Source of the DNA: an uncultured bacterium
GTDB taxonomy: Bacteria; Patescibacteriota; Minisyncoccia; UBA6257; GWB1-50-10
Length of the DNA: 62,943 nucleotides
Assembly: GCA_903847915.1 (NCBI GenBank)
Contig: CAINEW010000024.1
Span: 1 to 62,943, forward strand
Direction: 5' to 3'
Part shown: piece after piece, positions 1 through 62,943 of the stretch
How the letters are laid out: the number at the start of each line of letters is the position of its first letter
How positions within the stretch are numbered: position 1 is the stretch's first letter
Notes under the pieces: model-generated
What the model was told of the DNA's origin: nothing
The model's database searches: none
What the model saw: only the letters and a program-made list of their open reading frames with translations
Made by a program: the position numbers and the translations under genes

Positions 1-573
1 GAAGAAAAGGAAGAGAAAATAACACTTGATGAGCTTAAAAAACTTGCAACTGATTTTAAAGAATGGAGAGATTTGAACGCTGTTCCCTTCCTCACTCATA
101 TCCGCAATTTTCTTGCAATAAACCAAGAACAAGATGCAATTCAAATTGCTGAAAAACGCGCTCAAAAAATTGCACAAGACATCGCAAAACTTCAGAAAGC
201 AAAAGTAAAAAATCTTACATCATTTACCAAATCACTTCAGAAAGCGCAAGGATTTATCCAAGAGGGAAAGGTGATAAACACTGCTGCTTATAAGATTTTT
301 ACAAAAGAAATTGAGATGTTTTTCCCTACTACTACTTCGTCCCCTACTTCTTCAGAGTCAATAGTGGTACCTTCCGAATCAAAAGGAGAATCAAAACACC
401 TAACTACCATTTCTCCTTCTACAACAACTTCAACGCCGAGCTCTTCGCTTGTTCAAGCGGTGTCCGCAGAACCTTCCCTTCGTGACTTGGTGCGTCAATC
501 ACTTGAAAAAGTGAAACAAGCGTATCAGGTCTTCATTGAAATGAGTAATTCTGTGAGGGAGTTACTCAATTAA
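1..573 (+). CDS. hypothetical protein, 5'-partial, with Ser/Thr/Pro-rich linker
   Basis: Frame 1 is open from nt 1 (EEKEEKITLDELKKL...) into the 73..573 ORF, whose listed start is only a TTG. No recognisable catalytic motif. A strong hairpin terminator follows. Confidence 0.5.
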   Translation, partial: EEKEEKITLDELKKLATDFKEWRDLNAVPFLTHIRNFLAINQEQDAIQIAEKRAQKIAQDIAKLQKAKVKNLTSFTKSLQKAQGFIQEGKVINTAAYKIFTKEIEMFFPTTTSSPTSSESIVVPSESKGESKHLTTISPSTTTSTPSSSLVQAVSAEPSLRDLVRQSLEKVKQAYQVFIEMSNSVRELLN

Positions 574-593
574 ATTACCCGAAAGGGAAACAA

Positions 594-626
594 ATACCCC
601 CGCTTTTATTATAAAAGCGGGGGTAT
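594..626. terminator. bidirectional intrinsic terminator hairpin between convergent genes
   Basis: atacccccgctttta / taaaagcgggggtat forms a 15-bp stem with a 3-nt loop, followed by a T-run. It sits between the ORF ending at 573 (+) and hup ending at 647 (-). Confidence 0.65.
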
Positions 627-646
627 TTTTTACTCTATCTTTCTTT

Positions 647-922
647 TTAGAGCACTGCTTCTTTCAACAACTTTCCTGCGCGGAATTTTGGTTTTGTGGA
701 CGCAGCAATTTGGATTTTTTCTCCTGTCTTTGGATTGACTCCCATTCGTGCTGCACGCTTTGCCACACGGAACGTGCCGAATCCACTAATTGCCACTTCT
801 TCTCCACGAGACAATGCTTTCGTAATCGTATCAAAGACGCCATCAACCGCCATTTCGGTCTGCTTCTTCGTCTCGATACCCGCCGATTTCATGACCGCTT
901 CTACAACATCACTTTTCTTCAT
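647..922 (-). CDS. hup: HU/IHF-family nucleoid DNA-binding protein
   Basis: 91 aa. The GFGTFRV...R.GVNPKTGE.I.I......KFRAGK signature is typical of HU. Confidence 0.9.
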   Translation of the reverse strand: MKKSDVVEAVMKSAGIETKKQTEMAVDGVFDTITKALSRGEEVAISGFGTFRVAKRAARMGVNPKTGEKIQIAASTKPKFRAGKLLKEAVL

Positions 923-1049
923 ATATAAAGTAGGTTTTCCCTCGACCTTTTCTTTGCTCTAAGCATAACAGAATTACACTATTTATGCACAAGAGAGGCT
1001 TTTTCTACCTAGCATACCAGGTTAGTGATTCCTAGCTTTCTAGGAACTA

Positions 1050-2564
1050 CTATCTGGCATACTCTACTGCCTTCACCTCGCGCACCACCGTCACTTTGAT
1101 TTCACCCGGATATTGTACATCAGATTGGATTTTCCCTGCAATCTCCTTCGCAAGTTGGAGTGCGCCAAAATCATCAATCTTTTCAGGCACCACAAACACG
1201 CGCACTTCACGTCCTGCAGACACCGCATAAGATTGTTTGACTCCTTCAAAACCATTCACTACACGCTCAATCTCTTCAAGGCGCTTAATATACTTTTCTA
1301 CCGTATCACGTCGCGCACCAGGACGCGCACCAGAAATGACATCTGCTGTCGTCACTACGTATGCCTCTGGAGTTGAATAGGGAAATTCGTTATGATGAGA
1401 TTCCATCGCATGAATCACTGCTTCATCAACCCCATATTTTTTTAGTAATTTTCTCCCAATTTCAACATGAGTTCCTTCTACATCGTGATCAATTGCTTTT
1501 CCAAGATCATGCACTAACGCGCCTTTTTTAACAACTGCCACATTAAGTCCAAGCTCGGAAGCAATCGCTCCCGCAATATGCGCCATTTCTATGGAATGTT
1601 GTAACACATTCTGCCCATAACTCGTACGAAAATGAAGACGCCCTAAAATCGCCAAAATTTCTTTCGGAAAATCCATAATTCCACACTCATACGCTGCCTC
1701 CTCTCCAAGCGTCTGAATACGCTTTTCTAATTCCGCGCGCGCCTCTTCCACTTTTTCCTCAATTTTTGCCGGCTGGATACGCCCATCTTTAATAAGACGC
1801 TCAAGCGACATCTTCGCGAGCTCACGGCGATACGGATCAAATGAAGAAAGAAGAATGCTCTCTGGTGTTTCATCTACAATCACTTCTACTCCCGTGAGCC
1901 GTTCAAATGTCTTAATATTTCTTCCTTCACGTCCAATAATTTTTCCTTTAATTTCTTCATTCGGAAGTTCTACCACACTTGTTGTCACATCATTGATATG
2001 ATCGCGCGCGCATCGTTCAAGGGATGAGATAATCACTTCAAGCGCCTTCCCATCAAGCGCATCTTTTCGCTCACGTTCAAATTTAATAAGCGCCTCGTTC
2101 ATTTCTTTTTTATTGCTCTCTTCTAACTCCTTAAAAAGTTGGCGTTTTGCATCTTCACGCGAAAGTTGCGCCACGCGCTCTAATTCTGTCACCGCATGAT
2201 CTTTTATTTTTTTTGCTTCTACCTCAAGATCGTGCACACGTGTCTCTTCCTTTTTCACACGTTCTGATTCTTGTTCAAGTCCTGCACGATCTTTTTCAAC
2301 CGCATCTTCCTTTTTAAGCAAACGTTCCTCAAGTTGACGAATCTCCTGCTTCCGCTCACGTTCCTCTCGTTGAGCATTTTCAATAACCGTAGTCGCCTTT
2401 TCTTTCGCTTCTACGACAATGGACTTCGCCTCCGTTCGTGCCTCTTCAAGCTCCTTTTTTGACTGTTCCTCGAGCGAATGTGCGCTCTTCTGTGCGATAA
2501 AAAACCTGATTCCGTAGCCAACCACTGCGCCCAAAACGAGCGCTCCTAGCATCAATGGATCCAT
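1050..2564 (-). CDS. rny: ribonuclease Y
   Basis: 504 aa with an N-terminal TM helix, an E/K-rich coiled coil, a KH domain (GREGRNIKTFERLTGVEVIVD) and an HD domain (LVHDLGKA). Confidence 0.93.
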   Translation of the reverse strand: MDPLMLGALVLGAVVGYGIRFFIAQKSAHSLEEQSKKELEEARTEAKSIVVEAKEKATTVIENAQREERERKQEIRQLEERLLKKEDAVEKDRAGLEQESERVKKEETRVHDLEVEAKKIKDHAVTELERVAQLSREDAKRQLFKELEESNKKEMNEALIKFERERKDALDGKALEVIISSLERCARDHINDVTTSVVELPNEEIKGKIIGREGRNIKTFERLTGVEVIVDETPESILLSSFDPYRRELAKMSLERLIKDGRIQPAKIEEKVEEARAELEKRIQTLGEEAAYECGIMDFPKEILAILGRLHFRTSYGQNVLQHSIEMAHIAGAIASELGLNVAVVKKGALVHDLGKAIDHDVEGTHVEIGRKLLKKYGVDEAVIHAMESHHNEFPYSTPEAYVVTTADVISGARPGARRDTVEKYIKRLEEIERVVNGFEGVKQSYAVSAGREVRVFVVPEKIDDFGALQLAKEIAGKIQSDVQYPGEIKVTVVREVKAVEYAR

Positions 2565-2656
2565 AAAATGTAAATAATAAATAATACGACGTTTTCATTA
2601 CTCTTTTAGTATACCCTGCTCTCGCCGAAGGGTCAAAAAAATCAAAATAAGGTACA

Positions 2657-4222
2657 ATGAAATCTATGCGAACTACTCACCTATTAGTCATCTTAGATGG
2701 ATTTGGCATCGGTGCGCGCGACGAAAGCAATCCTATCTATCGTGCAGATCCTCCCACACTCAATATGATTCACCGCTCATTCCCCGGCTGCGCACTTCAA
2801 GCGTCAGGCAACGCCGTCGGCCTCGCATGGGACGAAGTCGGCAATAGCGAAGTAGGCCACCTTACAATTGGCGCAGGAAAAATTCTCTACCAATATTTTC
2901 CTCGTATCACCCGCGCGATACAAGACAAATCATTTTTTGAAAATCCTGCATTAAAAAACGCCTACGCTCACGCACATAAAAATAGTAGTACTATCCACCT
3001 TGTAGGACTTTTGACTGAAGGCACTGTCCATGCCTCATTTGATCATTTAGTAGCGCTCATAGAAATGGCACAAAAAGAATCGTGCGCTAATCTCTCGCTC
3101 CATCTTTTTTCAGATGGGATAGATAAAAATCCAAGAGCACTTACAGGACTACTTCAAAAACTAGAGATGATAATAAAAGAAAAAGGAGTAGGTATAATAA
3201 GTACAATCACAGGACGTTATTATGCGATGAACCGTGATGGACATTATGATCGCACTGAACACACGTATCGCACACTGGTAGAAAATAAAGGATCTCACGA
3301 ACCAATTGAAACAGTAATTCAAAAAACCTATGCAAAAGAATTGAGTGACGAATTTATTGAACCGACGATTTTCCACAACGCAAAAATGATAAGTGAAAAT
3401 GATGCAGTGATTTTTTTCAATTTCCGTGAAGATAGTATGAAACAAATCGCCGCTCCTTTTGTAAGTCCTTCATTCAACACATTTCAAACAACACTCCCCG
3501 CAAATCTTTTTGTCACTACAATGACTTCGTATGATTCTTCCTATAATGCGCACGTCGCCTTCCCTCCCGAACAAGTGGAAGAACCGTTAGGAAAAGTGTT
3601 AGCAGATAATCAAAAAACACAACTGCGCATCGCGGAAACTGAAAAATATGCCCACATTACTTATTTCTTGAACGGCCTTCGTAAAGAACCTTTCGAAAAT
3701 GAATTTCGTGTCTTAATTCCCACAGAAAATATCCCCCGCCACGATGCACGCCCAGAAATGCAGGCACGCGCCATCACCGATCGCGCTCTCGCGGCGCTCG
3801 CAGACGGCGCGTTTGACCTTATCGTCATTAATTACGCCAATCCAGATATTGTCGCCCACACCGGCAACTATGAGGCAACGGTAAAAGCGATTCATGCGGT
3901 GGACGGAGAAATAAAACGCCTTATGGATGCAGTGATAGAAAATAATCACACGCTTATTATTACGAGCGACCACGGTAATGCGGAACGTGTCTTAAATCCT
4001 GTAACCGGCGAACGCGAAACAGGTCATGACCCAAACCCCGTACCCTTCTATCTCATAAATAAAAAGTTTCAAAAAACAACACAAGAACCCCCGTTCTACA
4101 ACCTCCCCCTCATCGGCATTCTCTCCGATATCACCCCCACAATCCTTGAACTTATGGATCTCCCCAAACCCCCCAGCATGACCGGCCAAAGCTTATTAAA
4201 AGAACTGAATAATAATTATTGA
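2657..4222 (+). CDS. gpmI: 2,3-bisphosphoglycerate-independent phosphoglycerate mutase
   Basis: 521 aa with LVILDGFG at the N-terminus, NSEVGHL, and the C-terminal ITSDHGNAE metal-site motif. Confidence 0.92.
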   Translation: MKSMRTTHLLVILDGFGIGARDESNPIYRADPPTLNMIHRSFPGCALQASGNAVGLAWDEVGNSEVGHLTIGAGKILYQYFPRITRAIQDKSFFENPALKNAYAHAHKNSSTIHLVGLLTEGTVHASFDHLVALIEMAQKESCANLSLHLFSDGIDKNPRALTGLLQKLEMIIKEKGVGIISTITGRYYAMNRDGHYDRTEHTYRTLVENKGSHEPIETVIQKTYAKELSDEFIEPTIFHNAKMISENDAVIFFNFREDSMKQIAAPFVSPSFNTFQTTLPANLFVTTMTSYDSSYNAHVAFPPEQVEEPLGKVLADNQKTQLRIAETEKYAHITYFLNGLRKEPFENEFRVLIPTENIPRHDARPEMQARAITDRALAALADGAFDLIVINYANPDIVAHTGNYEATVKAIHAVDGEIKRLMDAVIENNHTLIITSDHGNAERVLNPVTGERETGHDPNPVPFYLINKKFQKTTQEPPFYNLPLIGILSDITPTILELMDLPKPPSMTGQSLLKELNNNY

Positions 4223-4464
4223 TAATGATTGTTCACATCAAGAATCTCTACAGTATCACGAGAGAGGAAAATAAAAATCGCGCGATATTTTTTATCTACG
4301 CGAAAACTCCATACTTTCATTCGTTTCGGTTCCAATAATTCTGTCTCTAAACTCGGATGAAATGGATTCTTCTCAAATAAGATGGTCTGTTTCTCAAATT
4401 TTTTGAGAATGTTATGTGCAGAAAGATAACGTCTTATTTCCGCATGAAGCGGAGAAATGGTCAT
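4216..4464 (-). CDS. RelE/ParE-superfamily type II toxin (candidate)
   Basis: 82 aa. The pattern NPFHPSL...WSFRV.KKYRAIF....V.ILDV.NHY matches the RelE/ParE-like toxin layout. It has a 4-nt ATGA overlap with the upstream small ORF. Confidence 0.55.
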   Translation of the reverse strand: MTISPLHAEIRRYLSAHNILKKFEKQTILFEKNPFHPSLETELLEPKRMKVWSFRVDKKYRAIFIFLSRDTVEILDVNNHYQ

Positions 4465-4691
4465 ACACTAAAATAATCAGAACGGCGAAGTCCTTGCGAA
4501 AGAGAAGTAAGAAACTTCTTAGAATATTTTTTGGTACGCCGAAAAGCATCCATAATATTTTTATGATTCCGTGTAGGGGGTGGAGAAAATATGCCTTCAC
4601 GCATCACCTCTTGAAGATACTCATATTGCAACGCACGCTCCACTAATTCTTGATATTCTTTTTTAGGAATCGTCACAGTAACCATATACAC
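4461..4691 (-). CDS. putative antitoxin partner
   Basis: 76 aa small ORF translationally coupled to the toxin candidate (overlap 4461..4464). No motif recognised. The call rests on size and position. Confidence 0.4.
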   Translation of the reverse strand: MYMVTVTIPKKEYQELVERALQYEYLQEVMREGIFSPPPTRNHKNIMDAFRRTKKYSKKFLTSLSQGLRRSDYFSV

Positions 4692-4850
4692 ATTATACCA
4701 TACTCCCTTACACCAATCAATCTTTGAAATGAACTTTTAGAAATCACCAAGTTTTTTTGTAAGCATGAACCCGTTACAATGTCTCAATATTCCCAAATAC
4801 GATTGTAATGACTGATCATAATACTCATCGTTTTTCTTTTCTGATAGTTT

Positions 4851-5182
4851 TCAGAACATTCGTTTTTTAGTCGTCATTCGTAACACGCGATAGTGTGGCA
4901 AAAGTATATATCCTAAGAAATCAATGCCGTGCGAATGTTTTCTTATAACCACTTTCTTTTCGTGTAGACACAACAAAAGGTGATTAGTAAGAAATAACTG
5001 TAGTTGTGATGTACAATCACAAAATCATCTGCGTAGCGAACGTAATATATTGTTTTGAGAACATGTTTTAAGTATTGATCTAATTCATTGAGGTAGATAT
5101 TTGCGATATATCGCACTACAAACCAAGCTACAAGAAATAGGAAAAATGGTTGGCGGTTGGATACGATATACACAACAAGCAC
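4851..5182 (-). pseudogene. reverse transcriptase remnant (DGR or group II-like), frameshifted and lacking the N-terminal half
   Basis: ORF 4943..5182 reads IANIYLNELDQYLKH....YYVRYADDFVIV (RT motifs 4-5 with the YADD box). A different frame at 4851..4937 reads HGIDFLGYILLPHYRVLRMTTKKRMF (RT motif 7 and thumb start). There is no room for motifs 1-3 upstream. Confidence 0.65.
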
Positions 5183-5211
5183 CCTAAAAGAGTGCTTGTT
5201 TTTTTCTTTGA

Positions 5212-5310
5212 CTATCGAGAGACTTCCAGAAACCGGAACGACCTATTGCTCCAGTGATTGTCCGCGTCATTGTAGTTCACGTTCGGAACATTGCCGTCAG
5301 GATTACGCGA
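5212..5310 (-). repeat. DGR template-repeat-like segment (Asn-codon rich)
   Basis: The coding-sense sequence tcgcgtaatcctgacggcAAtgttccgAAcgtgAAc... translates as SRNPDGNVPNVNYNDADNHWSNRSFR, with 6 AAY codons in 17. The 36-nt block 5275..5310 matches 5662..5697 except at 6 adenines. Confidence 0.5.
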
Positions 5311-5518
5311 CCTCGTAAAGCGCTCGATACCATCCATTGCACCAAAAATCTTTTTCAAAATTTTCTGAGTTATCCGATCACATCGGTTTGTATTTTGAAG
5401 CATCTTTTTATTTAAAAGAATCTTCACAAGTATCGAGCACGTAGTTTCTTTTGTTGTAGGGTAAATCGCTATCCGTTTTTATAAGACCGATTTAATAACC
5501 AATCTTTATTATAACAAA

Positions 5519-5546
5519 ATATCCAAGAGAATTTTCTCTTGGATAT
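5519..5546. terminator. 12-bp perfect hairpin just downstream of the DGR target gene
   Basis: atatccaagaga-attt-tctcttggatat lies 31 nt past the stop of the 5578..6309 gene. Confidence 0.5.
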
Positions 5547-5577
5547 TAATGAAGTGATTAAGGGAGGAGTTAAAAGG

Positions 5578-5697
5578 TTAAGAAACTACCTCACGAGCAC
5601 GCAAACCGTCATACGCATTGTCAGTACTGCAGTAGTCCACGCGCACCCCGCCGCCGCCCAAGCGCACGCCCGGAACAGCGCCGTCAGGATTACGCGA
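5578..5697 (-). repeat. DGR variable-region-like segment
   Basis: 5662..5697 aligns to 5275..5310 with 30/36 identities. All 6 mismatches fall where the other copy has A (AAT->GCT, AAC->GGC, AAC->CGC). A 14-nt G/C-only run follows at 5646..5659. Confidence 0.5.
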
Positions 5698-6309
5698 GCC
5701 ACAACAAAGCGTCCAATTCTTTTCGTCTAACCACAACCCAGTTTCATCAAAGAATTTCATTCCATGAATCAACCGCTCTAAAAGCGTTTCTCCTGAAATG
5801 TTTTTTTCTTTAAGTTGAATTGCGGAAAGATTTTTCAACGTTTCGTCTGCTTCACGAACATCGCGCACACGAATTGCATACGGACCGTTTTCTGCGGTGC
5901 GGTCATTATGCTTCATTGTGAGATCATCGCGATATAACGAAACCTTGATCTCTCGCGCTCTCATTTGCTTTACACAAAGATTTTCACTCACGCCCGGCGC
6001 AATGAGAATCGGTCGAATAATATCCTCATGTATTTCCGGAATTATGAGAGATGAGAAATCCGTTTCCATCCCAAACCATTTGAGATAAAAACGTTCCCAT
6101 TCTTGAATGATTGGTTCAACGTCTTGAGAGAATGGCTCAAGGAGCACTTCTCTGATTCTTTTTTGTAATTTTCCTTTCTTCCCCGCCCAGTATTGAGCGT
6201 AGTCGTAAGGATAATCATTCGGAATAGATCCGACGACAGTCGTGGACAAATCTTTCATTTGACCAGGACTAAGTGGGTTTTGTTTTTGGACAGTTTTATG
6301 CGTAGGCAT
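5578..6309 (-). CDS. hypothetical protein, candidate DGR target with C-terminal variable-like region
   Basis: 243-aa intact ORF. The C-terminus ...CCGSRNPDGAVPGVRLGGGGVRVDYCSTDNAYDGLRAREVVS carries the repeat shared with 5212..5310. Confidence 0.7.
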   Translation of the reverse strand: MPTHKTVQKQNPLSPGQMKDLSTTVVGSIPNDYPYDYAQYWAGKKGKLQKRIREVLLEPFSQDVEPIIQEWERFYLKWFGMETDFSSLIIPEIHEDIIRPILIAPGVSENLCVKQMRAREIKVSLYRDDLTMKHNDRTAENGPYAIRVRDVREADETLKNLSAIQLKEKNISGETLLERLIHGMKFFDETGLWLDEKNWTLCCGSRNPDGAVPGVRLGGGGVRVDYCSTDNAYDGLRAREVVS

Positions 6310-6444
6310 AACAATTTCCTTTCATATTAAGTTTTAAAAATGCTTGTGAATTAATGTAAGAATAATCTTTCATCCTTACTCTTCCATTATATCATATATC
6401 TAATAAAATTGCAATAGCTATAAAACCCCCATTATTCCTACCTA

Positions 6445-6503
6445 ATTACTACTAAATTACAATCGTATTACTATTAATTACTATCGTATTACGATCGAAT
6501 TAC
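6445..6503 (+). repeat. phased ATTAC array A (6 units)
   Basis: ATTAC starts at 6445, 6456, 6467, 6477, 6488 and 6499, giving spacings of 11, 11, 10, 11 and 11. The array lies in the divergent intergenic region. Confidence 0.85.
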
Positions 6504-6535
6504 CTATATTTCCCCAAAAAGAGTATAATAGAACC

Positions 6536-6886
6536 ATGAAGTTTATCTTCAAAATCCTTCTTCGAGTAATTATAAATATCGGCGCGCTCTATTGCGCAAG
6601 TATCTGGATTGCGGGATTTTCATTTGCCGGCACATGGAAAGATTGGCTCATCGCAGGGGTAATTTTGACGATTATCCATCTTGCAGTCCGCCCCCTTTTG
6701 AAATTTGTGTTAAGCCCCCTCATCCTCCTCACCTTCGGGTTGTTTACTATCATTATCAATATGTTTACCCTCTTCCTCCTTGACACATTCTCTGATCCGC
6801 TTACAATCCAAGGATACGCTCCCCTCTTTTTAGGAACACTCATCGTAGGATTCGCCCATGCGGTCTTCCACGCTATAGAAAAATAA
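6536..6886 (+). CDS. YvlD/Phage_holin_4_2-family membrane protein
   Basis: 116 aa with 4 predicted TM helices. The pattern ...LAVRPLLKFVLSPLILLTFGLFTIIINMFTLFLL... resembles the YvlD-type family. Confidence 0.6.
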   Translation: MKFIFKILLRVIINIGALYCASIWIAGFSFAGTWKDWLIAGVILTIIHLAVRPLLKFVLSPLILLTFGLFTIIINMFTLFLLDTFSDPLTIQGYAPLFLGTLIVGFAHAVFHAIEK

Positions 6887-6890
6887 CCAC

Positions 6891-6960
6891 ATTACTATTG
6901 AATTACCACTGTATTACTACCTAATTACCACTAAATTTCTACTAAATTACTATTGAATCT
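6891..6960 (+). repeat. phased ATTAC array B (6-7 units)
   Basis: ATTAC or ATTTC starts at 6891, 6902, 6913, 6924, 6935 and 6946 (with a degenerate unit at 6957), exactly 11 bp apart. The array fills the whole gap between two genes. Confidence 0.85.
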
Positions 6961-7182
6961 ATGCTCACCATTCTTCAGATTATCCTTTCGGTTATCCTTA
7001 TTGGTCTTATTCTCCTCCAAGAACGCTCCGGAGAAAGTTCGGCTCTTTTTGGCGGTATGGGAGGTGGAAGCGGTTCTTACCAAACACGACGTGGATTGGA
7101 ACGCATCGTCTATTGGGCAACCATTGTAAGCGCCGGTCTTTTTGCGCTCCTCGCGCTTTTAAACCTTGTTTTTAAAATTTAA
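6961..7182 (+). CDS. secG: preprotein translocase subunit SecG
   Basis: 73 aa with two TM helices and the LLQ..SGE......GG central loop typical of SecG. Confidence 0.75.
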   Translation: MLTILQIILSVILIGLILLQERSGESSALFGGMGGGSGSYQTRRGLERIVYWATIVSAGLFALLALLNLVFKI

Positions 7183-8758
7183 ACACATTTTAAACACCCT
7201 CACAGCACACGAAACACGCTTAGTGATAGGCGCGAGCATCTTTTTTTTCTGTGTATTAATTACACGCACCGGACTCGCTATTCATAATCATAGTGTTTTT
7301 ATACCTATTGAAGGCGGTGAATATCGCGAAGGGATTGTCGGTCAACCCATTATTATTCACCCTGTATTTTCAGAAAACCAACCCGATAAAGACATTTCAG
7401 CGCTCCTCTTTACACCACTCGGCGATTTACTCTCCGCACTTGAAGTAAATGATACAGGAGACCTCTACACCCTCAAACTCAAAGAAGATCTTTTATGGGA
7501 CGACGGCGAGCGACTTACTTCAGACGATATTTTTTTTACTATTAAAACTATTCAAGATCCACGCACTCATTCACCACTCCTCAAAAATTGGCAAGGAGTT
7601 GAGACCACACGCGAAAGCGAACTCAAACTTACTCTCCACCTCCCAAGTCCTTATATATTTATGGATCGCATCATAAATCGTCTCACTCTTCTTCCTCAAC
7701 ATATTTATCGTGCTCTCCCCAAAGAAAACAGCGCGCTCTCTTCGTATAATCTTGCTCCCGTAGGCAATGGTCCTTATATGTTCAAAAATCTTATTACTCG
7801 CAAAGATGGATTTATAAGCGAATATCATCTCGTTCCTAATATACATTATTTTCGCGCCCTCCCTTTTATTCAATCATTTGTCGTAGTATTTTATGAAACA
7901 CTTGATGCGCTTTTTAACGATCTTACGATAAGACGTATTGATGGTATGGGTGGAAGAAAAATAACAAATTCACTTCCACCATCATTTAAAATAGAACCGA
8001 TCGGCACCGCAGAAAGCGCAATACTTTTTCTCAATCTCCAAAACGATACGCTTAAAAATATTTCACTCCGCACCAAACTCAAAAACACTCTCTCACGCGT
8101 CTCTCTCGCACGCTTAGCCTTTCCTTGTTGTGCATATCCAATCACAAATCTTCTTTCTCTTTCCTCTCCAGAAGAATTTTCTGAAGAAAACAAAACAACA
8201 ACACAACCCATTGAATCTTTATTGTCTTCGCTTACCACAAATGACGCACCTTCACTCACACTCTCATTCCCTTCTACCGATCTTTTCATTCCTATTGCAC
8301 AAGAATTAAAAAAAATGTGGGAAATGAATAATAGTGCTCACATCACACTTGATCCACTTACACCACGCGAATTTACACAAAAAACGAATGCGCGCACCTA
8401 CGATCTCCTTCTTGCTGGTATCGCGCTTGATATTCCTGAAGATCTTTTTTCTCTTTTTCATTCTTCAGAACGTTTTACTCCAGGCACCAACTTAAGCGGC
8501 TATCAAAACCAAGAAGTAGATAAATTACTTGAAGCCACACGAGAAACAAAAGACGAAGAAAAAAGAATGGCCTTTGTTTCGCGCGCATGGCAACTTATTG
8601 AACGCGACATCTCCACCATCCCCCTTTTCTCAATTCCTTATCTTTACGCTCACGAACAATCTCTCGAAGGGTTTAATGAACAGAACATAATACGACAAGA
8701 AGATAGATTTCTTAATGTCACCGACTGGCACAATGCAAGTGTGCGCGTGTGGCAATAA
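7166..8758 (+). CDS. ABC transporter substrate-binding protein, family 5 (peptide/nickel type), N-terminal anchor
   Basis: 530 aa with an N-terminal TM helix. The length and motifs such as LKLKEDLLWDDGERLTSDDIFFT are typical of the SBP_bac_5 family. The only available start is a TTG overlapping the secG end. Confidence 0.65.
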   Translation: MFLKFKHILNTLTAHETRLVIGASIFFFCVLITRTGLAIHNHSVFIPIEGGEYREGIVGQPIIIHPVFSENQPDKDISALLFTPLGDLLSALEVNDTGDLYTLKLKEDLLWDDGERLTSDDIFFTIKTIQDPRTHSPLLKNWQGVETTRESELKLTLHLPSPYIFMDRIINRLTLLPQHIYRALPKENSALSSYNLAPVGNGPYMFKNLITRKDGFISEYHLVPNIHYFRALPFIQSFVVVFYETLDALFNDLTIRRIDGMGGRKITNSLPPSFKIEPIGTAESAILFLNLQNDTLKNISLRTKLKNTLSRVSLARLAFPCCAYPITNLLSLSSPEEFSEENKTTTQPIESLLSSLTTNDAPSLTLSFPSTDLFIPIAQELKKMWEMNNSAHITLDPLTPREFTQKTNARTYDLLLAGIALDIPEDLFSLFHSSERFTPGTNLSGYQNQEVDKLLEATRETKDEEKRMAFVSRAWQLIERDISTIPLFSIPYLYAHEQSLEGFNEQNIIRQEDRFLNVTDWHNASVRVWQ

Positions 8759-8802
8759 AAAGACATAAAAATAGAGCAAAAGATATCCCCATCTAGGCAC
8801 AT

Positions 8803-8831
8803 TTGACAAAAACACACAAAGGGACTATACT
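8803..8831 (+). promoter_or_regulatory. sigma70-like promoter candidate upstream of tRNA-Leu/rnj
   Basis: TTGACA (8803..8808), a 17-nt spacer, then TATACT (8826..8831). It lies about 110 nt upstream of the tRNA. Confidence 0.3.
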
Positions 8832-8939
8832 TATAATAATCAAGCGTAGTTCTCCTGCTTTTAGAAAAATTGTAAACCTCAAAAAAATCTGCATTTTTCT
8901 CATTTTCCACGACTATTTTTCTTAACTACATATAAAAGA

Positions 8940-9021
8940 GCTGGGGTGGTGGAACTGGCAGACACGCTGGCTTCAGGAGCCAGTACCGCAGGGTTTGAGG
9001 GTTCAAATCCCTCCTCCAGCA
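8940..9021 (+). tRNA. tRNA-Leu (anticodon CAG), class II with long variable arm
   Basis: Acceptor gctgggg/ctccagc, anticodon stem ctggc/gccag with loop ttCAGga, T-arm gaggg-ttcaaat-ccctc. It aligns by eye to E. coli tRNA-Leu. CCA is not encoded. Confidence 0.88.
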
Positions 9022-9147
9022 CAAAAAGATTAAAGAAACATATCGCTTGTAACATTATAATTATCAATTATTTATTATTTTGAAAACGAATATGCCATCA
9101 TGCGCGTCATGCGCGGAAATAGCATATTGCTGTCTGAAAAATAACCA

Positions 9148-10893
9148 ATGTATATGAAAGAATATACACCTCGTACGCCAAAAAAGATGGCAACGAAAAT
9201 AGTAAAAACCACGAAATCCACTCATGAAGAGCCGGTGGTGCGCTTTATTGCGCTCGGCGGATTGGAAGAAGTCGGAAGGAATATGATGCTCCTTGAGTAT
9301 GAAGACGAAATTATCATTATTGATATCGGTCTTATTTTCTCAAACGAATCAACTCCGGGCATTGACTGTATCATTCCGAACGTCACGTATCTTGAAGAAC
9401 GAAAAGAAAAAATTAAGGCGCTTGTCGTAACCCACGGTCACTACGACCACATCGGCGCACTCCCCTATCTCATTGAAAAGATAGGGAATCCGCTTATTTA
9501 CACCACACAACTTTCAAAAGAAATTATTTTGAAACGGCAAGACGATTTTCCGAATTCGCCTAAATTGCGTTTCGAAATGGTGAAAGGCGGAGAAACACAT
9601 CAACTTTCAGAGCATTTTGCCATTGAAACGTTTGATGTTGTCCACAACATTCCTGACGGATTCGGCATGATTATTAAAACGCCAGTGGGCAATATTGTGC
9701 ATCCGGGAGAATTCAAATTTGACTATGACAACGAAGGGAAACCGCGCGGACTGGACACATGGAAATGGGTAGGACAACAAAACATCCACACCCTCATGAT
9801 GGACTCCACCGGAGCAGAAATCCCAGGACACTCTATGTCAGAACGCGTAGTAGAACAAGAGCTCGATAAACTTATTAAAAATGCCCCGGGACGCATTTTA
9901 GTGGGCACCTTTGCCTCGCTCCTTGATCGTCTCTATGAGATGGTTAAAATTGCAGAAAAGTATGGACGCCATGTGGTGGTCAATGGGCGCTCCATGCAAA
10001 GCAATATTGAAATTGCACAACGGTTGGGTTACATGAAATTCAAACAAGGAACTATTATTCCTATTGAAGATATTCAAAAATATCAGGACAATAAGTTATT
10101 TGTGTTTTGTACGGGCGCCCAAGGAGAACCAAAGGCAGCATTAATGCGCATCGCAAACGGCGAACACAGACACATTCGTATTAAATCAACCGACAGTGTT
10201 ATCCTCTCTTCGTCGGTTGTGCCCGGCAACGAACGAAGCGCACAAAATCTCAAAGACAATCTTGCGCGTCAAGGAGCAATTATCTATCACCACAAAATGT
10301 TAGACATTCACTCTTCAGGTCACGCACCACAAGAAGAATTGAAAACAGTGATGAAGTTAGTGAAACCAAAACATTTCCTCCCGATTCACGGTTACTACTT
10401 TATGCGCTATCGTAATGGAAAACTCGCTGAAGAAGTATTAGGACTTCCTCCTCACAACATTCTCATCGCTGATGATGGCGTCGTGGTTGAATTCAAAAAA
10501 GACACTGCACGCGTCACTGATGAACACGTACCCGCATTCCCGATTATGGTAGATGGATTGGGTGTCGGTGATGTAGGTGAAGTCGTCTTACGCGATCGCT
10601 TGACTCTCGCCGAAGAGGGAATGTTAGTCATTATCACCACAATGAGTCGCGAAGGAGGAAAAGTACTTAAAAATCCTGATATCATTTCGCGCGGATTTAT
10701 CTATCTTAAAGATCATCAAGAACTTCTTGAAGAAATTAGAAAAAAGATTCGTGGCATTATCGGCCGTATCCCTCATCATCAAGGACTAGATGCCGACTAC
10801 ATCAAAACCCTTATCCGCGACCAAATCGGACAATTCCTGTATAATAAGACGAAACGTCGCCCGATGATTTTGCCTGTAGTGATAGAAGTATAA
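9148..10893 (+). CDS. rnj: ribonuclease J
   Basis: 581 aa with the metallo-beta-lactamase motif THGHYDHIG, a beta-CASP region and the C-terminal domain typical of RNase J. Confidence 0.9.
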   Translation: MYMKEYTPRTPKKMATKIVKTTKSTHEEPVVRFIALGGLEEVGRNMMLLEYEDEIIIIDIGLIFSNESTPGIDCIIPNVTYLEERKEKIKALVVTHGHYDHIGALPYLIEKIGNPLIYTTQLSKEIILKRQDDFPNSPKLRFEMVKGGETHQLSEHFAIETFDVVHNIPDGFGMIIKTPVGNIVHPGEFKFDYDNEGKPRGLDTWKWVGQQNIHTLMMDSTGAEIPGHSMSERVVEQELDKLIKNAPGRILVGTFASLLDRLYEMVKIAEKYGRHVVVNGRSMQSNIEIAQRLGYMKFKQGTIIPIEDIQKYQDNKLFVFCTGAQGEPKAALMRIANGEHRHIRIKSTDSVILSSSVVPGNERSAQNLKDNLARQGAIIYHHKMLDIHSSGHAPQEELKTVMKLVKPKHFLPIHGYYFMRYRNGKLAEEVLGLPPHNILIADDGVVVEFKKDTARVTDEHVPAFPIMVDGLGVGDVGEVVLRDRLTLAEEGMLVIITTMSREGGKVLKNPDIISRGFIYLKDHQELLEEIRKKIRGIIGRIPHHQGLDADYIKTLIRDQIGQFLYNKTKRRPMILPVVIEV

Positions 10894-10905
10894 CCATTAA
10901 ATCTT

Positions 10906-11889
10906 ATGAAACCCGTCCTCATTTCAGGAATGCAACCCACAGGACATCTCCATCTCGGAAATTATTTGGGCGCACTCAAGAATTTTGTGAATCTCCAAAA
11001 TTCGGGACGCTATGAATGTTTCTTCTTTGTCGCAGATTACCATTCACTCACAGAGCATTTTGAACCAGAGGAACGGAGGAATTATATTCTTGACCTCGTC
11101 GCGACCTATCTCGCTGCAGGACTTGATCCTAAAAAATCAACACTCTTCCTTCAATCCACAACACACAACACCGAACTAGGATGGATTTTTAACACCATGA
11201 CCCCTTTTGGTGAATTGCGTCGCATGACCCAATTTAAAGACAAATCAGAGTCAGATCCTCACAATATCAACGTCGGTCTTTTTGATTATCCCGTGCTTAT
11301 GGCGGCCGATATCCTCCTCTATAACCCTTCCTATGTGCCTGTGGGAGAAGATCAGCTCCAACACCTTGAACTCACACGCACGCTTGCGCGCAAATTCAAT
11401 ACAAAATTCGGTAAAACATTTAATGAGCCGCAACCGCTTTTAACCGAAGTCCCCCGCTTGATGAGTTTGGATGATGCAGCACGAAAAATGTCAAAATCGC
11501 GTCCTGCAGGATGCCTCTTTATTGACGACACTCCGGATATGATCAGAGAAAAAATGAAACGCGCTGTCACGGACTCGGGAAAAGAAGTGCGCTATGACCC
11601 GAAAACAAAACAGGCAGTGAGTAATCTTATTTTGATTTATGCAACCTTGAGTGGGCAGTCAATTAAAAAGATTGAAAAAAACTACGAAGGGAAGGGGTAT
11701 GGCGAATTCAAACGCGATCTCGGAGAGCTTATTGTAAAATTCTTTGCGCCATTCCAAAAAAAGAAAAAGACATTACTTAAAAAACAAGTGTTAGTAAAAC
11801 GCGTGCTTACACGCGGCGCACAAAAAGCAAATAAAATAGGATTGCAAAAATTGAGCGAAATAAAGAAAAAAATGGGATTGGTAATATAA
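10906..11889 (+). CDS. trpS: tryptophan--tRNA ligase
   Basis: 327 aa with a HIGH-type GMQPTGHLHLGNYLG motif and KMSKS. Confidence 0.93.
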   Translation: MKPVLISGMQPTGHLHLGNYLGALKNFVNLQNSGRYECFFFVADYHSLTEHFEPEERRNYILDLVATYLAAGLDPKKSTLFLQSTTHNTELGWIFNTMTPFGELRRMTQFKDKSESDPHNINVGLFDYPVLMAADILLYNPSYVPVGEDQLQHLELTRTLARKFNTKFGKTFNEPQPLLTEVPRLMSLDDAARKMSKSRPAGCLFIDDTPDMIREKMKRAVTDSGKEVRYDPKTKQAVSNLILIYATLSGQSIKKIEKNYEGKGYGEFKRDLGELIVKFFAPFQKKKKTLLKKQVLVKRVLTRGAQKANKIGLQKLSEIKKKMGLVI

Positions 11890-11893
11890 ACAA

Positions 11894-11926
11894 AAAAATC
11901 CATCGTAATCATACGATGGATTTTTA
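11894..11926. terminator. bidirectional intrinsic terminator
   Basis: The hairpin aaaatccatcgta-atc-atacgatggatttt is flanked by A-runs and T-runs. It sits between convergent trpS and the 105-aa ORF. Confidence 0.6.
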
Positions 11927-11927
11927 A

Positions 11928-12245
11928 TTAATGCACCATTGGCACATCAATAATCTTTATTAATTGCACAGTCAAATTTCCTTCCTCTTCTTTCGCACAA
12001 AACGCACAACAAGAAGATTGGATAAAAAAATGTGACAGAGTACTTTCAGGAGGAAGCTCAAAACTTCCGTGTGCAAGATCGCGAACGCCTTTCATGGTCA
12101 TTTCAAGAAGAAGCCCACATTTCTGACAAAACATCCACATCACTGATTGAGGCTTCTCAAATGACAAAAGAAGTTGCTGGCGATCAACTACATGTCCTCC
12201 TGAAGAAGTAGTAGTCACGCCAAAGAGTTTTTGTTTGTTATTCAT
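11928..12245 (-). CDS. hypothetical protein with CxxC...CxxC zinc-ribbon-like pairs
   Basis: 105 aa with FCQKCG and CCAFCAK cysteine pairs. No family recognised. Confidence 0.45.
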   Translation of the reverse strand: MNNKQKLFGVTTTSSGGHVVDRQQLLLSFEKPQSVMWMFCQKCGLLLEMTMKGVRDLAHGSFELPPESTLSHFFIQSSCCAFCAKEEEGNLTVQLIKIIDVPMVH

Positions 12246-12274
12246 ATCATATATTGATCATTATTAAAGAGATA

Positions 12275-12856
12275 TTAATTGTAACTCTTCTTGTTCATCT
12301 TGTCAATTATTTCCAATGCAAGCGCGCGGAGAGTATTATTATAAATTTTATCTTCAATTTCTGAAAGTTTATCTCCAGGAAATGTCTTATAGGCAAAATC
12401 AGGAGGAATTTTGAAAAAAATATCTGCTTTTATGTCTTTATCTCTCATTGAAGCATCGATGGTTACTCGCACCATTCCCTTTTCTTTTTGTAATTCAAAA
12501 AATGCATCGACACCATGATACCAATCAAGTGCAGTATCTGGCATTCCTTCTGGAGCCAACGCAGTGTAATAACTCAATAAAGAATTATCCTCTAAATTAA
12601 GCAGAGAGACAATTGTCGCATAAAGATCGTCAGCAAATTGCGCTTCTGGTTCAGAAAAATTTTCTGAACGCTGGCGATGTTTAATATCTGCTATTGATCT
12701 CTCAAATGATGCATAGCCCTCATGTTTAGAAGATTCAAACTTGTTTTTGTTTTCACACGATTCCATTTCTTTCTTTTTTGTTGTTCCAAGAAGCTCTCGT
12801 TCTATGTCCTTACCCGGTTGAAACCCACCATAAAATGGTTGCCCATCAATAAACAT
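12275..12856 (-). CDS. hypothetical protein
   Basis: 193-aa ORF lying 4 nt downstream of ileS. No recognisable motif. Confidence 0.45.
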   Translation of the reverse strand: MFIDGQPFYGGFQPGKDIERELLGTTKKKEMESCENKNKFESSKHEGYASFERSIADIKHRQRSENFSEPEAQFADDLYATIVSLLNLEDNSLLSYYTALAPEGMPDTALDWYHGVDAFFELQKEKGMVRVTIDASMRDKDIKADIFFKIPPDFAYKTFPGDKLSEIEDKIYNNTLRALALEIIDKMNKKSYN

Positions 12857-12860
12857 ATAA

Positions 12861-15800
12861 TTATATTTTCTTTAGCCCTATCCAGACCTTTTGATGCTCA
12901 AGCGTCGTTGCAATTTCTGCGAGAAACCCTTCCTCGCGCGCATAGGTTACACGTTCTGCATTCACCTCTTTTTTAAGTATACGCTCATATTTACGCGCCA
13001 CAAAATTAACCTCTCCCTCGCTCTCAATCATAAGAGCAATCGCATCCCGTGGCGAAAGGTGCGCATCCTGGCGCAAATCCTGAATCATACGCATCAATTC
13101 ACGGAAAATCCCCTCTTCTTTTAGGGCGTGGGTAATAATCGTATCAAGCATCACCGATTCTTTGGCGCCTTTTTTGAACATAATTTCTTTCACGTTCACC
13201 TCATCTTTGAGCAATTCAAGTAATTCTTTTTTGCCCCTAAGGGTACTATCTGAAAGCGTAAGCGACGCAAGGGGCTGGCGCACCTTAATCCCCGCTTCAG
13301 AACGCCGCGCAAGTCCTGCACTCGCATACGCACGCACTTTTTCCATATCAGCGCACAATTTTTTATTGACCATCCGCTTTTCGGATTTCGGCCATAGTGT
13401 TTCGTGCACCGAAACTGATTTATTCCCTTTATTTAACGACTGAAAAAGTGCCTCACTTACAAACGGCATAAAAGGCGCCAAAAGAACACTTATGGTTTCT
13501 AACACCATGCGTAATGTTGCGGACGCCGATTGATAATCGCGCACATCATCCGATTTTTGAAAACGTCTTCGCGAACGGCGAATATACCAACGCGAACAAT
13601 CATCAATCAGCCCCTGAATAATTCTCGTTGCTTCTACAATTTCATACTTATCCAAATGTTTGGTAGAAAGTTCGATCGTTTCATGAAGACGCGCCATAAT
13701 CCACTGATCAAGAATATGTTTACTTTTTATCTTTTGAGAAACTGACACATGAGCACCATACGTGCGATAAAACACAAACGAGTTGTAAAGAATAGTGAGT
13801 AATTGACGTTGAATCGTCACCAAATCCGCCTCATCAAATCGTTTTGATTCTCCTGGTTGATTAAGTGTAAAAAAATTCCAACGCACCACATCAATCCCAT
13901 GTTTTTCTATAAGTTCCCAAGGGTTTACCACATTCCCCTTCGATTTAGACATCTTCTGCCCTTGTTTATCCAATAAGAGCCCTAACGAAATTACATTTTT
14001 ATATGGCGCGCCCTTTCCTAACAACACTCCAATCGCAAGAAGTGTATAAAACCATCCGCGTGTTTGGTCTACTCCTTCAGCAATAAAATCGGCAGGATAT
14101 GCAATAGTTTTTGTCATAAAAGGATAATGTGTCTGCGCAAATGGCATAGACCCAGAATCAAACCACACATCCATAACCTCACTCACCCGCTGCATTACCC
14201 CTTTACATCTTGCGCACGGAAAAGTCGCTGCATCGATATAAGGACGATGTAAATCAATATATCCCTTCTCATCCAATGGAAGCATTTTTACCTTTATCGG
14301 ATAAAATTCTCCAACACGAGGGTACATAAGTTGCTGTATCGCCTCATCTCTCAAGCCTTCCATCGCGCCCTTCAACATCCAAAGCGGATCACCATGGCTC
14401 ACAATTAAAATAGTTTTACCTTCTTCTTTTACCTCAAGATCGCGGATAACTTCTACCACTCTTTTTTTCACATCATTCCTACTTTCTCCTCCATCGTGAG
14501 ACATATTAAAATCTTTATGGTCTTCTTTAAGTTTTTTCTCTTCTTTCACTGGCCCATTTCTAAAAATACCGCCCCAATCTAACTCTGTAAGACGCGGATC
14601 AGAAATAAGACGCGCGCCACTTATTTTTTGCACAATATGTGCCGTCTCTTGTGTACGTGCAAGTGGAGACGCCACAATCAAATCAATTTTTTTCTTCGCA
14701 AGCATTTTTGCACTTTTCGTCACTTGGCGAATTCCTTTTTTAGTTAAATGAGAAGTGTAAATAGGGAAGTCGCGTGGAGGTCCATAAAATCCATCCACAT
14801 TATGATCCGATTCTCCATGACGCAAGAAAAAATACGTATTCCGCGCAACTAATTTTTCTTTCAATTCGTCTACTCCTCCAAGTACTTCCTGATGAGCACA
14901 TTCCCTACATTGCCACACTGGCAACGGTGTTCCCCAATAACGCTCGCGGGAAATCGCCCAATCTTTTGCTTCTTTAATCCACTCACCAAATCGCCCCGTA
15001 CCAATAGACACAGGAATCCAATTTATCTTATTATTCGCTTTCAAAAGATTTTTACGTAAAATACTCATCCCAATAAACCACGAAGTGCGCGCATAATAAA
15101 GTAATGGTGTATTACACCGCCAACAAAACGGATATTCATGGGTATAATCCTCCTTCTTAAAGAGAAGTTTCCTGCTCTCAAGATCGCTTATAAGTTCATC
15201 TTCTGTGGCGCGCGCCTTCACATACTTCCCTGTATAACCAGACACTATATCCATAAATTTCCCCTCTTCGTTTACCGTATGATGCATCGGCAATCCTAAT
15301 GTTTTGCCGAGAGCGTAGTCATCTTCCCCATACATCATTGCCGTATGCACAATCCCCGTACCATCGGTGGTCGTCACAAAATCCGCCGGATATATTTTGT
15401 AGGATTTTTCACTTACGAGTGGCGCAACTTCAAAAAGTGGTTTGTAAGAAACTCCTATGAGATCTTTCCCACTCAATGTCGCTTTTCTAGCGCCCTGAAG
15501 TCCAAGCGCAGATACACGATCTTTCCCACAAATTAATAATTCTCCTTTTTCCTCTATTACAACATAAGAAACATTCTTCCCTATCGCGAGCGCAACGTTT
15601 CCCGGCAAAGTCCACGGCGTCGTGGTCCACGAAAGAATAAAGGTGTTATCGGTCGTATGAAAACTACCGATCTTCTGTCCTTTTGGAAGTTTAAATTTCA
15701 CATACACTGCCGTATCTTTTGTTTCTTTATATCCAAGCGCTAATTCATGCGAAGAAAGTCCTGTCCCACATCGTGTACACCACGGCACCACTTTATGTCC

Positions 15801-16325
15801 TCTATACAACAACTTCTTTTTTGCAATCTGTTTCACAATCCACCAGACACTTTCTATATAATCATTTTCGTAGGTAACATAAGGATGAGTGGTATCAATC
15901 CAAAAACCAATGCGAGAGGTTATTCGCTCCCACTCATCTTTATAGTTCCACACCACTTCACGACATTTTGCATTAAACCTCCCAATCCCCAACGCTTCAA
16001 TATCTTTTTTCGTTTTTAACCCCAACTGTTTTTCTGCTTCAATTTCCACCGGCAATCCATGAGTGTCCCATCCTGCCATACGTGGCACAAAAAAACCACA
16101 CATCATCTTATAACGCAGCACCGCATCTTTAAACGAGCGTGCAATCATATGATGAATCCCCGGCCTACCATTCGCACTCGGTGGCCCTTCATAAAACACA
16201 AATGTTTTCTGATTCTTCTTTTTTTTACGCGCAAGTATCCGCTCACGAACATGATGCTCTTTCCAAAACTCAAGAACACGCGCCTCCACACGCGGCAAAG
16301 AAAATTGATCAAGATTATCTAACAT
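12861..16325 (-). CDS. ileS: isoleucine--tRNA ligase with inserted histidine-phosphatase (PGAM-like) domain
   Basis: 1154 aa with PSANGRPGIHH (HIGH), KMSKS, an editing-domain region, WQCRECAH and CARCKG zinc knuckles, and a tRNA-binding C-terminus. About 190 aa between the knuckles carry the RHGESDHN, SPLARTQETA and IVSHGD motifs. Confidence 0.92.
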   Translation of the reverse strand: MLDNLDQFSLPRVEARVLEFWKEHHVRERILARKKKKNQKTFVFYEGPPSANGRPGIHHMIARSFKDAVLRYKMMCGFFVPRMAGWDTHGLPVEIEAEKQLGLKTKKDIEALGIGRFNAKCREVVWNYKDEWERITSRIGFWIDTTHPYVTYENDYIESVWWIVKQIAKKKLLYRGHKVVPWCTRCGTGLSSHELALGYKETKDTAVYVKFKLPKGQKIGSFHTTDNTFILSWTTTPWTLPGNVALAIGKNVSYVVIEEKGELLICGKDRVSALGLQGARKATLSGKDLIGVSYKPLFEVAPLVSEKSYKIYPADFVTTTDGTGIVHTAMMYGEDDYALGKTLGLPMHHTVNEEGKFMDIVSGYTGKYVKARATEDELISDLESRKLLFKKEDYTHEYPFCWRCNTPLLYYARTSWFIGMSILRKNLLKANNKINWIPVSIGTGRFGEWIKEAKDWAISRERYWGTPLPVWQCRECAHQEVLGGVDELKEKLVARNTYFFLRHGESDHNVDGFYGPPRDFPIYTSHLTKKGIRQVTKSAKMLAKKKIDLIVASPLARTQETAHIVQKISGARLISDPRLTELDWGGIFRNGPVKEEKKLKEDHKDFNMSHDGGESRNDVKKRVVEVIRDLEVKEEGKTILIVSHGDPLWMLKGAMEGLRDEAIQQLMYPRVGEFYPIKVKMLPLDEKGYIDLHRPYIDAATFPCARCKGVMQRVSEVMDVWFDSGSMPFAQTHYPFMTKTIAYPADFIAEGVDQTRGWFYTLLAIGVLLGKGAPYKNVISLGLLLDKQGQKMSKSKGNVVNPWELIEKHGIDVVRWNFFTLNQPGESKRFDEADLVTIQRQLLTILYNSFVFYRTYGAHVSVSQKIKSKHILDQWIMARLHETIELSTKHLDKYEIVEATRIIQGLIDDCSRWYIRRSRRRFQKSDDVRDYQSASATLRMVLETISVLLAPFMPFVSEALFQSLNKGNKSVSVHETLWPKSEKRMVNKKLCADMEKVRAYASAGLARRSEAGIKVRQPLASLTLSDSTLRGKKELLELLKDEVNVKEIMFKKGAKESVMLDTIITHALKEEGIFRELMRMIQDLRQDAHLSPRDAIALMIESEGEVNFVARKYERILKKEVNAERVTYAREEGFLAEIATTLEHQKVWIGLKKI

Positions 16326-16361
16326 AAAAATAAATCAAATAAAGGGTGCACCTACTTACTA

Positions 16362-16835
16362 CTACTTCTCAAGACGTTCAAGTATTTTCTTAATAAAAAC
16401 GCCTTGTTGTTCTAAATGCACAAAAATCGTTTCGGTCTCTCGTTCTGCTTTCAAATTAATTTCAAAATCCGCTTGCGCGCGCGCCTCCGCATATCTCCCC
16501 TGCAAATTTTGCCCAATCATAATAAGTGGTAAAAAGAGGAGTTGAATCATATTAGAAATAAAGAGCCATAACACAAACGCAGGAAACGGATCAAATTGTA
16601 AGTCAATCGGCGCAACCATATTCCAGATGAGCCACCCAAATGTCCACCCTGTGAGTACAAAAAAGAAACCCATCGTACCAATTTTCTCGGTAATCCAAAG
16701 CGCAAAGCGTTCAATTTTTGTTAACGATTCCTTGTGTTCAATCGCTATATTACGCAAACGTCCATGCAATGCCTTTAACTCCTCAAGTGAAAGTGTTGTT
16801 TTTTCGCTATTTTCCTGTTCCATGACTCCCATCAT
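16362..16835 (-). CDS. DUF1003-family membrane protein
   Basis: 157 aa with two TM helices followed by the FDPFPF...QN.Q.R.....A..D...N.K.E.E pattern. Confidence 0.6.
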   Translation of the reverse strand: MMGVMEQENSEKTTLSLEELKALHGRLRNIAIEHKESLTKIERFALWITEKIGTMGFFFVLTGWTFGWLIWNMVAPIDLQFDPFPAFVLWLFISNMIQLLFLPLIMIGQNLQGRYAEARAQADFEINLKAERETETIFVHLEQQGVFIKKILERLEK

Positions 16836-16881
16836 ATCACACCCACAAAGCCCTGTAAAAAGGAGTTAAAACATCTTTTAT

Positions 16882-18495
16882 TTACATCTTGTCTGGCAAG
16901 GAAATGCCTAAGATATCAAAAAGGTTTTGAAATATAATCAATGTTGCTTGAAGGAGTGCCACGCGCGCAGAAGCAATATCATTCAGCTCTCCCACCACAT
17001 GTGCCTTTTCATAGAAGGCATGGAATGTCCGTGCAAGCTCACTTGCATATCGCGTCAAAAGGTGCACTCCTCGCGTTTTTACAACTTCTTCCATTACCTC
17101 CGAAAAAGAAAGGAGTTTTAAGATAAGCATCCGCTCTTCCTTACTCGTTAAGAGTGAAAAATCTGGTTTTCCTACTTGTGATAATTTTTTCTTATGAGCA
17201 CGCACTTTCGTTAAAATATTCTTTGCGCGCACCGCCGCGTACTGCACATAATAAACCGGATTTTTCATAGATCGCTCTTTCGCACGCCCGATATCAAAAT
17301 CAATATGCGTATCCGGCGCCACGCTTAAAAAAATAAATCGTGCCACATCCACTCCTACATCCTCCACAAGCTCTTCAAATGTCACAAACTTTCCTTTTCG
17401 TTTTGACATCTTAAATTCTTCGCCATCACGAATAAGACGGATTGCTTGAGTTACAATAACTTCAGAAGCAGGCATTCCTACTAATTTCGCTGCCGCCTGA
17501 ATACGCACCACATAGCCATAATGATCGGGTCCTAAAATATTAATTTTTAGATCAAACCCGCGCTGTGCGGTTTCTAAATAATGCCCCGCATCCGCAAGAA
17601 AATAGGTTTTTTCTCCATCACTTTTGATAAGCACACGATCTTTATCATCATGATAGTCAGTCGTCTTGAGCCACACTGCTCCCTCGCGCTCATACGCCAC
17701 CTTATTTTTTTTAAAGATTGCGAGCACTTTTTCGGGAAATTTCTTTTTATACAGTTCGTCCTCTGACGTGTACCGATTAAAACGAATACCTGATTTTTTC
17801 TGTACCACATCTTTAATCTTTTTCAAAAAATCATGCGCCGCATATTTCCCGAGTACCAACGGATTTTTTTTATACTTCTCAATTATTTTTTTATTCTTTT
17901 CTGCCCATTCTTTAATATAATCACCCTTGTAAAAGGTTTCTTCGTCGGGAATAATGCCACGCGCTGCAAGAAACGATTTTCCGAACGTGAGTATCTGATT
18001 GCCCGTATCATTCACATAATATTCGCGCTCCACCTTGTGCCCCATCCATAAAAACATATTTGCGAGCACATCACCCAAAAATCCCCCGCGCCCGTTTGCG
18101 AGGGTAAGAGGTCCCGTCGGATTTGCAGAAATAAATTCAACTTGTATTTTTTTCTTCTCCTTTGATTTCAGTTTTGGTTTCCCATAATTCTTCTTTTCTT
18201 TCAAAATCGCACGCAATGTTTGAGAAAGTGATTCTTGAGAGAGTGTGAAATTGATAAATCCCGGACTCGCAACTTCAATACGTTCAAATAATTTTTGAGC
18301 TTCTTTATCATTTTCTATTTTTTCTTTTAATTCTTGGGCAATAATCATCGGCGCCATCCCTCGCATTTTTGCCAAACGAAATGCGAGAGGCGTCGCATAG
18401 TCACCCTTCCCTTCTCCTTCGGAAACTATCACCTCAAGAGGCACCTCATCTCCTATGATTCGGCGAAGAATCTCACTAATTCGTTTCTGCATCAT
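16882..18495 (-). CDS. argS: arginine--tRNA ligase
   Basis: 537 aa with SANPTGPLTLANGRG, a KMSKRKG-type motif and the C-terminal DALR anticodon-binding region. Confidence 0.93.
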   Translation of the reverse strand: MMQKRISEILRRIIGDEVPLEVIVSEGEGKGDYATPLAFRLAKMRGMAPMIIAQELKEKIENDKEAQKLFERIEVASPGFINFTLSQESLSQTLRAILKEKKNYGKPKLKSKEKKKIQVEFISANPTGPLTLANGRGGFLGDVLANMFLWMGHKVEREYYVNDTGNQILTFGKSFLAARGIIPDEETFYKGDYIKEWAEKNKKIIEKYKKNPLVLGKYAAHDFLKKIKDVVQKKSGIRFNRYTSEDELYKKKFPEKVLAIFKKNKVAYEREGAVWLKTTDYHDDKDRVLIKSDGEKTYFLADAGHYLETAQRGFDLKINILGPDHYGYVVRIQAAAKLVGMPASEVIVTQAIRLIRDGEEFKMSKRKGKFVTFEELVEDVGVDVARFIFLSVAPDTHIDFDIGRAKERSMKNPVYYVQYAAVRAKNILTKVRAHKKKLSQVGKPDFSLLTSKEERMLILKLLSFSEVMEEVVKTRGVHLLTRYASELARTFHAFYEKAHVVGELNDIASARVALLQATLIIFQNLFDILGISLPDKM

Positions 18496-18551
18496 ATCTG
18501 TTTACTCTAACAGTTTTGCGGGTTTTGTAAAAATACGGCACACTGAATTAT

Positions 18552-18989
18552 ATGACCTATGCAGACAACCGCCGTGCGCGCTTTGAATATGAAATTCTTG
18601 AAAAAATGGAAACAGGGATTGAGCTTAAAGGATATGAAGTCAAAGCCATCCGCGCAGGCAGAGTACAATTAGGAGGCAGTTATGGAATCATCCGCGAAAA
18701 CGAAGCGTGGCTTTTGAATTGCGACATTTCCCCCTATCAGCAAGGCAATATGCCAGAAGATTACGAAAGCAAACGCACGCGCCGTCTACTTATTACCAAA
18801 AAAGAAATCAGCTATCTCGTGGGAAAGCTCAAAGAACAGAAGTTGACACTTGTGCCACTTGAAATGTATAATAAAGGAAGAATGATTAAGCTCGCGCTGG
18901 GGTTAGGAAAAGGAAAGAAGACACGAGACAAACGCGAGACGATTAAGGCACGGGAATTGGATCGCGCCGTGCGAAGGCACGAAACATAA
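18552..18989 (+). CDS. smpB: SsrA-binding protein SmpB
   Basis: 145 aa. The motifs NRRARFEYEI, G.EVK and KRD match SmpB. The tmRNA gene lies immediately downstream. Confidence 0.93.
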   Translation: MTYADNRRARFEYEILEKMETGIELKGYEVKAIRAGRVQLGGSYGIIRENEAWLLNCDISPYQQGNMPEDYESKRTRRLLITKKEISYLVGKLKEQKLTLVPLEMYNKGRMIKLALGLGKGKKTRDKRETIKARELDRAVRRHET

Positions 18990-19018
18990 CGCCTCTTCAT
19001 TCGTTTTCACTCAAAGAC

Positions 19019-19353
19019 GGGAGCGCCGGGCTTTGACAAAGAATGTTTTTTCACAATTGCACGTCGAGTTGATGCACTCGTAAATCTCATCAAACACTTA
19101 TCTGCAAACAAAACATTTGCAGCACCCGCGTTTGCCTTTGCGTAAATGCGCGGTGTTCCCCTGCCCTCGGGCGGGGGCATCGGCCCTTAATATCTCGTAG
19201 AGGATCACCGGTGTAATAACGGGACGCGCTCCTGCGGAGCAGATTCGTACGCAAGAGTTTAATAAGAATCAATTTTGCTCTCTTCGGAGAACTAAACGTG
19301 TAGAATGTTGCGACTAACTTTTTTGTACGAGGGTTCAACTCCCTCCGCTTCCA
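19019..19353 (+). ncRNA. ssrA: tmRNA (SsrA); predicted tag ANKTFAAPAFAFA
   Basis: The 5' GGGAGCG pairs with the 3' CGCTTCC, including the G3:U alanine identity pair, followed by discriminator A. The T-arm is gaggg-ttcaact-ccctc. The tag ORF gca aac aaa aca ttt gca gca ccc gcg ttt gcc ttt gcg taa runs 19104..19145. CCA is not encoded. Confidence 0.88.
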
Positions 19354-19427
19354 CTGCTTCGCTAAAGCTTCGCAGTGCGTAGCACTAGATTTATCACAAT
19401 CTAGAATACGCGCCACAAACTAAAACC

Positions 19428-19456
19428 AAAAAGTCTTTGCATTGCAGAGACTTTTT
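19428..19456. terminator. hairpin terminator after tmRNA
   Basis: aaaaagtct...agacttttt forms a stem of 9 bp or more (extendable with one G.U pair), with A-runs and T-runs on both sides. Confidence 0.55.
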
Positions 19457-19516
19457 GCTTTAGCGAAGCAGTGGTTCTGCATAGCTTTATGCGTAGCAGA
19501 ACTATATAATCTAAAT

Positions 19517-19753
19517 ATGTATTATGTTTATATCCTAAAAAACAAAGATAATACAAAGCTTTATGTGGGCTTTAGTGAGAATCTTAAAGAACGGATCAAA
19601 GACCACACAGGAAAGAGTGTTAAAACAACAAAAGACGGTGAGTATAAATTAGTGTGGTACTGCGCATTCGAAACAAAAAATAAAGCTCTTGAATTTGAAA
19701 GATATTTAAAACACGGCTCCGGCTTTGCTTTCTCACACAAAAGACTGGTTTGA
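19517..19753 (+). CDS. small GIY-YIG nuclease-superfamily protein
   Basis: MYYVYILKNKDNTKLYVGFSENLKERIKDH... carries GIY-YIG motif variants (YVY...YVG), the conserved R, and E in ALEFERYLK. The ATG at 19517 is preferred over the listed TTG start at 19442. Confidence 0.8.
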   Translation: MYYVYILKNKDNTKLYVGFSENLKERIKDHTGKSVKTTKDGEYKLVWYCAFETKNKALEFERYLKHGSGFAFSHKRLV

Positions 19754-19910
19754 AATTTCGCTAATTTTATTTACAACAAAAACAAAATGGAGAGGGAGTT
19801 GAACAAGAAACGGCCTGCCTGCCGTCAGGCAGGGGTCGGGGAAAGTTAAATAATCAATAGAAATATCCGATTTTGGGATTATTCAATAATAGGATATATC
19901 ATAAATACAT

Positions 19911-20132
19911 ATGAATAAATCTATTTATTCTAAAGATTATAAAAAAGTTATAGAACAACTAAAAACAACACGCATTGAAATTGGATTCACTCAACAAGAA
20001 GTTGCAAATAAACTTAAAAGACCTCAATCTTTTGTCTCAAAAATAGAATCTGGAGAAAGGCGGCTTGATGTGGCAGAAATTAAAGAATTTTCTGCAATTT
20101 ATAAGAAACCAATCGATTATTTTTTGAAATAA
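19911..20132 (+). CDS. XRE-family HTH protein, C (controller)-protein-like
   Basis: 73 aa with GFTQQEVANKLKRPQSFVSKIESGERRL. It ends 2 nt before the next ORF, the usual layout for a controller protein upstream of an R-M endonuclease gene. Confidence 0.75.
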   Translation: MNKSIYSKDYKKVIEQLKTTRIEIGFTQQEVANKLKRPQSFVSKIESGERRLDVAEIKEFSAIYKKPIDYFLK

Positions 20133-20134
20133 AT

Positions 20135-21130
20135 ATGACTTCACAAGCAGAAAAAATGTTAGTTGATGAAAATGGCATTATTGATTACGAAAAAATAATC
20201 AAAAAATACTCGTGGTTAATAGAAAAAGATCAGGACTGCATTCTAAGCCCCGACAGTGATGGACTGCTTTGTGGATTATTGATGTCGCATTATCTAAACT
20301 GGAAAGTTCGCGGTTTCTACGATGGGAAAATTCTTCTATTAGAAAAAGGATTCCATGTACACAACTGCGTCTTTCTTGATATGGAAATCTTTAGAAAAGA
20401 AGTAAAAAGTGTTGGGCAACATATGGTTTTATTTAATAAAAACCATCCCCCATCGAATTGGAAAAAATTTGATAATTGCCTTTCTGCAAACAACCTACGA
20501 GGATATGACGGCAAACATAATTTTCCTCAAAAATATCCGTTAGGCACAATCCATCTTTTGCTTGGTATTCTAGGATCGATAGAAAAAATAGAAGTTCCTG
20601 AAACCGCTATTTGCCCTCTGTTATATACCGATGGAACATTCAAAAATCTATTCAGCTACCCCGAGAACTGTCTAAATTGGTTAAAATTTTTGAAAGCGGA
20701 TAATGAAAAAGGTCCGTTACATGCAATATTTTTTAATAATCACTATTCTACTTCAAGTTTAATGATCGCACTGAACAATCTATTTAATGACTTAAGGTTG
20801 ATTACTGGAGGGAAACGAGGTGGAGATAAAATTAAGATTTCAAATGGAAAGGGTGAATTACTTAATTTCAACGAAGAAACAAATTCTTTTGAGCAGGAGG
20901 TGGTTGAGCAAATTGAAAAATTTTTGAAATTACTAATGATCAACACAGAATGGAATTATAATTCTGATCACTGGTCTTGGAATAATCTGTCTTGCTTTAA
21001 ATTTGAAAAAGGGTCAATAACGCCAAGCCAGGGTCGCTACGATCAGTTAATGAAAAATAATCCTCTTTCGCTTGCCATGACAGGTGGACTTAGTATTGAA
21101 TATACTCTCGATAAAAACAATATTATCTAA
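20135..21130 (+). CDS. hypothetical protein; candidate restriction endonuclease by position only
   Basis: 331 aa and AT-rich. It is coupled to the HTH gene and convergent with the methyltransferase, overlapping its 3' end by 4 nt. No PD-(D/E)xK, HNH or GIY motif was recognised. The N-terminus has ILSPDSDGLLCG, which recalls DHH motif I. Confidence 0.35.
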   Translation: MTSQAEKMLVDENGIIDYEKIIKKYSWLIEKDQDCILSPDSDGLLCGLLMSHYLNWKVRGFYDGKILLLEKGFHVHNCVFLDMEIFRKEVKSVGQHMVLFNKNHPPSNWKKFDNCLSANNLRGYDGKHNFPQKYPLGTIHLLLGILGSIEKIEVPETAICPLLYTDGTFKNLFSYPENCLNWLKFLKADNEKGPLHAIFFNNHYSTSSLMIALNNLFNDLRLITGGKRGGDKIKISNGKGELLNFNEETNSFEQEVVEQIEKFLKLLMINTEWNYNSDHWSWNNLSCFKFEKGSITPSQGRYDQLMKNNPLSLAMTGGLSIEYTLDKNNII

Positions 21131-22227
21131 AATAATTCGCTTTGCTTATCCGACACGCTTTCTATCTCTATGCGTTTCTTTGCAATCTTACAATACTCTG
21201 ATGCTATATCAATTCCGATATAGTTATGGCCAAGGTTTTTTGCAGCAACAGCCGTAGTACCACTTCCAATAAACGGGTCAAGAACAACACCACCAGAAGG
21301 ACAAAAGCATTGGATAAAATCGTAAGGTAGTTTGTTGGGAAATGTGGCTGGGTGCTCATGTTTCAATCTACTTCCATCCCCCGCTGTAAGATACTCCCAA
21401 ATTGTTCCCCGACATTTCATTGGATTTATTTTAATTGAACGAGTAGCTATCCGAACACCATTAGTAAGACGGGTTCCACCCCCAGTCATCGTTTTACCAC
21501 CATGTTTTGAGGGAATTTTTAGATGTTCTTTATTGAAATATTGAGGTCGCCCTCCTTTTAAAAAAATGGGGACGTATTCATGATCTACACGAAAACGCTT
21601 ATTCCACCACGCTCCTTCTGCTCCATATTTTCGGTACACCACAGTTTCAAAAAGCTTAAAACTAAAACTATCACACCAGTCAATAATTGTTTTAAAAGAT
21701 GTCAAAGATTTCCCAAAATTTTTTGTTTGATCTTGAATCACCATAGCAACCACTCCACCATCTTTCAAAACACGATATATTTCCCCGCCAACCGAATGTA
21801 AATCAAGAGAAAATCCTTTATAATCACGAACAGAATCATATGGCGGAGAGGTAACTACAATGTCCACAGAGTTAGATGGAAAATTTTTCATCACCTCCAC
21901 CGCATCTCCACAAATAATCTGATTGAGAGGAAGTGTTCCTGTTTTTTTCTGAATAGAACTGTGGATCTCCTTTGTTTTAAAATTTTTTCGTAAATACCAA
22001 AGACAATAAGTATTCACGGGCAATCCCTCCTTTTCTGCGCGTTGCTCTAATTCAAGATAAGAATCCGTCCCAAGAAGATTGCGCAACTCATTACTTTCAA
22101 GGCCCTCAACTCTTTTATATAAGTCCTTATTTTTTTCACCAAATGCCAAAACAACATTTCCCGCTTTCTGATTTGCCTCTTTATAGTCAGGAAAATAAAC
22201 TGCCTTAAAAATCTGATTAGTTGCCAT
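21127..22227 (-). CDS. DNA methyltransferase, beta-class N4-C/N6-A (motif IV SPPY before motif I)
   Basis: 366 aa with VVTSPPYDS (motif IV) and DPFIGSGTTAVAA (motif I, AdoMet binding) near the C-terminus. This motif order defines beta-class amino-methyltransferases. Confidence 0.88.
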   Translation of the reverse strand: MATNQIFKAVYFPDYKEANQKAGNVVLAFGEKNKDLYKRVEGLESNELRNLLGTDSYLELEQRAEKEGLPVNTYCLWYLRKNFKTKEIHSSIQKKTGTLPLNQIICGDAVEVMKNFPSNSVDIVVTSPPYDSVRDYKGFSLDLHSVGGEIYRVLKDGGVVAMVIQDQTKNFGKSLTSFKTIIDWCDSFSFKLFETVVYRKYGAEGAWWNKRFRVDHEYVPIFLKGGRPQYFNKEHLKIPSKHGGKTMTGGGTRLTNGVRIATRSIKINPMKCRGTIWEYLTAGDGSRLKHEHPATFPNKLPYDFIQCFCPSGGVVLDPFIGSGTTAVAAKNLGHNYIGIDIASEYCKIAKKRIEIESVSDKQSELF

Positions 22228-22291
22228 ATATATATCATACTATGATATATAAAAGAAACCAGCAATATTTATCCACAGAAACAGATACAAA

Positions 22292-23485
22292 TTATTCCAC
22301 AAATCCTCCCCTCACCTTCTCCCATTCCTTTTCTATTTCCTCTGGGCTCAAAAAATTTTCAAGGACTTTTCTAAAAAGATTCTCTTTGAGTTCAACACTC
22401 CATAACTTATCAGGTCCGCCCGGACTTTTTGTGTTCGTCCACTCATCATACGGCGCATAGATTTCTGAAAGCGGGATACTCACAAGCACAATGTCTTCTA
22501 CTTCATCCTCTTCTTCTAATCGCTCTTTTGCGCGTTCAATTTGATGTTTTTTCTGTAATAACTTTTGGGTACTGGTATTCGTCGTAAACTGCACCCCAAG
22601 CGTGTGCGTCTCATCTTTCCCGCTTCCCCCCTCACTCGCCTCAACTCCCACCCCTCTCACTCGCGTCTTTCGTTTTACAATAAAATCCACCTTCTGCTCC
22701 ACGTCTTGAAAAAGATCTGCGGGGATAACTTCAAACGACACCACACCCTGAAGCGAGAGTTTCAAGAAAAAGTTTTCCACCATCTTCTCGGCAATAAGCC
22801 CCGGATGTTCTCGCTCGGACTGTGCATCCTCTAATATGCGCGCATAGGTATCCCGCCTTCCCTTCTCTGTCCGCCTACTCCCTTCCTCGTCATACGCAAT
22901 CTGTCTATCAAGCAACGCACGTAATTTGAGACGCGCCTCCGAAAGCGCGTATTCTTTTTGTGTTATGCGGGGCACCGACGCATCACACGCGTACTCAATT
23001 CCCCACACTCCATCCGTTAAAAGCTCGCTCTCAAGAATAAGTTGTTTGTCTTCCTCACTTCCTAACCAATACTTTCCATTATCAAACGAAATGGGTATGC
23101 CCACTTTTTCTTTATTTATTTCTGGACTATCAATCGCGCGCAACGCTTCATGCAATTCATCCATCACGTGCTGTTTTTCTTTTTGGATATCGTAAATCTT
23201 TTTTTGAGCAGATTCGCGCGTCCCACGCTTTTTTGCCGCCTGTTCAATATGCCACCCAATGACATATTCAAGCTCCCGAACACGCTTTTGTGCAACAGTA
23301 CGCGCTTCATCACTTTCCGCATGAGAAACTGCCTCCCTACGAGCTTTTTCGTCTTCTGCCACATTTCGAAAATCATGAAGATTGCGCTCAAATGTCTCTC
23401 TCATACGCCTCAGTATACCCCACTCTTCCCTTTTTTTACATTCCGTGCTACCCTTATCCGTATTCAGTACCGAGTCAATAATCAA
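22292..23485 (-). CDS. hypothetical protein (charged coiled-coil N-half)
   Basis: 397-aa ORF. No family recognised. The listed start is a TTG at 23485. The first ATG is at 23404. Confidence 0.55.
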   Translation of the reverse strand: MIIDSVLNTDKGSTECKKREEWGILRRMRETFERNLHDFRNVAEDEKARREAVSHAESDEARTVAQKRVRELEYVIGWHIEQAAKKRGTRESAQKKIYDIQKEKQHVMDELHEALRAIDSPEINKEKVGIPISFDNGKYWLGSEEDKQLILESELLTDGVWGIEYACDASVPRITQKEYALSEARLKLRALLDRQIAYDEEGSRRTEKGRRDTYARILEDAQSEREHPGLIAEKMVENFFLKLSLQGVVSFEVIPADLFQDVEQKVDFIVKRKTRVRGVGVEASEGGSGKDETHTLGVQFTTNTSTQKLLQKKHQIERAKERLEEEDEVEDIVLVSIPLSEIYAPYDEWTNTKSPGGPDKLWSVELKENLFRKVLENFLSPEEIEKEWEKVRGGFVE

Positions 23486-23962
23486 ATAACTGCGCGGGAG
23501 TTACGCGTCATCGGAGAAGACGGAACCAATTTCGGAGTTCTTTCGCTCACCGAGGCACTCGCACTCGCAAAACAAAAGGGATCAGACCTCATTGAGATCT
23601 CGGCAAATGCCAATCCCCCTGTCGCACGGGTTATGGATTTTGACAAGTTCCGTTACCAAAAAGAAAAGGAGGCGCGCAAACAGCGCATGGCGGAAAAAGC
23701 GAAGGAAATGAAAGAGATTCGTATCACGCCCCGTGCCGCCAAAAACGATTTAGAGGTAAAAGCGCGGAAGGCAAGCGGATTCCTGAATGAGGGACACAAG
23801 GTGCAAATTAATGTGTTCTTGCGAGGACGGGAAAAGGGCAATAAAGAGTGGGCGTTTCAGAAACTTAATGAGTTTTTGCCCCTTATCACTGTCCCTTTCA
23901 CCAAAAGCGTAGAACCAAAAGTAGCAGGACGAGGATTAGTAATGCAAATAAGCAAAAAATAA
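23462..23962 (+). CDS. infC: translation initiation factor IF-3
   Basis: ...QITARELRVIGEDGTNFGVLSLTEALALAKQKGSDLIEISANANPPVARVMDFDKFRYQ... matches IF-3. There is no in-frame ATG/GTG near the conserved N-terminus. The proposed start is in-frame ATT at 23462, or ATA at 23486. Confidence 0.85.
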   Translation: MQYRVNNQITARELRVIGEDGTNFGVLSLTEALALAKQKGSDLIEISANANPPVARVMDFDKFRYQKEKEARKQRMAEKAKEMKEIRITPRAAKNDLEVKARKASGFLNEGHKVQINVFLRGREKGNKEWAFQKLNEFLPLITVPFTKSVEPKVAGRGLVMQISKK

Positions 23963-23977
23963 TTATTAATTAAACGC

Positions 23978-24154
23978 ATGGCAACAAAAAGTATTGTAAA
24001 AAGAGTGCGCATTACAAAAAACAAAAAAATCTTGCGCCGTGCGCTCACGCTTGGTCATTCCCGCGGCAATAAAAATACCACCCAAATGAAACGCAAAAAG
24101 CAATTCCGAGGAGTCGCGGATATGCATCATAAAACCATAGAAAAATATTTTTAA
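23978..24154 (+). CDS. rpmI: 50S ribosomal protein L35
   Basis: 58-aa ORF, below the ORF-track cutoff: MATKSIVKRVRITKNKKILRRALTLGHSRGNKNTTQMKRKKQ... It sits in the conserved infC-rpmI-rplT order. Confidence 0.85.
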   Translation: MATKSIVKRVRITKNKKILRRALTLGHSRGNKNTTQMKRKKQFRGVADMHHKTIEKYF

Positions 24155-24157
24155 ATC

Positions 24158-24502
24158 ATGACACGCGTAAAACGAGGAACAAACGCCAATAAGAAACGTG
24201 AGAAACTCCTTAAACTCACCAAAGGATATAAATGGGGACGAAAATCAAAAGAACGCCTTGCAAGCGAAGCAGTGCTTCACGCATGGAGCCGGATGTTCAA
24301 AGGACGCAAAGAAAAGAAACGCGTCTATCGCTCCCTCTGGCAAACTCAAATCAATGCCGCAGCACGTTTGCACGGAATGAGATACAGCACGTTTATTAGT
24401 GCCTTAAAGAAAAAAGAAATTCTCCTTGATCGTAAAATCCTTGCAACCCTCGCAAAAGAACAGCCCGAAGTATTCAAAAAAATAGTAGAAACGGTAAAGT
24501 AA
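24158..24502 (+). CDS. rplT: 50S ribosomal protein L20
   Basis: 114 aa: MTRVKRGTNANKKREKLLKLTKGY.G.... Confidence 0.95.
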   Translation: MTRVKRGTNANKKREKLLKLTKGYKWGRKSKERLASEAVLHAWSRMFKGRKEKKRVYRSLWQTQINAAARLHGMRYSTFISALKKKEILLDRKILATLAKEQPEVFKKIVETVK

Positions 24503-24507
24503 AAAAT

Positions 24508-24533
24508 AAAATCCTCGTAACAACGAGGTTTTA
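24508..24533. terminator. bidirectional terminator hairpin
   Basis: aaaatcctcgt-aaca-acgaggtttt with a flanking T-run. It sits between rplT (+) and the NUDIX gene (-). Confidence 0.6.
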
Positions 24534-25082
24534 TTTTTGCAAAGTTTTCTCTTGAGGAAATCGTGGAGGGGTTGGTGGACGAGGACGTGGAGCAGATCGC
24601 TTCTTTCCACTCACAAGCTCATACGCATTTTTAAGATTGTTGCGCAAACTCTCGTGCATCAACATGCGCAGAGCATCGCGATAGAGAAACCATCCGTAGC
24701 CCTCATGCACCTCCCCATCGGGTTTTTTAAATCGATTTAAAACCACACGCGACGTATTTGTTTCTCCAAGAAAATAGGTCACTTTTTTTAAAATCTTCCG
24801 TGCATTACGGGCATAAGTAAACCGATCTTGCACCTTAAACCAATCTCCAAATCGCAATTCCGACGAACGAAGCCCCGTTTCCTCATAGACCTCTCTTAAG
24901 GCGGTACGAAAATTCCCCTCCCCCTCATCTTTCTTCCCCTTAGGAAAACTCCAATATCTCCCTCCTGAATAGAGGAGTAAAAAACGAGGCCCTTCGGGAG
25001 TACGACGATAGATAATGACCCCCGCGGAGGTCTCCCTTAACGGTTCCGCTTCAGGATTGCGAGCATCTTTTTGAGTTCCCAT
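24531..25082 (-). CDS. NUDIX hydrolase
   Basis: 183 aa with the Nudix box GKKDEGEGNFRTALREVYEETG. Confidence 0.85.
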   Translation of the reverse strand: MGTQKDARNPEAEPLRETSAGVIIYRRTPEGPRFLLLYSGGRYWSFPKGKKDEGEGNFRTALREVYEETGLRSSELRFGDWFKVQDRFTYARNARKILKKVTYFLGETNTSRVVLNRFKKPDGEVHEGYGWFLYRDALRMLMHESLRNNLKNAYELVSGKKRSAPRPRPPTPPRFPQEKTLQK

Positions 25083-26794
25083 GTGTTTATAATATCACGT
25101 TTTGTCGCCCATCCGCGACGTGCCTGCCCCACCCCATAACGGAGTACCTGGAAGTGGTCAGGGCTATGTGCATCAGAGTCAATCGCTAATTTTACTCCCG
25201 CTTCAATACACATCCGCACGTGTTCATCGCGCAAATCAAGTCGATCAAACGCATCTATTTCCAAAAGTGTCCCCGTTTCTTTTGCTGTCTCAATAATCTT
25301 TTTAATATCCACTGCATAACCCTCACGCTTTCCCACAATACGTCCTGTGGGATGAAATAGTATATCGACAAAAGGATTTTTTATTGCGCGAATAATACGC
25401 GCTGTTTGTGCTTCTTCTGGTAAATTAAAATAAGAATGTACAGACACTCCCACTATATCAAAACCCTTTAAGAGCTCATCGTCCAAATCAAGCGATCCAT
25501 CTTTCAAAATATCACACTCCGCTCCTTTTAATACGGTAAATTTTTTGTGCGCGTGTTTGAAACGTGCATTCACTTCGTCAATTTCTTTCCATTGTTGTTT
25601 GAATCGCGTTGCATCAAGTCCGTGCGTAATCGTAAGCGATTTTGTGTGATCGGTAATCGCAATGTATTCATATCCCAAGGCATACGCAGCATTCGCCATT
25701 TCTTCCACCGACACCGATCCATCCGACCAAGTGGTATGCATCTGCAGATCACCACGCATATCATGATAATCCACCAAATCAGGAAGTGTTCCCAAAAGCG
25801 CTTTTTCAATTCCCTCCTTCCCTTCACGAAGTTCCGGAGGAATATAATTCATCCCCAATGCATTATAGAGATCCTCTTCAGTTTTTCCTGCTACTTGTTT
25901 TTTACCTTTCCAAAGCCCATACTCATTCAAAAGTAATTTTTTCTTAATCGCGAGTGAGCGCAATGCCACATTATGTTCTTTTGAACCGGTAAAATAATTG
26001 AGTGCCGCGCCGTAGGATTCTTGAGGCACCACACGCAAGTCCACATTCATTCCATTAGTAATCTTAATTGACGATTTTGTCTCACCTTGTCCTATCACTT
26101 CAATCACCTCCGGCATATGTGTAAAATAATCCATAACTACGGACGATTTTTTTGACGCCACAAGGATATCACCGTCGCCAACCGTTTCTTTCATTCTTCG
26201 CGCCGATCCCGCAATAATTACTTTGTCCACTTCTTTAAGTGATTTAAGATTTTTTTGAATCTGTTCCAAAAGAGGTAGTACATTCCCAATCGGAAATCGT
26301 CCTCCACTTGTTTTTAAAAATCGGAGAGAGTTTAAAATATTTTCTTCACGCTTTGGTCCAAACCCCGGAAGTACGCGAATTTTTCCTTCTTGTGCGGCTG
26401 TCTCAAGCGTCGCCACATCTTTTATCTTGAGTGCCTGATAGAGTTTCATAACACTTTTCGGCCCTAACCCCTCCACACGCGAGAGTGTGCGAACATCCAC
26501 AGGAATTTTTTTCTGAAATTCTTCATATACTTTCAAGTGCCCCGTCGTACACAACTCCTCAATATGATCCGCAAGCGCCTTCCCCACCGAAGGTAATGCA
26601 CGAAGTGCCTCAATCCCTCCTTCTACATACACATTTGCCACAGGCAACGAAGAAGATACTAACGATTCTGCCGCTAATTCATACGCCCGTGGTTTGAACG
26701 CCACGCCCTCCATATCAAGATAAAATGCCATCTCGCGAAAAATGCGCGCAATATCTTGATTAGTAAACGTAGGAATTATGCGATCGTGCGCCAT
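25037..26794 (-). CDS. polX: family X DNA polymerase with C-terminal PHP domain (PolX)
   Basis: 585 aa with N-terminal HhH/8-kDa and Pol-beta-like palm regions (GSARRMKETVGDGDILV) and a PHP domain (MHTTWSDG...ITDH...DAH). Confidence 0.88.
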   Translation of the reverse strand: MAHDRIIPTFTNQDIARIFREMAFYLDMEGVAFKPRAYELAAESLVSSSLPVANVYVEGGIEALRALPSVGKALADHIEELCTTGHLKVYEEFQKKIPVDVRTLSRVEGLGPKSVMKLYQALKIKDVATLETAAQEGKIRVLPGFGPKREENILNSLRFLKTSGGRFPIGNVLPLLEQIQKNLKSLKEVDKVIIAGSARRMKETVGDGDILVASKKSSVVMDYFTHMPEVIEVIGQGETKSSIKITNGMNVDLRVVPQESYGAALNYFTGSKEHNVALRSLAIKKKLLLNEYGLWKGKKQVAGKTEEDLYNALGMNYIPPELREGKEGIEKALLGTLPDLVDYHDMRGDLQMHTTWSDGSVSVEEMANAAYALGYEYIAITDHTKSLTITHGLDATRFKQQWKEIDEVNARFKHAHKKFTVLKGAECDILKDGSLDLDDELLKGFDIVGVSVHSYFNLPEEAQTARIIRAIKNPFVDILFHPTGRIVGKREGYAVDIKKIIETAKETGTLLEIDAFDRLDLRDEHVRMCIEAGVKLAIDSDAHSPDHFQVLRYGVGQARRGWATKRDIINTWELKKMLAILKRNR

Positions 26795-29283
26795 ATGAAT
26801 GCATTGCCGTTATACGAAAGCTGAATACTATTCCCCCGCGCGATTTCTTTTTTAAGAATTTTTTCTGCAAGCACGCTTCGCACATATTCAGAAATTGCCT
26901 GGCGTAAAGGACGCGCACCAAACACAGGACTAAATCCAATATTTGTTAATTGCACTAAAGCACTTTCTTCAAAAGTGAGGGTGATACCATGCGTACTACG
27001 AAGCGTTTCGGCGACTTCCGCAGTCAAAAATCCCGTTACTTTTAATGTTTCGTCTTTTGTAAGATTACGAAATGCAATAATATCTGAAAAACGATTGAGT
27101 AATTCCGGTTTGAAATAATCGGTCAGTTTTTTCTTTAATTCTTCTCCCACTTCAAGCGCGTCTTTTCCTGCTTCAATGGACTCTTTAATAAATTGCGAAT
27201 GAGCATTAGAAGTGGCAATAAGAATCGTATTTTCAAAATTCACGGTGCGCCCCATATTGTCCGTCAAGCGCCCTTCGTCAAACACTTGCAAAAATAAGTT
27301 AAAGATATCAGGATGCGCTTTCTCAAACTCATCTAACAAAATAAGGCAATAGGGATGCGTAATCACCGCATCAGTAAGTGCTCCACGAGTACTCCCATCC
27401 GGCGCCCCAATAAACCGCGCAATACTTTTTGCGTCTTGATATTCAGACATATCAAATCGCTGCATTAATTCTTTAGACCCGAACTGAAATTCAGTCAGTA
27501 TTTTTGATAATTCTGTTTTTCCTACCCCTGTTGGTCCTACAAAAAGAAATGAGGCAATGGGCCCTCCTTTACGTGAAAGGCCACTTCGATATTCTCTCAA
27601 CGCACGCGCCACCGCAGATACTGCAGGATCTTGATTAATAAATTTTTTATGAATAAATGCTTCAAGATTTAATAATTTCTCTGTCTCTGCCTCACCTGCA
27701 CTATGAATCGGGATTTTACTTTCCCGCTCTGCAACTGCAATAACCATTTCCGCGGTAAGTGTAGATAGTCGCTCATGATTTGCCTCTGCAAGTGCCTGAC
27801 TTAACAAATTAATAGCACTCCCCGGAAGAAGTTTTGAATGAAAATAACGATGCGCGCACTCTACCGCCTTTAACACCGCAGGAAACGTAATCAACACACG
27901 AAACTGACGCTCAAGTACAATACTCATAAAGGTCAACACCCGCACCGCCTCTTGTGGAGTAATTTCTTGAACCTCCACCACTTCAAATTCCTCCATAAAA
28001 TTACTCTGTGGTTCAATAATAGTTTTAAACTCGCGAGGAGCAGTTTCTCCAATCACCGGAATCATCGCATCCCGTATAATCGGCAAAAAAATATTGATAG
28101 GACTTAATGCTCCCTGACTTGGTTCATGAAAAAACTCATGAACGTGAGGAATGACCAACACAATATTTCCTGCAAGAATAATTTCTTCTGCAATTGTTTG
28201 AAGACGTTGCGCAATCACCTCTGACGAACCACCAGAAAGCAAATCCGACACGCGCAACTCAACAAGACGCTTATCAAAAAGCACTGAAGGCACATCATCT
28301 TTTATTATTTGGAACGCAAGGTGAGCAATAAGAGACGATTTGCCCGCTCCCGCCTCCCCCACCAACAACGCGTTAGGCTTCCCGGGACGAGCGATCACCG
28401 AAAGAAGTTCGCGATATTCTTTCTCGTGTCCTACTAAAAGTCCGATTTCTTCCGCGCGTGCCACCGTAGTTAAGTCCTCACTATACATATCAAGCGTGGG
28501 CGTTGGACGTGCACTCCACGCACGATTCATCGTTCGCTGTCTTTTTATTCCCGCATAATGGGCGAATGATCCTAGTGTCGCAGGCATTGATCGTATTTTC
28601 GCAAACATTTTTTTCCACTTTCCAAAAAGTACTGCCTCGCGCACCGCACTCGGCTCAACACCAAACAATGCGAAAAGTTTTAGAATCACGGGATCTTGAA
28701 CGGTCAATAATCCCGCAAAAAGCGCGCGGGGCTCAATAAAACGCTCATGAGTATCACGCGCATACACATATGCCTCAAGCATCAACGCCTCGATATACTG
28801 GAAAGGATCGTTGTTATGAAACGCAGTGGCAACATCAGAAGAGTCACTCTCTTTAATAAGAGAATCTATTTTTTCAGTAAAAGGACGAACACCAACTCCA
28901 AGACGCATCAATACCTCTTCGATGTCTTTCTTTTTAATAAGCGAGTAGAGAAGAACAAGATGAAATGGTTGACGCAACGAACGCGCGGTATAAAACGAAG
29001 AAGAAAGAAGGTGATAGGCACGTGGCGTCACCACTTCATTCACGTTCACACGCTCCCCTTTTAATTCAGAAAGTGTTTGTTCTCCTTCTCCGATATGAAT
29101 AAAACGATCGGACAAGAAAAGAAAAAAAAGAAGGGCGAGCCATCGAAAGCGAGGGATGTCGGAAAAGAAAAGAAGAAACGTAACAGAAACAAGCGTCACA
29201 TATGTAACGTAGGAAACGAGACGTACACAAAAATCCCCTATACGGGATAAATGAAGTCGTGGTTCGTTAAAAAAGAGTTCCAT
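26776..29283 (-). CDS. ClpA/B/C-family double AAA+ ATPase with hydrophobic N-terminal membrane segment
   Basis: 835 aa with Walker A motifs GEAGAGKSS and GPTGVGKTE and Walker B LLDEFEKA. The first ~60 aa are strongly hydrophobic rather than a canonical Clp_N repeat. Confidence 0.8.
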   Translation of the reverse strand: MELFFNEPRLHLSRIGDFCVRLVSYVTYVTLVSVTFLLFFSDIPRFRWLALLFFLFLSDRFIHIGEGEQTLSELKGERVNVNEVVTPRAYHLLSSSFYTARSLRQPFHLVLLYSLIKKKDIEEVLMRLGVGVRPFTEKIDSLIKESDSSDVATAFHNNDPFQYIEALMLEAYVYARDTHERFIEPRALFAGLLTVQDPVILKLFALFGVEPSAVREAVLFGKWKKMFAKIRSMPATLGSFAHYAGIKRQRTMNRAWSARPTPTLDMYSEDLTTVARAEEIGLLVGHEKEYRELLSVIARPGKPNALLVGEAGAGKSSLIAHLAFQIIKDDVPSVLFDKRLVELRVSDLLSGGSSEVIAQRLQTIAEEIILAGNIVLVIPHVHEFFHEPSQGALSPINIFLPIIRDAMIPVIGETAPREFKTIIEPQSNFMEEFEVVEVQEITPQEAVRVLTFMSIVLERQFRVLITFPAVLKAVECAHRYFHSKLLPGSAINLLSQALAEANHERLSTLTAEMVIAVAERESKIPIHSAGEAETEKLLNLEAFIHKKFINQDPAVSAVARALREYRSGLSRKGGPIASFLFVGPTGVGKTELSKILTEFQFGSKELMQRFDMSEYQDAKSIARFIGAPDGSTRGALTDAVITHPYCLILLDEFEKAHPDIFNLFLQVFDEGRLTDNMGRTVNFENTILIATSNAHSQFIKESIEAGKDALEVGEELKKKLTDYFKPELLNRFSDIIAFRNLTKDETLKVTGFLTAEVAETLRSTHGITLTFEESALVQLTNIGFSPVFGARPLRQAISEYVRSVLAEKILKKEIARGNSIQLSYNGNAFIWRTIA

Positions 29284-29286
29284 AGA

Positions 29287-29655
29287 TTAGAAAATAATAC
29301 GAAAAAGCGCATAGAGAGGTACAACAAGCCACACACAATATCCAATCGCCGCACATCCAAAAAAAAGAGAGTAAATGATAAAGGCACACACAAGACGTAA
29401 GAAACGGAATAAAAATCCAACCACATACCCAAGAAACGAATAATCTTTATAAAGCGGCTCAAAAAGATGGTGAAGGGTAATGCGCCATGCAAGCACGCGG
29501 TCAAATGCCTCCGCGCGATTCATCACCGCATCCCAATAAATATGCCAACTTTTCACATACCAATGACGCACAAAAAGTGTGATATGAAAAAAAAGATGTC
29601 CTAAAAGATACCCAACCACATTCGTCTGCATAGTGTCTTTATTATACCCTATCAC
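29287..29655 (-). CDS. hypothetical integral membrane protein
   Basis: 122 aa and multi-TM. It lies 3 nt upstream of the Clp-like gene on the same strand. Confidence 0.5.
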   Translation of the reverse strand: MIGYNKDTMQTNVVGYLLGHLFFHITLFVRHWYVKSWHIYWDAVMNRAEAFDRVLAWRITLHHLFEPLYKDYSFLGYVVGFLFRFLRLVCAFIIYSLFFGCAAIGYCVWLVVPLYALFRIIF

Positions 29656-29716
29656 TCATAAATAAGAGAAAATAAATCCCCACCCTTTATATAAAAGGAT
29701 GGGGATAAAAACTGGG

Positions 29717-30160
29717 CTATGGAAACCCAGCTTTTCTAATAGGAGGAGCAACAACAGTGGAATCAAACATCAATCTCCCTTGCGAATCAATATCTGATTG
29801 ATGAATTACAAAAACACCATGAGGATAATCGACCAACAACACTCCCTTTTCTTCGTATCCGAGAACACGATCCCATTTATAGTGATAAGAAAACCGAGGA
29901 AATTCCGGGATCACATCATACCATTCCGCAGTCATCACCAAAGGATAGTTTTGAATAAGATCCTCCGGAGATAGTGTATCTTGAATATCTACGAGCGACA
30001 TATGTTCGTTATCATAGGTGATCATCACTCTGCCCACAGCCGCATATCCTCTTGAATGAGTACTATGATCGCGATCACTATTTAACTCACTTAAAATAAA
30101 GATAGCGAAAAAAATTAACAAAACACCAATAACAGCTTTTATATTCGGCGTCATATACAT
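29717..30160 (-). CDS. hypothetical protein with N-terminal TM anchor
   Basis: 147-aa ORF. No family recognised. Confidence 0.45.
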   Translation of the reverse strand: MYMTPNIKAVIGVLLIFFAIFILSELNSDRDHSTHSRGYAAVGRVMITYDNEHMSLVDIQDTLSPEDLIQNYPLVMTAEWYDVIPEFPRFSYHYKWDRVLGYEEKGVLLVDYPHGVFVIHQSDIDSQGRLMFDSTVVAPPIRKAGFP

Positions 30161-30294
30161 CCTTTCAATTAAATTATTAAAAATACTATATTACTTAACT
30201 TTATAAGTATACCATATTATACAAAAAAACACAATAGTAGTATTACTCTAATCACTAGTGGCAAATGGCTAAAGCCCTCATTCTATAAGGGTTT

Positions 30295-30915
30295 TTAAAG
30301 GATATTCTCCTGAATCGTTGATTCTGATTTTTCTTCTTTAGATGCGGATTCCGCAATCAGCGCATCATATTTTTCTAAAATCTTCGGGAGTTTATGGAAG
30401 CTTTTTGTAAGTGCAAGAAGTGTTCCTGTAGAACGCAATGCCGCCGCAGGGTGAAAAAGCGGTACGAGAAATCTAGTATCGAGACGAAACAATTTTCCTT
30501 GATCACGCGTAATCTTCGCCGTCGGCAAAAAATAATTCATAGAAAATCGTCCGAGTGTCGCAATAATTTTCGGATTAATAATTTCAATCTGGCGCGCAAG
30601 GTAGGGCTTGTAGGCCTCAATCTCTTCAGGGAGTGGATCGCGATTGTCTGGCGGTCGCCGTTTTACAATATTCGTGATATAGACGTCTTCTCGCTTCCAT
30701 CCAACCGCCTGAATAAGCTTGGTGAGAAGTTGTCCCGAACGTCCCACAAATGGCCGCTTTTGTTGATCTTCATGAAACCCCGGCGCCTCTCCAATAAACA
30801 TCACCGCACAATTAATATCCCCCTCCCCAAACACAAGATTGGATTCCTGAAGTTGCAATGACATATCGTTCTCAATTTCCTCTTGAAGTGCTCTCAATAA
30901 TTCTTGTTTGCCCAT
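30295..30915 (-). CDS. udg: uracil-DNA glycosylase, family 4
   Basis: FIGEAPGFHEDQQKRPFVGRSGQLL and the C-terminal HPAA motif match family 4 UDG. The start is moved to the ATG at 30915 (MGKQELL) because the longer ORF overlaps the upstream DUF167 gene. Confidence 0.85.
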   Translation of the reverse strand: MGKQELLRALQEEIENDMSLQLQESNLVFGEGDINCAVMFIGEAPGFHEDQQKRPFVGRSGQLLTKLIQAVGWKREDVYITNIVKRRPPDNRDPLPEEIEAYKPYLARQIEIINPKIIATLGRFSMNYFLPTAKITRDQGKLFRLDTRFLVPLFHPAAALRSTGTLLALTKSFHKLPKILEKYDALIAESASKEEKSESTIQENIL

Positions 30916-30922
30916 AAGAGCA

Positions 30923-31141
30923 TTATACAATTTCAAATATTTTTGTCTTTGAAGTAAATCCAGAAACGAGCGACACGTGAGATGGAGAAACACGAAAATA
31001 TTCCGCAAGCGCTTTTGCGATGGCACGATTTGCCCTCCCCTGCACCGGCAGTTCTTTCACCGAAACTACAAAATATGTCTCATTAATTTTTTCTACTTTC
31101 TCCTCCCTCGCATTCGGTTTTGCTTGAACAATTATTTTCAT
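30923..31141 (-). CDS. DUF167 (YggU-like) protein
   Basis: 72 aa: KPNAREEKV......V.V...P..G.AN.A....LA..F.V....V.L.SG..S..K. Confidence 0.7.
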   Translation of the reverse strand: MKIIVQAKPNAREEKVEKINETYFVVSVKELPVQGRANRAIAKALAEYFRVSPSHVSLVSGFTSKTKIFEIV

Positions 31142-31191
31142 AATTACTTACTCTTACTAAAGAGTGTAATCTATGATATATAAAGAGCAAC

Positions 31192-31263
31192 GCCCTTGTC
31201 GTTCAACGGATAGGACGCCTCCCTCCGAAGGAGGCGATAGAGGTTCAATTCCTCTCGAGGGCA
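31192..31263 (+). tRNA. tRNA-Arg (anticodon CCG)
   Basis: Acceptor gcccttg/cgagggc, anticodon stem cctcc/ggagg with loop ctCCGaa, T-arm agagg-ttcaatt-cctct, discriminator A. CCA is not encoded. Confidence 0.85.
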
Positions 31264-31328
31264 CAAAGTAATTAAAAATAAACAGCTAATAACTTATAAC
31301 GGAATTTAAAAATAACTAACTAAACAAA

Positions 31329-31473
31329 CGAGAGGAATTGAACATAAAGGAGGGGTCGGGAGGAGAAGAGTCCTCCCGTAGAGGAAGAGATTAGAAACCG
31401 TGGGTTTCTAAAGAGTCCGCCCAAGGCGGACGATGCGAACTTCCTCTCGAGGGCACTGAAAGAGGAATTGAAC
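31329..31473 (+). other. structured tRNA-Arg-derived repeat block (inverted and direct partial copies), not an intact tRNA
   Basis: 31329..31343 is the exact reverse complement of tRNA positions 31243..31257. 31441..31456 is a 16-nt direct copy of the tRNA 3' end (31249..31264). 31461..31473 is a second inverted T-arm copy. Three clean hairpins lie in between. Confidence 0.6.
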
Positions 31474-31481
31474 TGGAATAA

Positions 31482-31517
31482 ATTACTATCAATTACCACC
31501 GAATTACCTTGAATCCT
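31482..31517 (+). repeat. phased ATTAC array E (3-4 units)
   Basis: ATTAC starts at 31482, 31492 and 31503, with a degenerate unit at 31513. The 23 nt at 31479..31501 are identical to 37624..37646. Confidence 0.8.
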
Positions 31518-31872
31518 ATCTCTTCTTTCTCACCACTTTTTTCTTCGATACGGATTTTTTCTTTTTTACTACTTTAGATTTCTTTTGGGGTTTTAATGAT
31601 TTTTGAGACGTCGGCTGAACGAGATACACCAAATCTCCTTCTCGCACACGCTTTTTTACCTTGAGTCCCATCTGTTTTCCTTTAAGCGCGACTTTCACTT
31701 GCTTGTGATTAAACTGCATTGATTCAATCGGTTGAGAAAAATCGGTCGTCGCACCTTCAAATCGAACAATAACACCCACTTTGACGGCGAGAGAAAATTT
31801 CACAATCCCCACTTTGATATGAGGAAAATAATGAGTTACTTTTCCAATCGGTTTTATAGGTTTAATATTCAT
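31516..31872 (-). CDS. translation-elongation-factor-like small beta-barrel protein with Lys-rich tail
   Basis: 118 aa. PIGKVTHYFPHIKVGIVKF...VG..VRFEG.TTDF.Q.I.SMQ......A.KG..MGLKV...VREGD.VY resembles an EF-Tu domain-2-like fold. Confidence 0.5.
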   Translation of the reverse strand: MNIKPIKPIGKVTHYFPHIKVGIVKFSLAVKVGVIVRFEGATTDFSQPIESMQFNHKQVKVALKGKQMGLKVKKRVREGDLVYLVQPTSQKSLKPQKKSKVVKKKKSVSKKKVVRKKR

Positions 31873-31883
31873 AAATAATAATT

Positions 31884-32513
31884 TTATAAAGCGCGCCCTT
31901 TAATCCCGTGCTTCCGTTCTTCGGACTCAATACACGCGACAAGCTTATCAATCAAATCCGCAGGATCTTTTGAAAAAACAGTGCTCCCAACTCCGCGGTG
32001 GGACTTATCCACCAAATCCCGAATCAAATCCGCCACACCTCCCGTCCCTTCCAACACGCCATTCGGTTTTTTATCTTCATAGACAATTGTAAATTCATTG
32101 AGCGTGCCAATACGACCGCAAATCGTCACCACCGCATCCGAAGAACGTGTCAGAAGAAGATTGCGTCCAGAATATTCAAATCCGGTATAGACAATCACAT
32201 CATGATAATCCACCGGCAAATGATAGGTCTTGATATGCGCAAGTTTTGAGGCGGCAGGAGAGAGTCCAATCACCATCCCCCCCGCTTCTTTCGCGCCTTT
32301 TGCCGCCCAATAAGGAATGCCGACTGTTGCCCCGGTCACGAGCACCAATCCGCGTTTTGCAATTTCGCGTCCCACTTCTTCCGCTTTCTGAATCGCACCG
32401 GGACTACAATGTCCCGTTTCCGCTGCACCAGAAACACAAATTTTATATTTCAAATGATGATGCGCGGCAAGTGCCTGTGTAACTGACGCAAGAGTTTTCT
32501 TTTTGAGTGCCAT
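31884..32513 (-). CDS. TIGR00725/LOG-like Rossmann-fold protein
   Basis: 209 aa with VSGAAETG...GLVLVTGATVGIPYWAAKGAKEAGG..IG.SP. Confidence 0.6.
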   Translation of the reverse strand: MALKKKTLASVTQALAAHHHLKYKICVSGAAETGHCSPGAIQKAEEVGREIAKRGLVLVTGATVGIPYWAAKGAKEAGGMVIGLSPAASKLAHIKTYHLPVDYHDVIVYTGFEYSGRNLLLTRSSDAVVTICGRIGTLNEFTIVYEDKKPNGVLEGTGGVADLIRDLVDKSHRGVGSTVFSKDPADLIDKLVACIESEERKHGIKGRAL

Positions 32514-32539
32514 AATTGTTATTTGTTTTTACTTTTTTA

Positions 32540-33898
32540 TTATAGCACGACGGTTTCTCCTGCACGAGGCACACGCGCCTGAATAGAGTGATATCGATCG
32601 CACACATGTCCCGCAAACGCCTCTGCATCCTCACCTTCTCCCTGCACCACAAATAATTGTTTGAGATTTTTATGAATATGATCTACCCATTTCAATAATT
32701 GTGGCTTGTCCGCATGCGCTGAATATCCTCCAATAGAGGCGATCTGCGCCGCAACAGGCATCTCTTCCCCCATAATCCGCACGAGAGGTGCCCCCTCAAG
32801 CAATCTGCGCCCTAATGAGCCCTGTGCTTGATAACCCATAACTAAAAGAGTGCTTTTTGGATCAGGAAGATACCGTCGTTCATGATGTAAAATCCTCCCT
32901 GCCTGCGACATCCCCGACCCCGCAATCACAATCTTTGGGGCAGGAATCTCATTAATCGCTTTTGATTGTTCTGTGGTAAGTGTCATATGCAATCCGGGGA
33001 AATCAAAAATCGCATCGCCTCCACGAATAAGTTGAATCGATTCTTCACTGAAATAGAGAGGGTCGCTCGCATATTTTTGATACACCGCAGTTAATTTAAT
33101 CGCGAGCGGACTGTCAATAAATACCGGCACACGCGGAATTTTATTCTGTTCAATTAAATCATTCAATTCAAAAATCATTTCCTGCGTCCGTTCAAGCGCA
33201 AACGAAGGAATCATTAATACTCCTCCTTTTTTAATCGTCTCTTGAATAATATGCGCAAATAATTCATGGCGTGTCGGTGCATCTTCATGCACACGATTCC
33301 CATACGCGGACTCAATAAGTGCGTAGTCCGCTTCCACAGGATATTCCGTCCCACAAATAAACGGCGGTGGATTATTTCCCAAATCACCTGAACATACAAT
33401 CGTTTTCCCTTCTATTTTAATAATCGCAGACGCCGACCCCAATACATGCCCCGCATTCACAAAAGAAATTTCAAACGGTCCCACATTCATCACCTCATGA
33501 TATTTTCGCTTCTGCCAAAATCCCATCGTTGAGATCACTTCTGCAGGAGTATAGAGAAGGGGTTTATGTTTTTTGAGCGCCTCTTCTTGTAAGACGTGTT
33601 GAGAATCCAAAAGAATAAGCTCTCCTGTATCTTTCGCAGGAGGCGTAGAATAAATTACTCCTTTAAATCCTGCTTTAATAAGTTGAGGCAATCGTCCGAT
33701 ATGATCAAGATGCGGATGCGTCACAATCACCGCACTGATTTCTGCGGGATTATAAGGAAACGGCTCCCAGTTCAATCCCTCACAATAACTAGAACCCTGA
33801 TGCATCCCGCAATCCACCAAAATTTTTGTGGCTCCCGATTCAAACAAATAATTCGCCCCCGTCACCGCCCCCGCCCCCCCGCAAAAAGTAAGTTTCAT
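32540..33898 (-). CDS. beta-CASP family metallo-beta-lactamase RNA-processing nuclease
   Basis: 452 aa with MKLTFCGGAGAVTG, THPHLDHIG and the C-terminal GYSAHAD motif. Confidence 0.85.
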   Translation of the reverse strand: MKLTFCGGAGAVTGANYLFESGATKILVDCGMHQGSSYCEGLNWEPFPYNPAEISAVIVTHPHLDHIGRLPQLIKAGFKGVIYSTPPAKDTGELILLDSQHVLQEEALKKHKPLLYTPAEVISTMGFWQKRKYHEVMNVGPFEISFVNAGHVLGSASAIIKIEGKTIVCSGDLGNNPPPFICGTEYPVEADYALIESAYGNRVHEDAPTRHELFAHIIQETIKKGGVLMIPSFALERTQEMIFELNDLIEQNKIPRVPVFIDSPLAIKLTAVYQKYASDPLYFSEESIQLIRGGDAIFDFPGLHMTLTTEQSKAINEIPAPKIVIAGSGMSQAGRILHHERRYLPDPKSTLLVMGYQAQGSLGRRLLEGAPLVRIMGEEMPVAAQIASIGGYSAHADKPQLLKWVDHIHKNLKQLFVVQGEGEDAEAFAGHVCDRYHSIQARVPRAGETVVL

Positions 33899-33967
33899 TA
33901 TTCTTTTATTGTATCATTCTTGAAATACAAAGACGAAAAAAAACCCCACAAATAATAGGGGGGTTAG

Positions 33968-34981
33968 TTAAGGAATTAAATCACGAATAATTTCATCAAT
34001 CTGTTTGTGAGTAAGTTCGGAACAAAATGCGGAAAGCACTTGATCTGCACCATCGCGCGCATAATTCTTGAGTAAATTAACATCTCGAGTCGTGCGCGTT
34101 ACGGTATTCGTCCGAGGCGCAACAACCGAAAGATTTACATTGTGAGATACCCATTCGCCAGAAACACAATAATCTACACTCTCGTTATAAATTGATCCTC
34201 CTCTCCAAAACACTTCTTTAAGTTCGGGAGAAAAATTTTGCAATCGCATCGTTGAGTACCATCGATGAACCAACGGCAATATATCTCTTCGTTCATAAAG
34301 AGGACGGTTAAGAATAACAAATAGATCTGTCGGATGATAACGTTCTATTACATCACACACAGGAAGGGGTTTGGTCATCGCTCCATCCAGTACACTTATT
34401 CCAAGAGGCAAAATACGTCGTGGCTTATTATAAACCACAAACATACCACACGATCCACAAATAAGTTCTATAAGATCAAAAGTGTAGAGCGCGTCGATAA
34501 GAAGTCCTTTTCCATTTTCCGCATCTGTCGCTGATACAAGAAATTGAGATCGGGATTTCCGAACCGCTTCTATATTAAGTGGCTTAATATCACGTAATAC
34601 TTCTCCTACATAATCCACATTTACCATTTTCCATACCCGCCACGGATTATAAAATTCTTTCCGCGTCAGCTCTTCAAGATAAATAGTGAGACCGAATTTA
34701 CATTGATCCGCAAGAAAATACGCCGCGTTTGCCGCACCCGCCGAAACACCGACAACCACATCAAACGCATTCGTGAGTCCAAGATAATTGAGCGCCACAC
34801 CGACACCCGCGCCGAAAATCCCCAACATCGCTCCCCCACTAAAAATAAGCACGGGTTTAGTTTTTTTGTGATAATCATCTTTCCTTTCAAGAAACGATTT
34901 TTTTTCTTTGAGGTGATTCACAATCAATGACTCGCCGGAAAGCGCAACCGCTTCCGCTCCAATCTGATTAAAAATATTCAT
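33968..34981 (-). CDS. patatin-like phospholipase
   Basis: 337 aa with the SGGAMLGIFGAG oxyanion loop, the GVSAG nucleophile elbow and catalytic LDGA. Confidence 0.8.
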   Translation of the reverse strand: MNIFNQIGAEAVALSGESLIVNHLKEKKSFLERKDDYHKKTKPVLIFSGGAMLGIFGAGVGVALNYLGLTNAFDVVVGVSAGAANAAYFLADQCKFGLTIYLEELTRKEFYNPWRVWKMVNVDYVGEVLRDIKPLNIEAVRKSRSQFLVSATDAENGKGLLIDALYTFDLIELICGSCGMFVVYNKPRRILPLGISVLDGAMTKPLPVCDVIERYHPTDLFVILNRPLYERRDILPLVHRWYSTMRLQNFSPELKEVFWRGGSIYNESVDYCVSGEWVSHNVNLSVVAPRTNTVTRTTRDVNLLKNYARDGADQVLSAFCSELTHKQIDEIIRDLIP

Positions 34982-35103
34982 ACATCTACTCCAAAAGTTA
35001 AATTGTTAAAAAATACACTGGTTTACTTATAAAGGAAATACACGGCAATGTCAATTTTTCAAAAAGTATAACATTTTAGACGATCGCTCTAAATGTATAA
35101 CTT

Positions 35104-35174
35104 TTACTATCGCAATTACAACTAAATTACTACCATATTACAACTGTATTACTATCAAATTACTAATGAATTGC
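35104..35174 (+). repeat. phased ATTAC array C (6-7 units)
   Basis: ATTAC starts at 35115, 35126, 35137, 35148 and 35159, exactly 11 bp apart. Degenerate units flank it at ~35104 and at 35170 (ATTGC). Confidence 0.85.
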
Positions 35175-36389
35175 CATCGAATTTATGACTTCCTTTACAA
35201 CTTTCACCTCACTCCACGGGATTTTCTTACCCTTCGGAAGATAAAGCCACTGCTCACTTCCCTTTCCGGTCATAACCACTACATCCCCCGGGCGTGCTAT
35301 CCGAATCGCCTTCGTAATTGCTTCTTTGCGATCAATAATTTCGTAAAGAGTGTTATTATTTTTTCGGATGTCACTGTTTTTAATTCCTGATTTGATCTGA
35401 TCCAAAATTTCTTGTGGATTTTCATCGTAAGGATTTTCTTCAGTGAGCACAATTACATCACAAAATTTTTCTGCAATTTCGCCAAAACGAGGACGCTTCC
35501 ACTTATCTCTCCCTCCTCCATCTGAACCGAACACCCCAATCAATCGAGCGCCCGAAACGGGCTTTAATGCCTTATAAATCGCCTCTAACGACTCTGGCGT
35601 ATGTGCATAGTCCACCACGACCGCAAATGGCTTTTCTTGCACAAATTCCATTCTGCCCGATACCCCTTTAAACTCACTAAGTGTCTTTTTAATAATCTCT
35701 CTCTCAACTCCTTGCGAGCGCGCAAATGCCCACGCACACGCACTGTTTTCTATATTAAAATCTGCTTTCACCCACAAAGACATTTCCTCACGTGTTATTT
35801 CTTTCAAAAGCTCGTCGCTGTTCCACAAAACCACTTTTGCATCAGATACTTCTCGCGCCGCATTTTCAAAAAAAGATTTGTATTCGTCGCGATCATTCAC
35901 AAAAAACCAATGTGGATGCTTTAAAGAATGTCCCGCATAACGGAAAAACGAAACTTTAGCGTCGCGATATTTTTCAAACGAACCGTGGGATTCAATATGT
36001 TCCGGCGCAAGATTCAAAAAAGCCGCCACATCCCATGCTATAAACCGATGACGATGTTGCACCACTCCTTGCGAAGTCACTTCAATAAACGCGTACTCAC
36101 ATCCCGTATTCACCGCATCGCGCAGAAATTTCTGAATCACCATTCGTCCCGGCATACTATTATGATACTTATTCGGCACACTTACCTCTCCCACTTTTCT
36201 CCGCACCGAATTAAGCAACGCAGTTTTTATTCCTGCGGATTCCATAATCGCACTCATAAGCTCCAAGGTACTTGATTTGCCCTTAGTACCCGTCACCCCC
36301 ACTACAAAAAGCTTTTTACTTGGAAAGCCATACACAAGCGCTCCACACAGTGCCCATAAAAAGTGATAAATAGAATAAAGAATAGACAT
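35163..36389 (-). CDS. Mur ligase family protein (MurE-like, no separate N-terminal domain)
   Basis: 408 aa with the GVTGTKGKSST P-loop and the middle and C-terminal Mur ligase domains (DYAHTP). Confidence 0.78.
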   Translation of the reverse strand: MSILYSIYHFLWALCGALVYGFPSKKLFVVGVTGTKGKSSTLELMSAIMESAGIKTALLNSVRRKVGEVSVPNKYHNSMPGRMVIQKFLRDAVNTGCEYAFIEVTSQGVVQHRHRFIAWDVAAFLNLAPEHIESHGSFEKYRDAKVSFFRYAGHSLKHPHWFFVNDRDEYKSFFENAAREVSDAKVVLWNSDELLKEITREEMSLWVKADFNIENSACAWAFARSQGVEREIIKKTLSEFKGVSGRMEFVQEKPFAVVVDYAHTPESLEAIYKALKPVSGARLIGVFGSDGGGRDKWKRPRFGEIAEKFCDVIVLTEENPYDENPQEILDQIKSGIKNSDIRKNNNTLYEIIDRKEAITKAIRIARPGDVVVMTGKGSEQWLYLPKGKKIPWSEVKVVKEVINSMAIH

Positions 36390-36510
36390 GATATAAATTA
36401 ATTAATGTTGAGTTTAGAATTTTGAATCAATTTTTAATGATTTAATGTTTTTTTAAAATAATCATTCGTACATTCATTCGAAATTAGAAATTAATAATTC
36501 AAAATTATCC

Positions 36511-37092
36511 TTATTTTTTCCTTCCTAACTCTTTGAGCGCGGCGCGCAATCGCTCTTCCACTGTCGTCCCAACACTTTCTGCAACTTTTAAAGCATGAAC
36601 AATTTCAGGACGTGGATACCCCAACCCCAAAAGCGCTTCTTCTGTTTCGCGATTCACATCCATCGCTTTCGTAAGCACCTCCGAATGAGGCACAGTGATT
36701 TTATTTTGCAATTCCACAATAATCCGTTCCGCGGTTTTTTTGCCAATCCCCGGCGCCGAAGAAAGAAGGTCAACCCGCTTCTCTAAAATCGCCGCCATAA
36801 TATTTGGGACAAGATCAAGATCTAACACGCCGAGTGCCGTCTTTGGCCCTACGCCAGAAATACTAATCAGAAGCTCAAAAAACGAGCGAGTATGTTCGTC
36901 TAAAAATCCAAACAATTCTTCTTGATCTTCGCGCACATAATGATGACAAAAGAGTTTCACTTCTGAAGCAAGCGGAGGAAGCGCACTCAACGTACGGGCA
37001 TTCGCACACACCCGATACCCCACCCCTCCGCACTCTACCACAAGAAAACCCTTATGGATTGACGCAAGTTTCCCTAAAAGAGAATAGATCAT
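36511..37092 (-). CDS. ruvA: Holliday junction DNA helicase RuvA
   Basis: MIYSLLGKLASIHKGFLVVECGGVGYRV matches the RuvA N-terminus, with HhH motifs (GVGPKTA, GIGKKTAERI). The start is set at the ATG at 37092 rather than the longer listed ORF. Confidence 0.88.
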   Translation of the reverse strand: MIYSLLGKLASIHKGFLVVECGGVGYRVCANARTLSALPPLASEVKLFCHHYVREDQEELFGFLDEHTRSFFELLISISGVGPKTALGVLDLDLVPNIMAAILEKRVDLLSSAPGIGKKTAERIIVELQNKITVPHSEVLTKAMDVNRETEEALLGLGYPRPEIVHALKVAESVGTTVEERLRAALKELGRKK

Positions 37093-37181
37093 TTTATTAC
37101 TACTATCATAGTCAAAAAAGAGCAGAAATGAAATAATCGTTTTATTTGACGAAAAAAGAAACCTCCGGTACAATAACCCCA

Positions 37182-37445
37182 ATGCCTAAAATTCAATCAG
37201 CTAAAAAACAGCTTCGCAAATCAGACCGCAATCACGCGCGCAATTTAGGACGCAAAAAACAAATGGGCGGAGCAATTAAAGAATATAAAAATCTCATCAC
37301 CTCAAAAAGTGGGGATGTAGGAGCACAGCTTTCTAAGGTGTATAAAACACTAGATAAAATGGCAAAAGTGGGCTTTATCAAAAAAAATAAAGCAAATCGC
37401 CTCAAATCCCGCTTAGCAAAGAAGATGGGAAAAGAGACAAAGTAA
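37182..37445 (+). CDS. rpsT: 30S ribosomal protein S20
   Basis: MPKIQSAKKQLRKSDRNHARN matches S20. The start is at the ATG at 37182. Confidence 0.9.
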   Translation: MPKIQSAKKQLRKSDRNHARNLGRKKQMGGAIKEYKNLITSKSGDVGAQLSKVYKTLDKMAKVGFIKKNKANRLKSRLAKKMGKETK

Positions 37446-37488
37446 TACGGTGGCAATTTGTAGTAATTATTAGTAATTCGATTGTAAA
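37442..37488 (-). repeat. phased ATTAC array F (inverted orientation; reads GTAAT on the + strand)
   Basis: GTAAT, GCAAT or GTAAA starts at 37442, 37453, 37463, 37473 and 37484. The first unit contains the rpsT stop codon. Confidence 0.75.
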
Positions 37489-37490
37489 AA

Positions 37491-37517
37491 AACGGCTAAA
37501 CCTTAGCTGTTTTTTTA
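37491..37517 (+). terminator. intrinsic terminator after rpsT
   Basis: aacggctaa-acc-ttagctgtt followed by a T7 run. Confidence 0.6.
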
Positions 37518-37559
37518 CTTTAAAACCATTTCCTTATTCATGCATCAATTTATACAATA

Positions 37560-37582
37560 TTTCACGATCGTGAAATCTTGTA
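37560..37582. promoter_or_regulatory. conserved palindromic motif TTTCACGATCGTGAAATCTTGTA (copy 1)
   Basis: The 23 nt are identical to 52216..52238, and the core TTTCACGATCGTGAAA is a perfect 16-bp palindrome. Confidence 0.6.
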
Positions 37583-37598
37583 CTAAAACAATATTGGA

Positions 37599-37672
37599 AT
37601 TACTTTTCTATCACGACCACAACTAAATTACTATCAATTACCACCGTATTACTATGAATTTCTACTAATTAC
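37599..37672 (+). repeat. phased ATTAC array D (6-7 units)
   Basis: ATTAC or ATTTC starts at 37599, 37627, 37637, 37648, 37658 and 37668. The array overlaps the holA stop codon. Confidence 0.8.
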
Positions 37673-38485
37673 AAAATCCGTCAGCGCCTCCTCATATTCC
37701 AACTCCCCGCTTTTAATAGCCACATCATAGTCCGCAAGACGCACACATTCTTCTCCACGCACCGAAAACACGAGTGAGTTAAAAATATGTCCCCCCTCTG
37801 CTCTTTGTGCGAAAAGACGCTCCAAAATCGCGAGGCGATCTTTCACACTTCGCGCATAATTCAATTTTCCCGTAAGTGTAAATACTTCTTCTGAAACGTC
37901 TCCTCGTACTAGTTTTTGCACATCGCTCAACTGAATAGGACTTTTAAAACCCGCACAACTCAACTGATCTAACAGAGAAGAGAGAAACCAGCTCCGATCT
38001 TTTTTTGATAATGCCACAGTACATACAAAACGAACAACTTCTAAAGAAAATGCCAATCCGCGCTCCTTGCCTTCTTTTACAAAAAAATATTCAAGCGTTT
38101 TTCTTTCAAGCTCAACAAATTCTTGCGATTGTACTGGTTCTTTTAAAAGAAACTGAAAATCTTTTTTAGGTTTCCCACTATCTGAAATGAGAATAAAATT
38201 AATCTTGCTCTCTAATTCTTTTTTAATCGTCCGAATCCACTCACGTTCTTGCGAGGCCGATTCTTTTCCCACCATTCCACTTTCTTTTACTATTGCCACT
38301 TTTGTTCCTGGAAACATTGATGGCTGACCCAAAAAATCCCGCACTTTTTGCCAATCTTCATACACCTCCTCTAAATCCACCACAATCGCATCTATGTGGA
38401 TATTTTTCTGCTTGTACACATTATAGAATTCTCGCAACCTCTTATTTCTGCGATAGCTATCAGGCCCATAGAGATAGATAATCAT
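37652..38485 (-). CDS. holA: DNA polymerase III delta subunit (HolA-like)
   Basis: 277 aa. The N-terminus MIIYLYGPDSY and the overall length and layout resemble HolA, but the sequence signal is weak. Confidence 0.5.
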   Translation of the reverse strand: MIIYLYGPDSYRRNKRLREFYNVYKQKNIHIDAIVVDLEEVYEDWQKVRDFLGQPSMFPGTKVAIVKESGMVGKESASQEREWIRTIKKELESKINFILISDSGKPKKDFQFLLKEPVQSQEFVELERKTLEYFFVKEGKERGLAFSLEVVRFVCTVALSKKDRSWFLSSLLDQLSCAGFKSPIQLSDVQKLVRGDVSEEVFTLTGKLNYARSVKDRLAILERLFAQRAEGGHIFNSLVFSVRGEECVRLADYDVAIKSGELEYEEALTDFVISRNS

Positions 38486-38557
38486 TTCGTCTTAATAGTA
38501 GCGAAAAATCATAAATATACATAGTCAGCAATAACCAATTAAGCTACAATAAAGAGA

Positions 38558-40237
38558 ATGAACGATAGCAAAGAAATTGATGCGCAATTAAAAGCCCAAC
38601 GACACATTGCCGAAGAAAATGACGCGCGCCGCCGTGCGGAGCGATTTAAACTCCCCTATCTTGATCTCATCTCTGTGCGCGTCCCAACTGAATTAAAAGC
38701 TATGGCACTTATTAAAGAAGCAGAAGCCCGCGCTTCGTTTCTCGTGCCCCTCCAAATCGTCCGCACTAAATTATTAGTCGCTGTCTTGAATCCCGACTTC
38801 CCCACCACCAAAGAAACACTTGCGCGTCTCAAAAAGGATTATGAGTTGAATGTGATGGTCGTCTCACGCACGAGTTTAGAACACGCGTGGGAATATTATC
38901 GTGCCATTCCCGAAGAGACCGCAGACATTAGTGGGAAAGTAACAATTGACGAAGCACACTTCAAAACCTATCTCGCGCAAATTAAAACCATTTCAGACCT
39001 CACAGACGCCATCACTAATTTCAAAAGTCCGCTCACTTCCCAAATTCTTGAAATCATTCTCGCGGGCGCCCTCTCACTCGGCACCTCCGACATTCACCTT
39101 GAAGCGGGCGAACACGCAGGCACAGTACGTATCCGCATAGACGGCATTTTGCATGATGTGTGCACCACACTCACTCCTCACAACTACATGCTCATTGTGA
39201 CCCGCATCAAGCTCCTCTCCAATCTCAAAATCAATGTGCAACATGAAGCACAAGACGGCCGATTCACGATTACCCTAAGCGACCGCGATATTGAAATGCG
39301 CACGTCTATTATTCCTTCTGAATTCGGCGAGACAGTCGTAATGCGTATTTTGGACCCACGTTCCTTGAACACTAAATTAGAAACGCTCGGCTGGCGCCCT
39401 GATGATCTCGTGATCATTGAAGATATTTTGAAACGTCCGAATGGTCTTATTCTTAATACCGGTCCTACCGGCTCCGGAAAAACCACCACTCTCTATGCAT
39501 TTTTGAAACATATGTATAGCAAAGAAATTAAAATTATTACGATTGAAGATCCGGTGGAATATCATCTTGAAGGTATCTCGCAAACACAGGTAAATAATGA
39601 AACAGACTATACCTTTGCGAATGGCCTTCGTTCTATTCTGCGTCAAGACCCTGACGTAATTTTAGTCGGCGAAATCCGCGATCGGGAAACGGCAGAAATC
39701 GCGATGAATGCCTCGCTCACCGGGCACTTAGTGTTTTCAACCCTTCACACAAACGACGCGGTGGGTGCCATCCCTCGCTTAATTGACCTTGGCGCGCAAC
39801 CGCACATCATCGGCCCCGCAATCAGTTTAGTCATCGCCCAACGATTGGTACGCGTCTTATGTCCTCACTGTAAAATTTCTACACCCATCACATCAGAACT
39901 CAAAAATCAGATTGATCAATTTTTCACGCAGCTCCCTCATCGAGTGGATCGCACCCCCTATCATTCGTATGAGCTTTTTACCGCAAAAGGATGTGAGCAG
40001 TGTGGCGGTATCGGTTATCACGGCCGTACTTCACTTTTTGAATTGTTTATTATCACGAAAGATCTTGAAGAACTCATCTATCAAAGCCCTTCAGTTATCC
40101 AATTAAAGGACTTGGCACGAGCACAAGGAATGACTACAATGCAAGAAGATGGAATGTTGAAAATTTTGCGCGGAATAACCGACAAAGACGAAGTGGAACG
40201 ATTAACTGGTCCCCTTCCTTGGTTTCCTCGAGTATGA
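38558..40237 (+). CDS. GspE/PilB-family type II/IV secretion ATPase
   Basis: 559 aa with Walker A GPTGSGKTTTLY, Asp box, Walker B ILVGEIRD, His box and a CxxC...CxxC tetracysteine. Confidence 0.9.
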   Translation: MNDSKEIDAQLKAQRHIAEENDARRRAERFKLPYLDLISVRVPTELKAMALIKEAEARASFLVPLQIVRTKLLVAVLNPDFPTTKETLARLKKDYELNVMVVSRTSLEHAWEYYRAIPEETADISGKVTIDEAHFKTYLAQIKTISDLTDAITNFKSPLTSQILEIILAGALSLGTSDIHLEAGEHAGTVRIRIDGILHDVCTTLTPHNYMLIVTRIKLLSNLKINVQHEAQDGRFTITLSDRDIEMRTSIIPSEFGETVVMRILDPRSLNTKLETLGWRPDDLVIIEDILKRPNGLILNTGPTGSGKTTTLYAFLKHMYSKEIKIITIEDPVEYHLEGISQTQVNNETDYTFANGLRSILRQDPDVILVGEIRDRETAEIAMNASLTGHLVFSTLHTNDAVGAIPRLIDLGAQPHIIGPAISLVIAQRLVRVLCPHCKISTPITSELKNQIDQFFTQLPHRVDRTPYHSYELFTAKGCEQCGGIGYHGRTSLFELFIITKDLEELIYQSPSVIQLKDLARAQGMTTMQEDGMLKILRGITDKDEVERLTGPLPWFPRV

Positions 40238-40244
40238 AGCTCCA

Positions 40245-40620
40245 CAACCTTATGTTGTGATCTTCTGCGGAATCCGCCGAAGCACCCTCCTTCGCTCTTT
40301 AGAGCTACGGAAGGGTCCACCTTCATACATATTTATGGGCTTACGCCCATAGTACTCTGCGAAGGTGGATAACAAAACCGCCTCGCACAAGGCGAGGACG
40401 GTCATTCCATACAAATGATACAGATCTGATCTGTGGGCAAAGGCGCCCAAAGGGCAAAGTGTGAACTTCTTTTTACAAGGTAAAGAGAAGCGAGGATAGG
40501 TTCCGAGGAGTTCCTTCGCCGAAGCCAAGCAATCCTAATATTAAGAACACTATCCGTTTGCCCACAGGTCAGATCGCACTTCTATGGTAATAGCGTAAGT
40601 ATAGCACAAATATAAATCCT
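40245..40620 (+). ncRNA. rnpB: structured ncRNA, RNase P RNA (rnpB)-like; ends approximate
   Basis: This is a 403-nt gap with only shadow ORFs. GGAAGGGUCC at 40309..40318 resembles CR-I GGAAAGUCC. ACAAAACCGCC plus the hairpin cctcgc-acaa-ggcgagg at 40371..40397 resembles J11/12-P12. A loop contains GGUAA (40479..40483). CCGAAGCCAAGCAAUCC resembles the CCGGAGCAAGGCCAAAUAGG region. The P4 3' strand was not confidently located. Confidence 0.45.
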
Positions 40621-40640
40621 GTCAAGTACCCCTCATCTCT

Positions 40641-41648
40641 ATGTCCACACAAGACAAAAAAAGTCAATCAGGAAGCGAAGAAATCAACTTTGAAAAAGCG
40701 TTGCGTCCCACCGCGTGGGATGACTATATCGGACAAGAAAAAGTGAAACAACATTTACGATTAATGATTGACGCCGCACGTGCACGCAAAGAACCATGCG
40801 ATCATTTACTTTTTTATGGTCAACCAGGACTCGGCAAAACTACGCTCGCGTATTTAATCGGAAAAGAAATGCAGACACAAGTGCGCTCTACCTCCGGTCC
40901 CGCATTAGAAAAACCGGGCGACATCGCCGCACTCCTCACCAACCTTGAACCTCACGATATTTTATTTATTGACGAAGCACATCGCATTAATAAATTAGTA
41001 GAAGAGGTGCTCTACCCCGCGATGGAAACGCGCACCTTACATCTCATTATTGGCAAGGGTCCTTCTGCAAAAACATTTTCTCTTGACCTTCCTCCATTTA
41101 CAATTGTTGCAGCAACCACAAAAGCGAATCTTCTTTCAAGTCCGCTCCGCTCACGCTTCGGTGCTATTTTTCGTCTTGAATTTTATGATGTAAAAGATAT
41201 TGAAAAAATTCTCACGCGCTCCGCGCATTTACTTGGCGTGGAAATAACACATGAAGCAAAAAAAATACTCGCCGAAACTGCGCGCTTCACGCCCCGCACC
41301 GCAAACCGATTATTAAAACGCGCACGCGATTATGCTCAACTTTATCGCAAGAACGTGATTGATAACACGTGCGCCGAAGAGACATTAAAACTGCTTGATA
41401 TTGATGAATTCGGCCTTGAACGCGCTGACAGAGATTTCTTAGAAATCCTCATAGATAAGTTTCAAGGAGGGCCGGTGGGTATAAGAGCGCTCGGGGCAGC
41501 GTTAAACGAGGAACCCGGCACGATTGAAGATGTTTATGAACCCTTTTTGATGCAAATAGGCCTTCTTCAAAGAACTCCTGCAGGAAGAATTGCCACAAAA
41601 CGAGCGTATACTCATCTCAAAAAAGATCATAAATCACCCCTCTTTTAG
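40641..41648 (+). CDS. ruvB: Holliday junction DNA helicase RuvB
   Basis: 335 aa with LRP..W.DYIGQ and GQPGLGKTTLA. Confidence 0.95.
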   Translation: MSTQDKKSQSGSEEINFEKALRPTAWDDYIGQEKVKQHLRLMIDAARARKEPCDHLLFYGQPGLGKTTLAYLIGKEMQTQVRSTSGPALEKPGDIAALLTNLEPHDILFIDEAHRINKLVEEVLYPAMETRTLHLIIGKGPSAKTFSLDLPPFTIVAATTKANLLSSPLRSRFGAIFRLEFYDVKDIEKILTRSAHLLGVEITHEAKKILAETARFTPRTANRLLKRARDYAQLYRKNVIDNTCAEETLKLLDIDEFGLERADRDFLEILIDKFQGGPVGIRALGAALNEEPGTIEDVYEPFLMQIGLLQRTPAGRIATKRAYTHLKKDHKSPLF

Positions 41649-41681
41649 GGTGTTACAGGGCGTTACAGATAGACCAATTCT

Positions 41682-42152
41682 ATGATATTTAAAAGCATTT
41701 CAGAAAAAGACACTTTTACATACGGAGCGACGTGTGCGCAAGAACTTATCGCACACCCCGTAGTACGCGAGCGCGCTACCCTCATCACCCTTAAGGGTAA
41801 TTTAGGCGCGGGCAAGACAGTGTTCGTAAAAGGATTTGTCAAAGGATGCGGAATCAACCATTCAGTCACAAGTCCCACATTCGTATTGATGAAACATTAT
41901 GTTATTCCTAAAAAAATATCGCCCTACTATCGCGATCTTTTTCATATAGACGCCTATCGTCTCCGCACTAAAAAGGACGCAGAATCAATCGGTTTGTTTG
42001 AGATGTTAAATAATCCGCACGCGCTCATTTTAATCGAATGGCCAGAACGGTTGAGTGCTCTTATAAAAGAATCCTTGATCCGCATTACAATCGCACATGG
42101 AAAAAAATCTACAAATAATCAAACCACGCGCACAATCACCTTTTCTTCATAA
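41682..42152 (+). CDS. tsaE: tRNA t6A37 biosynthesis ATPase TsaE
   Basis: 156 aa with the LKGNLGAGKTVFVKG P-loop followed by SPTF. Confidence 0.85.
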   Translation: MIFKSISEKDTFTYGATCAQELIAHPVVRERATLITLKGNLGAGKTVFVKGFVKGCGINHSVTSPTFVLMKHYVIPKKISPYYRDLFHIDAYRLRTKKDAESIGLFEMLNNPHALILIEWPERLSALIKESLIRITIAHGKKSTNNQTTRTITFSS

Positions 42153-43060
42153 TGTTTACAAACACTCTTCTTTTAATTGACACGAGCGCACTCGCCCATC
42201 GCGCCTTTCACGCACTTCCTCCTCTTACCACTCCAGACGGAAAGCCGATTGGCGCTATTTATGGCTTTATTAAATTATTATTAAAAAATATTGAAACCTA
42301 TCAACCTACTCATATTGCCGCAGCACTGGATCTGCCCGGGAAAACATTTCGCGACAAATTATTTGACGACTACAAAAGCCATCGTCCTCCCACCGCTGAA
42401 GCATTAACAGAACAACTAGAACAACTTCCGGAAGTGCTTTCGTGGTTTTCTATTCCCTCGTTTTCTTGTGAAGATTATGAGGCGGACGATGTGATCGGCA
42501 CGCTCGCCGTAAAATTCAAATCAGATGCCTCTCTCCGCATTATTATCTTGACCGGCGATCTCGACACCCTTCAATTAGTAGAAGGTGATCAGGTGGTAGT
42601 CGCGACTCCCCAAAAAGGAACTGTGGACGCGCTTATTTATAACGAGGAAGAAGTGAAAAAACGCTACAATCTTTCTCCCCGCCAATTCGCGGACTATAAG
42701 GCGCTTGTAGGCGACGCCTCCGATAATATCCCCGGGGTAAAAGGCATCGGACCAAAAACCGCCACCACACTTCTCACTCGTTATACCACCCTAGAACACG
42801 CTTTTCAGAGCCAAGAAAAAGAGGACGTTATTCTCCAAAAAATACTTCCACACAAAGAACAGATTACAATAGCAAAAAAATTGAGCACCATAATCACCAA
42901 TATTCCTCTTATCATTAATCTCCCTGACCTCGTCTATCGTCCTACTTCCGCAGAAACACTCATTCCTCATTTTGAACAATGCGGATTCAAAAGTTTGGTT
43001 ACTACATTCCAAAAAAAGATTGAGAAAGAACACACTCCTCGCCAAATTTCCCTTACCTAA
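42152..43060 (+). CDS. 5'-3' exonuclease (FEN/Pol I N-terminal domain-like)
   Basis: 302 aa with LLLIDTSALAHRAFHA, YEADDVIGT, TGDLDTLQL and the H3TH motif GDASDNIPGVKGIGPKTA. Confidence 0.88.
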   Translation: MFTNTLLLIDTSALAHRAFHALPPLTTPDGKPIGAIYGFIKLLLKNIETYQPTHIAAALDLPGKTFRDKLFDDYKSHRPPTAEALTEQLEQLPEVLSWFSIPSFSCEDYEADDVIGTLAVKFKSDASLRIIILTGDLDTLQLVEGDQVVVATPQKGTVDALIYNEEEVKKRYNLSPRQFADYKALVGDASDNIPGVKGIGPKTATTLLTRYTTLEHAFQSQEKEDVILQKILPHKEQITIAKKLSTIITNIPLIINLPDLVYRPTSAETLIPHFEQCGFKSLVTTFQKKIEKEHTPRQISLT

Positions 43061-43080
43061 AACGTGCGCACTATGGTATT

Positions 43081-44265
43081 GTGAAAGAGATGACTTATAC
43101 CAAAATACTAACTCCACTTATTGGCCTCCTTGTCCTTATGTTAGGGCTTTTAATTACAAATCTTTTTTATGCGCCCCTTCTTTTGAGTGCGGGTGCTCTT
43201 TTTATTTTTATAGGTCTTGCAATAATAGTAATTAATCTTCTTTCTTCGCTTTCATCTTCGTCAAAAACCATAGATGTGAGCACGTCTCATTTTAAGGCGC
43301 TTTTTGACCACCTTGAAGATGGGGTGTGTATTTATACTCCCGAATTACGTATCTTGGAATGTAACGATGCGTTTGCGCGCATGGTAGCAATCCCTCCTGA
43401 AATACTTCATGCTGCATTCATAGTAAAGCCAGAATTTGCACAAAAAGAAGGATACCGGGTGCTTGCTTCCCTTATGTTCCCCTCACTTGTACCATCACTC
43501 ACCGAAGAATCAGAACCAGGCGTGTGGCCAAATATTATTTCTTTCTCATTAGAAAATCCTTCGCGCTCATTTCTTACCACCCTCCATCAATTAAAAAATA
43601 GTGAGGGGGCGCTTGTGGGATTTTTAAAAATCATACGAGAAAAAACACGCGAAGACGCACTCCTTAAATCAAAAACAGAATTTATTCATACTGCCGCACA
43701 TCAACTCCGCACTCCACTCACCGGACTTCATTGGGCACTTCAAACAATTATGAAAACTGCAGAAGAGAAGTGTCCAGAACTGAACGAAACCACACGCGAA
43801 GCATTTCTTGTGTCTGAACGCGCACTTAAAATCGTAAATGACCTACTTGACGCCGCACGTATCGAAGAAGGTAAATTCGGTGGTGCTCTTTCGGCGCTTA
43901 ATTTGAGCACACTTGTAGAAAACGTGCTCAAAGAAATAAAACCACTAAAAGATCATTATGGTATCGCGATCACTTACAATCCTCCTTCTTCTCCAATTAT
44001 TATAAAAGCAGACGAAGAGCGCCTTGCAATGGTCATTAATAACTTATTAGACAACGCTATCCGTTACAACACAAAAGACGGGTCGGTTATTATTTCGCTT
44101 CAAGAAGAAGGCACTCGCGCACAACTCGTAATACAAGACACGGGCGTAGGGATACCCGAAAATGACAAAGCACACATATTTGACAAGCTCTATCGAGGAT
44201 CTAATGTCGCTCAACTTGAACCGAATGGATCAGGATTAGGACTTTATATTGCAAAAATATTATAA
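43081..44265 (+). CDS. sensor histidine kinase, C-terminal end displaced by a frameshift
   Basis: Two TM helices, a PAS-like region, H-box AAHQLRTPLT, N-box LLDNAIRYN, G1 DTGVGIP and G2 GSGLGLYIAK. The ORF stops right after G2. The expected ending (INQHRGTISLESHPHKGTIATITLPL) is readable in another frame up to 44350. Confidence 0.8.
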   Translation: MKEMTYTKILTPLIGLLVLMLGLLITNLFYAPLLLSAGALFIFIGLAIIVINLLSSLSSSSKTIDVSTSHFKALFDHLEDGVCIYTPELRILECNDAFARMVAIPPEILHAAFIVKPEFAQKEGYRVLASLMFPSLVPSLTEESEPGVWPNIISFSLENPSRSFLTTLHQLKNSEGALVGFLKIIREKTREDALLKSKTEFIHTAAHQLRTPLTGLHWALQTIMKTAEEKCPELNETTREAFLVSERALKIVNDLLDAARIEEGKFGGALSALNLSTLVENVLKEIKPLKDHYGIAITYNPPSSPIIIKADEERLAMVINNLLDNAIRYNTKDGSVIISLQEEGTRAQLVIQDTGVGIPENDKAHIFDKLYRGSNVAQLEPNGSGLGLYIAKIL

Positions 44266-44347
44266 ATCAACACAGAGGAACAATTTCGCTAGAATCGCAC
44301 CCTCACAAAGGAACGATAGCAACAATAACGCTTCCTCTTGATAACTC

Positions 44348-44833
44348 ATGATTGTATTAGGTATTGATCCAGGAAGTGTGCGAGTGGGATATGGCGTCAT
44401 TAAGAAAGAAGGAGGAAATTGTAAGTATATTGAAAGCGGACTTCTTCCCATTCCCTCACCTCGTACTAAAGAAAGTTTACTTATTGCGGACACCTCATTT
44501 AACGCACTTCTGCTTCGTATAAAACCAGATCGTATTGGCATCGAAAAACTTTTTTTTACTAAAAATAAAAAAACGGGCATGACAGTTGCAGAAACACGCG
44601 GCGTATTGCTCCGCTCAATACTTGCACGCCACATCCCCTTTGTAGAAATCGCTCCCTCTGAAATGAAGGGTGCTATTACGGGTAATGGAAACGCGAACAA
44701 AGAAGCGGTAGCAAAGATGATGCGCTACATGCTTCACATTCCTTCAAGCACACCAAAACTCATTGATGACGCGAGTGACGCACTCGCACTTGCAATCACT
44801 GCCGCACATCACGAATCATTCTTGACAAAATAA
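44348..44833 (+). CDS. ruvC: crossover junction endodeoxyribonuclease RuvC
   Basis: 161 aa with MIVLGIDPGSVRVGYGVI and the C-terminal DASDALALAI. Confidence 0.92.
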   Translation: MIVLGIDPGSVRVGYGVIKKEGGNCKYIESGLLPIPSPRTKESLLIADTSFNALLLRIKPDRIGIEKLFFTKNKKTGMTVAETRGVLLRSILARHIPFVEIAPSEMKGAITGNGNANKEAVAKMMRYMLHIPSSTPKLIDDASDALALAITAAHHESFLTK

Positions 44834-44929
44834 TCTCGTTCGCTATACTTCTCCCTAAAATCGTCAGAAATCACACAATAATATTGTTTGTGTGTTAAAT
44901 AAAAGGTCGTAGAAACCAAAGACACTACA

Positions 44930-45130
44930 ATGGCAGAAGAAGATATTATAGACGAAGAAGAAAATCTTGATGAAGACGGGCTATCTCCATCAGTTACTAA
45001 GCCAAAAAAGAAAAATGATGATGGGATCCTTGATCCCGGAGACGCGTCAGATGAAGAATTATTAAGCAACGACGGAGAATCAAATGATTTTCACACCGAA
45101 GATTATAGCGACGGAAAAGCAGAGTGGTAA
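44930..45130 (+). CDS. small highly acidic hypothetical protein
   Basis: 66 aa and D/E-rich. A terminator hairpin follows. No family recognised. Confidence 0.4.
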   Translation: MAEEDIIDEEENLDEDGLSPSVTKPKKKNDDGILDPGDASDEELLSNDGESNDFHTEDYSDGKAEW

Positions 45131-45146
45131 TTATGTCCCTTCTATA

Positions 45147-45171
45147 AAATACCCTTTCTATAAGGGTATTT
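45147..45171 (+). terminator. intrinsic terminator
   Basis: aaataccctt-tctat-aagggtattt followed by Ts. Confidence 0.55.
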
Positions 45172-45208
45172 TTGTTCTATCGCAAAAAGAACGCTACAAT
45201 AAAAGGGT

Positions 45209-47653
45209 ATGAAAAAAACACATAAACGAAAAACAATAAAAATAATCGAGTACATTCTTTTGGGAATAGTCGCGTTTTTTATTATAGGCGCAGGATATGT
45301 TCTCTTTCTCATACGAAATCTCCCTTCTCCTTCTGATTTGAGCACACGAGAAATTGCTGAATCCACCAAAATATACGATCGCACAGGAACGGTTCTTCTT
45401 TATGAAATTCACGGAGACGAAAAGCGCACTATAATTTCTTTCGATCAAATTCCCGACATAGTGAAACAGGCAACACTCGCCGCGGAAGACCTTGGTTTTT
45501 ACACCGAACCCGCATTTGATTGGAAAGCAATTGGACGCGCTATAATCACCAACATAAAAAAGAGAGAGTTTTCACAAGGTGGATCTACAATCACCCAACA
45601 ACTTGTTAAAAATGTGTTTCTTACTTCAGAAAAGACTATCACGCGAAAAATAAAAGAGTTAGTACTTGCAGTACAATTAGAATCAAAATATAACAAAGAT
45701 GATATTTTAGGGCTTTATCTCAATCAAATCCCTTACGGATCAAATGCCTACGGCATTGAAGCGGCGAGTCAAACCTATTTCAGTATTTCCGCGCGCGATC
45801 TTACTCTCGAAAAAGCCGCCACACTTGCCGCACTCCTCAAGGCGCCCAGCTATTATTCTCCATGGGGAACACACACAAAAGAGCTTCTTAATAGAAAAAA
45901 TTATGTCTTGAATCGCATGGAAGAAGCGGGTTATATTTCAAAAAAACAAAACGAGCAATCACAAAAAAAAGAATTAGTGTTCTCTCCTCCTTCTCTTGGT
46001 CTTATTAAAGCACCCCATTTCTCGCTCGCAGTAAAAGATTATCTTATTAATCGCTATGGAGAATACACTGTTACTCATGGCGGCCTAAATGTCATCACAA
46101 CACTTGATATGAAACTTCAAGGCTTTGCAGAAGAGGCGGTCCATGCAGGCGCACTACGCAACAATGAACTTTATGGAAGCAAAAACGCAGCACTCGTTGC
46201 CCAAGACCCAAAAACAGGCCAAATACTCGCGCTTGTAGGGTCTTATGATTATTTTGATATTAAAAACGACGGCAATTTCAACGTAGCAACACAAGGACTC
46301 CGTCAACCAGGTTCCGCACTCAAACCATTTGTATACATGACCGCGTTTCAAAAAGGATATTCTCCTAAAACAATTCTTTATGACGTCTCTACAGAATTTG
46401 ATACACGCAACGACTTAGAACACAGTTATCGTCCTGAAAATTTTGATGGCGCTGTTCATGGCCCTATCGCAATGGAAAACGCGCTTGCACGATCACTCAA
46501 TATTCCCGCAGTAAAAACACTCTATCTTGCAGGATTTGATAACGTCTTAAACAACCTCCATGCATTTGGCATTACCACCCTAAACGAACGATGGCGTTAT
46601 GGACTCTCACTTACTTTAGGAGGAGGAGAAGTACATCTTATTGATTTAGTAAACGCATACAGCACACTAAGCCAAGAAGGAATACACCACACACAAACAT
46701 TAGTATTAAAAATTTCAGACAACAACCACAATACCCTAGAAGAATACCACGATGATACAAATCGAGTAATTGACCCACAATTCCCCCGTCTTATAACCAA
46801 CATTCTTTCTGACCCTGAACTCCGCGCGCCTATTTTTGGATCAACACTTTCACTCACAATTTTCCCTAATCGTGAAGTAGCCCTTAAAACAGGAACATCG
46901 GAAGACCACAGAGACGCATGGACGGTAGGTTATACCCCCTCACTTGCGGTGGGTGTGTGGGCAGGCAACAACGACAATACTCCCATGATTCGCCAAGGGA
47001 GCTCTATCCTTGCTGCAGTGCCTATTTGGCACGCGTTTTTAGATAAGGCGCTTTCTCTTTACCAAGAAGAGGTATTTGTGCGTCCCGATACAATTTCTCT
47101 TCCCACAAAACCGATGCTTAATGGGGAAGCAGAATACACTCCGATTATTAATGGAAAAAAATATCCACAATTACATTCAATCCTCTATTATATAGACAAA
47201 AACAATCCACTTGGCGACATTCCCAACAATCCAGAAAACGACTCTCAATTCAATCAATGGGAAAGAGGTGTTCTTAATTGGGCAAGTATAAATATTCCTC
47301 GATTCTCAGAATATAATTTACCACTCCCTGAGGGTACTTTTTCTTCATTTAATGAATTAAATCAACAAAGTAGTGCCTCGGATATACCGACAATTTCCTT
47401 CCTTAAACTACACAACGGAGATTTCATACGGCCACCTCTTACTATTGGAGCAGATATATCTTCAAAAGAAGATCTTGCGCGTATAGAATTTTATCTTAAT
47501 AAGCGCATCATAAATGGATTTCCTATAAATGGAAAAAAATATCACTACGAATACCACGTCGAGGGATCACTTGATCCACAAAATCTTTTCGAGTTGAAAG
47601 TGATCACACAATCAGGAAAACAGGGAAGCGCAACTTTATTGTTATTTCGTTAA
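45209..47653 (+). CDS. bifunctional class A penicillin-binding protein (PBP1A type)
   Basis: 814 aa with an N-terminal anchor, glycosyltransferase motifs (AAEDLGFY, GGSTITQQLVKN, RKIKE) and transpeptidase motifs SALKPF, SLN and KTGTS. Confidence 0.9.
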   Translation: MKKTHKRKTIKIIEYILLGIVAFFIIGAGYVLFLIRNLPSPSDLSTREIAESTKIYDRTGTVLLYEIHGDEKRTIISFDQIPDIVKQATLAAEDLGFYTEPAFDWKAIGRAIITNIKKREFSQGGSTITQQLVKNVFLTSEKTITRKIKELVLAVQLESKYNKDDILGLYLNQIPYGSNAYGIEAASQTYFSISARDLTLEKAATLAALLKAPSYYSPWGTHTKELLNRKNYVLNRMEEAGYISKKQNEQSQKKELVFSPPSLGLIKAPHFSLAVKDYLINRYGEYTVTHGGLNVITTLDMKLQGFAEEAVHAGALRNNELYGSKNAALVAQDPKTGQILALVGSYDYFDIKNDGNFNVATQGLRQPGSALKPFVYMTAFQKGYSPKTILYDVSTEFDTRNDLEHSYRPENFDGAVHGPIAMENALARSLNIPAVKTLYLAGFDNVLNNLHAFGITTLNERWRYGLSLTLGGGEVHLIDLVNAYSTLSQEGIHHTQTLVLKISDNNHNTLEEYHDDTNRVIDPQFPRLITNILSDPELRAPIFGSTLSLTIFPNREVALKTGTSEDHRDAWTVGYTPSLAVGVWAGNNDNTPMIRQGSSILAAVPIWHAFLDKALSLYQEEVFVRPDTISLPTKPMLNGEAEYTPIINGKKYPQLHSILYYIDKNNPLGDIPNNPENDSQFNQWERGVLNWASINIPRFSEYNLPLPEGTFSSFNELNQQSSASDIPTISFLKLHNGDFIRPPLTIGADISSKEDLARIEFYLNKRIINGFPINGKKYHYEYHVEGSLDPQNLFELKVITQSGKQGSATLLLFR

Positions 47654-47654
47654 A

Positions 47655-48767
47655 TTAAAGACGAAGAGGCATCACAATATACAAAAGAGAAGCATCAGAA
47701 GGATGAATCACAGACACGGGACGATCAGAACTCGTCATACCAAGAGTTATTTCTTCACATGTATAAATTTTCAATCCATCAAGAAGATATTTCCAATTAA
47801 ACATAAGTGGTACAATATTTCCTTTTTGTTTTATGGGAACACGGTAGTGATTTTCTCCCACGCTCGCATCACGAGAATAGAGTTCGATGTGTCCTCCATG
47901 TTCACCCATACGAAGCGCAATATCGTTGGCTTTTCCAGAAAGTGAACTTGTTAGTTTTATTGCATTAATAAGTTCTTCGCGATTGATAGTAAGAAATCCT
48001 TTTGTTTCTTTAGGAATAATCGCTTGATAATCAGGAAATCGCCCATCAATAAGTCGAGAAACAAATCGAGTATTAGCAGTCCTTAAAATAATCTGATTAG
48101 TATCAATTTCAAGAATAACCAACTCTTCTTTTTGGTTAAAAATACGAACAATTTCCTCAACAGCACGAAAAGGAATAATAAAAGAGTCGATGTGTCCCTC
48201 ATACACAATTTCTTTTGCACGAAGCGTCTTTTCAGCAAGACGAAAGCTATCAGTTGCAACAAATACTAATCCTTCGTCTTTATAATGCACGTACACACCA
48301 CTAATTTCCGGACGTATCTCTGAATAGTGGGTTGCTGGGAAAACCGCCCCCAACGCGTCTTTAAGCATATATGAAGGCATTGTAATAGACGACCCTTTAT
48401 TTTGAAGAGGAGGAATAGGAGGAAAATCTTTTGCGTCTTGACCCTGAATAGTCGCATCATAATTATCAGTAGTAATAACAATCTGAAAAAGATCATTGCT
48501 TTCGATAGTAATACGTTCACTTGGAATGTTTTTTATAATAGAAGAAAAGAGAGTACACGGAAACGCACATTCGCCCTCTTCAAGAATTTTTCCAGAAAGA
48601 GTATGCTCTACCGCAATTTCTAAATTTGTTGCAGTAATTACAATCTTACCATCACAAGCATTCACAAGAATATTTTTAAGAATAGGAAGGTTACTTGTAA
48701 AACCAGTAGCGCGTTCCACAAGAGTAAGTGCTTCTATTAGATTATTCTTTAATATAATACATTTCAT
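47655..48767 (-). CDS. dnaN: DNA polymerase III beta sliding clamp
   Basis: 370 aa with a three-domain beta-clamp layout, lying immediately downstream of dnaA. Confidence 0.9.
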   Translation of the reverse strand: MKCIILKNNLIEALTLVERATGFTSNLPILKNILVNACDGKIVITATNLEIAVEHTLSGKILEEGECAFPCTLFSSIIKNIPSERITIESNDLFQIVITTDNYDATIQGQDAKDFPPIPPLQNKGSSITMPSYMLKDALGAVFPATHYSEIRPEISGVYVHYKDEGLVFVATDSFRLAEKTLRAKEIVYEGHIDSFIIPFRAVEEIVRIFNQKEELVILEIDTNQIILRTANTRFVSRLIDGRFPDYQAIIPKETKGFLTINREELINAIKLTSSLSGKANDIALRMGEHGGHIELYSRDASVGENHYRVPIKQKGNIVPLMFNWKYLLDGLKIYTCEEITLGMTSSDRPVSVIHPSDASLLYIVMPLRL

Positions 48768-48918
48768 AGTAGGAGTAGTAGAGAGTGTGAAGAATGGGGA
48801 TAAGTGAAAATAAGATTATAGGATATAGATTATTTTGTTTTTCTTTTTATCATATCATGGGGAAAATTATATGCGCTATACCCAGCACCACAATACAATC
48901 TCTATTCTTATCCACTTA

Positions 48919-50304
48919 TTATACTGTTTTATACACACGTTCTTTAATAAGGTTTATTTTTTGGTTTAACGACGGATTTTGGCTGATTTCTTTTGTAATT
49001 TTTTCATAAGCATGGATGGCAGTAGTATGATCTCTCTTCCCCAGTTTTTCCCCAATGTGCGGATAGGAGAGTTTAAGAATGTCGCGCAAAAGATACATTG
49101 CAATTTGTCGCGGCTCTACCACCTCTTGTTTTCTGCTGCGATCGGTAAGGTCAGAGGGAGATACCTCATAAAAATCAGCTACTGTTTTAATCACCTCGTT
49201 CGCGGTAATGTTTTTTGACGCAACTTGTACCACTTCGCCTATGATTTCCTCTATTTTTTTTGCGTCCACTGTTTCTTGTTTGTATTGTTGATAAAAAGCA
49301 ACTTTATTAAGTACGCCCTCAAGTTCTCGTACATTACGTTGTACTTTTGAGGCAATGGTGTGGAGTATTTTTTCATCAATATTCCACCCTTGGTCCTGAT
49401 TTTTTGATTTAAGAATAGCAAGGCGCATTTCGAAATCGGGGTTGCTAATATCAACAATCATTCCTGCTTCAAAACGAGAGCGAAGACGATCTTCTAAAGT
49501 GGGAATAGCTGCGGGAGCGCGATCAGACGAAATAATTATTTGTTTATTCGTCTCATGGAGTGCGTTAAACGTATAGAAGAATTCAAGTTCGGTGCTTGTT
49601 TTTCCTCCAATAAATTGAATATCATCAATAATAAGCACGTCTACGTCACGATATTTCTTTTTCATATCATCAGTGCGTTTGTTGCGAATTGCCCAAACTA
49701 CGTCATTAATAAATTTTTCAGAAGTGATATAAAGTACGTTCGTAGCACCTTTATATTCTTCAATGATTGCGTTACCTGCCGCCTGAAGAAGGTGGGTTTT
49801 GCCTAGTCCTACTCCCCCATACACAAAAAGCGGGTTATATTTTTTCCCTACGTGTTTAATTACTGCTTGGGTAGCAGCATAAGCAAGCTCATTGGAAGAT
49901 CCTACCACAAACGAAGCAAAGGTGTAGCGTGGATTAAGATTGGTTTTTGGGTCAATACGTAATTCAGTAATAGGAAGCTGCGACTTCTCTTCGGTGAGCG
50001 CTCCTTGAGCAGAAGCGCGTGGCACGGTTTTAACAGAAGGAGGTACCGCGGTGCGCGTAGAAACCACATAATCCACATTTTTAATAGACGAATCAATAGT
50101 GCGGAGCGAAGAGAGAATAAGTTTATGATAGCGTGTTTTAACCCATTCTTTAGCAAAATTATTAGGTAAACTCACAAGCGCCACCCCCTCTTTTGTGTTT
50201 TGCTCAACCAATTCACTATGTTTGAGCCATGTAAGAAAATTTGGACGCGAAATCTGCAATTCTATTTCACCAAGTACTGTTTGCCATATATTTTTTGGTT
50301 CCAT
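48919..50304 (-). CDS. dnaA: chromosomal replication initiator DnaA
   Basis: 461 aa with GGVGLGKTHLL, sensor motifs and the C-terminal DnaA-box-binding HTH (RDHTTAIHAYEKI). Confidence 0.95.
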   Translation of the reverse strand: MEPKNIWQTVLGEIELQISRPNFLTWLKHSELVEQNTKEGVALVSLPNNFAKEWVKTRYHKLILSSLRTIDSSIKNVDYVVSTRTAVPPSVKTVPRASAQGALTEEKSQLPITELRIDPKTNLNPRYTFASFVVGSSNELAYAATQAVIKHVGKKYNPLFVYGGVGLGKTHLLQAAGNAIIEEYKGATNVLYITSEKFINDVVWAIRNKRTDDMKKKYRDVDVLIIDDIQFIGGKTSTELEFFYTFNALHETNKQIIISSDRAPAAIPTLEDRLRSRFEAGMIVDISNPDFEMRLAILKSKNQDQGWNIDEKILHTIASKVQRNVRELEGVLNKVAFYQQYKQETVDAKKIEEIIGEVVQVASKNITANEVIKTVADFYEVSPSDLTDRSRKQEVVEPRQIAMYLLRDILKLSYPHIGEKLGKRDHTTAIHAYEKITKEISQNPSLNQKINLIKERVYKTV

Positions 50305-50480
50305 AGATGAAAAGAAATTCTCTTATTCCCTCAATAATATGCTCATTATAGAAAGTTTCAATAGCATTTTTAAGAGAGAAGATAAGAGGAGTGGATTTCC
50401 TGTGGATAAGTATACCCCCTAAACAAATAAAAACAAAAGGAGTTGCAAAAAGAGTGTGGTGTGCTATGATAAAAACTCAT
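50305..50480. promoter_or_regulatory. dnaA/rpmH divergent control region, candidate oriC segment
   Basis: A perfect DnaA box TGTGGATAA (reverse complement of TTATCCACA) lies at 50401..50409, in AT-rich flanks. Two 8/9 boxes also lie in the dnaA-dnaN spacer, at 48795..48803 and 48908..48916. Confidence 0.5.
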
Positions 50481-50615
50481 ATGAAAAGAACGTGGCAACC
50501 AAAAAAGAAGAAAAGAGCGCGCACTCATGGGTTTTTAAAAAGAACCAAGAGCCCAGGAGGGCGAAAAACCCTCACAAGGAGACGGCAGAAAGGAAGAAAA
50601 AAACTTGCGGTGTAG
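50481..50615 (+). CDS. rpmH: 50S ribosomal protein L34
   Basis: [44 protein letters not shown], 44 aa. The start is set at the internal ATG at 50481. Confidence 0.93.
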
Positions 50616-50629
50616 TTGTTGTTGATATT

Positions 50630-50881
50630 ATGGCGCTTCTTGTGCGAAAAGCGGTAGGAAGCGGAAACCACATTATTTCTATTTCAAAAAATGTGATAAA
50701 AAAGGCGGTGGTACGCAACACCGTGCGGAGAAGAATACGTGCAATCCTCCGCGCTCTTCCACTTTCTAATTCTCATCTCCGTCTTATGATAATTGTACGA
50801 TCAGACGTGAGTAATGAATCATTTAAAAGTCTTACTGAAGAGGTGTATGCTTCGGTGAGGCGACTATTCCCCTCTTTATAA
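50630..50881 (+). CDS. rnpA: ribonuclease P protein component (short form)
   Basis: ISISKNVIKKAVVRNTVRRRIRAIL matches the RNR-motif region of RnpA, and the gene follows rpmH as usual. With the ATG at 50630 it is only 83 aa. Confidence 0.7.
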   Translation: MALLVRKAVGSGNHIISISKNVIKKAVVRNTVRRRIRAILRALPLSNSHLRLMIIVRSDVSNESFKSLTEEVYASVRRLFPSL

Positions 50882-50887
50882 TCTACT

Positions 50888-51577
50888 ATGTTCTCATTTT
50901 TTCACACTATTCTCTACGAGCCAATCCTTTCATCGCTTGTATTTATTTATAATAATCTCTCATTTAATGACTTGGGCCTTGCAATTACCATACTTACAAT
51001 TGCAATTCGTGTAGTACTCTTCCCCTTTTTCTATAAAAGCGCAAAAGATCAAGCACTTATGCAACGCATTCAGCCACGCATAAAGGAGATTCAAGTAAAC
51101 AACAAAACCAACAAAGAACAACAAGCGAAAGAATTAATGGCGCTTTATAAAGAACACAAACTCAACCCCTTTTCAGGGCTCTTATTATTAGTAATTCAAT
51201 TACCAGTATTTATCGTGCTTTTTCAAGTCTTTTCAAAAGGGCTTTCAGTGGATTTATTTGACAATCACACGCTTTTCGGCTTAATTAATCTTGGGAATCC
51301 TCATATAGTAATTGCGCTTATTGCTGCAGGATTGCAATGGATTCAAGGGAAATTAACGCTCGCGGTGGCACCTAAACAAGAAACGGGTGATAAGGGCTCA
51401 TTCGCCTCATCGCTCGCCTCTACAGGCAAAATGATGGTGATTGCAGGCCCTCTCTTAACCCTTTTAGTGCTTGCGCGTCTCCCTGCGGCGCTTGGTCTCT
51501 ACTGGACAATCTCTAATCTTTTCTCGGTAATACAACAAATACATATCAATAAAAAAATTCACCAATCTCCTTTCTAA
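50888..51577 (+). CDS. yidC: membrane protein insertase YidC (short Oxa1-like form)
   Basis: 229 aa with 5 TM helices. The motifs ...LTIAIRVVLFP...Q..MQ..QP....IQ......Q.E.M.LYKEHK.NP..G are present. Confidence 0.88.
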   Translation: MFSFFHTILYEPILSSLVFIYNNLSFNDLGLAITILTIAIRVVLFPFFYKSAKDQALMQRIQPRIKEIQVNNKTNKEQQAKELMALYKEHKLNPFSGLLLLVIQLPVFIVLFQVFSKGLSVDLFDNHTLFGLINLGNPHIVIALIAAGLQWIQGKLTLAVAPKQETGDKGSFASSLASTGKMMVIAGPLLTLLVLARLPAALGLYWTISNLFSVIQQIHINKKIHQSPF

Positions 51578-51583
51578 ATAACC

Positions 51584-52021
51584 ATGAACGAACTCCGTAC
51601 ACAACTCCATACACTTCTCACATTGATGGGATTTGAAGATCCAGGCGTAGAAGTAAACGAAGAATATCGTAAAGTGTCGTTAATACTTGACGATAATTAT
51701 GTGCGCGAAAATATTTTAATTGTCCTTTCCGCATTTGAACATTTAGTAAATTTAATGGTGCGCAAACAACAAGAGGAATATGCAGCTCCTTACGTGGTGG
51801 ATGTGAATTTCTATCGCAAAGAACGTGAACGGCTTATTTCCGAACTTGCCCGCGCCGCAGCAAAAAAAGCATTGATGACAAAACAAGAAGTAGAGCTCCC
51901 CGCGATGAATGCGTATGAGCGTCGATTGGTGCATATGGAAATCACGACTCACCCCGAACTTAAAACAGAAAGCATGGGCACCGGCAAAGAACGAAGAGTA
52001 ATTATTAAGCGATTAGAATAA
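51584..52021 (+). CDS. jag: Jag/KhpB-like R3H RNA-binding protein
   Basis: 145 aa with a KH-like region and R3H (NAYERRLVH). It sits in the conserved position after yidC. Confidence 0.8.
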   Translation: MNELRTQLHTLLTLMGFEDPGVEVNEEYRKVSLILDDNYVRENILIVLSAFEHLVNLMVRKQQEEYAAPYVVDVNFYRKERERLISELARAAAKKALMTKQEVELPAMNAYERRLVHMEITTHPELKTESMGTGKERRVIIKRLE

Positions 52022-52042
52022 TTATTGATAACATAATAACAA

Positions 52043-52068
52043 AACAGTATACCTTCGGTATGCTGTTT
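52043..52068. terminator. intrinsic terminator after jag
   Basis: aacagtatacc-ttcg-ggtatgctgtt, an 11-bp stem with one G.U pair and a UUCG loop. Confidence 0.6.
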
Positions 52069-52215
52069 CTAGTTTCTATTCTTATCTATATTTATGCATT
52101 ATCATAGGATCGTACGATAATATATAAAAATACTTATATCTCACGATCGTAAGATATAAGTAAAAATAACAACATCTCCCGAGGCGTATTAATTATGTAG
52201 TTAAAAAGTACAAAG

Positions 52216-52238
52216 TTTCACGATCGTGAAATCTTGTA
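52216..52238. promoter_or_regulatory. conserved palindromic motif TTTCACGATCGTGAAATCTTGTA (copy 2)
   Basis: Identical to 37560..37582. Two related palindromes lie upstream: ATCGTACGAT at 52109..52118 and tatatctcacgatcgtaagatata at 52135..52158. Confidence 0.6.
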
Positions 52239-52312
52239 TAAATATAATAAAACCAAGCTTCAATGGGCGAAAATATTAATAAGCGAGAAATAAGAAAGGA
52301 AAAAGAAACAAA

Positions 52313-53461
52313 CTACTGAGCGAGGCGGTAGAGTTGTTTATCGTACCGATTGATAAAATAGAGGCCATTCACCCCCTCTTCTAGGCGGGTGCCATCAATA
52401 GCGCCGGTAAGAATAATAGGTTCAAAGTCGCCAGAGGGGAAATCAATGCGATAGAGTGTGTCGTGTGTAAAAAACGCATGGCGGAAGTAGTCGTCAGGAA
52501 GTATTCGGGTGAGGGATTCAAATTCAGACGCTTGGGGCACAAAGCAATAGAGCTCTCCCTCCCCTCCCTCAAATTGCCCTTCGCTACATTTGTCCGGGAA
52601 GGTGGTAAAAGGGAAAGGCATAGCAAGCGCAAGCGTGGCGCCCTCAAGGATGCGGAATTGACGAGGAAGTGAAAATTGGAATGCGATTTGATTATGAGAA
52701 CCCCATGAAAGATAGCTCCCCTCTTCTCCTTCGCGGAAAAGCGTAAGGGCAAGCGTTGTAAAATTCAATTTCCATGTACGTGCGCCATAGGTTGCAGACG
52801 GCCGTTCGGAAATAAGTAATTCTTGATCAGAAAATATCTTGAGTGTTACGTCATGTAAATTAAAATTTTTGATAAGCATCTTATAAACAGGAGGGGTTTT
52901 AGAAATGTCCGCGCGCACCAAATCCGTTTGAGATGAGTTTTTTTGTGTAGTCGCGATTAATTCTTCATCTTTCGTGCCCCATGTCGCCATAAGAATATCC
53001 CTCGGGAGCGGGCGCCACACCTTATCAATTACATCAAAAATCCCCCACTGTGGTGCACGCGGGTCACCGAACGAAGCCAAGATCTTTTCGGTGCTCGGAG
53101 ATAGTTGAATGGCGTTTAAGGCGTCAATTGTTTGTGCAGAAACTTCAAGATCCGGTCCCTCGCGCGCCGCATACACCTTTCCCTCGGGGGTCAGATAATA
53201 CACTTCGCTGGTATTCTGATTAATCCAATAATCAAACACTTGATGTTCCGAAAGTTTTTTAGATTGCGGCATTTCAGGAGATAGAGGCGACGAAGAAGTG
53301 GGGGCTTTAAGAGGGGTGCTCGCAGGAAATCCACTGCTTGTGGAAGACGAAAAGGAATTAGGAGGGTTTTCAGGTACGGCAGAACTCCAGATTAAATAAA
53401 CAATAAAACCAAGTATAAGAATCACGCCGACCACAATAAGTTTTTTATAAAGAGGTTTCAT
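52313..53461 (-). CDS. hypothetical membrane-anchored extracytoplasmic protein (last gene of T4SS-like cluster)
   Basis: 382 aa with an N-terminal TM helix, then an S/P-rich linker. No family recognised. Confidence 0.5.
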   Translation of the reverse strand: MKPLYKKLIVVGVILILGFIVYLIWSSAVPENPPNSFSSSTSSGFPASTPLKAPTSSSPLSPEMPQSKKLSEHQVFDYWINQNTSEVYYLTPEGKVYAAREGPDLEVSAQTIDALNAIQLSPSTEKILASFGDPRAPQWGIFDVIDKVWRPLPRDILMATWGTKDEELIATTQKNSSQTDLVRADISKTPPVYKMLIKNFNLHDVTLKIFSDQELLISERPSATYGARTWKLNFTTLALTLFREGEEGSYLSWGSHNQIAFQFSLPRQFRILEGATLALAMPFPFTTFPDKCSEGQFEGGEGELYCFVPQASEFESLTRILPDDYFRHAFFTHDTLYRIDFPSGDFEPIILTGAIDGTRLEEGVNGLYFINRYDKQLYRLAQ

Positions 53462-53464
53462 AAA

Positions 53465-55081
53465 TTATTTAAATTTCACATGAAGATGGCGCTGGTCCTC
53501 GTTAAAATATAAACAATCATTACTACGATATCCGGAATCTTCTGGTGCAGTACATCGTGTTGCACTAGGGAAAATTCGTGCAATTTCTTTAGCAGTATAT
53601 TTTGATCCATTAGTATCATCAAGGCGCAAATCAACAGCCGGTTTGTCTGGTCCATGAGTTGTGTGACCGCTTTCAGTTCCTCCTGTAATTACAATTGTGC
53701 ACAAACGACCACATCCTCTTTTTAGTGTTATTAAATTATCGATAACAAAAGAAGGAAGAAAAGCTAAACTTGTGCAATCTCTTTGTCCTGGAGAAGTGCA
53801 ATTAGCTTTATTTATAGTAATTCCTACAGCGTTTAATTGGGCTCGTTTTGCTAAATCGTCAGCTTTTCCTTCGGGACTACTTTGTTCTTTCCCCCCACTA
53901 CCACCAGATGGTTGTTGAGGTTGCTGTCCAGGAGGTGTTGGAGTAACTTGAGCAATCGGATTCACCTTTGTTGTTTTATTACACTTCCATCCGACTAGAT
54001 CCCTATCAACAATACGGTCACGAGGAATAGTTCCGAGTTCGGTAGTCAGAATAGAATCATTTGGGTTCGGATGGTTAAAAGAGGTGCTTACTGTGGTTGT
54101 GCCTATAATCCACTCATGAGGCCCAAACTCAAGTTCCTCTGTTGCCCACAATGCCCATTCTGCGCAAAAAGGTTCTTTCGTCACTAACGTTGCTTTAATT
54201 TCTTGTTTTTGTGGAGCGCAAAGCTTCAAATTACTATTTAAATCTATCATTTGTACATTACCATCGTTTTTATTATCACTTTTTGTTGGGTATCTAATAT
54301 CCTGATAGGCATAAATAAGACATTTTGCATCAGCAGGCTTATCCTTAAAATAAGGATACATCCACACCCTCGATTTTGCAGGAATGCCCTCGCTCTCATC
54401 GTAATATTTCTCGTCATTATCGATAGAAACGCCTTCTTTTGAATTATTTCGACGATATTCGCACGTAACAGGGTCTATGTTTGTGGTTGCAAGATTGCCT
54501 GTCCCATCAAATAGTTTAATGTCTTTAAATGGCTCGCATTCATTGCTAGATTTTTCTTCCGCACAAATTTCTTGTGTAATTACTGTGCCGTCGCTACTTG
54601 TAGTATTCACTTCGATTGGTTTAAAGCCGTCCTGACAAGTTGCACTAATCAGTGACTGATTGGCATTTTTTGTAAGATCCGGGAGCTTCACTAAATCAGG
54701 ATTGATCGTTTTGAGGATAAAATAGGATCCAAAAAGAAGCGCGATGCCATAGAGTGATGCCATCACGTCCCCCTTCCCACTCGTCAAGTCATCAATACTT
54801 CCCTGACTTGTCGCAATCTTAAATCCTCCGTACACCAAAAATCCGAGTGCCACAATACCCGAAAATCCCATCATAAAATAATAAATCTGGACAATAAACG
54901 CACGGAGATCGGTTTTTGCAGCCCCTTTATTTTCATTGCAAAGTTTACCTAATCCCCCACTCGGATCTCCGGGGCAAGGGAACTGCACATCCACAATATC
55001 CCCATAGGCACTTACGATTGCAGGCGCAAGTATCATACAAAGTGCAAAGGCAAGAAAGACATAACGGAAAGGTTTAGACAT
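53465..55081 (-). CDS. T4SS pilin-like (TrbC/VirB2-type) N-terminal module fused to LAS/M15-type metallopeptidase-like C-terminal domain
   Basis: 538 aa. A signal peptide is followed by two TM helices with the FIVQIYYFMMGFSGIVALGFLVYGGFKIATSQG....GK pattern seen in CPR T4SS pilins. The C-terminus has ITGGTESGHTTHGPDKPAVDL and HLHV (H..D ... HxH zinc-ligand pattern). Confidence 0.5.
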   Translation of the reverse strand: MSKPFRYVFLAFALCMILAPAIVSAYGDIVDVQFPCPGDPSGGLGKLCNENKGAAKTDLRAFIVQIYYFMMGFSGIVALGFLVYGGFKIATSQGSIDDLTSGKGDVMASLYGIALLFGSYFILKTINPDLVKLPDLTKNANQSLISATCQDGFKPIEVNTTSSDGTVITQEICAEEKSSNECEPFKDIKLFDGTGNLATTNIDPVTCEYRRNNSKEGVSIDNDEKYYDESEGIPAKSRVWMYPYFKDKPADAKCLIYAYQDIRYPTKSDNKNDGNVQMIDLNSNLKLCAPQKQEIKATLVTKEPFCAEWALWATEELEFGPHEWIIGTTTVSTSFNHPNPNDSILTTELGTIPRDRIVDRDLVGWKCNKTTKVNPIAQVTPTPPGQQPQQPSGGSGGKEQSSPEGKADDLAKRAQLNAVGITINKANCTSPGQRDCTSLAFLPSFVIDNLITLKRGCGRLCTIVITGGTESGHTTHGPDKPAVDLRLDDTNGSKYTAKEIARIFPSATRCTAPEDSGYRSNDCLYFNEDQRHLHVKFK

Positions 55082-55083
55082 AA

Positions 55084-55755
55084 TTATTGTGCAGTGAATT
55101 TGATACTCTCTTTAGTAAACTCAAGGGGATTTTTTTTGTTTTGCACGATGGTGGAGGCCTGCACCGTGCGTGTCTCTCCGGGGTTCGGCGCAGAAATATG
55201 GAGGGAGAGCGTATTCGTTTTTTGATCGTAATATTTAGTATCATTCACTTGCCACGAAAACACTAAATCACTCAACGAAGAGATGTTAAAAAAATAAGGA
55301 ATCGCATTCAGCGAAAGATTTTGCTCGCCGTAAACAGCAGTATTCGCGACCGGTGTTTCAATTACCGTCAAAAAATTACCAATCGGAATACGCACACCTC
55401 CCTGTGTCTGCGCTCCATTCCAAGGGAACGTCACACGCACATAATGCGAATCCCCAGGAGATTTTTTAATAGTGACAGTTTTATTCACAAGCCCTAACCC
55501 TTCGCCTAAAAAAGTGTCATCCATATACCAGCGCAAAGGAATGGCACTCAAATCAACCACTTTGTTGTTCTGTGTTGCCATAAGACCGACGCGCACGGGC
55601 GTATGAGGAGTCGCAAGCGCTTTCCCTTGATAATCAGAAGGAAAAAAATTGAGCGCTTCCCATGTAAAAATCAATTGAGGTGTTTTTGGCGTTTCTGCGT
55701 GCGCAAATCCACCGTATAAGAAAAAAGCGAGTAACAACAAAGACAATGCTTTCAT
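55084..55755 (-). CDS. hypothetical secreted protein
   Basis: 223 aa with signal peptide MKALSLLLLAFFLYGGFAHA. No family recognised. Confidence 0.5.
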   Translation of the reverse strand: MKALSLLLLAFFLYGGFAHAETPKTPQLIFTWEALNFFPSDYQGKALATPHTPVRVGLMATQNNKVVDLSAIPLRWYMDDTFLGEGLGLVNKTVTIKKSPGDSHYVRVTFPWNGAQTQGGVRIPIGNFLTVIETPVANTAVYGEQNLSLNAIPYFFNISSLSDLVFSWQVNDTKYYDQKTNTLSLHISAPNPGETRTVQASTIVQNKKNPLEFTKESIKFTAQ

Positions 55756-55804
55756 TTCTCTTTAGTATACCTTATTTTGCTCGCAAAGGTGAGTGGAAAA
55801 ACTA

Positions 55805-56188
55805 TTATTTAGAAATGATATTTTTTCCAGTAATACCATACTGAAGAGAGCTAGACATCTTGTTCAGCTTGGGATGATTATGGATGTAGGTTTGAATCAC
55901 AAAAGAAGTAAAAAGGGTAGGAAGTAAGGGAAGAAGATTAAGGGCATATTTAGTAATTTGGTGACTCGTTTTAAGTGCAGCCGAATCCCTTTTCATATAT
56001 CCCCAAAAAGTCATTGCGCCTGTGCCTGCTGCCTGAATCACGGGGGCAATCGCAAGACCGACACCTGTAACGTCAATAAGGGCACATACACCATCAATCG
56101 TTAAAAAAAATAATCCGCCGATAATAAGCTCCGCCTCAAGATATTTATTGTGAGGTTTTTTATTTTCAACCTTAACTTCTTCTGCCAT
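55805..56188 (-). CDS. hypothetical small membrane protein
   Basis: 127 aa and multi-TM, directly downstream of the VirB4-like gene. Confidence 0.5.
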   Translation of the reverse strand: MAEEVKVENKKPHNKYLEAELIIGGLFFLTIDGVCALIDVTGVGLAIAPVIQAAGTGAMTFWGYMKRDSAALKTSHQITKYALNLLPLLPTLFTSFVIQTYIHNHPKLNKMSSSLQYGITGKNIISK

Positions 56189-56191
56189 AGA

Positions 56192-57979
56192 TTATTCTTT
56201 TTTTTCACTTTCTCCTGACTCTTTCATTTTTTGCAATCCTTTCATTTCAAGCATCTGCTCTGGATTGGTCGTAATAATCTGATCTTCGGTATAAGACGCA
56301 ATCACCTTAATCGCCACATGTTTAAGACCTGCAAAAAAGAGTCCCTCCCCCACCCCCGCTTCAAGAAGGAATGATTGTTCACCTTCGGTCAACGCAAACG
56401 CGTGTGCGATCGCCTCAATAGAGCTCGGTGACTGTTTCATAAGTAATTGGAGTGCAGAGTTCGTCACAATAGGGCGCCCATATTCCGAGCGCAAAAAATC
56501 CTCTACATCTTGAGTGATGGTCGTAATCCCCAAATAATATTTGCGCGCCCGTTTTACCAGTCCGAACAAAAAGGACGCAGAATCCTTATATTTCATCATA
56601 AGCCACGCCTCATCAATCACAAGTAACCGTTGGCGCAATTCTGAACGGATAAGATTCCACACAAAGTTTAATACGATATACATCGCAATCGGGCGTAATT
56701 CTTCTTCAAGATCGCGGATAGAAAACACAATAAGGCGATTTTTAATATCCACGTTCGTCGGCGCATTCGTAAATCCTCCGTAGGATCCATGCGTATATTT
56801 ATCCAACCGCTGTGCAATCCCCTGCCCCCCTTCTGTGTTGCGTAAAATCACTTGCAGATCTTCAAGGAGTGGCGGGTTTAATTCTTTCGTGGCAGAAAAA
56901 TTCTCTGCGGTAATATCGCGCGAGGCATAGGTTTCTACAATCACGCGGTCAAGTAACGAATCCTCTTCGGGGGTAATAGTACCCAACATCAATTTCAAAA
57001 GACCAGTAAGGTTTAAGGTGTGTGATTTAAACACGTCCGCGGGCTCTTCTCCTTCAGGAATAATCGGAATGTCAAATGGATTGATGTGGTTTTGTGAGGT
57101 AAGTGAGATTTTAAAATAACTGCCCCCAATCGCATTCGCGAGATTTTGATATTCATTTTCGGGGTCAATGACAATCACGTGCGTGCCCATCATAAGCGTG
57201 CGGAGAATTTGGAGTTTGGTGGCAAATGATTTTCCTGCACCCGATTTTGCAAAAACCACCGCATTCGCATTTTCAAGCGAAAAACGATCAAAAATAATCA
57301 AACTATTATTGTGCATATTGATGCCGTACAAGATGCCTTTGTCCGAGCTCAAATCGGGCGAGACAAAAGGAAAAAGTGAAGAGGCGGGACCAGAATTAAG
57401 GGTCGTGTGGAGCTCAAGCTCATCTTTTAAAATAGGTAACGTAGAATTATATCCCTCTAATTGGCGAAACAATGCGGGTTTAATATACACAAGCTTTGAT
57501 TCAAGGAGCGAAGTGAGCGCATTTTCAATTTTTGCGAGCGCTTCTTTGGTAGGAGCATACACGGTAATATACACGCCTATTTTAAACAATTTTTCACGCG
57601 CTTGGAGCAAGAGATCACGAAGATTTTCCACGTCTTGATAAGCGGTCTCAAGCATCGGGTCGCGCACAAACCCCTTTTCTTCTTTTTCGTTCATTTCCAC
57701 TTCAATTTGTGCCACCTTTTTACGAAGATTTTTAAGAGCGAGTGCGGTGTCCATCGGATGCACAAAAAGGGAGATATCCATCATCTCTGCCATATTAATA
57801 ATTGGAGAAAACCACCCGCTCATAAGAAAACGCGGGTAGGTAAACACAAAAAATGTTTTTACTTGAAAATCGCCAAGGGTGAGTGATCCCGAATCAATAC
57901 GGAGACCCGAAGGCGCGATGATATTTTGAATATCATCTTTTTTAGAAGGATTATAAGCAGAAGGAAGAGTAAATTTCAT
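56192..57979 (-). CDS. VirB4/TrbE/TraC-like conjugation-type ATPase (C-terminal ATPase part)
   Basis: 595 aa with Walker A FAKSGAGKSF and Walker B LLVIDEAW, in an AAA_10/DUF87-like layout. Confidence 0.85.
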   Translation of the reverse strand: MKFTLPSAYNPSKKDDIQNIIAPSGLRIDSGSLTLGDFQVKTFFVFTYPRFLMSGWFSPIINMAEMMDISLFVHPMDTALALKNLRKKVAQIEVEMNEKEEKGFVRDPMLETAYQDVENLRDLLLQAREKLFKIGVYITVYAPTKEALAKIENALTSLLESKLVYIKPALFRQLEGYNSTLPILKDELELHTTLNSGPASSLFPFVSPDLSSDKGILYGINMHNNSLIIFDRFSLENANAVVFAKSGAGKSFATKLQILRTLMMGTHVIVIDPENEYQNLANAIGGSYFKISLTSQNHINPFDIPIIPEGEEPADVFKSHTLNLTGLLKLMLGTITPEEDSLLDRVIVETYASRDITAENFSATKELNPPLLEDLQVILRNTEGGQGIAQRLDKYTHGSYGGFTNAPTNVDIKNRLIVFSIRDLEEELRPIAMYIVLNFVWNLIRSELRQRLLVIDEAWLMMKYKDSASFLFGLVKRARKYYLGITTITQDVEDFLRSEYGRPIVTNSALQLLMKQSPSSIEAIAHAFALTEGEQSFLLEAGVGEGLFFAGLKHVAIKVIASYTEDQIITTNPEQMLEMKGLQKMKESGESEKKE

Positions 57980-58635
57980 GAATTAGGAGTATGGGTAATG
58001 CGTAGATCTTTGGTTTCCATAAAACGGGGATTGTAGAGATTGAAAAAAAGTTCGGTAAGTTCTTCATTGTTCAAGGCGGCGACGCGTAGACCAATTTGTT
58101 CAAGTCCTTCCGTCACTTGGGATACGCGCCGATCTAGTTGCTCCAAGTGTTCTTCGGCGCGCGCAGACACTTCCGCAGGTTTTGATTTAGACGAATTGAA
58201 TATGTTGAGAATGTTGGAAAGCCCTCCCCCGTCTCCCGTCACGACAATGGGGTCATAAGGAACAATAACAAAAAATGATTTACTAATAATTGCGTTTTCT
58301 TCTACAAACGAGCGAATAAAATTAATATATTCTTCAATTTGAATTTTTAACAACTCATTTTTTTCTTCGTCTTTCCGCACCTTCATCTTTTCAAGATATT
58401 CTTCAATATTAATTTTGCGTGAATGAATAAAAAATTGCACAGGGAAGTCAAGAGTATTCAAAAATGTTTGAAACGTATTCAAAATAAGATTTTGTTCTTC
58501 CTCTGATTTGAGATCAAAGTTCACCCCACTCACGATAAGAATTTTGCGCAACTCACCCTTCTTAAGATAAACAATACCACTCTTAATTTCTTTGACCGCG
58601 ACAAATTGTTGGGTGGGTAAGGTTGGTTCAGGCAT
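57976..58635 (-). CDS. hypothetical protein, possibly the detached N-terminal domain of VirB4
   Basis: 219 aa with a 4-nt overlap with the ATPase gene. V.EIKSGIVYLKKGELRKILIVSGVNFDLKSEEEQ resembles the start of Gram-positive VirB4 homologues. Confidence 0.4.
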   Translation of the reverse strand: MPEPTLPTQQFVAVKEIKSGIVYLKKGELRKILIVSGVNFDLKSEEEQNLILNTFQTFLNTLDFPVQFFIHSRKINIEEYLEKMKVRKDEEKNELLKIQIEEYINFIRSFVEENAIISKSFFVIVPYDPIVVTGDGGGLSNILNIFNSSKSKPAEVSARAEEHLEQLDRRVSQVTEGLEQIGLRVAALNNEELTELFFNLYNPRFMETKDLRITHTPNS

Positions 58636-58652
58636 AGGATATAAATAGTATA

Positions 58653-59141
58653 TTAGTAATCAATTCGTTTTGCTACTGTTCGATCTCCTGAAAGAGAGCG
58701 TACCACTTGATACCGCTCACCTTGTGGTTCAGTGTGGGGCTTAAATAATTTTCCGGTGGTAATTTGAAGTGCGAGCGATTTTAATTTGTCTTGTACACTC
58801 ATACTATTACGTAGCGAAGTAATTGCATCAATATCAGGCACATCAAACGCGGTTGTGGGAGCTGGTCTTTGCCAGGTATAGGCGTGAGGAGTTAAAAGAT
58901 GTTTGAGCGCCGCACGTGCGATAAGTGGCATTGACTGACCATTAATACGGGCGAATGCAAGAGTCACCCCGAGCCCTCCCACAATACCTGTGAGTGGAAG
59001 CCAGATAAAAAAAGAAAGTGTTTTGAAAGCGATAAAACTGATAAGTGCAGGAATCGCTACATAAAAAAATTGCGCAAGCGTAAGAAACCCAATAATTTTT
59101 GGTTTTTCTTCTATAAATTGAGGGACTTGGAATGATGCCAT
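58653..59141 (-). CDS. PrgI-family (VirB3-like) membrane protein
   Basis: 162 aa. The N-terminus QVPQFIEEKPKIIGFLTLAQFFY followed by two TM helices matches the PrgI pattern. Confidence 0.6.
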   Translation of the reverse strand: MASFQVPQFIEEKPKIIGFLTLAQFFYVAIPALISFIAFKTLSFFIWLPLTGIVGGLGVTLAFARINGQSMPLIARAALKHLLTPHAYTWQRPAPTTAFDVPDIDAITSLRNSMSVQDKLKSLALQITTGKLFKPHTEPQGERYQVVRSLSGDRTVAKRIDY

Positions 59142-59143
59142 AG

Positions 59144-60058
59144 TTACAAAATCCGCGGTGCGTCATTTTCTTCCATCGTGGAAAGATTGTGATGTAACGG
59201 ATCAAGTTCGTGAATCCGAGGATTATTTATTTTAGGAAGAGGGGTAGATTTAACCTCCTCTCGGTAGGTTTTATCTTGTTCGTGCACGAGCGAATTTTTA
59301 GGGAGAGAGGCAAGAGGAGGAAGAAAATTATCAAAGTGAATACTATCCCCTTCCGAAGAAAGAGGAGAAGTTTGGAGGCCGGTATAATGCACCACTTTTT
59401 GTGGTTCCTCTTTTTCTTTTACGGGCGCGCTCGTTTCTATTGTTGCGCGTACATCTTTTTCTTGTGTAATTTTTGATTTCAAAAAACGAAATGGTAAAGA
59501 GAAGAAAAATGGCGTATGTTTTTTCTCTTCAGGCGCAACTATCTCTCTTTTTTGGAGAAGAAATGGCGCCGGCTCCTCTTTTTGGGATGTGGTGGCAAGA
59601 GACGTATCGGTGCGAATAGGAATAGAAGATCCTTCTGTGTTATCAAGTGAGGAAAGTGAAATAACTGGTGTAATACCGTCTACTGATCGCGGGGAAACGG
59701 AAAGGGGCGGACGCGCGCGCGGTGCTTCAATCGGCGCATATACTTTTTTAATATCACTTTCAAACGATTTTAAGACATATTCATAAATCTCGTTTTTAAG
59801 TGCGAGCGCCACACGATCGGTTAAATAAAGTGTGCGCATAATCTCTTCAGGAAGCGAGGAAAGAGAGAGAAATCCCATAAGCACAAGACCTACTAATTGT
59901 TGGAGTGTTTCTTTTTTCTCTTCGTCTAAATAGTGCGATTCCGCAATTTCATTGAGGGTATGAAACATATGTTCCGACTGAATCGCCTCTTGCAAGGACG
60001 CAGGAAGAATATCAATCCGTTCCTCCAATTGTGCTTCGGTAATAAGTGAATAGTTCAT
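59144..60058 (-). CDS. hypothetical protein
   Basis: 304-aa ORF within the cluster. No family recognised. Confidence 0.45.
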   Translation of the reverse strand: MNYSLITEAQLEERIDILPASLQEAIQSEHMFHTLNEIAESHYLDEEKKETLQQLVGLVLMGFLSLSSLPEEIMRTLYLTDRVALALKNEIYEYVLKSFESDIKKVYAPIEAPRARPPLSVSPRSVDGITPVISLSSLDNTEGSSIPIRTDTSLATTSQKEEPAPFLLQKREIVAPEEKKHTPFFFSLPFRFLKSKITQEKDVRATIETSAPVKEKEEPQKVVHYTGLQTSPLSSEGDSIHFDNFLPPLASLPKNSLVHEQDKTYREEVKSTPLPKINNPRIHELDPLHHNLSTMEENDAPRIL

Positions 60059-60071
60059 AATTTATTAAACA

Positions 60072-62033
60072 TTAATCTCCGCCCCCTCGCGTAATATTAG
60101 GATTTTCTTCGTCGGCAATTCCCGCTTGTTGCGCTTGTTCTATGGTAAGAGTGGGTCGAGTTTGTGCTTGTGGTAACGGATCAACTGCAGCTCCTCGATT
60201 GTTTTGCTGAAGTCGCCTATTTCTCTGTTTTTCTCGTTCTTCAATTTCCTTTCTCACCTTTTCACGTGCTCCATTTATTATTGTGAGCTCGTCTAGTTTT
60301 TCTTCTCTTTCTTCATCGGTTGTAGCACGAGCAAGAGCTCTAGTGGCTTCATCAGATTCATGTATAAGTTCTCTCTCTTTCTCTGTAATTTGATCATCGG
60401 TATAGCTTTTTATTGATCCATTAAGTTTCATGCTTATTTCATCTTCTTCTATACCTCTTAATTCTCTCTGGTGTCCCATAAGTTTCTTTGTGAGTTCCTG
60501 CTCTTGGTCTTTATACAATTCCTTGTGTTGTTTAATTTGGTCTGCGGTCATGCCTTGTCTTTCGTTTCTTATTTTATCCAGTTTTTCTTGTGTTTCCTTT
60601 TTATCTTTCTTAATTTCTCCTTTTGATTTCTTTTCGTCCCCCTTCTTTTCTTTTGACTTGCCCCAATAGCCCGTACCCTCTCCTACTCCCTTAAAGAGAG
60701 ATCCCACAAATGACTGTGGTTTAACTACCTGACTTTTAGCAGTATTCACAACCCCCTTCCCTGCACCTTTAACGCTTTTTCCAATACTACGAACAGGAGC
60801 AGTAACAATCTTACCCAAAAACCCTTTGTTTTTACCAATGTTTTGCATCTTAGTACCGAGTGTGTTTAGTTTTTTAGCAGTATTTTGACCAAAGGTACTC
60901 CCCGCAAGCCCTTTCGCAGTAGATTGACCCGCACGTTGTGCTTTATTTTTTGCCCAACTCTTCGCTCCATTTTTAATTCCATTTCCAGCGCCTTTTAATC
61001 CTTTCATAGTTGCTTCAGCTCCCTTAATACCCATCTTTTGAGCCGCTGTCATTCCACCAATAAGGAGCGCGGTAAGCATAATCATCTGAATCCCTTGTTG
61101 AACAACTGCTTGCATCGGTCCTATAAAAAAGTTGCCTGTAGGAGTAATTTTTGCGAGCGCTTTTGCGGTGGCAAGGGTAAGATAGATGAAAAAAGAAACC
61201 GCAGGGAGGAAAAATGTCCAGTTAAGGAATTCATTCCACCACTCCTCAAAATAATGTTTAAACTCAGGGAGTGCGCGAGCAAAAAAAGCAAGCGGACTTA
61301 AAGTGAGAAGAAAGGTTAAATGAAGATAACGCATTAAGAGCATAAACGCGAGCGCGAACATCACAACAGCAGCAATCAAAAGAAAAATAATCTGAAAAAC
61401 CGCAGTCATAACAGATGTAATCATTTGTGCTCCAATACCAGCAATAAGACCTCCTTGGTCTGCAGGATCGGGGGGAGGAGGATTAACATCGCCAAGAAGG
61501 AGTTTTTGGGGGCCAAACGCTTCGGTGAGTGCAGTAGGGAGAGCGTCGCGTACATCTTCATTAAGAAATACATTCGTAAGTGAGTGTGAAAAATTAATAA
61601 TCACTCCTGCAATTGCTAAACTAAAATTAACTAATACAGCAGCAATAATAAGATCGGTTAAAATACTTCCCTTCTTCGCGTCGTAGCGGTCATAACGGAC
61701 AATAGTGGCAAATGCAACAACAAGCATCGCGAGGACAAAAAGGATATTAATAAAATCGCGAAGAATTTTCCATCCAATAGTGATAATCTGATTACCTTGG
61801 CTTAATACATTAAAATTAAGATCAAGCATCCATCCCACAAAAACACTTCCTAATGTATAAAGCCCTCCTGCAATTCCTTGAAAAATCAAGGCAATTGCCC
61901 GAATAAAAAAGTCAAAAATACCACCCAAGCTGATCACATCAAAAATGCCTGCGGAGGCAAAATGAGGCACCGCGAAAATAAACAGTGCAAGCACGCCTCC
62001 TCCCCACAATAAATAATGAGATTTGATACGCAT
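60072..62033 (-). CDS. TrbL/VirB6-like polytopic membrane protein with long K/E-rich C-terminal tail
   Basis: 653 aa with about 8 TM helices over the first 340 aa, then a Gly/Lys-rich and coiled-coil-like charged tail. Confidence 0.55.
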   Translation of the reverse strand: MRIKSHYLLWGGGVLALFIFAVPHFASAGIFDVISLGGIFDFFIRAIALIFQGIAGGLYTLGSVFVGWMLDLNFNVLSQGNQIITIGWKILRDFINILFVLAMLVVAFATIVRYDRYDAKKGSILTDLIIAAVLVNFSLAIAGVIINFSHSLTNVFLNEDVRDALPTALTEAFGPQKLLLGDVNPPPPDPADQGGLIAGIGAQMITSVMTAVFQIIFLLIAAVVMFALAFMLLMRYLHLTFLLTLSPLAFFARALPEFKHYFEEWWNEFLNWTFFLPAVSFFIYLTLATAKALAKITPTGNFFIGPMQAVVQQGIQMIMLTALLIGGMTAAQKMGIKGAEATMKGLKGAGNGIKNGAKSWAKNKAQRAGQSTAKGLAGSTFGQNTAKKLNTLGTKMQNIGKNKGFLGKIVTAPVRSIGKSVKGAGKGVVNTAKSQVVKPQSFVGSLFKGVGEGTGYWGKSKEKKGDEKKSKGEIKKDKKETQEKLDKIRNERQGMTADQIKQHKELYKDQEQELTKKLMGHQRELRGIEEDEISMKLNGSIKSYTDDQITEKERELIHESDEATRALARATTDEEREEKLDELTIINGAREKVRKEIEEREKQRNRRLQQNNRGAAVDPLPQAQTRPTLTIEQAQQAGIADEENPNITRGGGD

Positions 62034-62036
62034 AAA

Positions 62037-62943
62037 TTATGGAGCGATAGGACAATATTGATTAAGCTTTGATTTAGTGTCAGAGAGCTTTAAAGCAATA
62101 GCGTTTTCAAGAGTAGTAGCACGTCCTGCGGAAGAAATCGCAGTTGAAAGCAGGGTGGCAATCCGCGCAGTGCGATTACTACTCGGTTGAAGGGCTTGAA
62201 TGGTTGTTAGCTCGGCGGTAGAAGTAGTAATAAGCGTTAATTCTTCGACAATCTTCGGTTTCCAGGTATTTTTTGCGGTTGCGAGATCAGTCACCGCAGC
62301 TCCCTTAAGTCCTGCAATACCCGGGTTAGAGCCATTAGGATCAATACTGGTATAACAAGCAACAAGTCCTTTCGGCGTCTGAATCACTCCATCATTTTCA
62401 AGAAGTGGAACTAATTGATTATTTTCGGTTTGCGCCTTGGTGTTTGTGGTGCGCGAAGCACTAAGTGATGTGCTCGCATTTAAGATTTGGAGATCAGAGG
62501 TGTTTTGTGTGTGAGCACCATACCCGCGATCATTAGAAATTCTTGCTGCTTCCCCTAACGTTCCTCCATCATTTCCTGTTCTATTACTAAAATCTTTATC
62601 TTCCGGTTTTAATTCATCTTTAATATTCTTAATACCATTTTTAACCATTTTATTAAAAAGCGCATCGCCGATCGCCGAAAGATATTCAGTCAAATCTTCA
62701 GAGGTGAGCACATAATCAAGATCATGTGTAGAGACCTTTGCAGTCGCGGCAGCAATCGTATTCCCCGGTGTGTTGATAAGATAACGTCCGCACGACCAAG
62801 GACCGATGGAGGCGTTAGGATCAATGCTTAAAATACGATTAGCATCATCAGAAGGAGGAGTTTTTTCGTATGAGGGAATCCATGGTAATTCAGAAAACCA
62901 ATCTTCGCCTGAATCGTATGTGCCGCTCCCAATTACCACATCC
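62037..62943 (-). CDS. hypothetical protein, 5'-partial (frame open to window edge)
   Basis: At least 300 aa, S/T/N-rich and probably extracytoplasmic. The listed start is a GTG 4 nt from the window end and the frame stays open. Confidence 0.5.
   Translation of the reverse strand, partial: DVVIGSGTYDSGEDWFSELPWIPSYEKTPPSDDANRILSIDPNASIGPWSCGRYLINTPGNTIAAATAKVSTHDLDYVLTSEDLTEYLSAIGDALFNKMVKNGIKNIKDELKPEDKDFSNRTGNDGGTLGEAARISNDRGYGAHTQNTSDLQILNASTSLSASRTTNTKAQTENNQLVPLLENDGVIQTPKGLVACYTSIDPNGSNPGIAGLKGAAVTDLATAKNTWKPKIVEELTLITTSTAELTTIQALQPSSNRTARIATLLSTAISSAGRATTLENAIALKLSDTKSKLNQYCPIAP

Follow-up and report, generated by a model that had tools for sequence, protein, structure and literature searches.

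A type IV secretion system (T4SS) clade of the Patescibacteria has been described in papers published from 2023 to 2025. According to the available text of Quinonero-Coronel et al. (2025, PMC12102498), its components are VirB4, TrsD, PrgI/VirB3, VirB6 and a VirB2-like pilin, with relaxase and coupling protein (T4CP) absent near virB4 and a Paceibacteria neighbourhood of dnaA, dnaN, rnpA, rpmH and ksgA. The same text counts 2,918 Patescibacteria genomes with a VirD4 homologue, usually distant from virB4, and only 109 relaxases among 3,035 genomes. The T4SS of Southlakia epibionticum (SEML1_0006-0019), a member of the Saccharimonadia, is of monoderm type; its cluster encodes pilins, and neither a coupling protein nor a relaxase could be recognised in it (PMC10633639). 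Its low locus-tag numbers suggest a position near the chromosome start. Southlakia requires the T4SS and pilin genes for its epibiotic growth (Wang et al. 2023, PMC10633639; PMC12857230), while the available parts of PMC12102498 and PMC12857230 give comEC and the distant T4CP as dispensable and place an array of six separate VirB2-like pilins, along with genes for peptidase and lysozyme, downstream of virB4. Host-RNA uptake and tubular structures, possibly T4SS pili, have been described in a cultivated relative (preprint bioRxiv 10.64898/2026.06.21.733656). More distant relatives are the MPF_FATA conjugative systems and the T4SS-related ComB of H. pylori and Ced of Archaea, which work without a relaxase and, for ComB, also without a T4CP; both are cited as precedents for an import role in the available text of PMC12102498 and PMC11665869.

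The locus considered here occupies one end of the window, meaning the whole stretch of 62,943 nucleotides that was analysed and that seems to make up the entire contig, and consists of ten minus-strand genes running in one direction, numbered from the contig end (Table 1). They are separated by 3, 13, 2, 17, -4, 3, 49, 2 and 3 nt, giving a maximum gap of 49 nt and a single 4-nt overlap, in keeping with the earlier description of a tightly packed, co-directional cluster. A hairpin 3' of gene 10 likely marks the 3' end of the operon, judging from its match to the terminator consensus. The adjoining core genes, with DnaN backed by Pfam domains, DnaA boxes grouped around dnaA (48795-48937 and 50401-50409) and a GC-skew shift near 48 kb, bear out the placement of the cluster beside the replication origin. 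The cluster is oriented head-on toward this origin.

Table 1. Features of the T4SS locus and its surroundings, in window coordinates.
Feature	Coordinates	Strand	Size	Basis or remark
Gene 1, S/T/N-rich surface protein, C-terminal part	62037..62943	-	at least 301 aa (partial)	5' end cut by contig end
Gene 2, extended VirB6/TrbL-like polytopic membrane protein	60072..62033	-	653 aa	orthologue TrbL matches, TM segments
Gene 3, soluble protein	59144..60058	-	304 aa	conservation profile; no TM segment
Gene 4, PrgI/VirB3-like two-TM protein	58653..59141	-	162 aa	Pfam PrgI
Gene 5, TrsD-like protein, separately encoded VirB4 N-terminal domain	57976..58635	-	219 aa	NCBIfam profiles
Gene 6, VirB4 ATPase, central and C-terminal part	56192..57979	-	595 aa	NF045971, Pfam and PDB profiles; intact Walker motifs
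Gene 7, small hydrophobic membrane protein	55805..56188	-	127 aa	orthologue alignment
Gene 8, secreted protein with signal peptide	55084..55755	-	223 aa	ORF, conservation profile
Gene 9, three-part protein	53465..55081	-	538 aa	PF18895, domain map, AF2 model, Foldseek
Gene 10, membrane-anchored seven-bladed beta-propeller	52313..53461	-	382 aa	AF2 model, Foldseek
Terminator-like hairpin	52131..52162	-		14-bp stem then T-run; pattern scan, consensus match only
Origin-region core genes dnaN (47655-48767), dnaA (48919-50304), rpmH/rnpA/yidC/jag (50391-52021)	47655..52021	.		translations; context

The ATPase is the most firmly recognised component. It matches NCBIfam NF045971 (conju_CD1110) at 3.4e-110 with 369.5 bits, exceeding the 325-bit cutoff, Pfam P-loop_TraG (2.8e-27) and AAA_10 (1.2e-10), and, in the PDB, VirB4 4ag5 (3.6e-45) and TrwK (3e-4), with Walker A (AKSGAGKS, residue 244) and Walker B (LLVIDE, residue 452) both intact, so that its reading as VirB4 holds. 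The 219-aa product of gene 5, whose ORF overlaps the virB4 start, was listed by the earlier note as lacking a family, which did not stand. It matches VirB4_plasma (1.8e-11, model positions 104-233), TrsD/TraD NF041427 (1e-9) and conju_CD1110 (5e-7, model positions 2-105), and in 77 of 80 related loci such a gene precedes virB4; by these profile matches, VirB4 is naturally split here and gene 5 encodes its TrsD-type N-terminal domain.

The membrane partners proposed earlier are likewise recognisable, most clearly through their orthologues. Gene 4, whose two transmembrane (TM) segments span residues 16-34 and 44-62, matches Pfam PrgI at 1.9e-4, and all 60 orthologues do so as well (best 3.2e-12), 11 of them also matching TcpE. 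For gene 2, a Pfam search with the window protein alone gave no TrbL match, and its own links are a weak precomputed TrbL_3 match and CD3337/EF1877 at 0.036; nine of 49 orthologues match TrbL PF04610 (best 4e-7). Its approximately seven TM-like segments lie within residues 8-293, followed at residues ~346-653 by a 308-aa K/E-rich tail (K 14%, E 10%) of coiled-coil character, weakly matching coiled-coil proteins in the PDB.

Gene content thus supports a Gram-positive-style (MPF_FATA-like) minimal T4SS, as had been suggested, because the best VirB4 models are of the CD1110 and Mycoplasma ICE types, both PrgI and TrsD occur, and Pfam and NCBIfam profiles detected no outer-membrane core component in the cluster. 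MPF_FATA systems (pCF10 prgH-I-J-K-L, pGO1 trsC-D-E, CTn2 CD1110) also lack an outer-membrane core and share with the locus the order VirB6, VirB3/PrgI, (TrsD) VirB4 and cell-wall hydrolase, with TrsD separately encoded in pGO1 as here and CD1110 of CTn2 the best model for the window VirB4. Unlike these conjugative systems, the window has no relaxase, T4CP, oriT or PrgB-type adhesin and no VirB8-like protein was identified in it, while it does possess a VirB2-like pilin, which the available text of PMC12102498 and PMC12857230 gives as absent from them; the locus also differs in its chromosomal site and vertical inheritance.

That pilin is part of gene 9, the sole pilin-domain ORF in the window, for which a fusion of pilin and peptidase had been proposed. 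Its N-terminal part comprises a signal peptide and a VirB2-like T4SS_pilin hairpin (~residues 45-137; PF18895 at 1.4e-3, with precomputed PF18895 matches in many homologues), which confirms the pilin-like half, and is followed by a middle region that is Cys-rich and variable and by a C-terminal domain of ~140 aa (residues ~400-538). Two homologues also carry SLT PF01464. The peptidase half is moderately supported: sequence-profile searches with the C-terminal domain gave no LAS support, while orthologue comparison revealed invariant TGGTE, H476, D484 and HxH (H532, H534), and the AF2 model (pLDDT 82.4) matched in Foldseek the Shh N-domain 7rpk_H (prob 0.87, TMq 0.50) and phage cell-wall-degrading proteins (E 7.8e-4, prob 0.99). 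This motif and TM-scores of ~0.45-0.5 make a LAS/hedgehog-type zinc hydrolase the probable identity of the domain. The ~400 extracellular residues fused to the pilin domain may be incompatible with its polymerisation into a pilus. Unlike Southlakia with its separate pilins, the window has one gene with a pilin domain, and the product of that gene also bears the hydrolase-like module.

Gene 10 starts with a TM helix (residues 3-27), which an S/P-rich disordered linker reaching ~65 joins to an extracellular propeller (pLDDT 91.6, pTM 0.81); the model matches prolyl-oligopeptidase propellers, WD40 proteins and TolB in Foldseek (prob 1.00), and the protein is not VirB8. Its homologues form at least 100 clusters, every one of them from Patescibacteria and devoid of Pfam domains. 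One of the five components earlier described as unknown is now assigned to TrsD, and genes 1, 3, 7 and 8 remain without a family. Gene 1, without a consistent Pfam or NCBIfam match, has full-length orthologues of 496-659 aa in 20 related loci, carrying a signal peptide or anchor. Gene 3, without a match in Pfam and PDB searches, combines a conserved ~115-aa N-terminal domain with a poorly conserved P/S/E-rich C-terminal half; its family is widespread, with 514 cluster representatives (E<=1e-3, mostly over residues 1-115) in a library of 1.84 billion proteins. In gene 7, E20, P87, P90, F96 and N104 are invariant across the orthologue alignment; a TraL match (0.037) was at chance level, and PrgI and pilin domains were each rejected (hhalign probability <1%). 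Gene 8, also unmatched in Pfam and PDB searches, looks beta-rich judging by its sequence, and its orthologues, found in 45 of 80 related loci, are conserved over their whole length.

Scanning 30 further ORFs of at least ~180 aa across the window revealed no VirD4, relaxase or integrase, as the earlier note had stated, and its call for a check of synteny and of the upstream side can be answered from relatives. Dozens of Paceibacteria genomes show synteny of the entire cluster, with jag-yidC-rnpA and dnaA-dnaN next to it. The cluster keeps this origin-side position across genomes with DnaA at 42-73% identity, and virB4 lies 2.3-9.8 kb from dnaA in 42 of 56 loci. Identity of VirB4 rises and falls with that of DnaA (r=0.965, n=44), and the composition of the cluster is native (GC 0.418 vs 0.410; tetranucleotide correlation 0.969). 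Relatives with full flanks carry upstream of the cluster one extra small anchored protein, followed by rsmA/ksgA, LysM/M23 and a ComM-like gene, with no mobility gene among them. VirB4 occurs at 54-80% identity in at least 572 Patescibacteria species genomes, and its nearest relatives in this range all belong to Paceibacteria-type MAGs, e.g. Jorgensenbacteria and Wolfebacteria, in agreement with the presumed CPR affiliation. Conserved origin synteny, co-divergence, native composition and upstream housekeeping genes together argue that the cluster is a vertically inherited core trait of the lineage and not an ICE.

The locus is almost certainly a chromosomal, relaxase-less Patescibacteria-type T4SS, with no system-level difference from the clade in the available text of PMC12102498. 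Its best overall explanation, a probable one, is a vertically inherited derivative of monoderm (MPF_FATA) conjugation machinery which would have lost its link to relaxase and coupling protein and would serve an epibiotic lifestyle; actual use in conjugation is most improbable. The split VirB4 (TrsD and ATPase part), PrgI/VirB3 and extended VirB6 form the cytoplasmic-membrane translocon, and VirB4 would drive the building of a channel across the envelope and of a VirB2-based surface structure where the cell touches its host. The pilin hairpin carries the extracellular Cys-rich region and the probable hydrolase; the latter may open peptidoglycan, either that of its own cell, acting as a VirB1-type helper, or that of the host. 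Lineage-specific envelope partners, namely the large surface protein, the secreted protein, the anchored beta-propeller and the small membrane protein, are encoded alongside, with the extracellular ones possibly scaffolding it or binding the host. A role other than conjugation (uptake, attachment or effector delivery) had been suggested in the earlier note, and is consistent with the missing relaxase and vertical inheritance; the same speculation has been published.

A sharper version of this explanation, plausible but tentative, is a dedicated uptake machine pulling host DNA or RNA into the epibiont in the manner of ComB or Ced. Absence of relaxase and T4CP at the locus, the ComM-like gene upstream in relatives and the host-RNA uptake with tubular structures noted above fit such a role, as does the combination, in the available text of PMC12102498, PMC12857230 and PMC11665869, of Patescibacteria lacking nucleotide synthesis with a Southlakia T4SS that is essential where comEC is not. 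The published support is, however, correlative, the sequence carries no sign of direction, and no nuclease or nucleic-acid-binding domain was found in the cluster. Nor are the precedents close, since ComB is a diderm VirB2-4/6-10 system and Ced uses CedA/CedB with type IV pili; in this comparison, which covered VirB4, the window protein matches CedB weakly (7.7e-11), its 41 bits falling far short of that model's 700-bit cutoff.

Rather unlikely is an effector-export system injecting proteins into the host bacterium or onto its surface, perhaps with the help of a coupling protein from another part of the genome. Such a distant T4CP probably exists in this organism because VirD4 homologues are so common in Patescibacteria, mostly away from virB4 (PMC12102498, available text), and a relaxase outside the window is conceivable; Wang et al. 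suggest that the system "may instead export proteins" (PMC10633639), and effector delivery is speculated on in PMC11665869. Against this, the distant T4CP is non-essential in Southlakia (PMC12102498, available text) and profile searches recognised no candidate effector or chaperone gene in or beside the cluster.

It is improbable that the machine is an adhesive surface structure only, a VirB2-based pilus or anchor translocating no substrate. Across T4SSs, VirB4 without a T4CP suffices for pilus biogenesis, a pilin-domain gene is kept downstream of virB4 in 61 of 80 related loci, and several cluster proteins are extracellular. However, VirB6 with its large cytoplasmic tail and the conservation of the complete inner-membrane translocon suggest an active channel, and Saccharibacteria already adhere by type IV pili (PMC12857230). 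Finally, although the contig ends inside gene 1, leaving the upstream side out of view in this assembly, and the top VirB4 models are those of ICEs and conjugative transposons, the transfer module of a (degraded) ICE with relaxase, T4CP and integrase beyond the contig end is extremely unlikely, being largely refuted by the relatives' flanks, fixed origin synteny, co-divergence and native composition and disfavoured by the rarity of relaxases in the available text of PMC12102498.

A machine serving an epibiotic lifestyle is the preferred reading, in a lineage of a different class from Southlakia. The same cluster, its missing relaxase, its origin proximity and the functional speculation were published earlier (Quinonero-Coronel et al. 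2025, PMC12102498, available text), and the locus is real and of biological importance but, the system being already known, not new. Relative to that text, the LAS/hedgehog-like module of the pilin protein, the anchored beta-propeller and the head-on orientation may be additional details. The contribution made here lies in the probable LAS/hedgehog-type hydrolase of gene 9, the anchored seven-bladed beta-propeller, and not VirB8, of gene 10, and the correction that assigns the 219-aa protein to TrsD.

As the earlier note had described, the 62943 end of the window is occupied by ten co-directional open reading frames (ORFs), all on the minus strand (see table), which are numbered here as genes 1 to 10 in order of transcription. 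Successive genes are separated by 3, 13, 2, 17, -4, 3, 49, 2 and 3 nt, an arrangement that is operon-like as read from the sequence, and a terminator-like hairpin follows gene 10. A promoter scan was uninformative, because the 28 sites it returned are no excess over the 27.0 found in shuffled sequence. Gene 1 is 5'-truncated by the window end. The window appears to be an entire contig, as no contig recorded for a window protein exceeds 62943 bases, and an exact-protein look-up with the VirB6-like protein encoded by gene 2 found it elsewhere only on fragments of ~4 kb from other samples. The side upstream of 62943 was judged from relatives, namely 80 loci around VirB4 relatives in other Patescibacteria genomes (designated by L numbers).

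Gene 6 is assigned as a VirB4 ATPase by profile. It exceeds the cutoff of NCBIfam NF045971 (conju_CD1110), scoring 369.5 bits against 325 (3.4e-110), with further matches to the Mbov_0397 ICE type (9.4e-86) and to the Pfam families P-loop_TraG (2.8e-27) and AAA_10 (1.2e-10), its closest solved structure being Thermoanaerobacter VirB4 (4ag5, 3.6e-45). The NTP-binding motifs are intact, with AKSGAGKS as Walker A and LLVIDE as Walker B. The preceding gene 5, which had been listed as a 219-aa unknown, turned out to be TrsD. It matches the TrsD/TraD family NF041427 (1e-9), positions 104-233 of the VirB4_plasma model (1.8e-11) and positions 2-105 of the CD1110 model (5e-7), and its last 4 nt are shared with the start of the VirB4 gene. 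On these matches gene 5 is identified as the VirB4 N-terminal domain, TrsD-like and encoded separately, a split that is kept in 77 of the 80 related loci.

For genes 4 and 2 the orthologues are more informative than the window proteins. Gene 4 matches PrgI at 1.9e-4, under the Pfam gathering score, but 60 of its 60 orthologues match the same family (best 3.2e-12). Gene 2 by itself has no significant family match; its ~7 transmembrane (TM) segments are followed by a 308-aa K/E-rich tail, and 9 of 49 orthologues match TrbL (PF04610, best 4e-7), so that through transitive homology it is assigned as an extended VirB6/TrbL protein. The VirB4 and PrgI/VirB3 calls of the earlier note, as well as its VirB6/TrbL call, are thereby supported. 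“Extended VirB6” proteins with such a layout have been described in a 2025 review (PMC12857230). At locus L003 separate ORFs encode the membrane part of VirB6 and a long hydrophilic protein, so the K/E-rich tail seen in the window protein can apparently also occur as a protein by itself. At L007 the T4SS operon is interrupted, between the orthologues of gene 3 and of PrgI, by a gene whose product is a “23S rRNA-intervening sequence protein”.

Gene 9 encodes, in order, a signal peptide, a VirB2-like T4SS_pilin hairpin, a Cys-rich variable middle and a C-terminal domain of ~140 aa. Residues 61-123 match PF18895 at 1.4e-3, under the gathering score, and PF18895 is precomputed in many homologues, which together back the earlier pilin-like call; a pilin-family HMM gave 8.2e-27, but the window sequence is part of its seed alignment. 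Of the 80 related loci, 61 have an ORF with the pilin domain downstream of virB4, in most cases just one. In L003, L005, L006, L010, L019, L020, L028 and L031 the order is gene 8, gene 10, gene 9, with the pilin and propeller genes swapped relative to the window.

The C-terminal domain of gene 9 adjoins the pilin domain again in most homologues by domain map, and profile searches gave it no Pfam or PDB sequence match. Across 23 aligned C-terminal domains TGGTE, H, D and H-x-H are invariant, the last three corresponding to H476-x7-D484 and H532-x-H534. LAS zinc metallopeptidases, comprising lysostaphin, D-Ala-D-Ala carboxypeptidase and the Sonic hedgehog N-domain, are marked by H-x(n)-D and H-x-H on a zinc-binding hedgehog/DD-peptidase fold, and we take the invariant set of gene 9 to be this pattern. 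The AlphaFold2 model of the domain is confident (pLDDT 82.4, pTM 0.78). In a Foldseek search of the PDB nothing passed E=1e-3; the top matches by probability and TM-score were the N-domains of Sonic and Indian hedgehog (7rpk_H, probability 0.87, TMq 0.50; 3k7j), to which the “S” of LAS refers. Against viral models the top matches were large phage proteins annotated as glycoside hydrolase 19 plus peptidoglycan-binding (E 7.8e-4, probability 0.99); overall the agreement in fold is moderate. An hhalign comparison with an approximate SHH-N sequence aligned the E...HxH segment alone (probability 7%). On residues and model combined, the domain is probably, if with modest confidence, a zinc-dependent wall hydrolase. 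Just 8 of the 80 related loci have the LAS-like module, so that the pilin hairpin bears different extracellular modules across lineages. An SLT transglycosylase domain is also present in two gene 9 homologues; the window itself holds no SLT or CHAP domain.

Gene 10 has at least 100 clusters of homologues, every one of them from Patescibacteria, and Pfam recognises no domain in any. In its very confident model (pLDDT 91.6) a TM helix is joined through a disordered linker to a seven-bladed beta-propeller, on which ground the protein was rejected as the missing VirB8. Profiles for VirB8, PrgL and TcpC matched no cluster protein, so that the VirB8-like (NTF2-fold) bitopic protein of Gram-positive conjugative T4SSs was not found by profile in the cluster. 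Gene 3 belongs to a family of 514 cluster representatives at E<=1e-3, which share a conserved N-terminal domain of ~115 aa and have no TM segment. Genes 1, 7 and 8 gave no consistent Pfam or PDB match, pooled orthologues included; nor did 74 orthologues of genes 0, 1, 3 and 8, pooled and scanned against Pfam (gene 0 apparently being a small anchored protein upstream of gene 1 in relatives), or PDB profile searches with genes 2, 3 and 8. Two identities considered for gene 7 were rejected, namely a further VirB3 or VirB2 hairpin, for which hhalign gave a probability <1% against both PrgI and the pilin domain, and TraL, whose match is at chance level. The earlier estimate that half of the components have no recognisable family is thus essentially right by sequence, except that TrsD comes off the list.

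A system of this kind has been surveyed across 3,035 Patescibacteria genomes (Quinonero-Coronel et al. 2025, PMC12102498). That survey describes a monophyletic Patescibacteria VirB4 clade nested within MPF_FATA, with TrsD, PrgI/VirB3, VirB6 and VirB2-like pilins near virB4, relaxases almost absent and T4CP homologues mostly distant from virB4; in Paceibacteria, virB4 lies near dnaA, dnaN, rnpA, rpmH and ksgA (PMC12102498). The window shares with this clade a VirB4 with intact motifs, a separate TrsD, PrgI/VirB3, VirB6 and a VirB2-like pilin, and with the Paceibacteria pattern the lack of an adjacent relaxase or T4CP and the rnpA, rpmH, dnaA and dnaN neighbours, rsmA/ksgA being seen upstream in relatives. 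As judged from sequence, it fits every testable defining feature of the published system. The locus brings no new concept, because the T4SS, the absent relaxase and the near-origin position are all already published; the modest additions here are the identity of TrsD, the LAS-like module on the pilin protein, the anchored beta-propeller of gene 10 and the head-on operon.

At least 572 species-representative genomes contain a relative of VirB4. The best 80 of these relatives (53-80% identity) are all from Patescibacteria metagenome-assembled genomes of Paceibacteria type, including Jorgensenbacteria, Wolfebacteria, Brennerbacteria and Azambacteria, and the best curated VirB4 models are MPF_FATA prototypes (CD1110 and Mycoplasma ICE type). 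An ordinary integrative conjugative element (ICE) would carry an integrase and att repeats and be patchy in distribution among close relatives; the window has no integrase, and in dozens of genomes the locus keeps its position and its synteny. The entire gene order recurs in these relatives adjoining jag-yidC-rnpA and dnaA-dnaN, with dnaA and virB4 2.3-9.8 kb apart in 42 of the 56 related loci with sufficient flank, and VirB4 identity tracks that of DnaA (r=0.965, n=44). Composition is native, the GC content being 0.418 in the cluster vs 0.410 elsewhere and the tetranucleotide correlation with the rest of the window 0.969. Upstream, relatives carry full-length gene 1 and one further small anchored protein and, farther out, rsmA/ksgA, a LysM or LysM-M23 protein and a ComM/YifB-type ATPase, with no mobility genes. 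VirD4, relaxase and integrase were likewise absent among the 30 further window ORFs (core genes or family-less), as the earlier note had held for the window. Synteny, co-divergence, composition, upstream genes and missing mobility genes therefore rule out an ordinary ICE, and on these comparisons the cluster is a vertically inherited core trait. In several relatives rsmA and the T4SS cluster are immediately preceded by the ATPase together with a wall hydrolase of LysM or LysM-M23 type.

The window neighbours of the cluster are jag, yidC, rnpA, rpmH, dnaA and dnaN. DnaA boxes number 23 in the entire window vs 16.2, which is not significant, and their local clustering around dnaA is suggestive; the GC skew shifts near 48 kb. 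Transcription of the T4SS operon runs toward the putative origin and is therefore head-on to replication. Orientation relative to dnaA is the same in most related loci, the origin block being inverted in L028 and L031.

Coordinates of features in the window and, where an L number is given, in related loci
Feature	Position	Strand	Remarks
T4SS cluster, genes 1-10	52313-62943	-
Gene 5, TrsD-like	57976-58635	-
Gene 6, VirB4	56192-57979	-
Terminator-like hairpin	52162-52131	-	pattern match only
Stretch adjoining the cluster on the dnaA side	48768-52313
DnaA box	50401-50409		perfect
DnaA boxes	48795-48937		near-consensus
Isoleucyl-tRNA-synthetase-like protein	12861-16325	-	1154 aa; His_Phos_1 at residues 499-666 (3.4e-33)
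Lowest-GC stretch of the window	20135-23485		GC 0.354 for 20-22 kb
N6/N4 DNA methylase	21127-22227		2.3e-40
PilB-type T2SSE ATPase	38558-40237	+	2.3e-115
VirB6 membrane part	L003:4663-6171
Long hydrophilic protein	L003:6229-7599
23S rRNA-intervening sequence protein	L007:8403-8792	+	PF05635 8.1e-28; weaker bAvd-like match
ComM/YifB-type Mg-chelatase-like ATPase	L013:33-1502		Mg_chelatase 7.4e-93
ComM/YifB-type ATPase	L027:27-1505		N-terminal sequence similarity only

Sequence comparison thus places in one conserved operon an ATPase with intact motifs, predicted parts of an inner-membrane translocon, a pilin-domain protein and several putative extracellular or anchored proteins. In the mechanism proposed, VirB4 and TrsD, docked via PrgI to VirB6, would build, where the cell touches its host, a channel together with a surface structure based on VirB2; peptidoglycan would be opened by the hydrolase module, and the propeller, gene 8 and gene 1 would serve either as a scaffold for the machine or in binding to the host. 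In a 2025 review these are listed as the first T4SSs of monoderm type for which a pilus is likely (PMC12857230), and a cultivated member of the phylum is reported to take up host RNA and to bear tubular structures, maybe T4SS pili (2026 preprint, bioRxiv 10.64898/2026.06.21.733656).

In Southlakia epibionticum, the T4SS cluster and pilins are essential for epibiotic growth by Tn-seq (Wang et al. 2023, PMC10633639), and comEC and a distant T4CP are dispensable, as related in two later papers (PMC12102498, PMC12857230). Import of host macromolecules is tentatively favoured, because the essential function elsewhere needs no T4CP and the cells must acquire nucleotides; the survey likewise proposes a non-conjugative role, possibly import (PMC12102498). 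Export of effectors is rather unlikely as the function of the T4SS. A more elaborate form of import is speculative and, taken whole, unlikely: the Paceibacteria T4SS would be a feeding tube in which the hairpin-displayed LAS-type hydrolase cuts the host wall and not the cell's own, docking to the host is the task of a lineage-specific module made up of the propeller, the gene 8 protein and the large surface protein, and host RNA or DNA is imported via VirB6, VirB3 and VirB4 without a coupling protein. A role in attachment only is improbable. Conjugation, whose Gram-positive T4SSs have a relaxase and T4CP that were found neither in the 63-kb window nor in ~10 kb upstream in relatives, is highly improbable.

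Elsewhere in the window, the class I catalytic domain of an isoleucyl-tRNA-synthetase-like protein is matched in two stretches, with a histidine-phosphatase domain (His_Phos_1) inserted inside it. The DNA methylase lies in the stretch of lowest GC, between two ORFs (331 and 397 aa) without a known family, and this stretch is a possible restriction-modification island. The PilB-type ATPase stands alone and is followed not by pilus genes but by RuvB, TsaE, a 5'-3' exonuclease, a histidine kinase and RuvC.

A large part of bacterial diversity falls within the Patescibacteria. These bacteria are unable to make nucleotides, amino acids and lipids, and how such compounds are extracted from hosts is a central open question. 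The T4SS is among the few conserved envelope machines that they keep, and given that epibiotic growth depends on its counterpart in Saccharibacteria, it stands out as a candidate for the device with which hosts are exploited. The window locus is a clean Paceibacteria example with testable details, namely a probable zinc hydrolase fused to a pilin domain, an anchored beta-propeller that is conserved, and four partners, likewise conserved, from no known family; these details could guide structural and genetic work once the class becomes manipulable.
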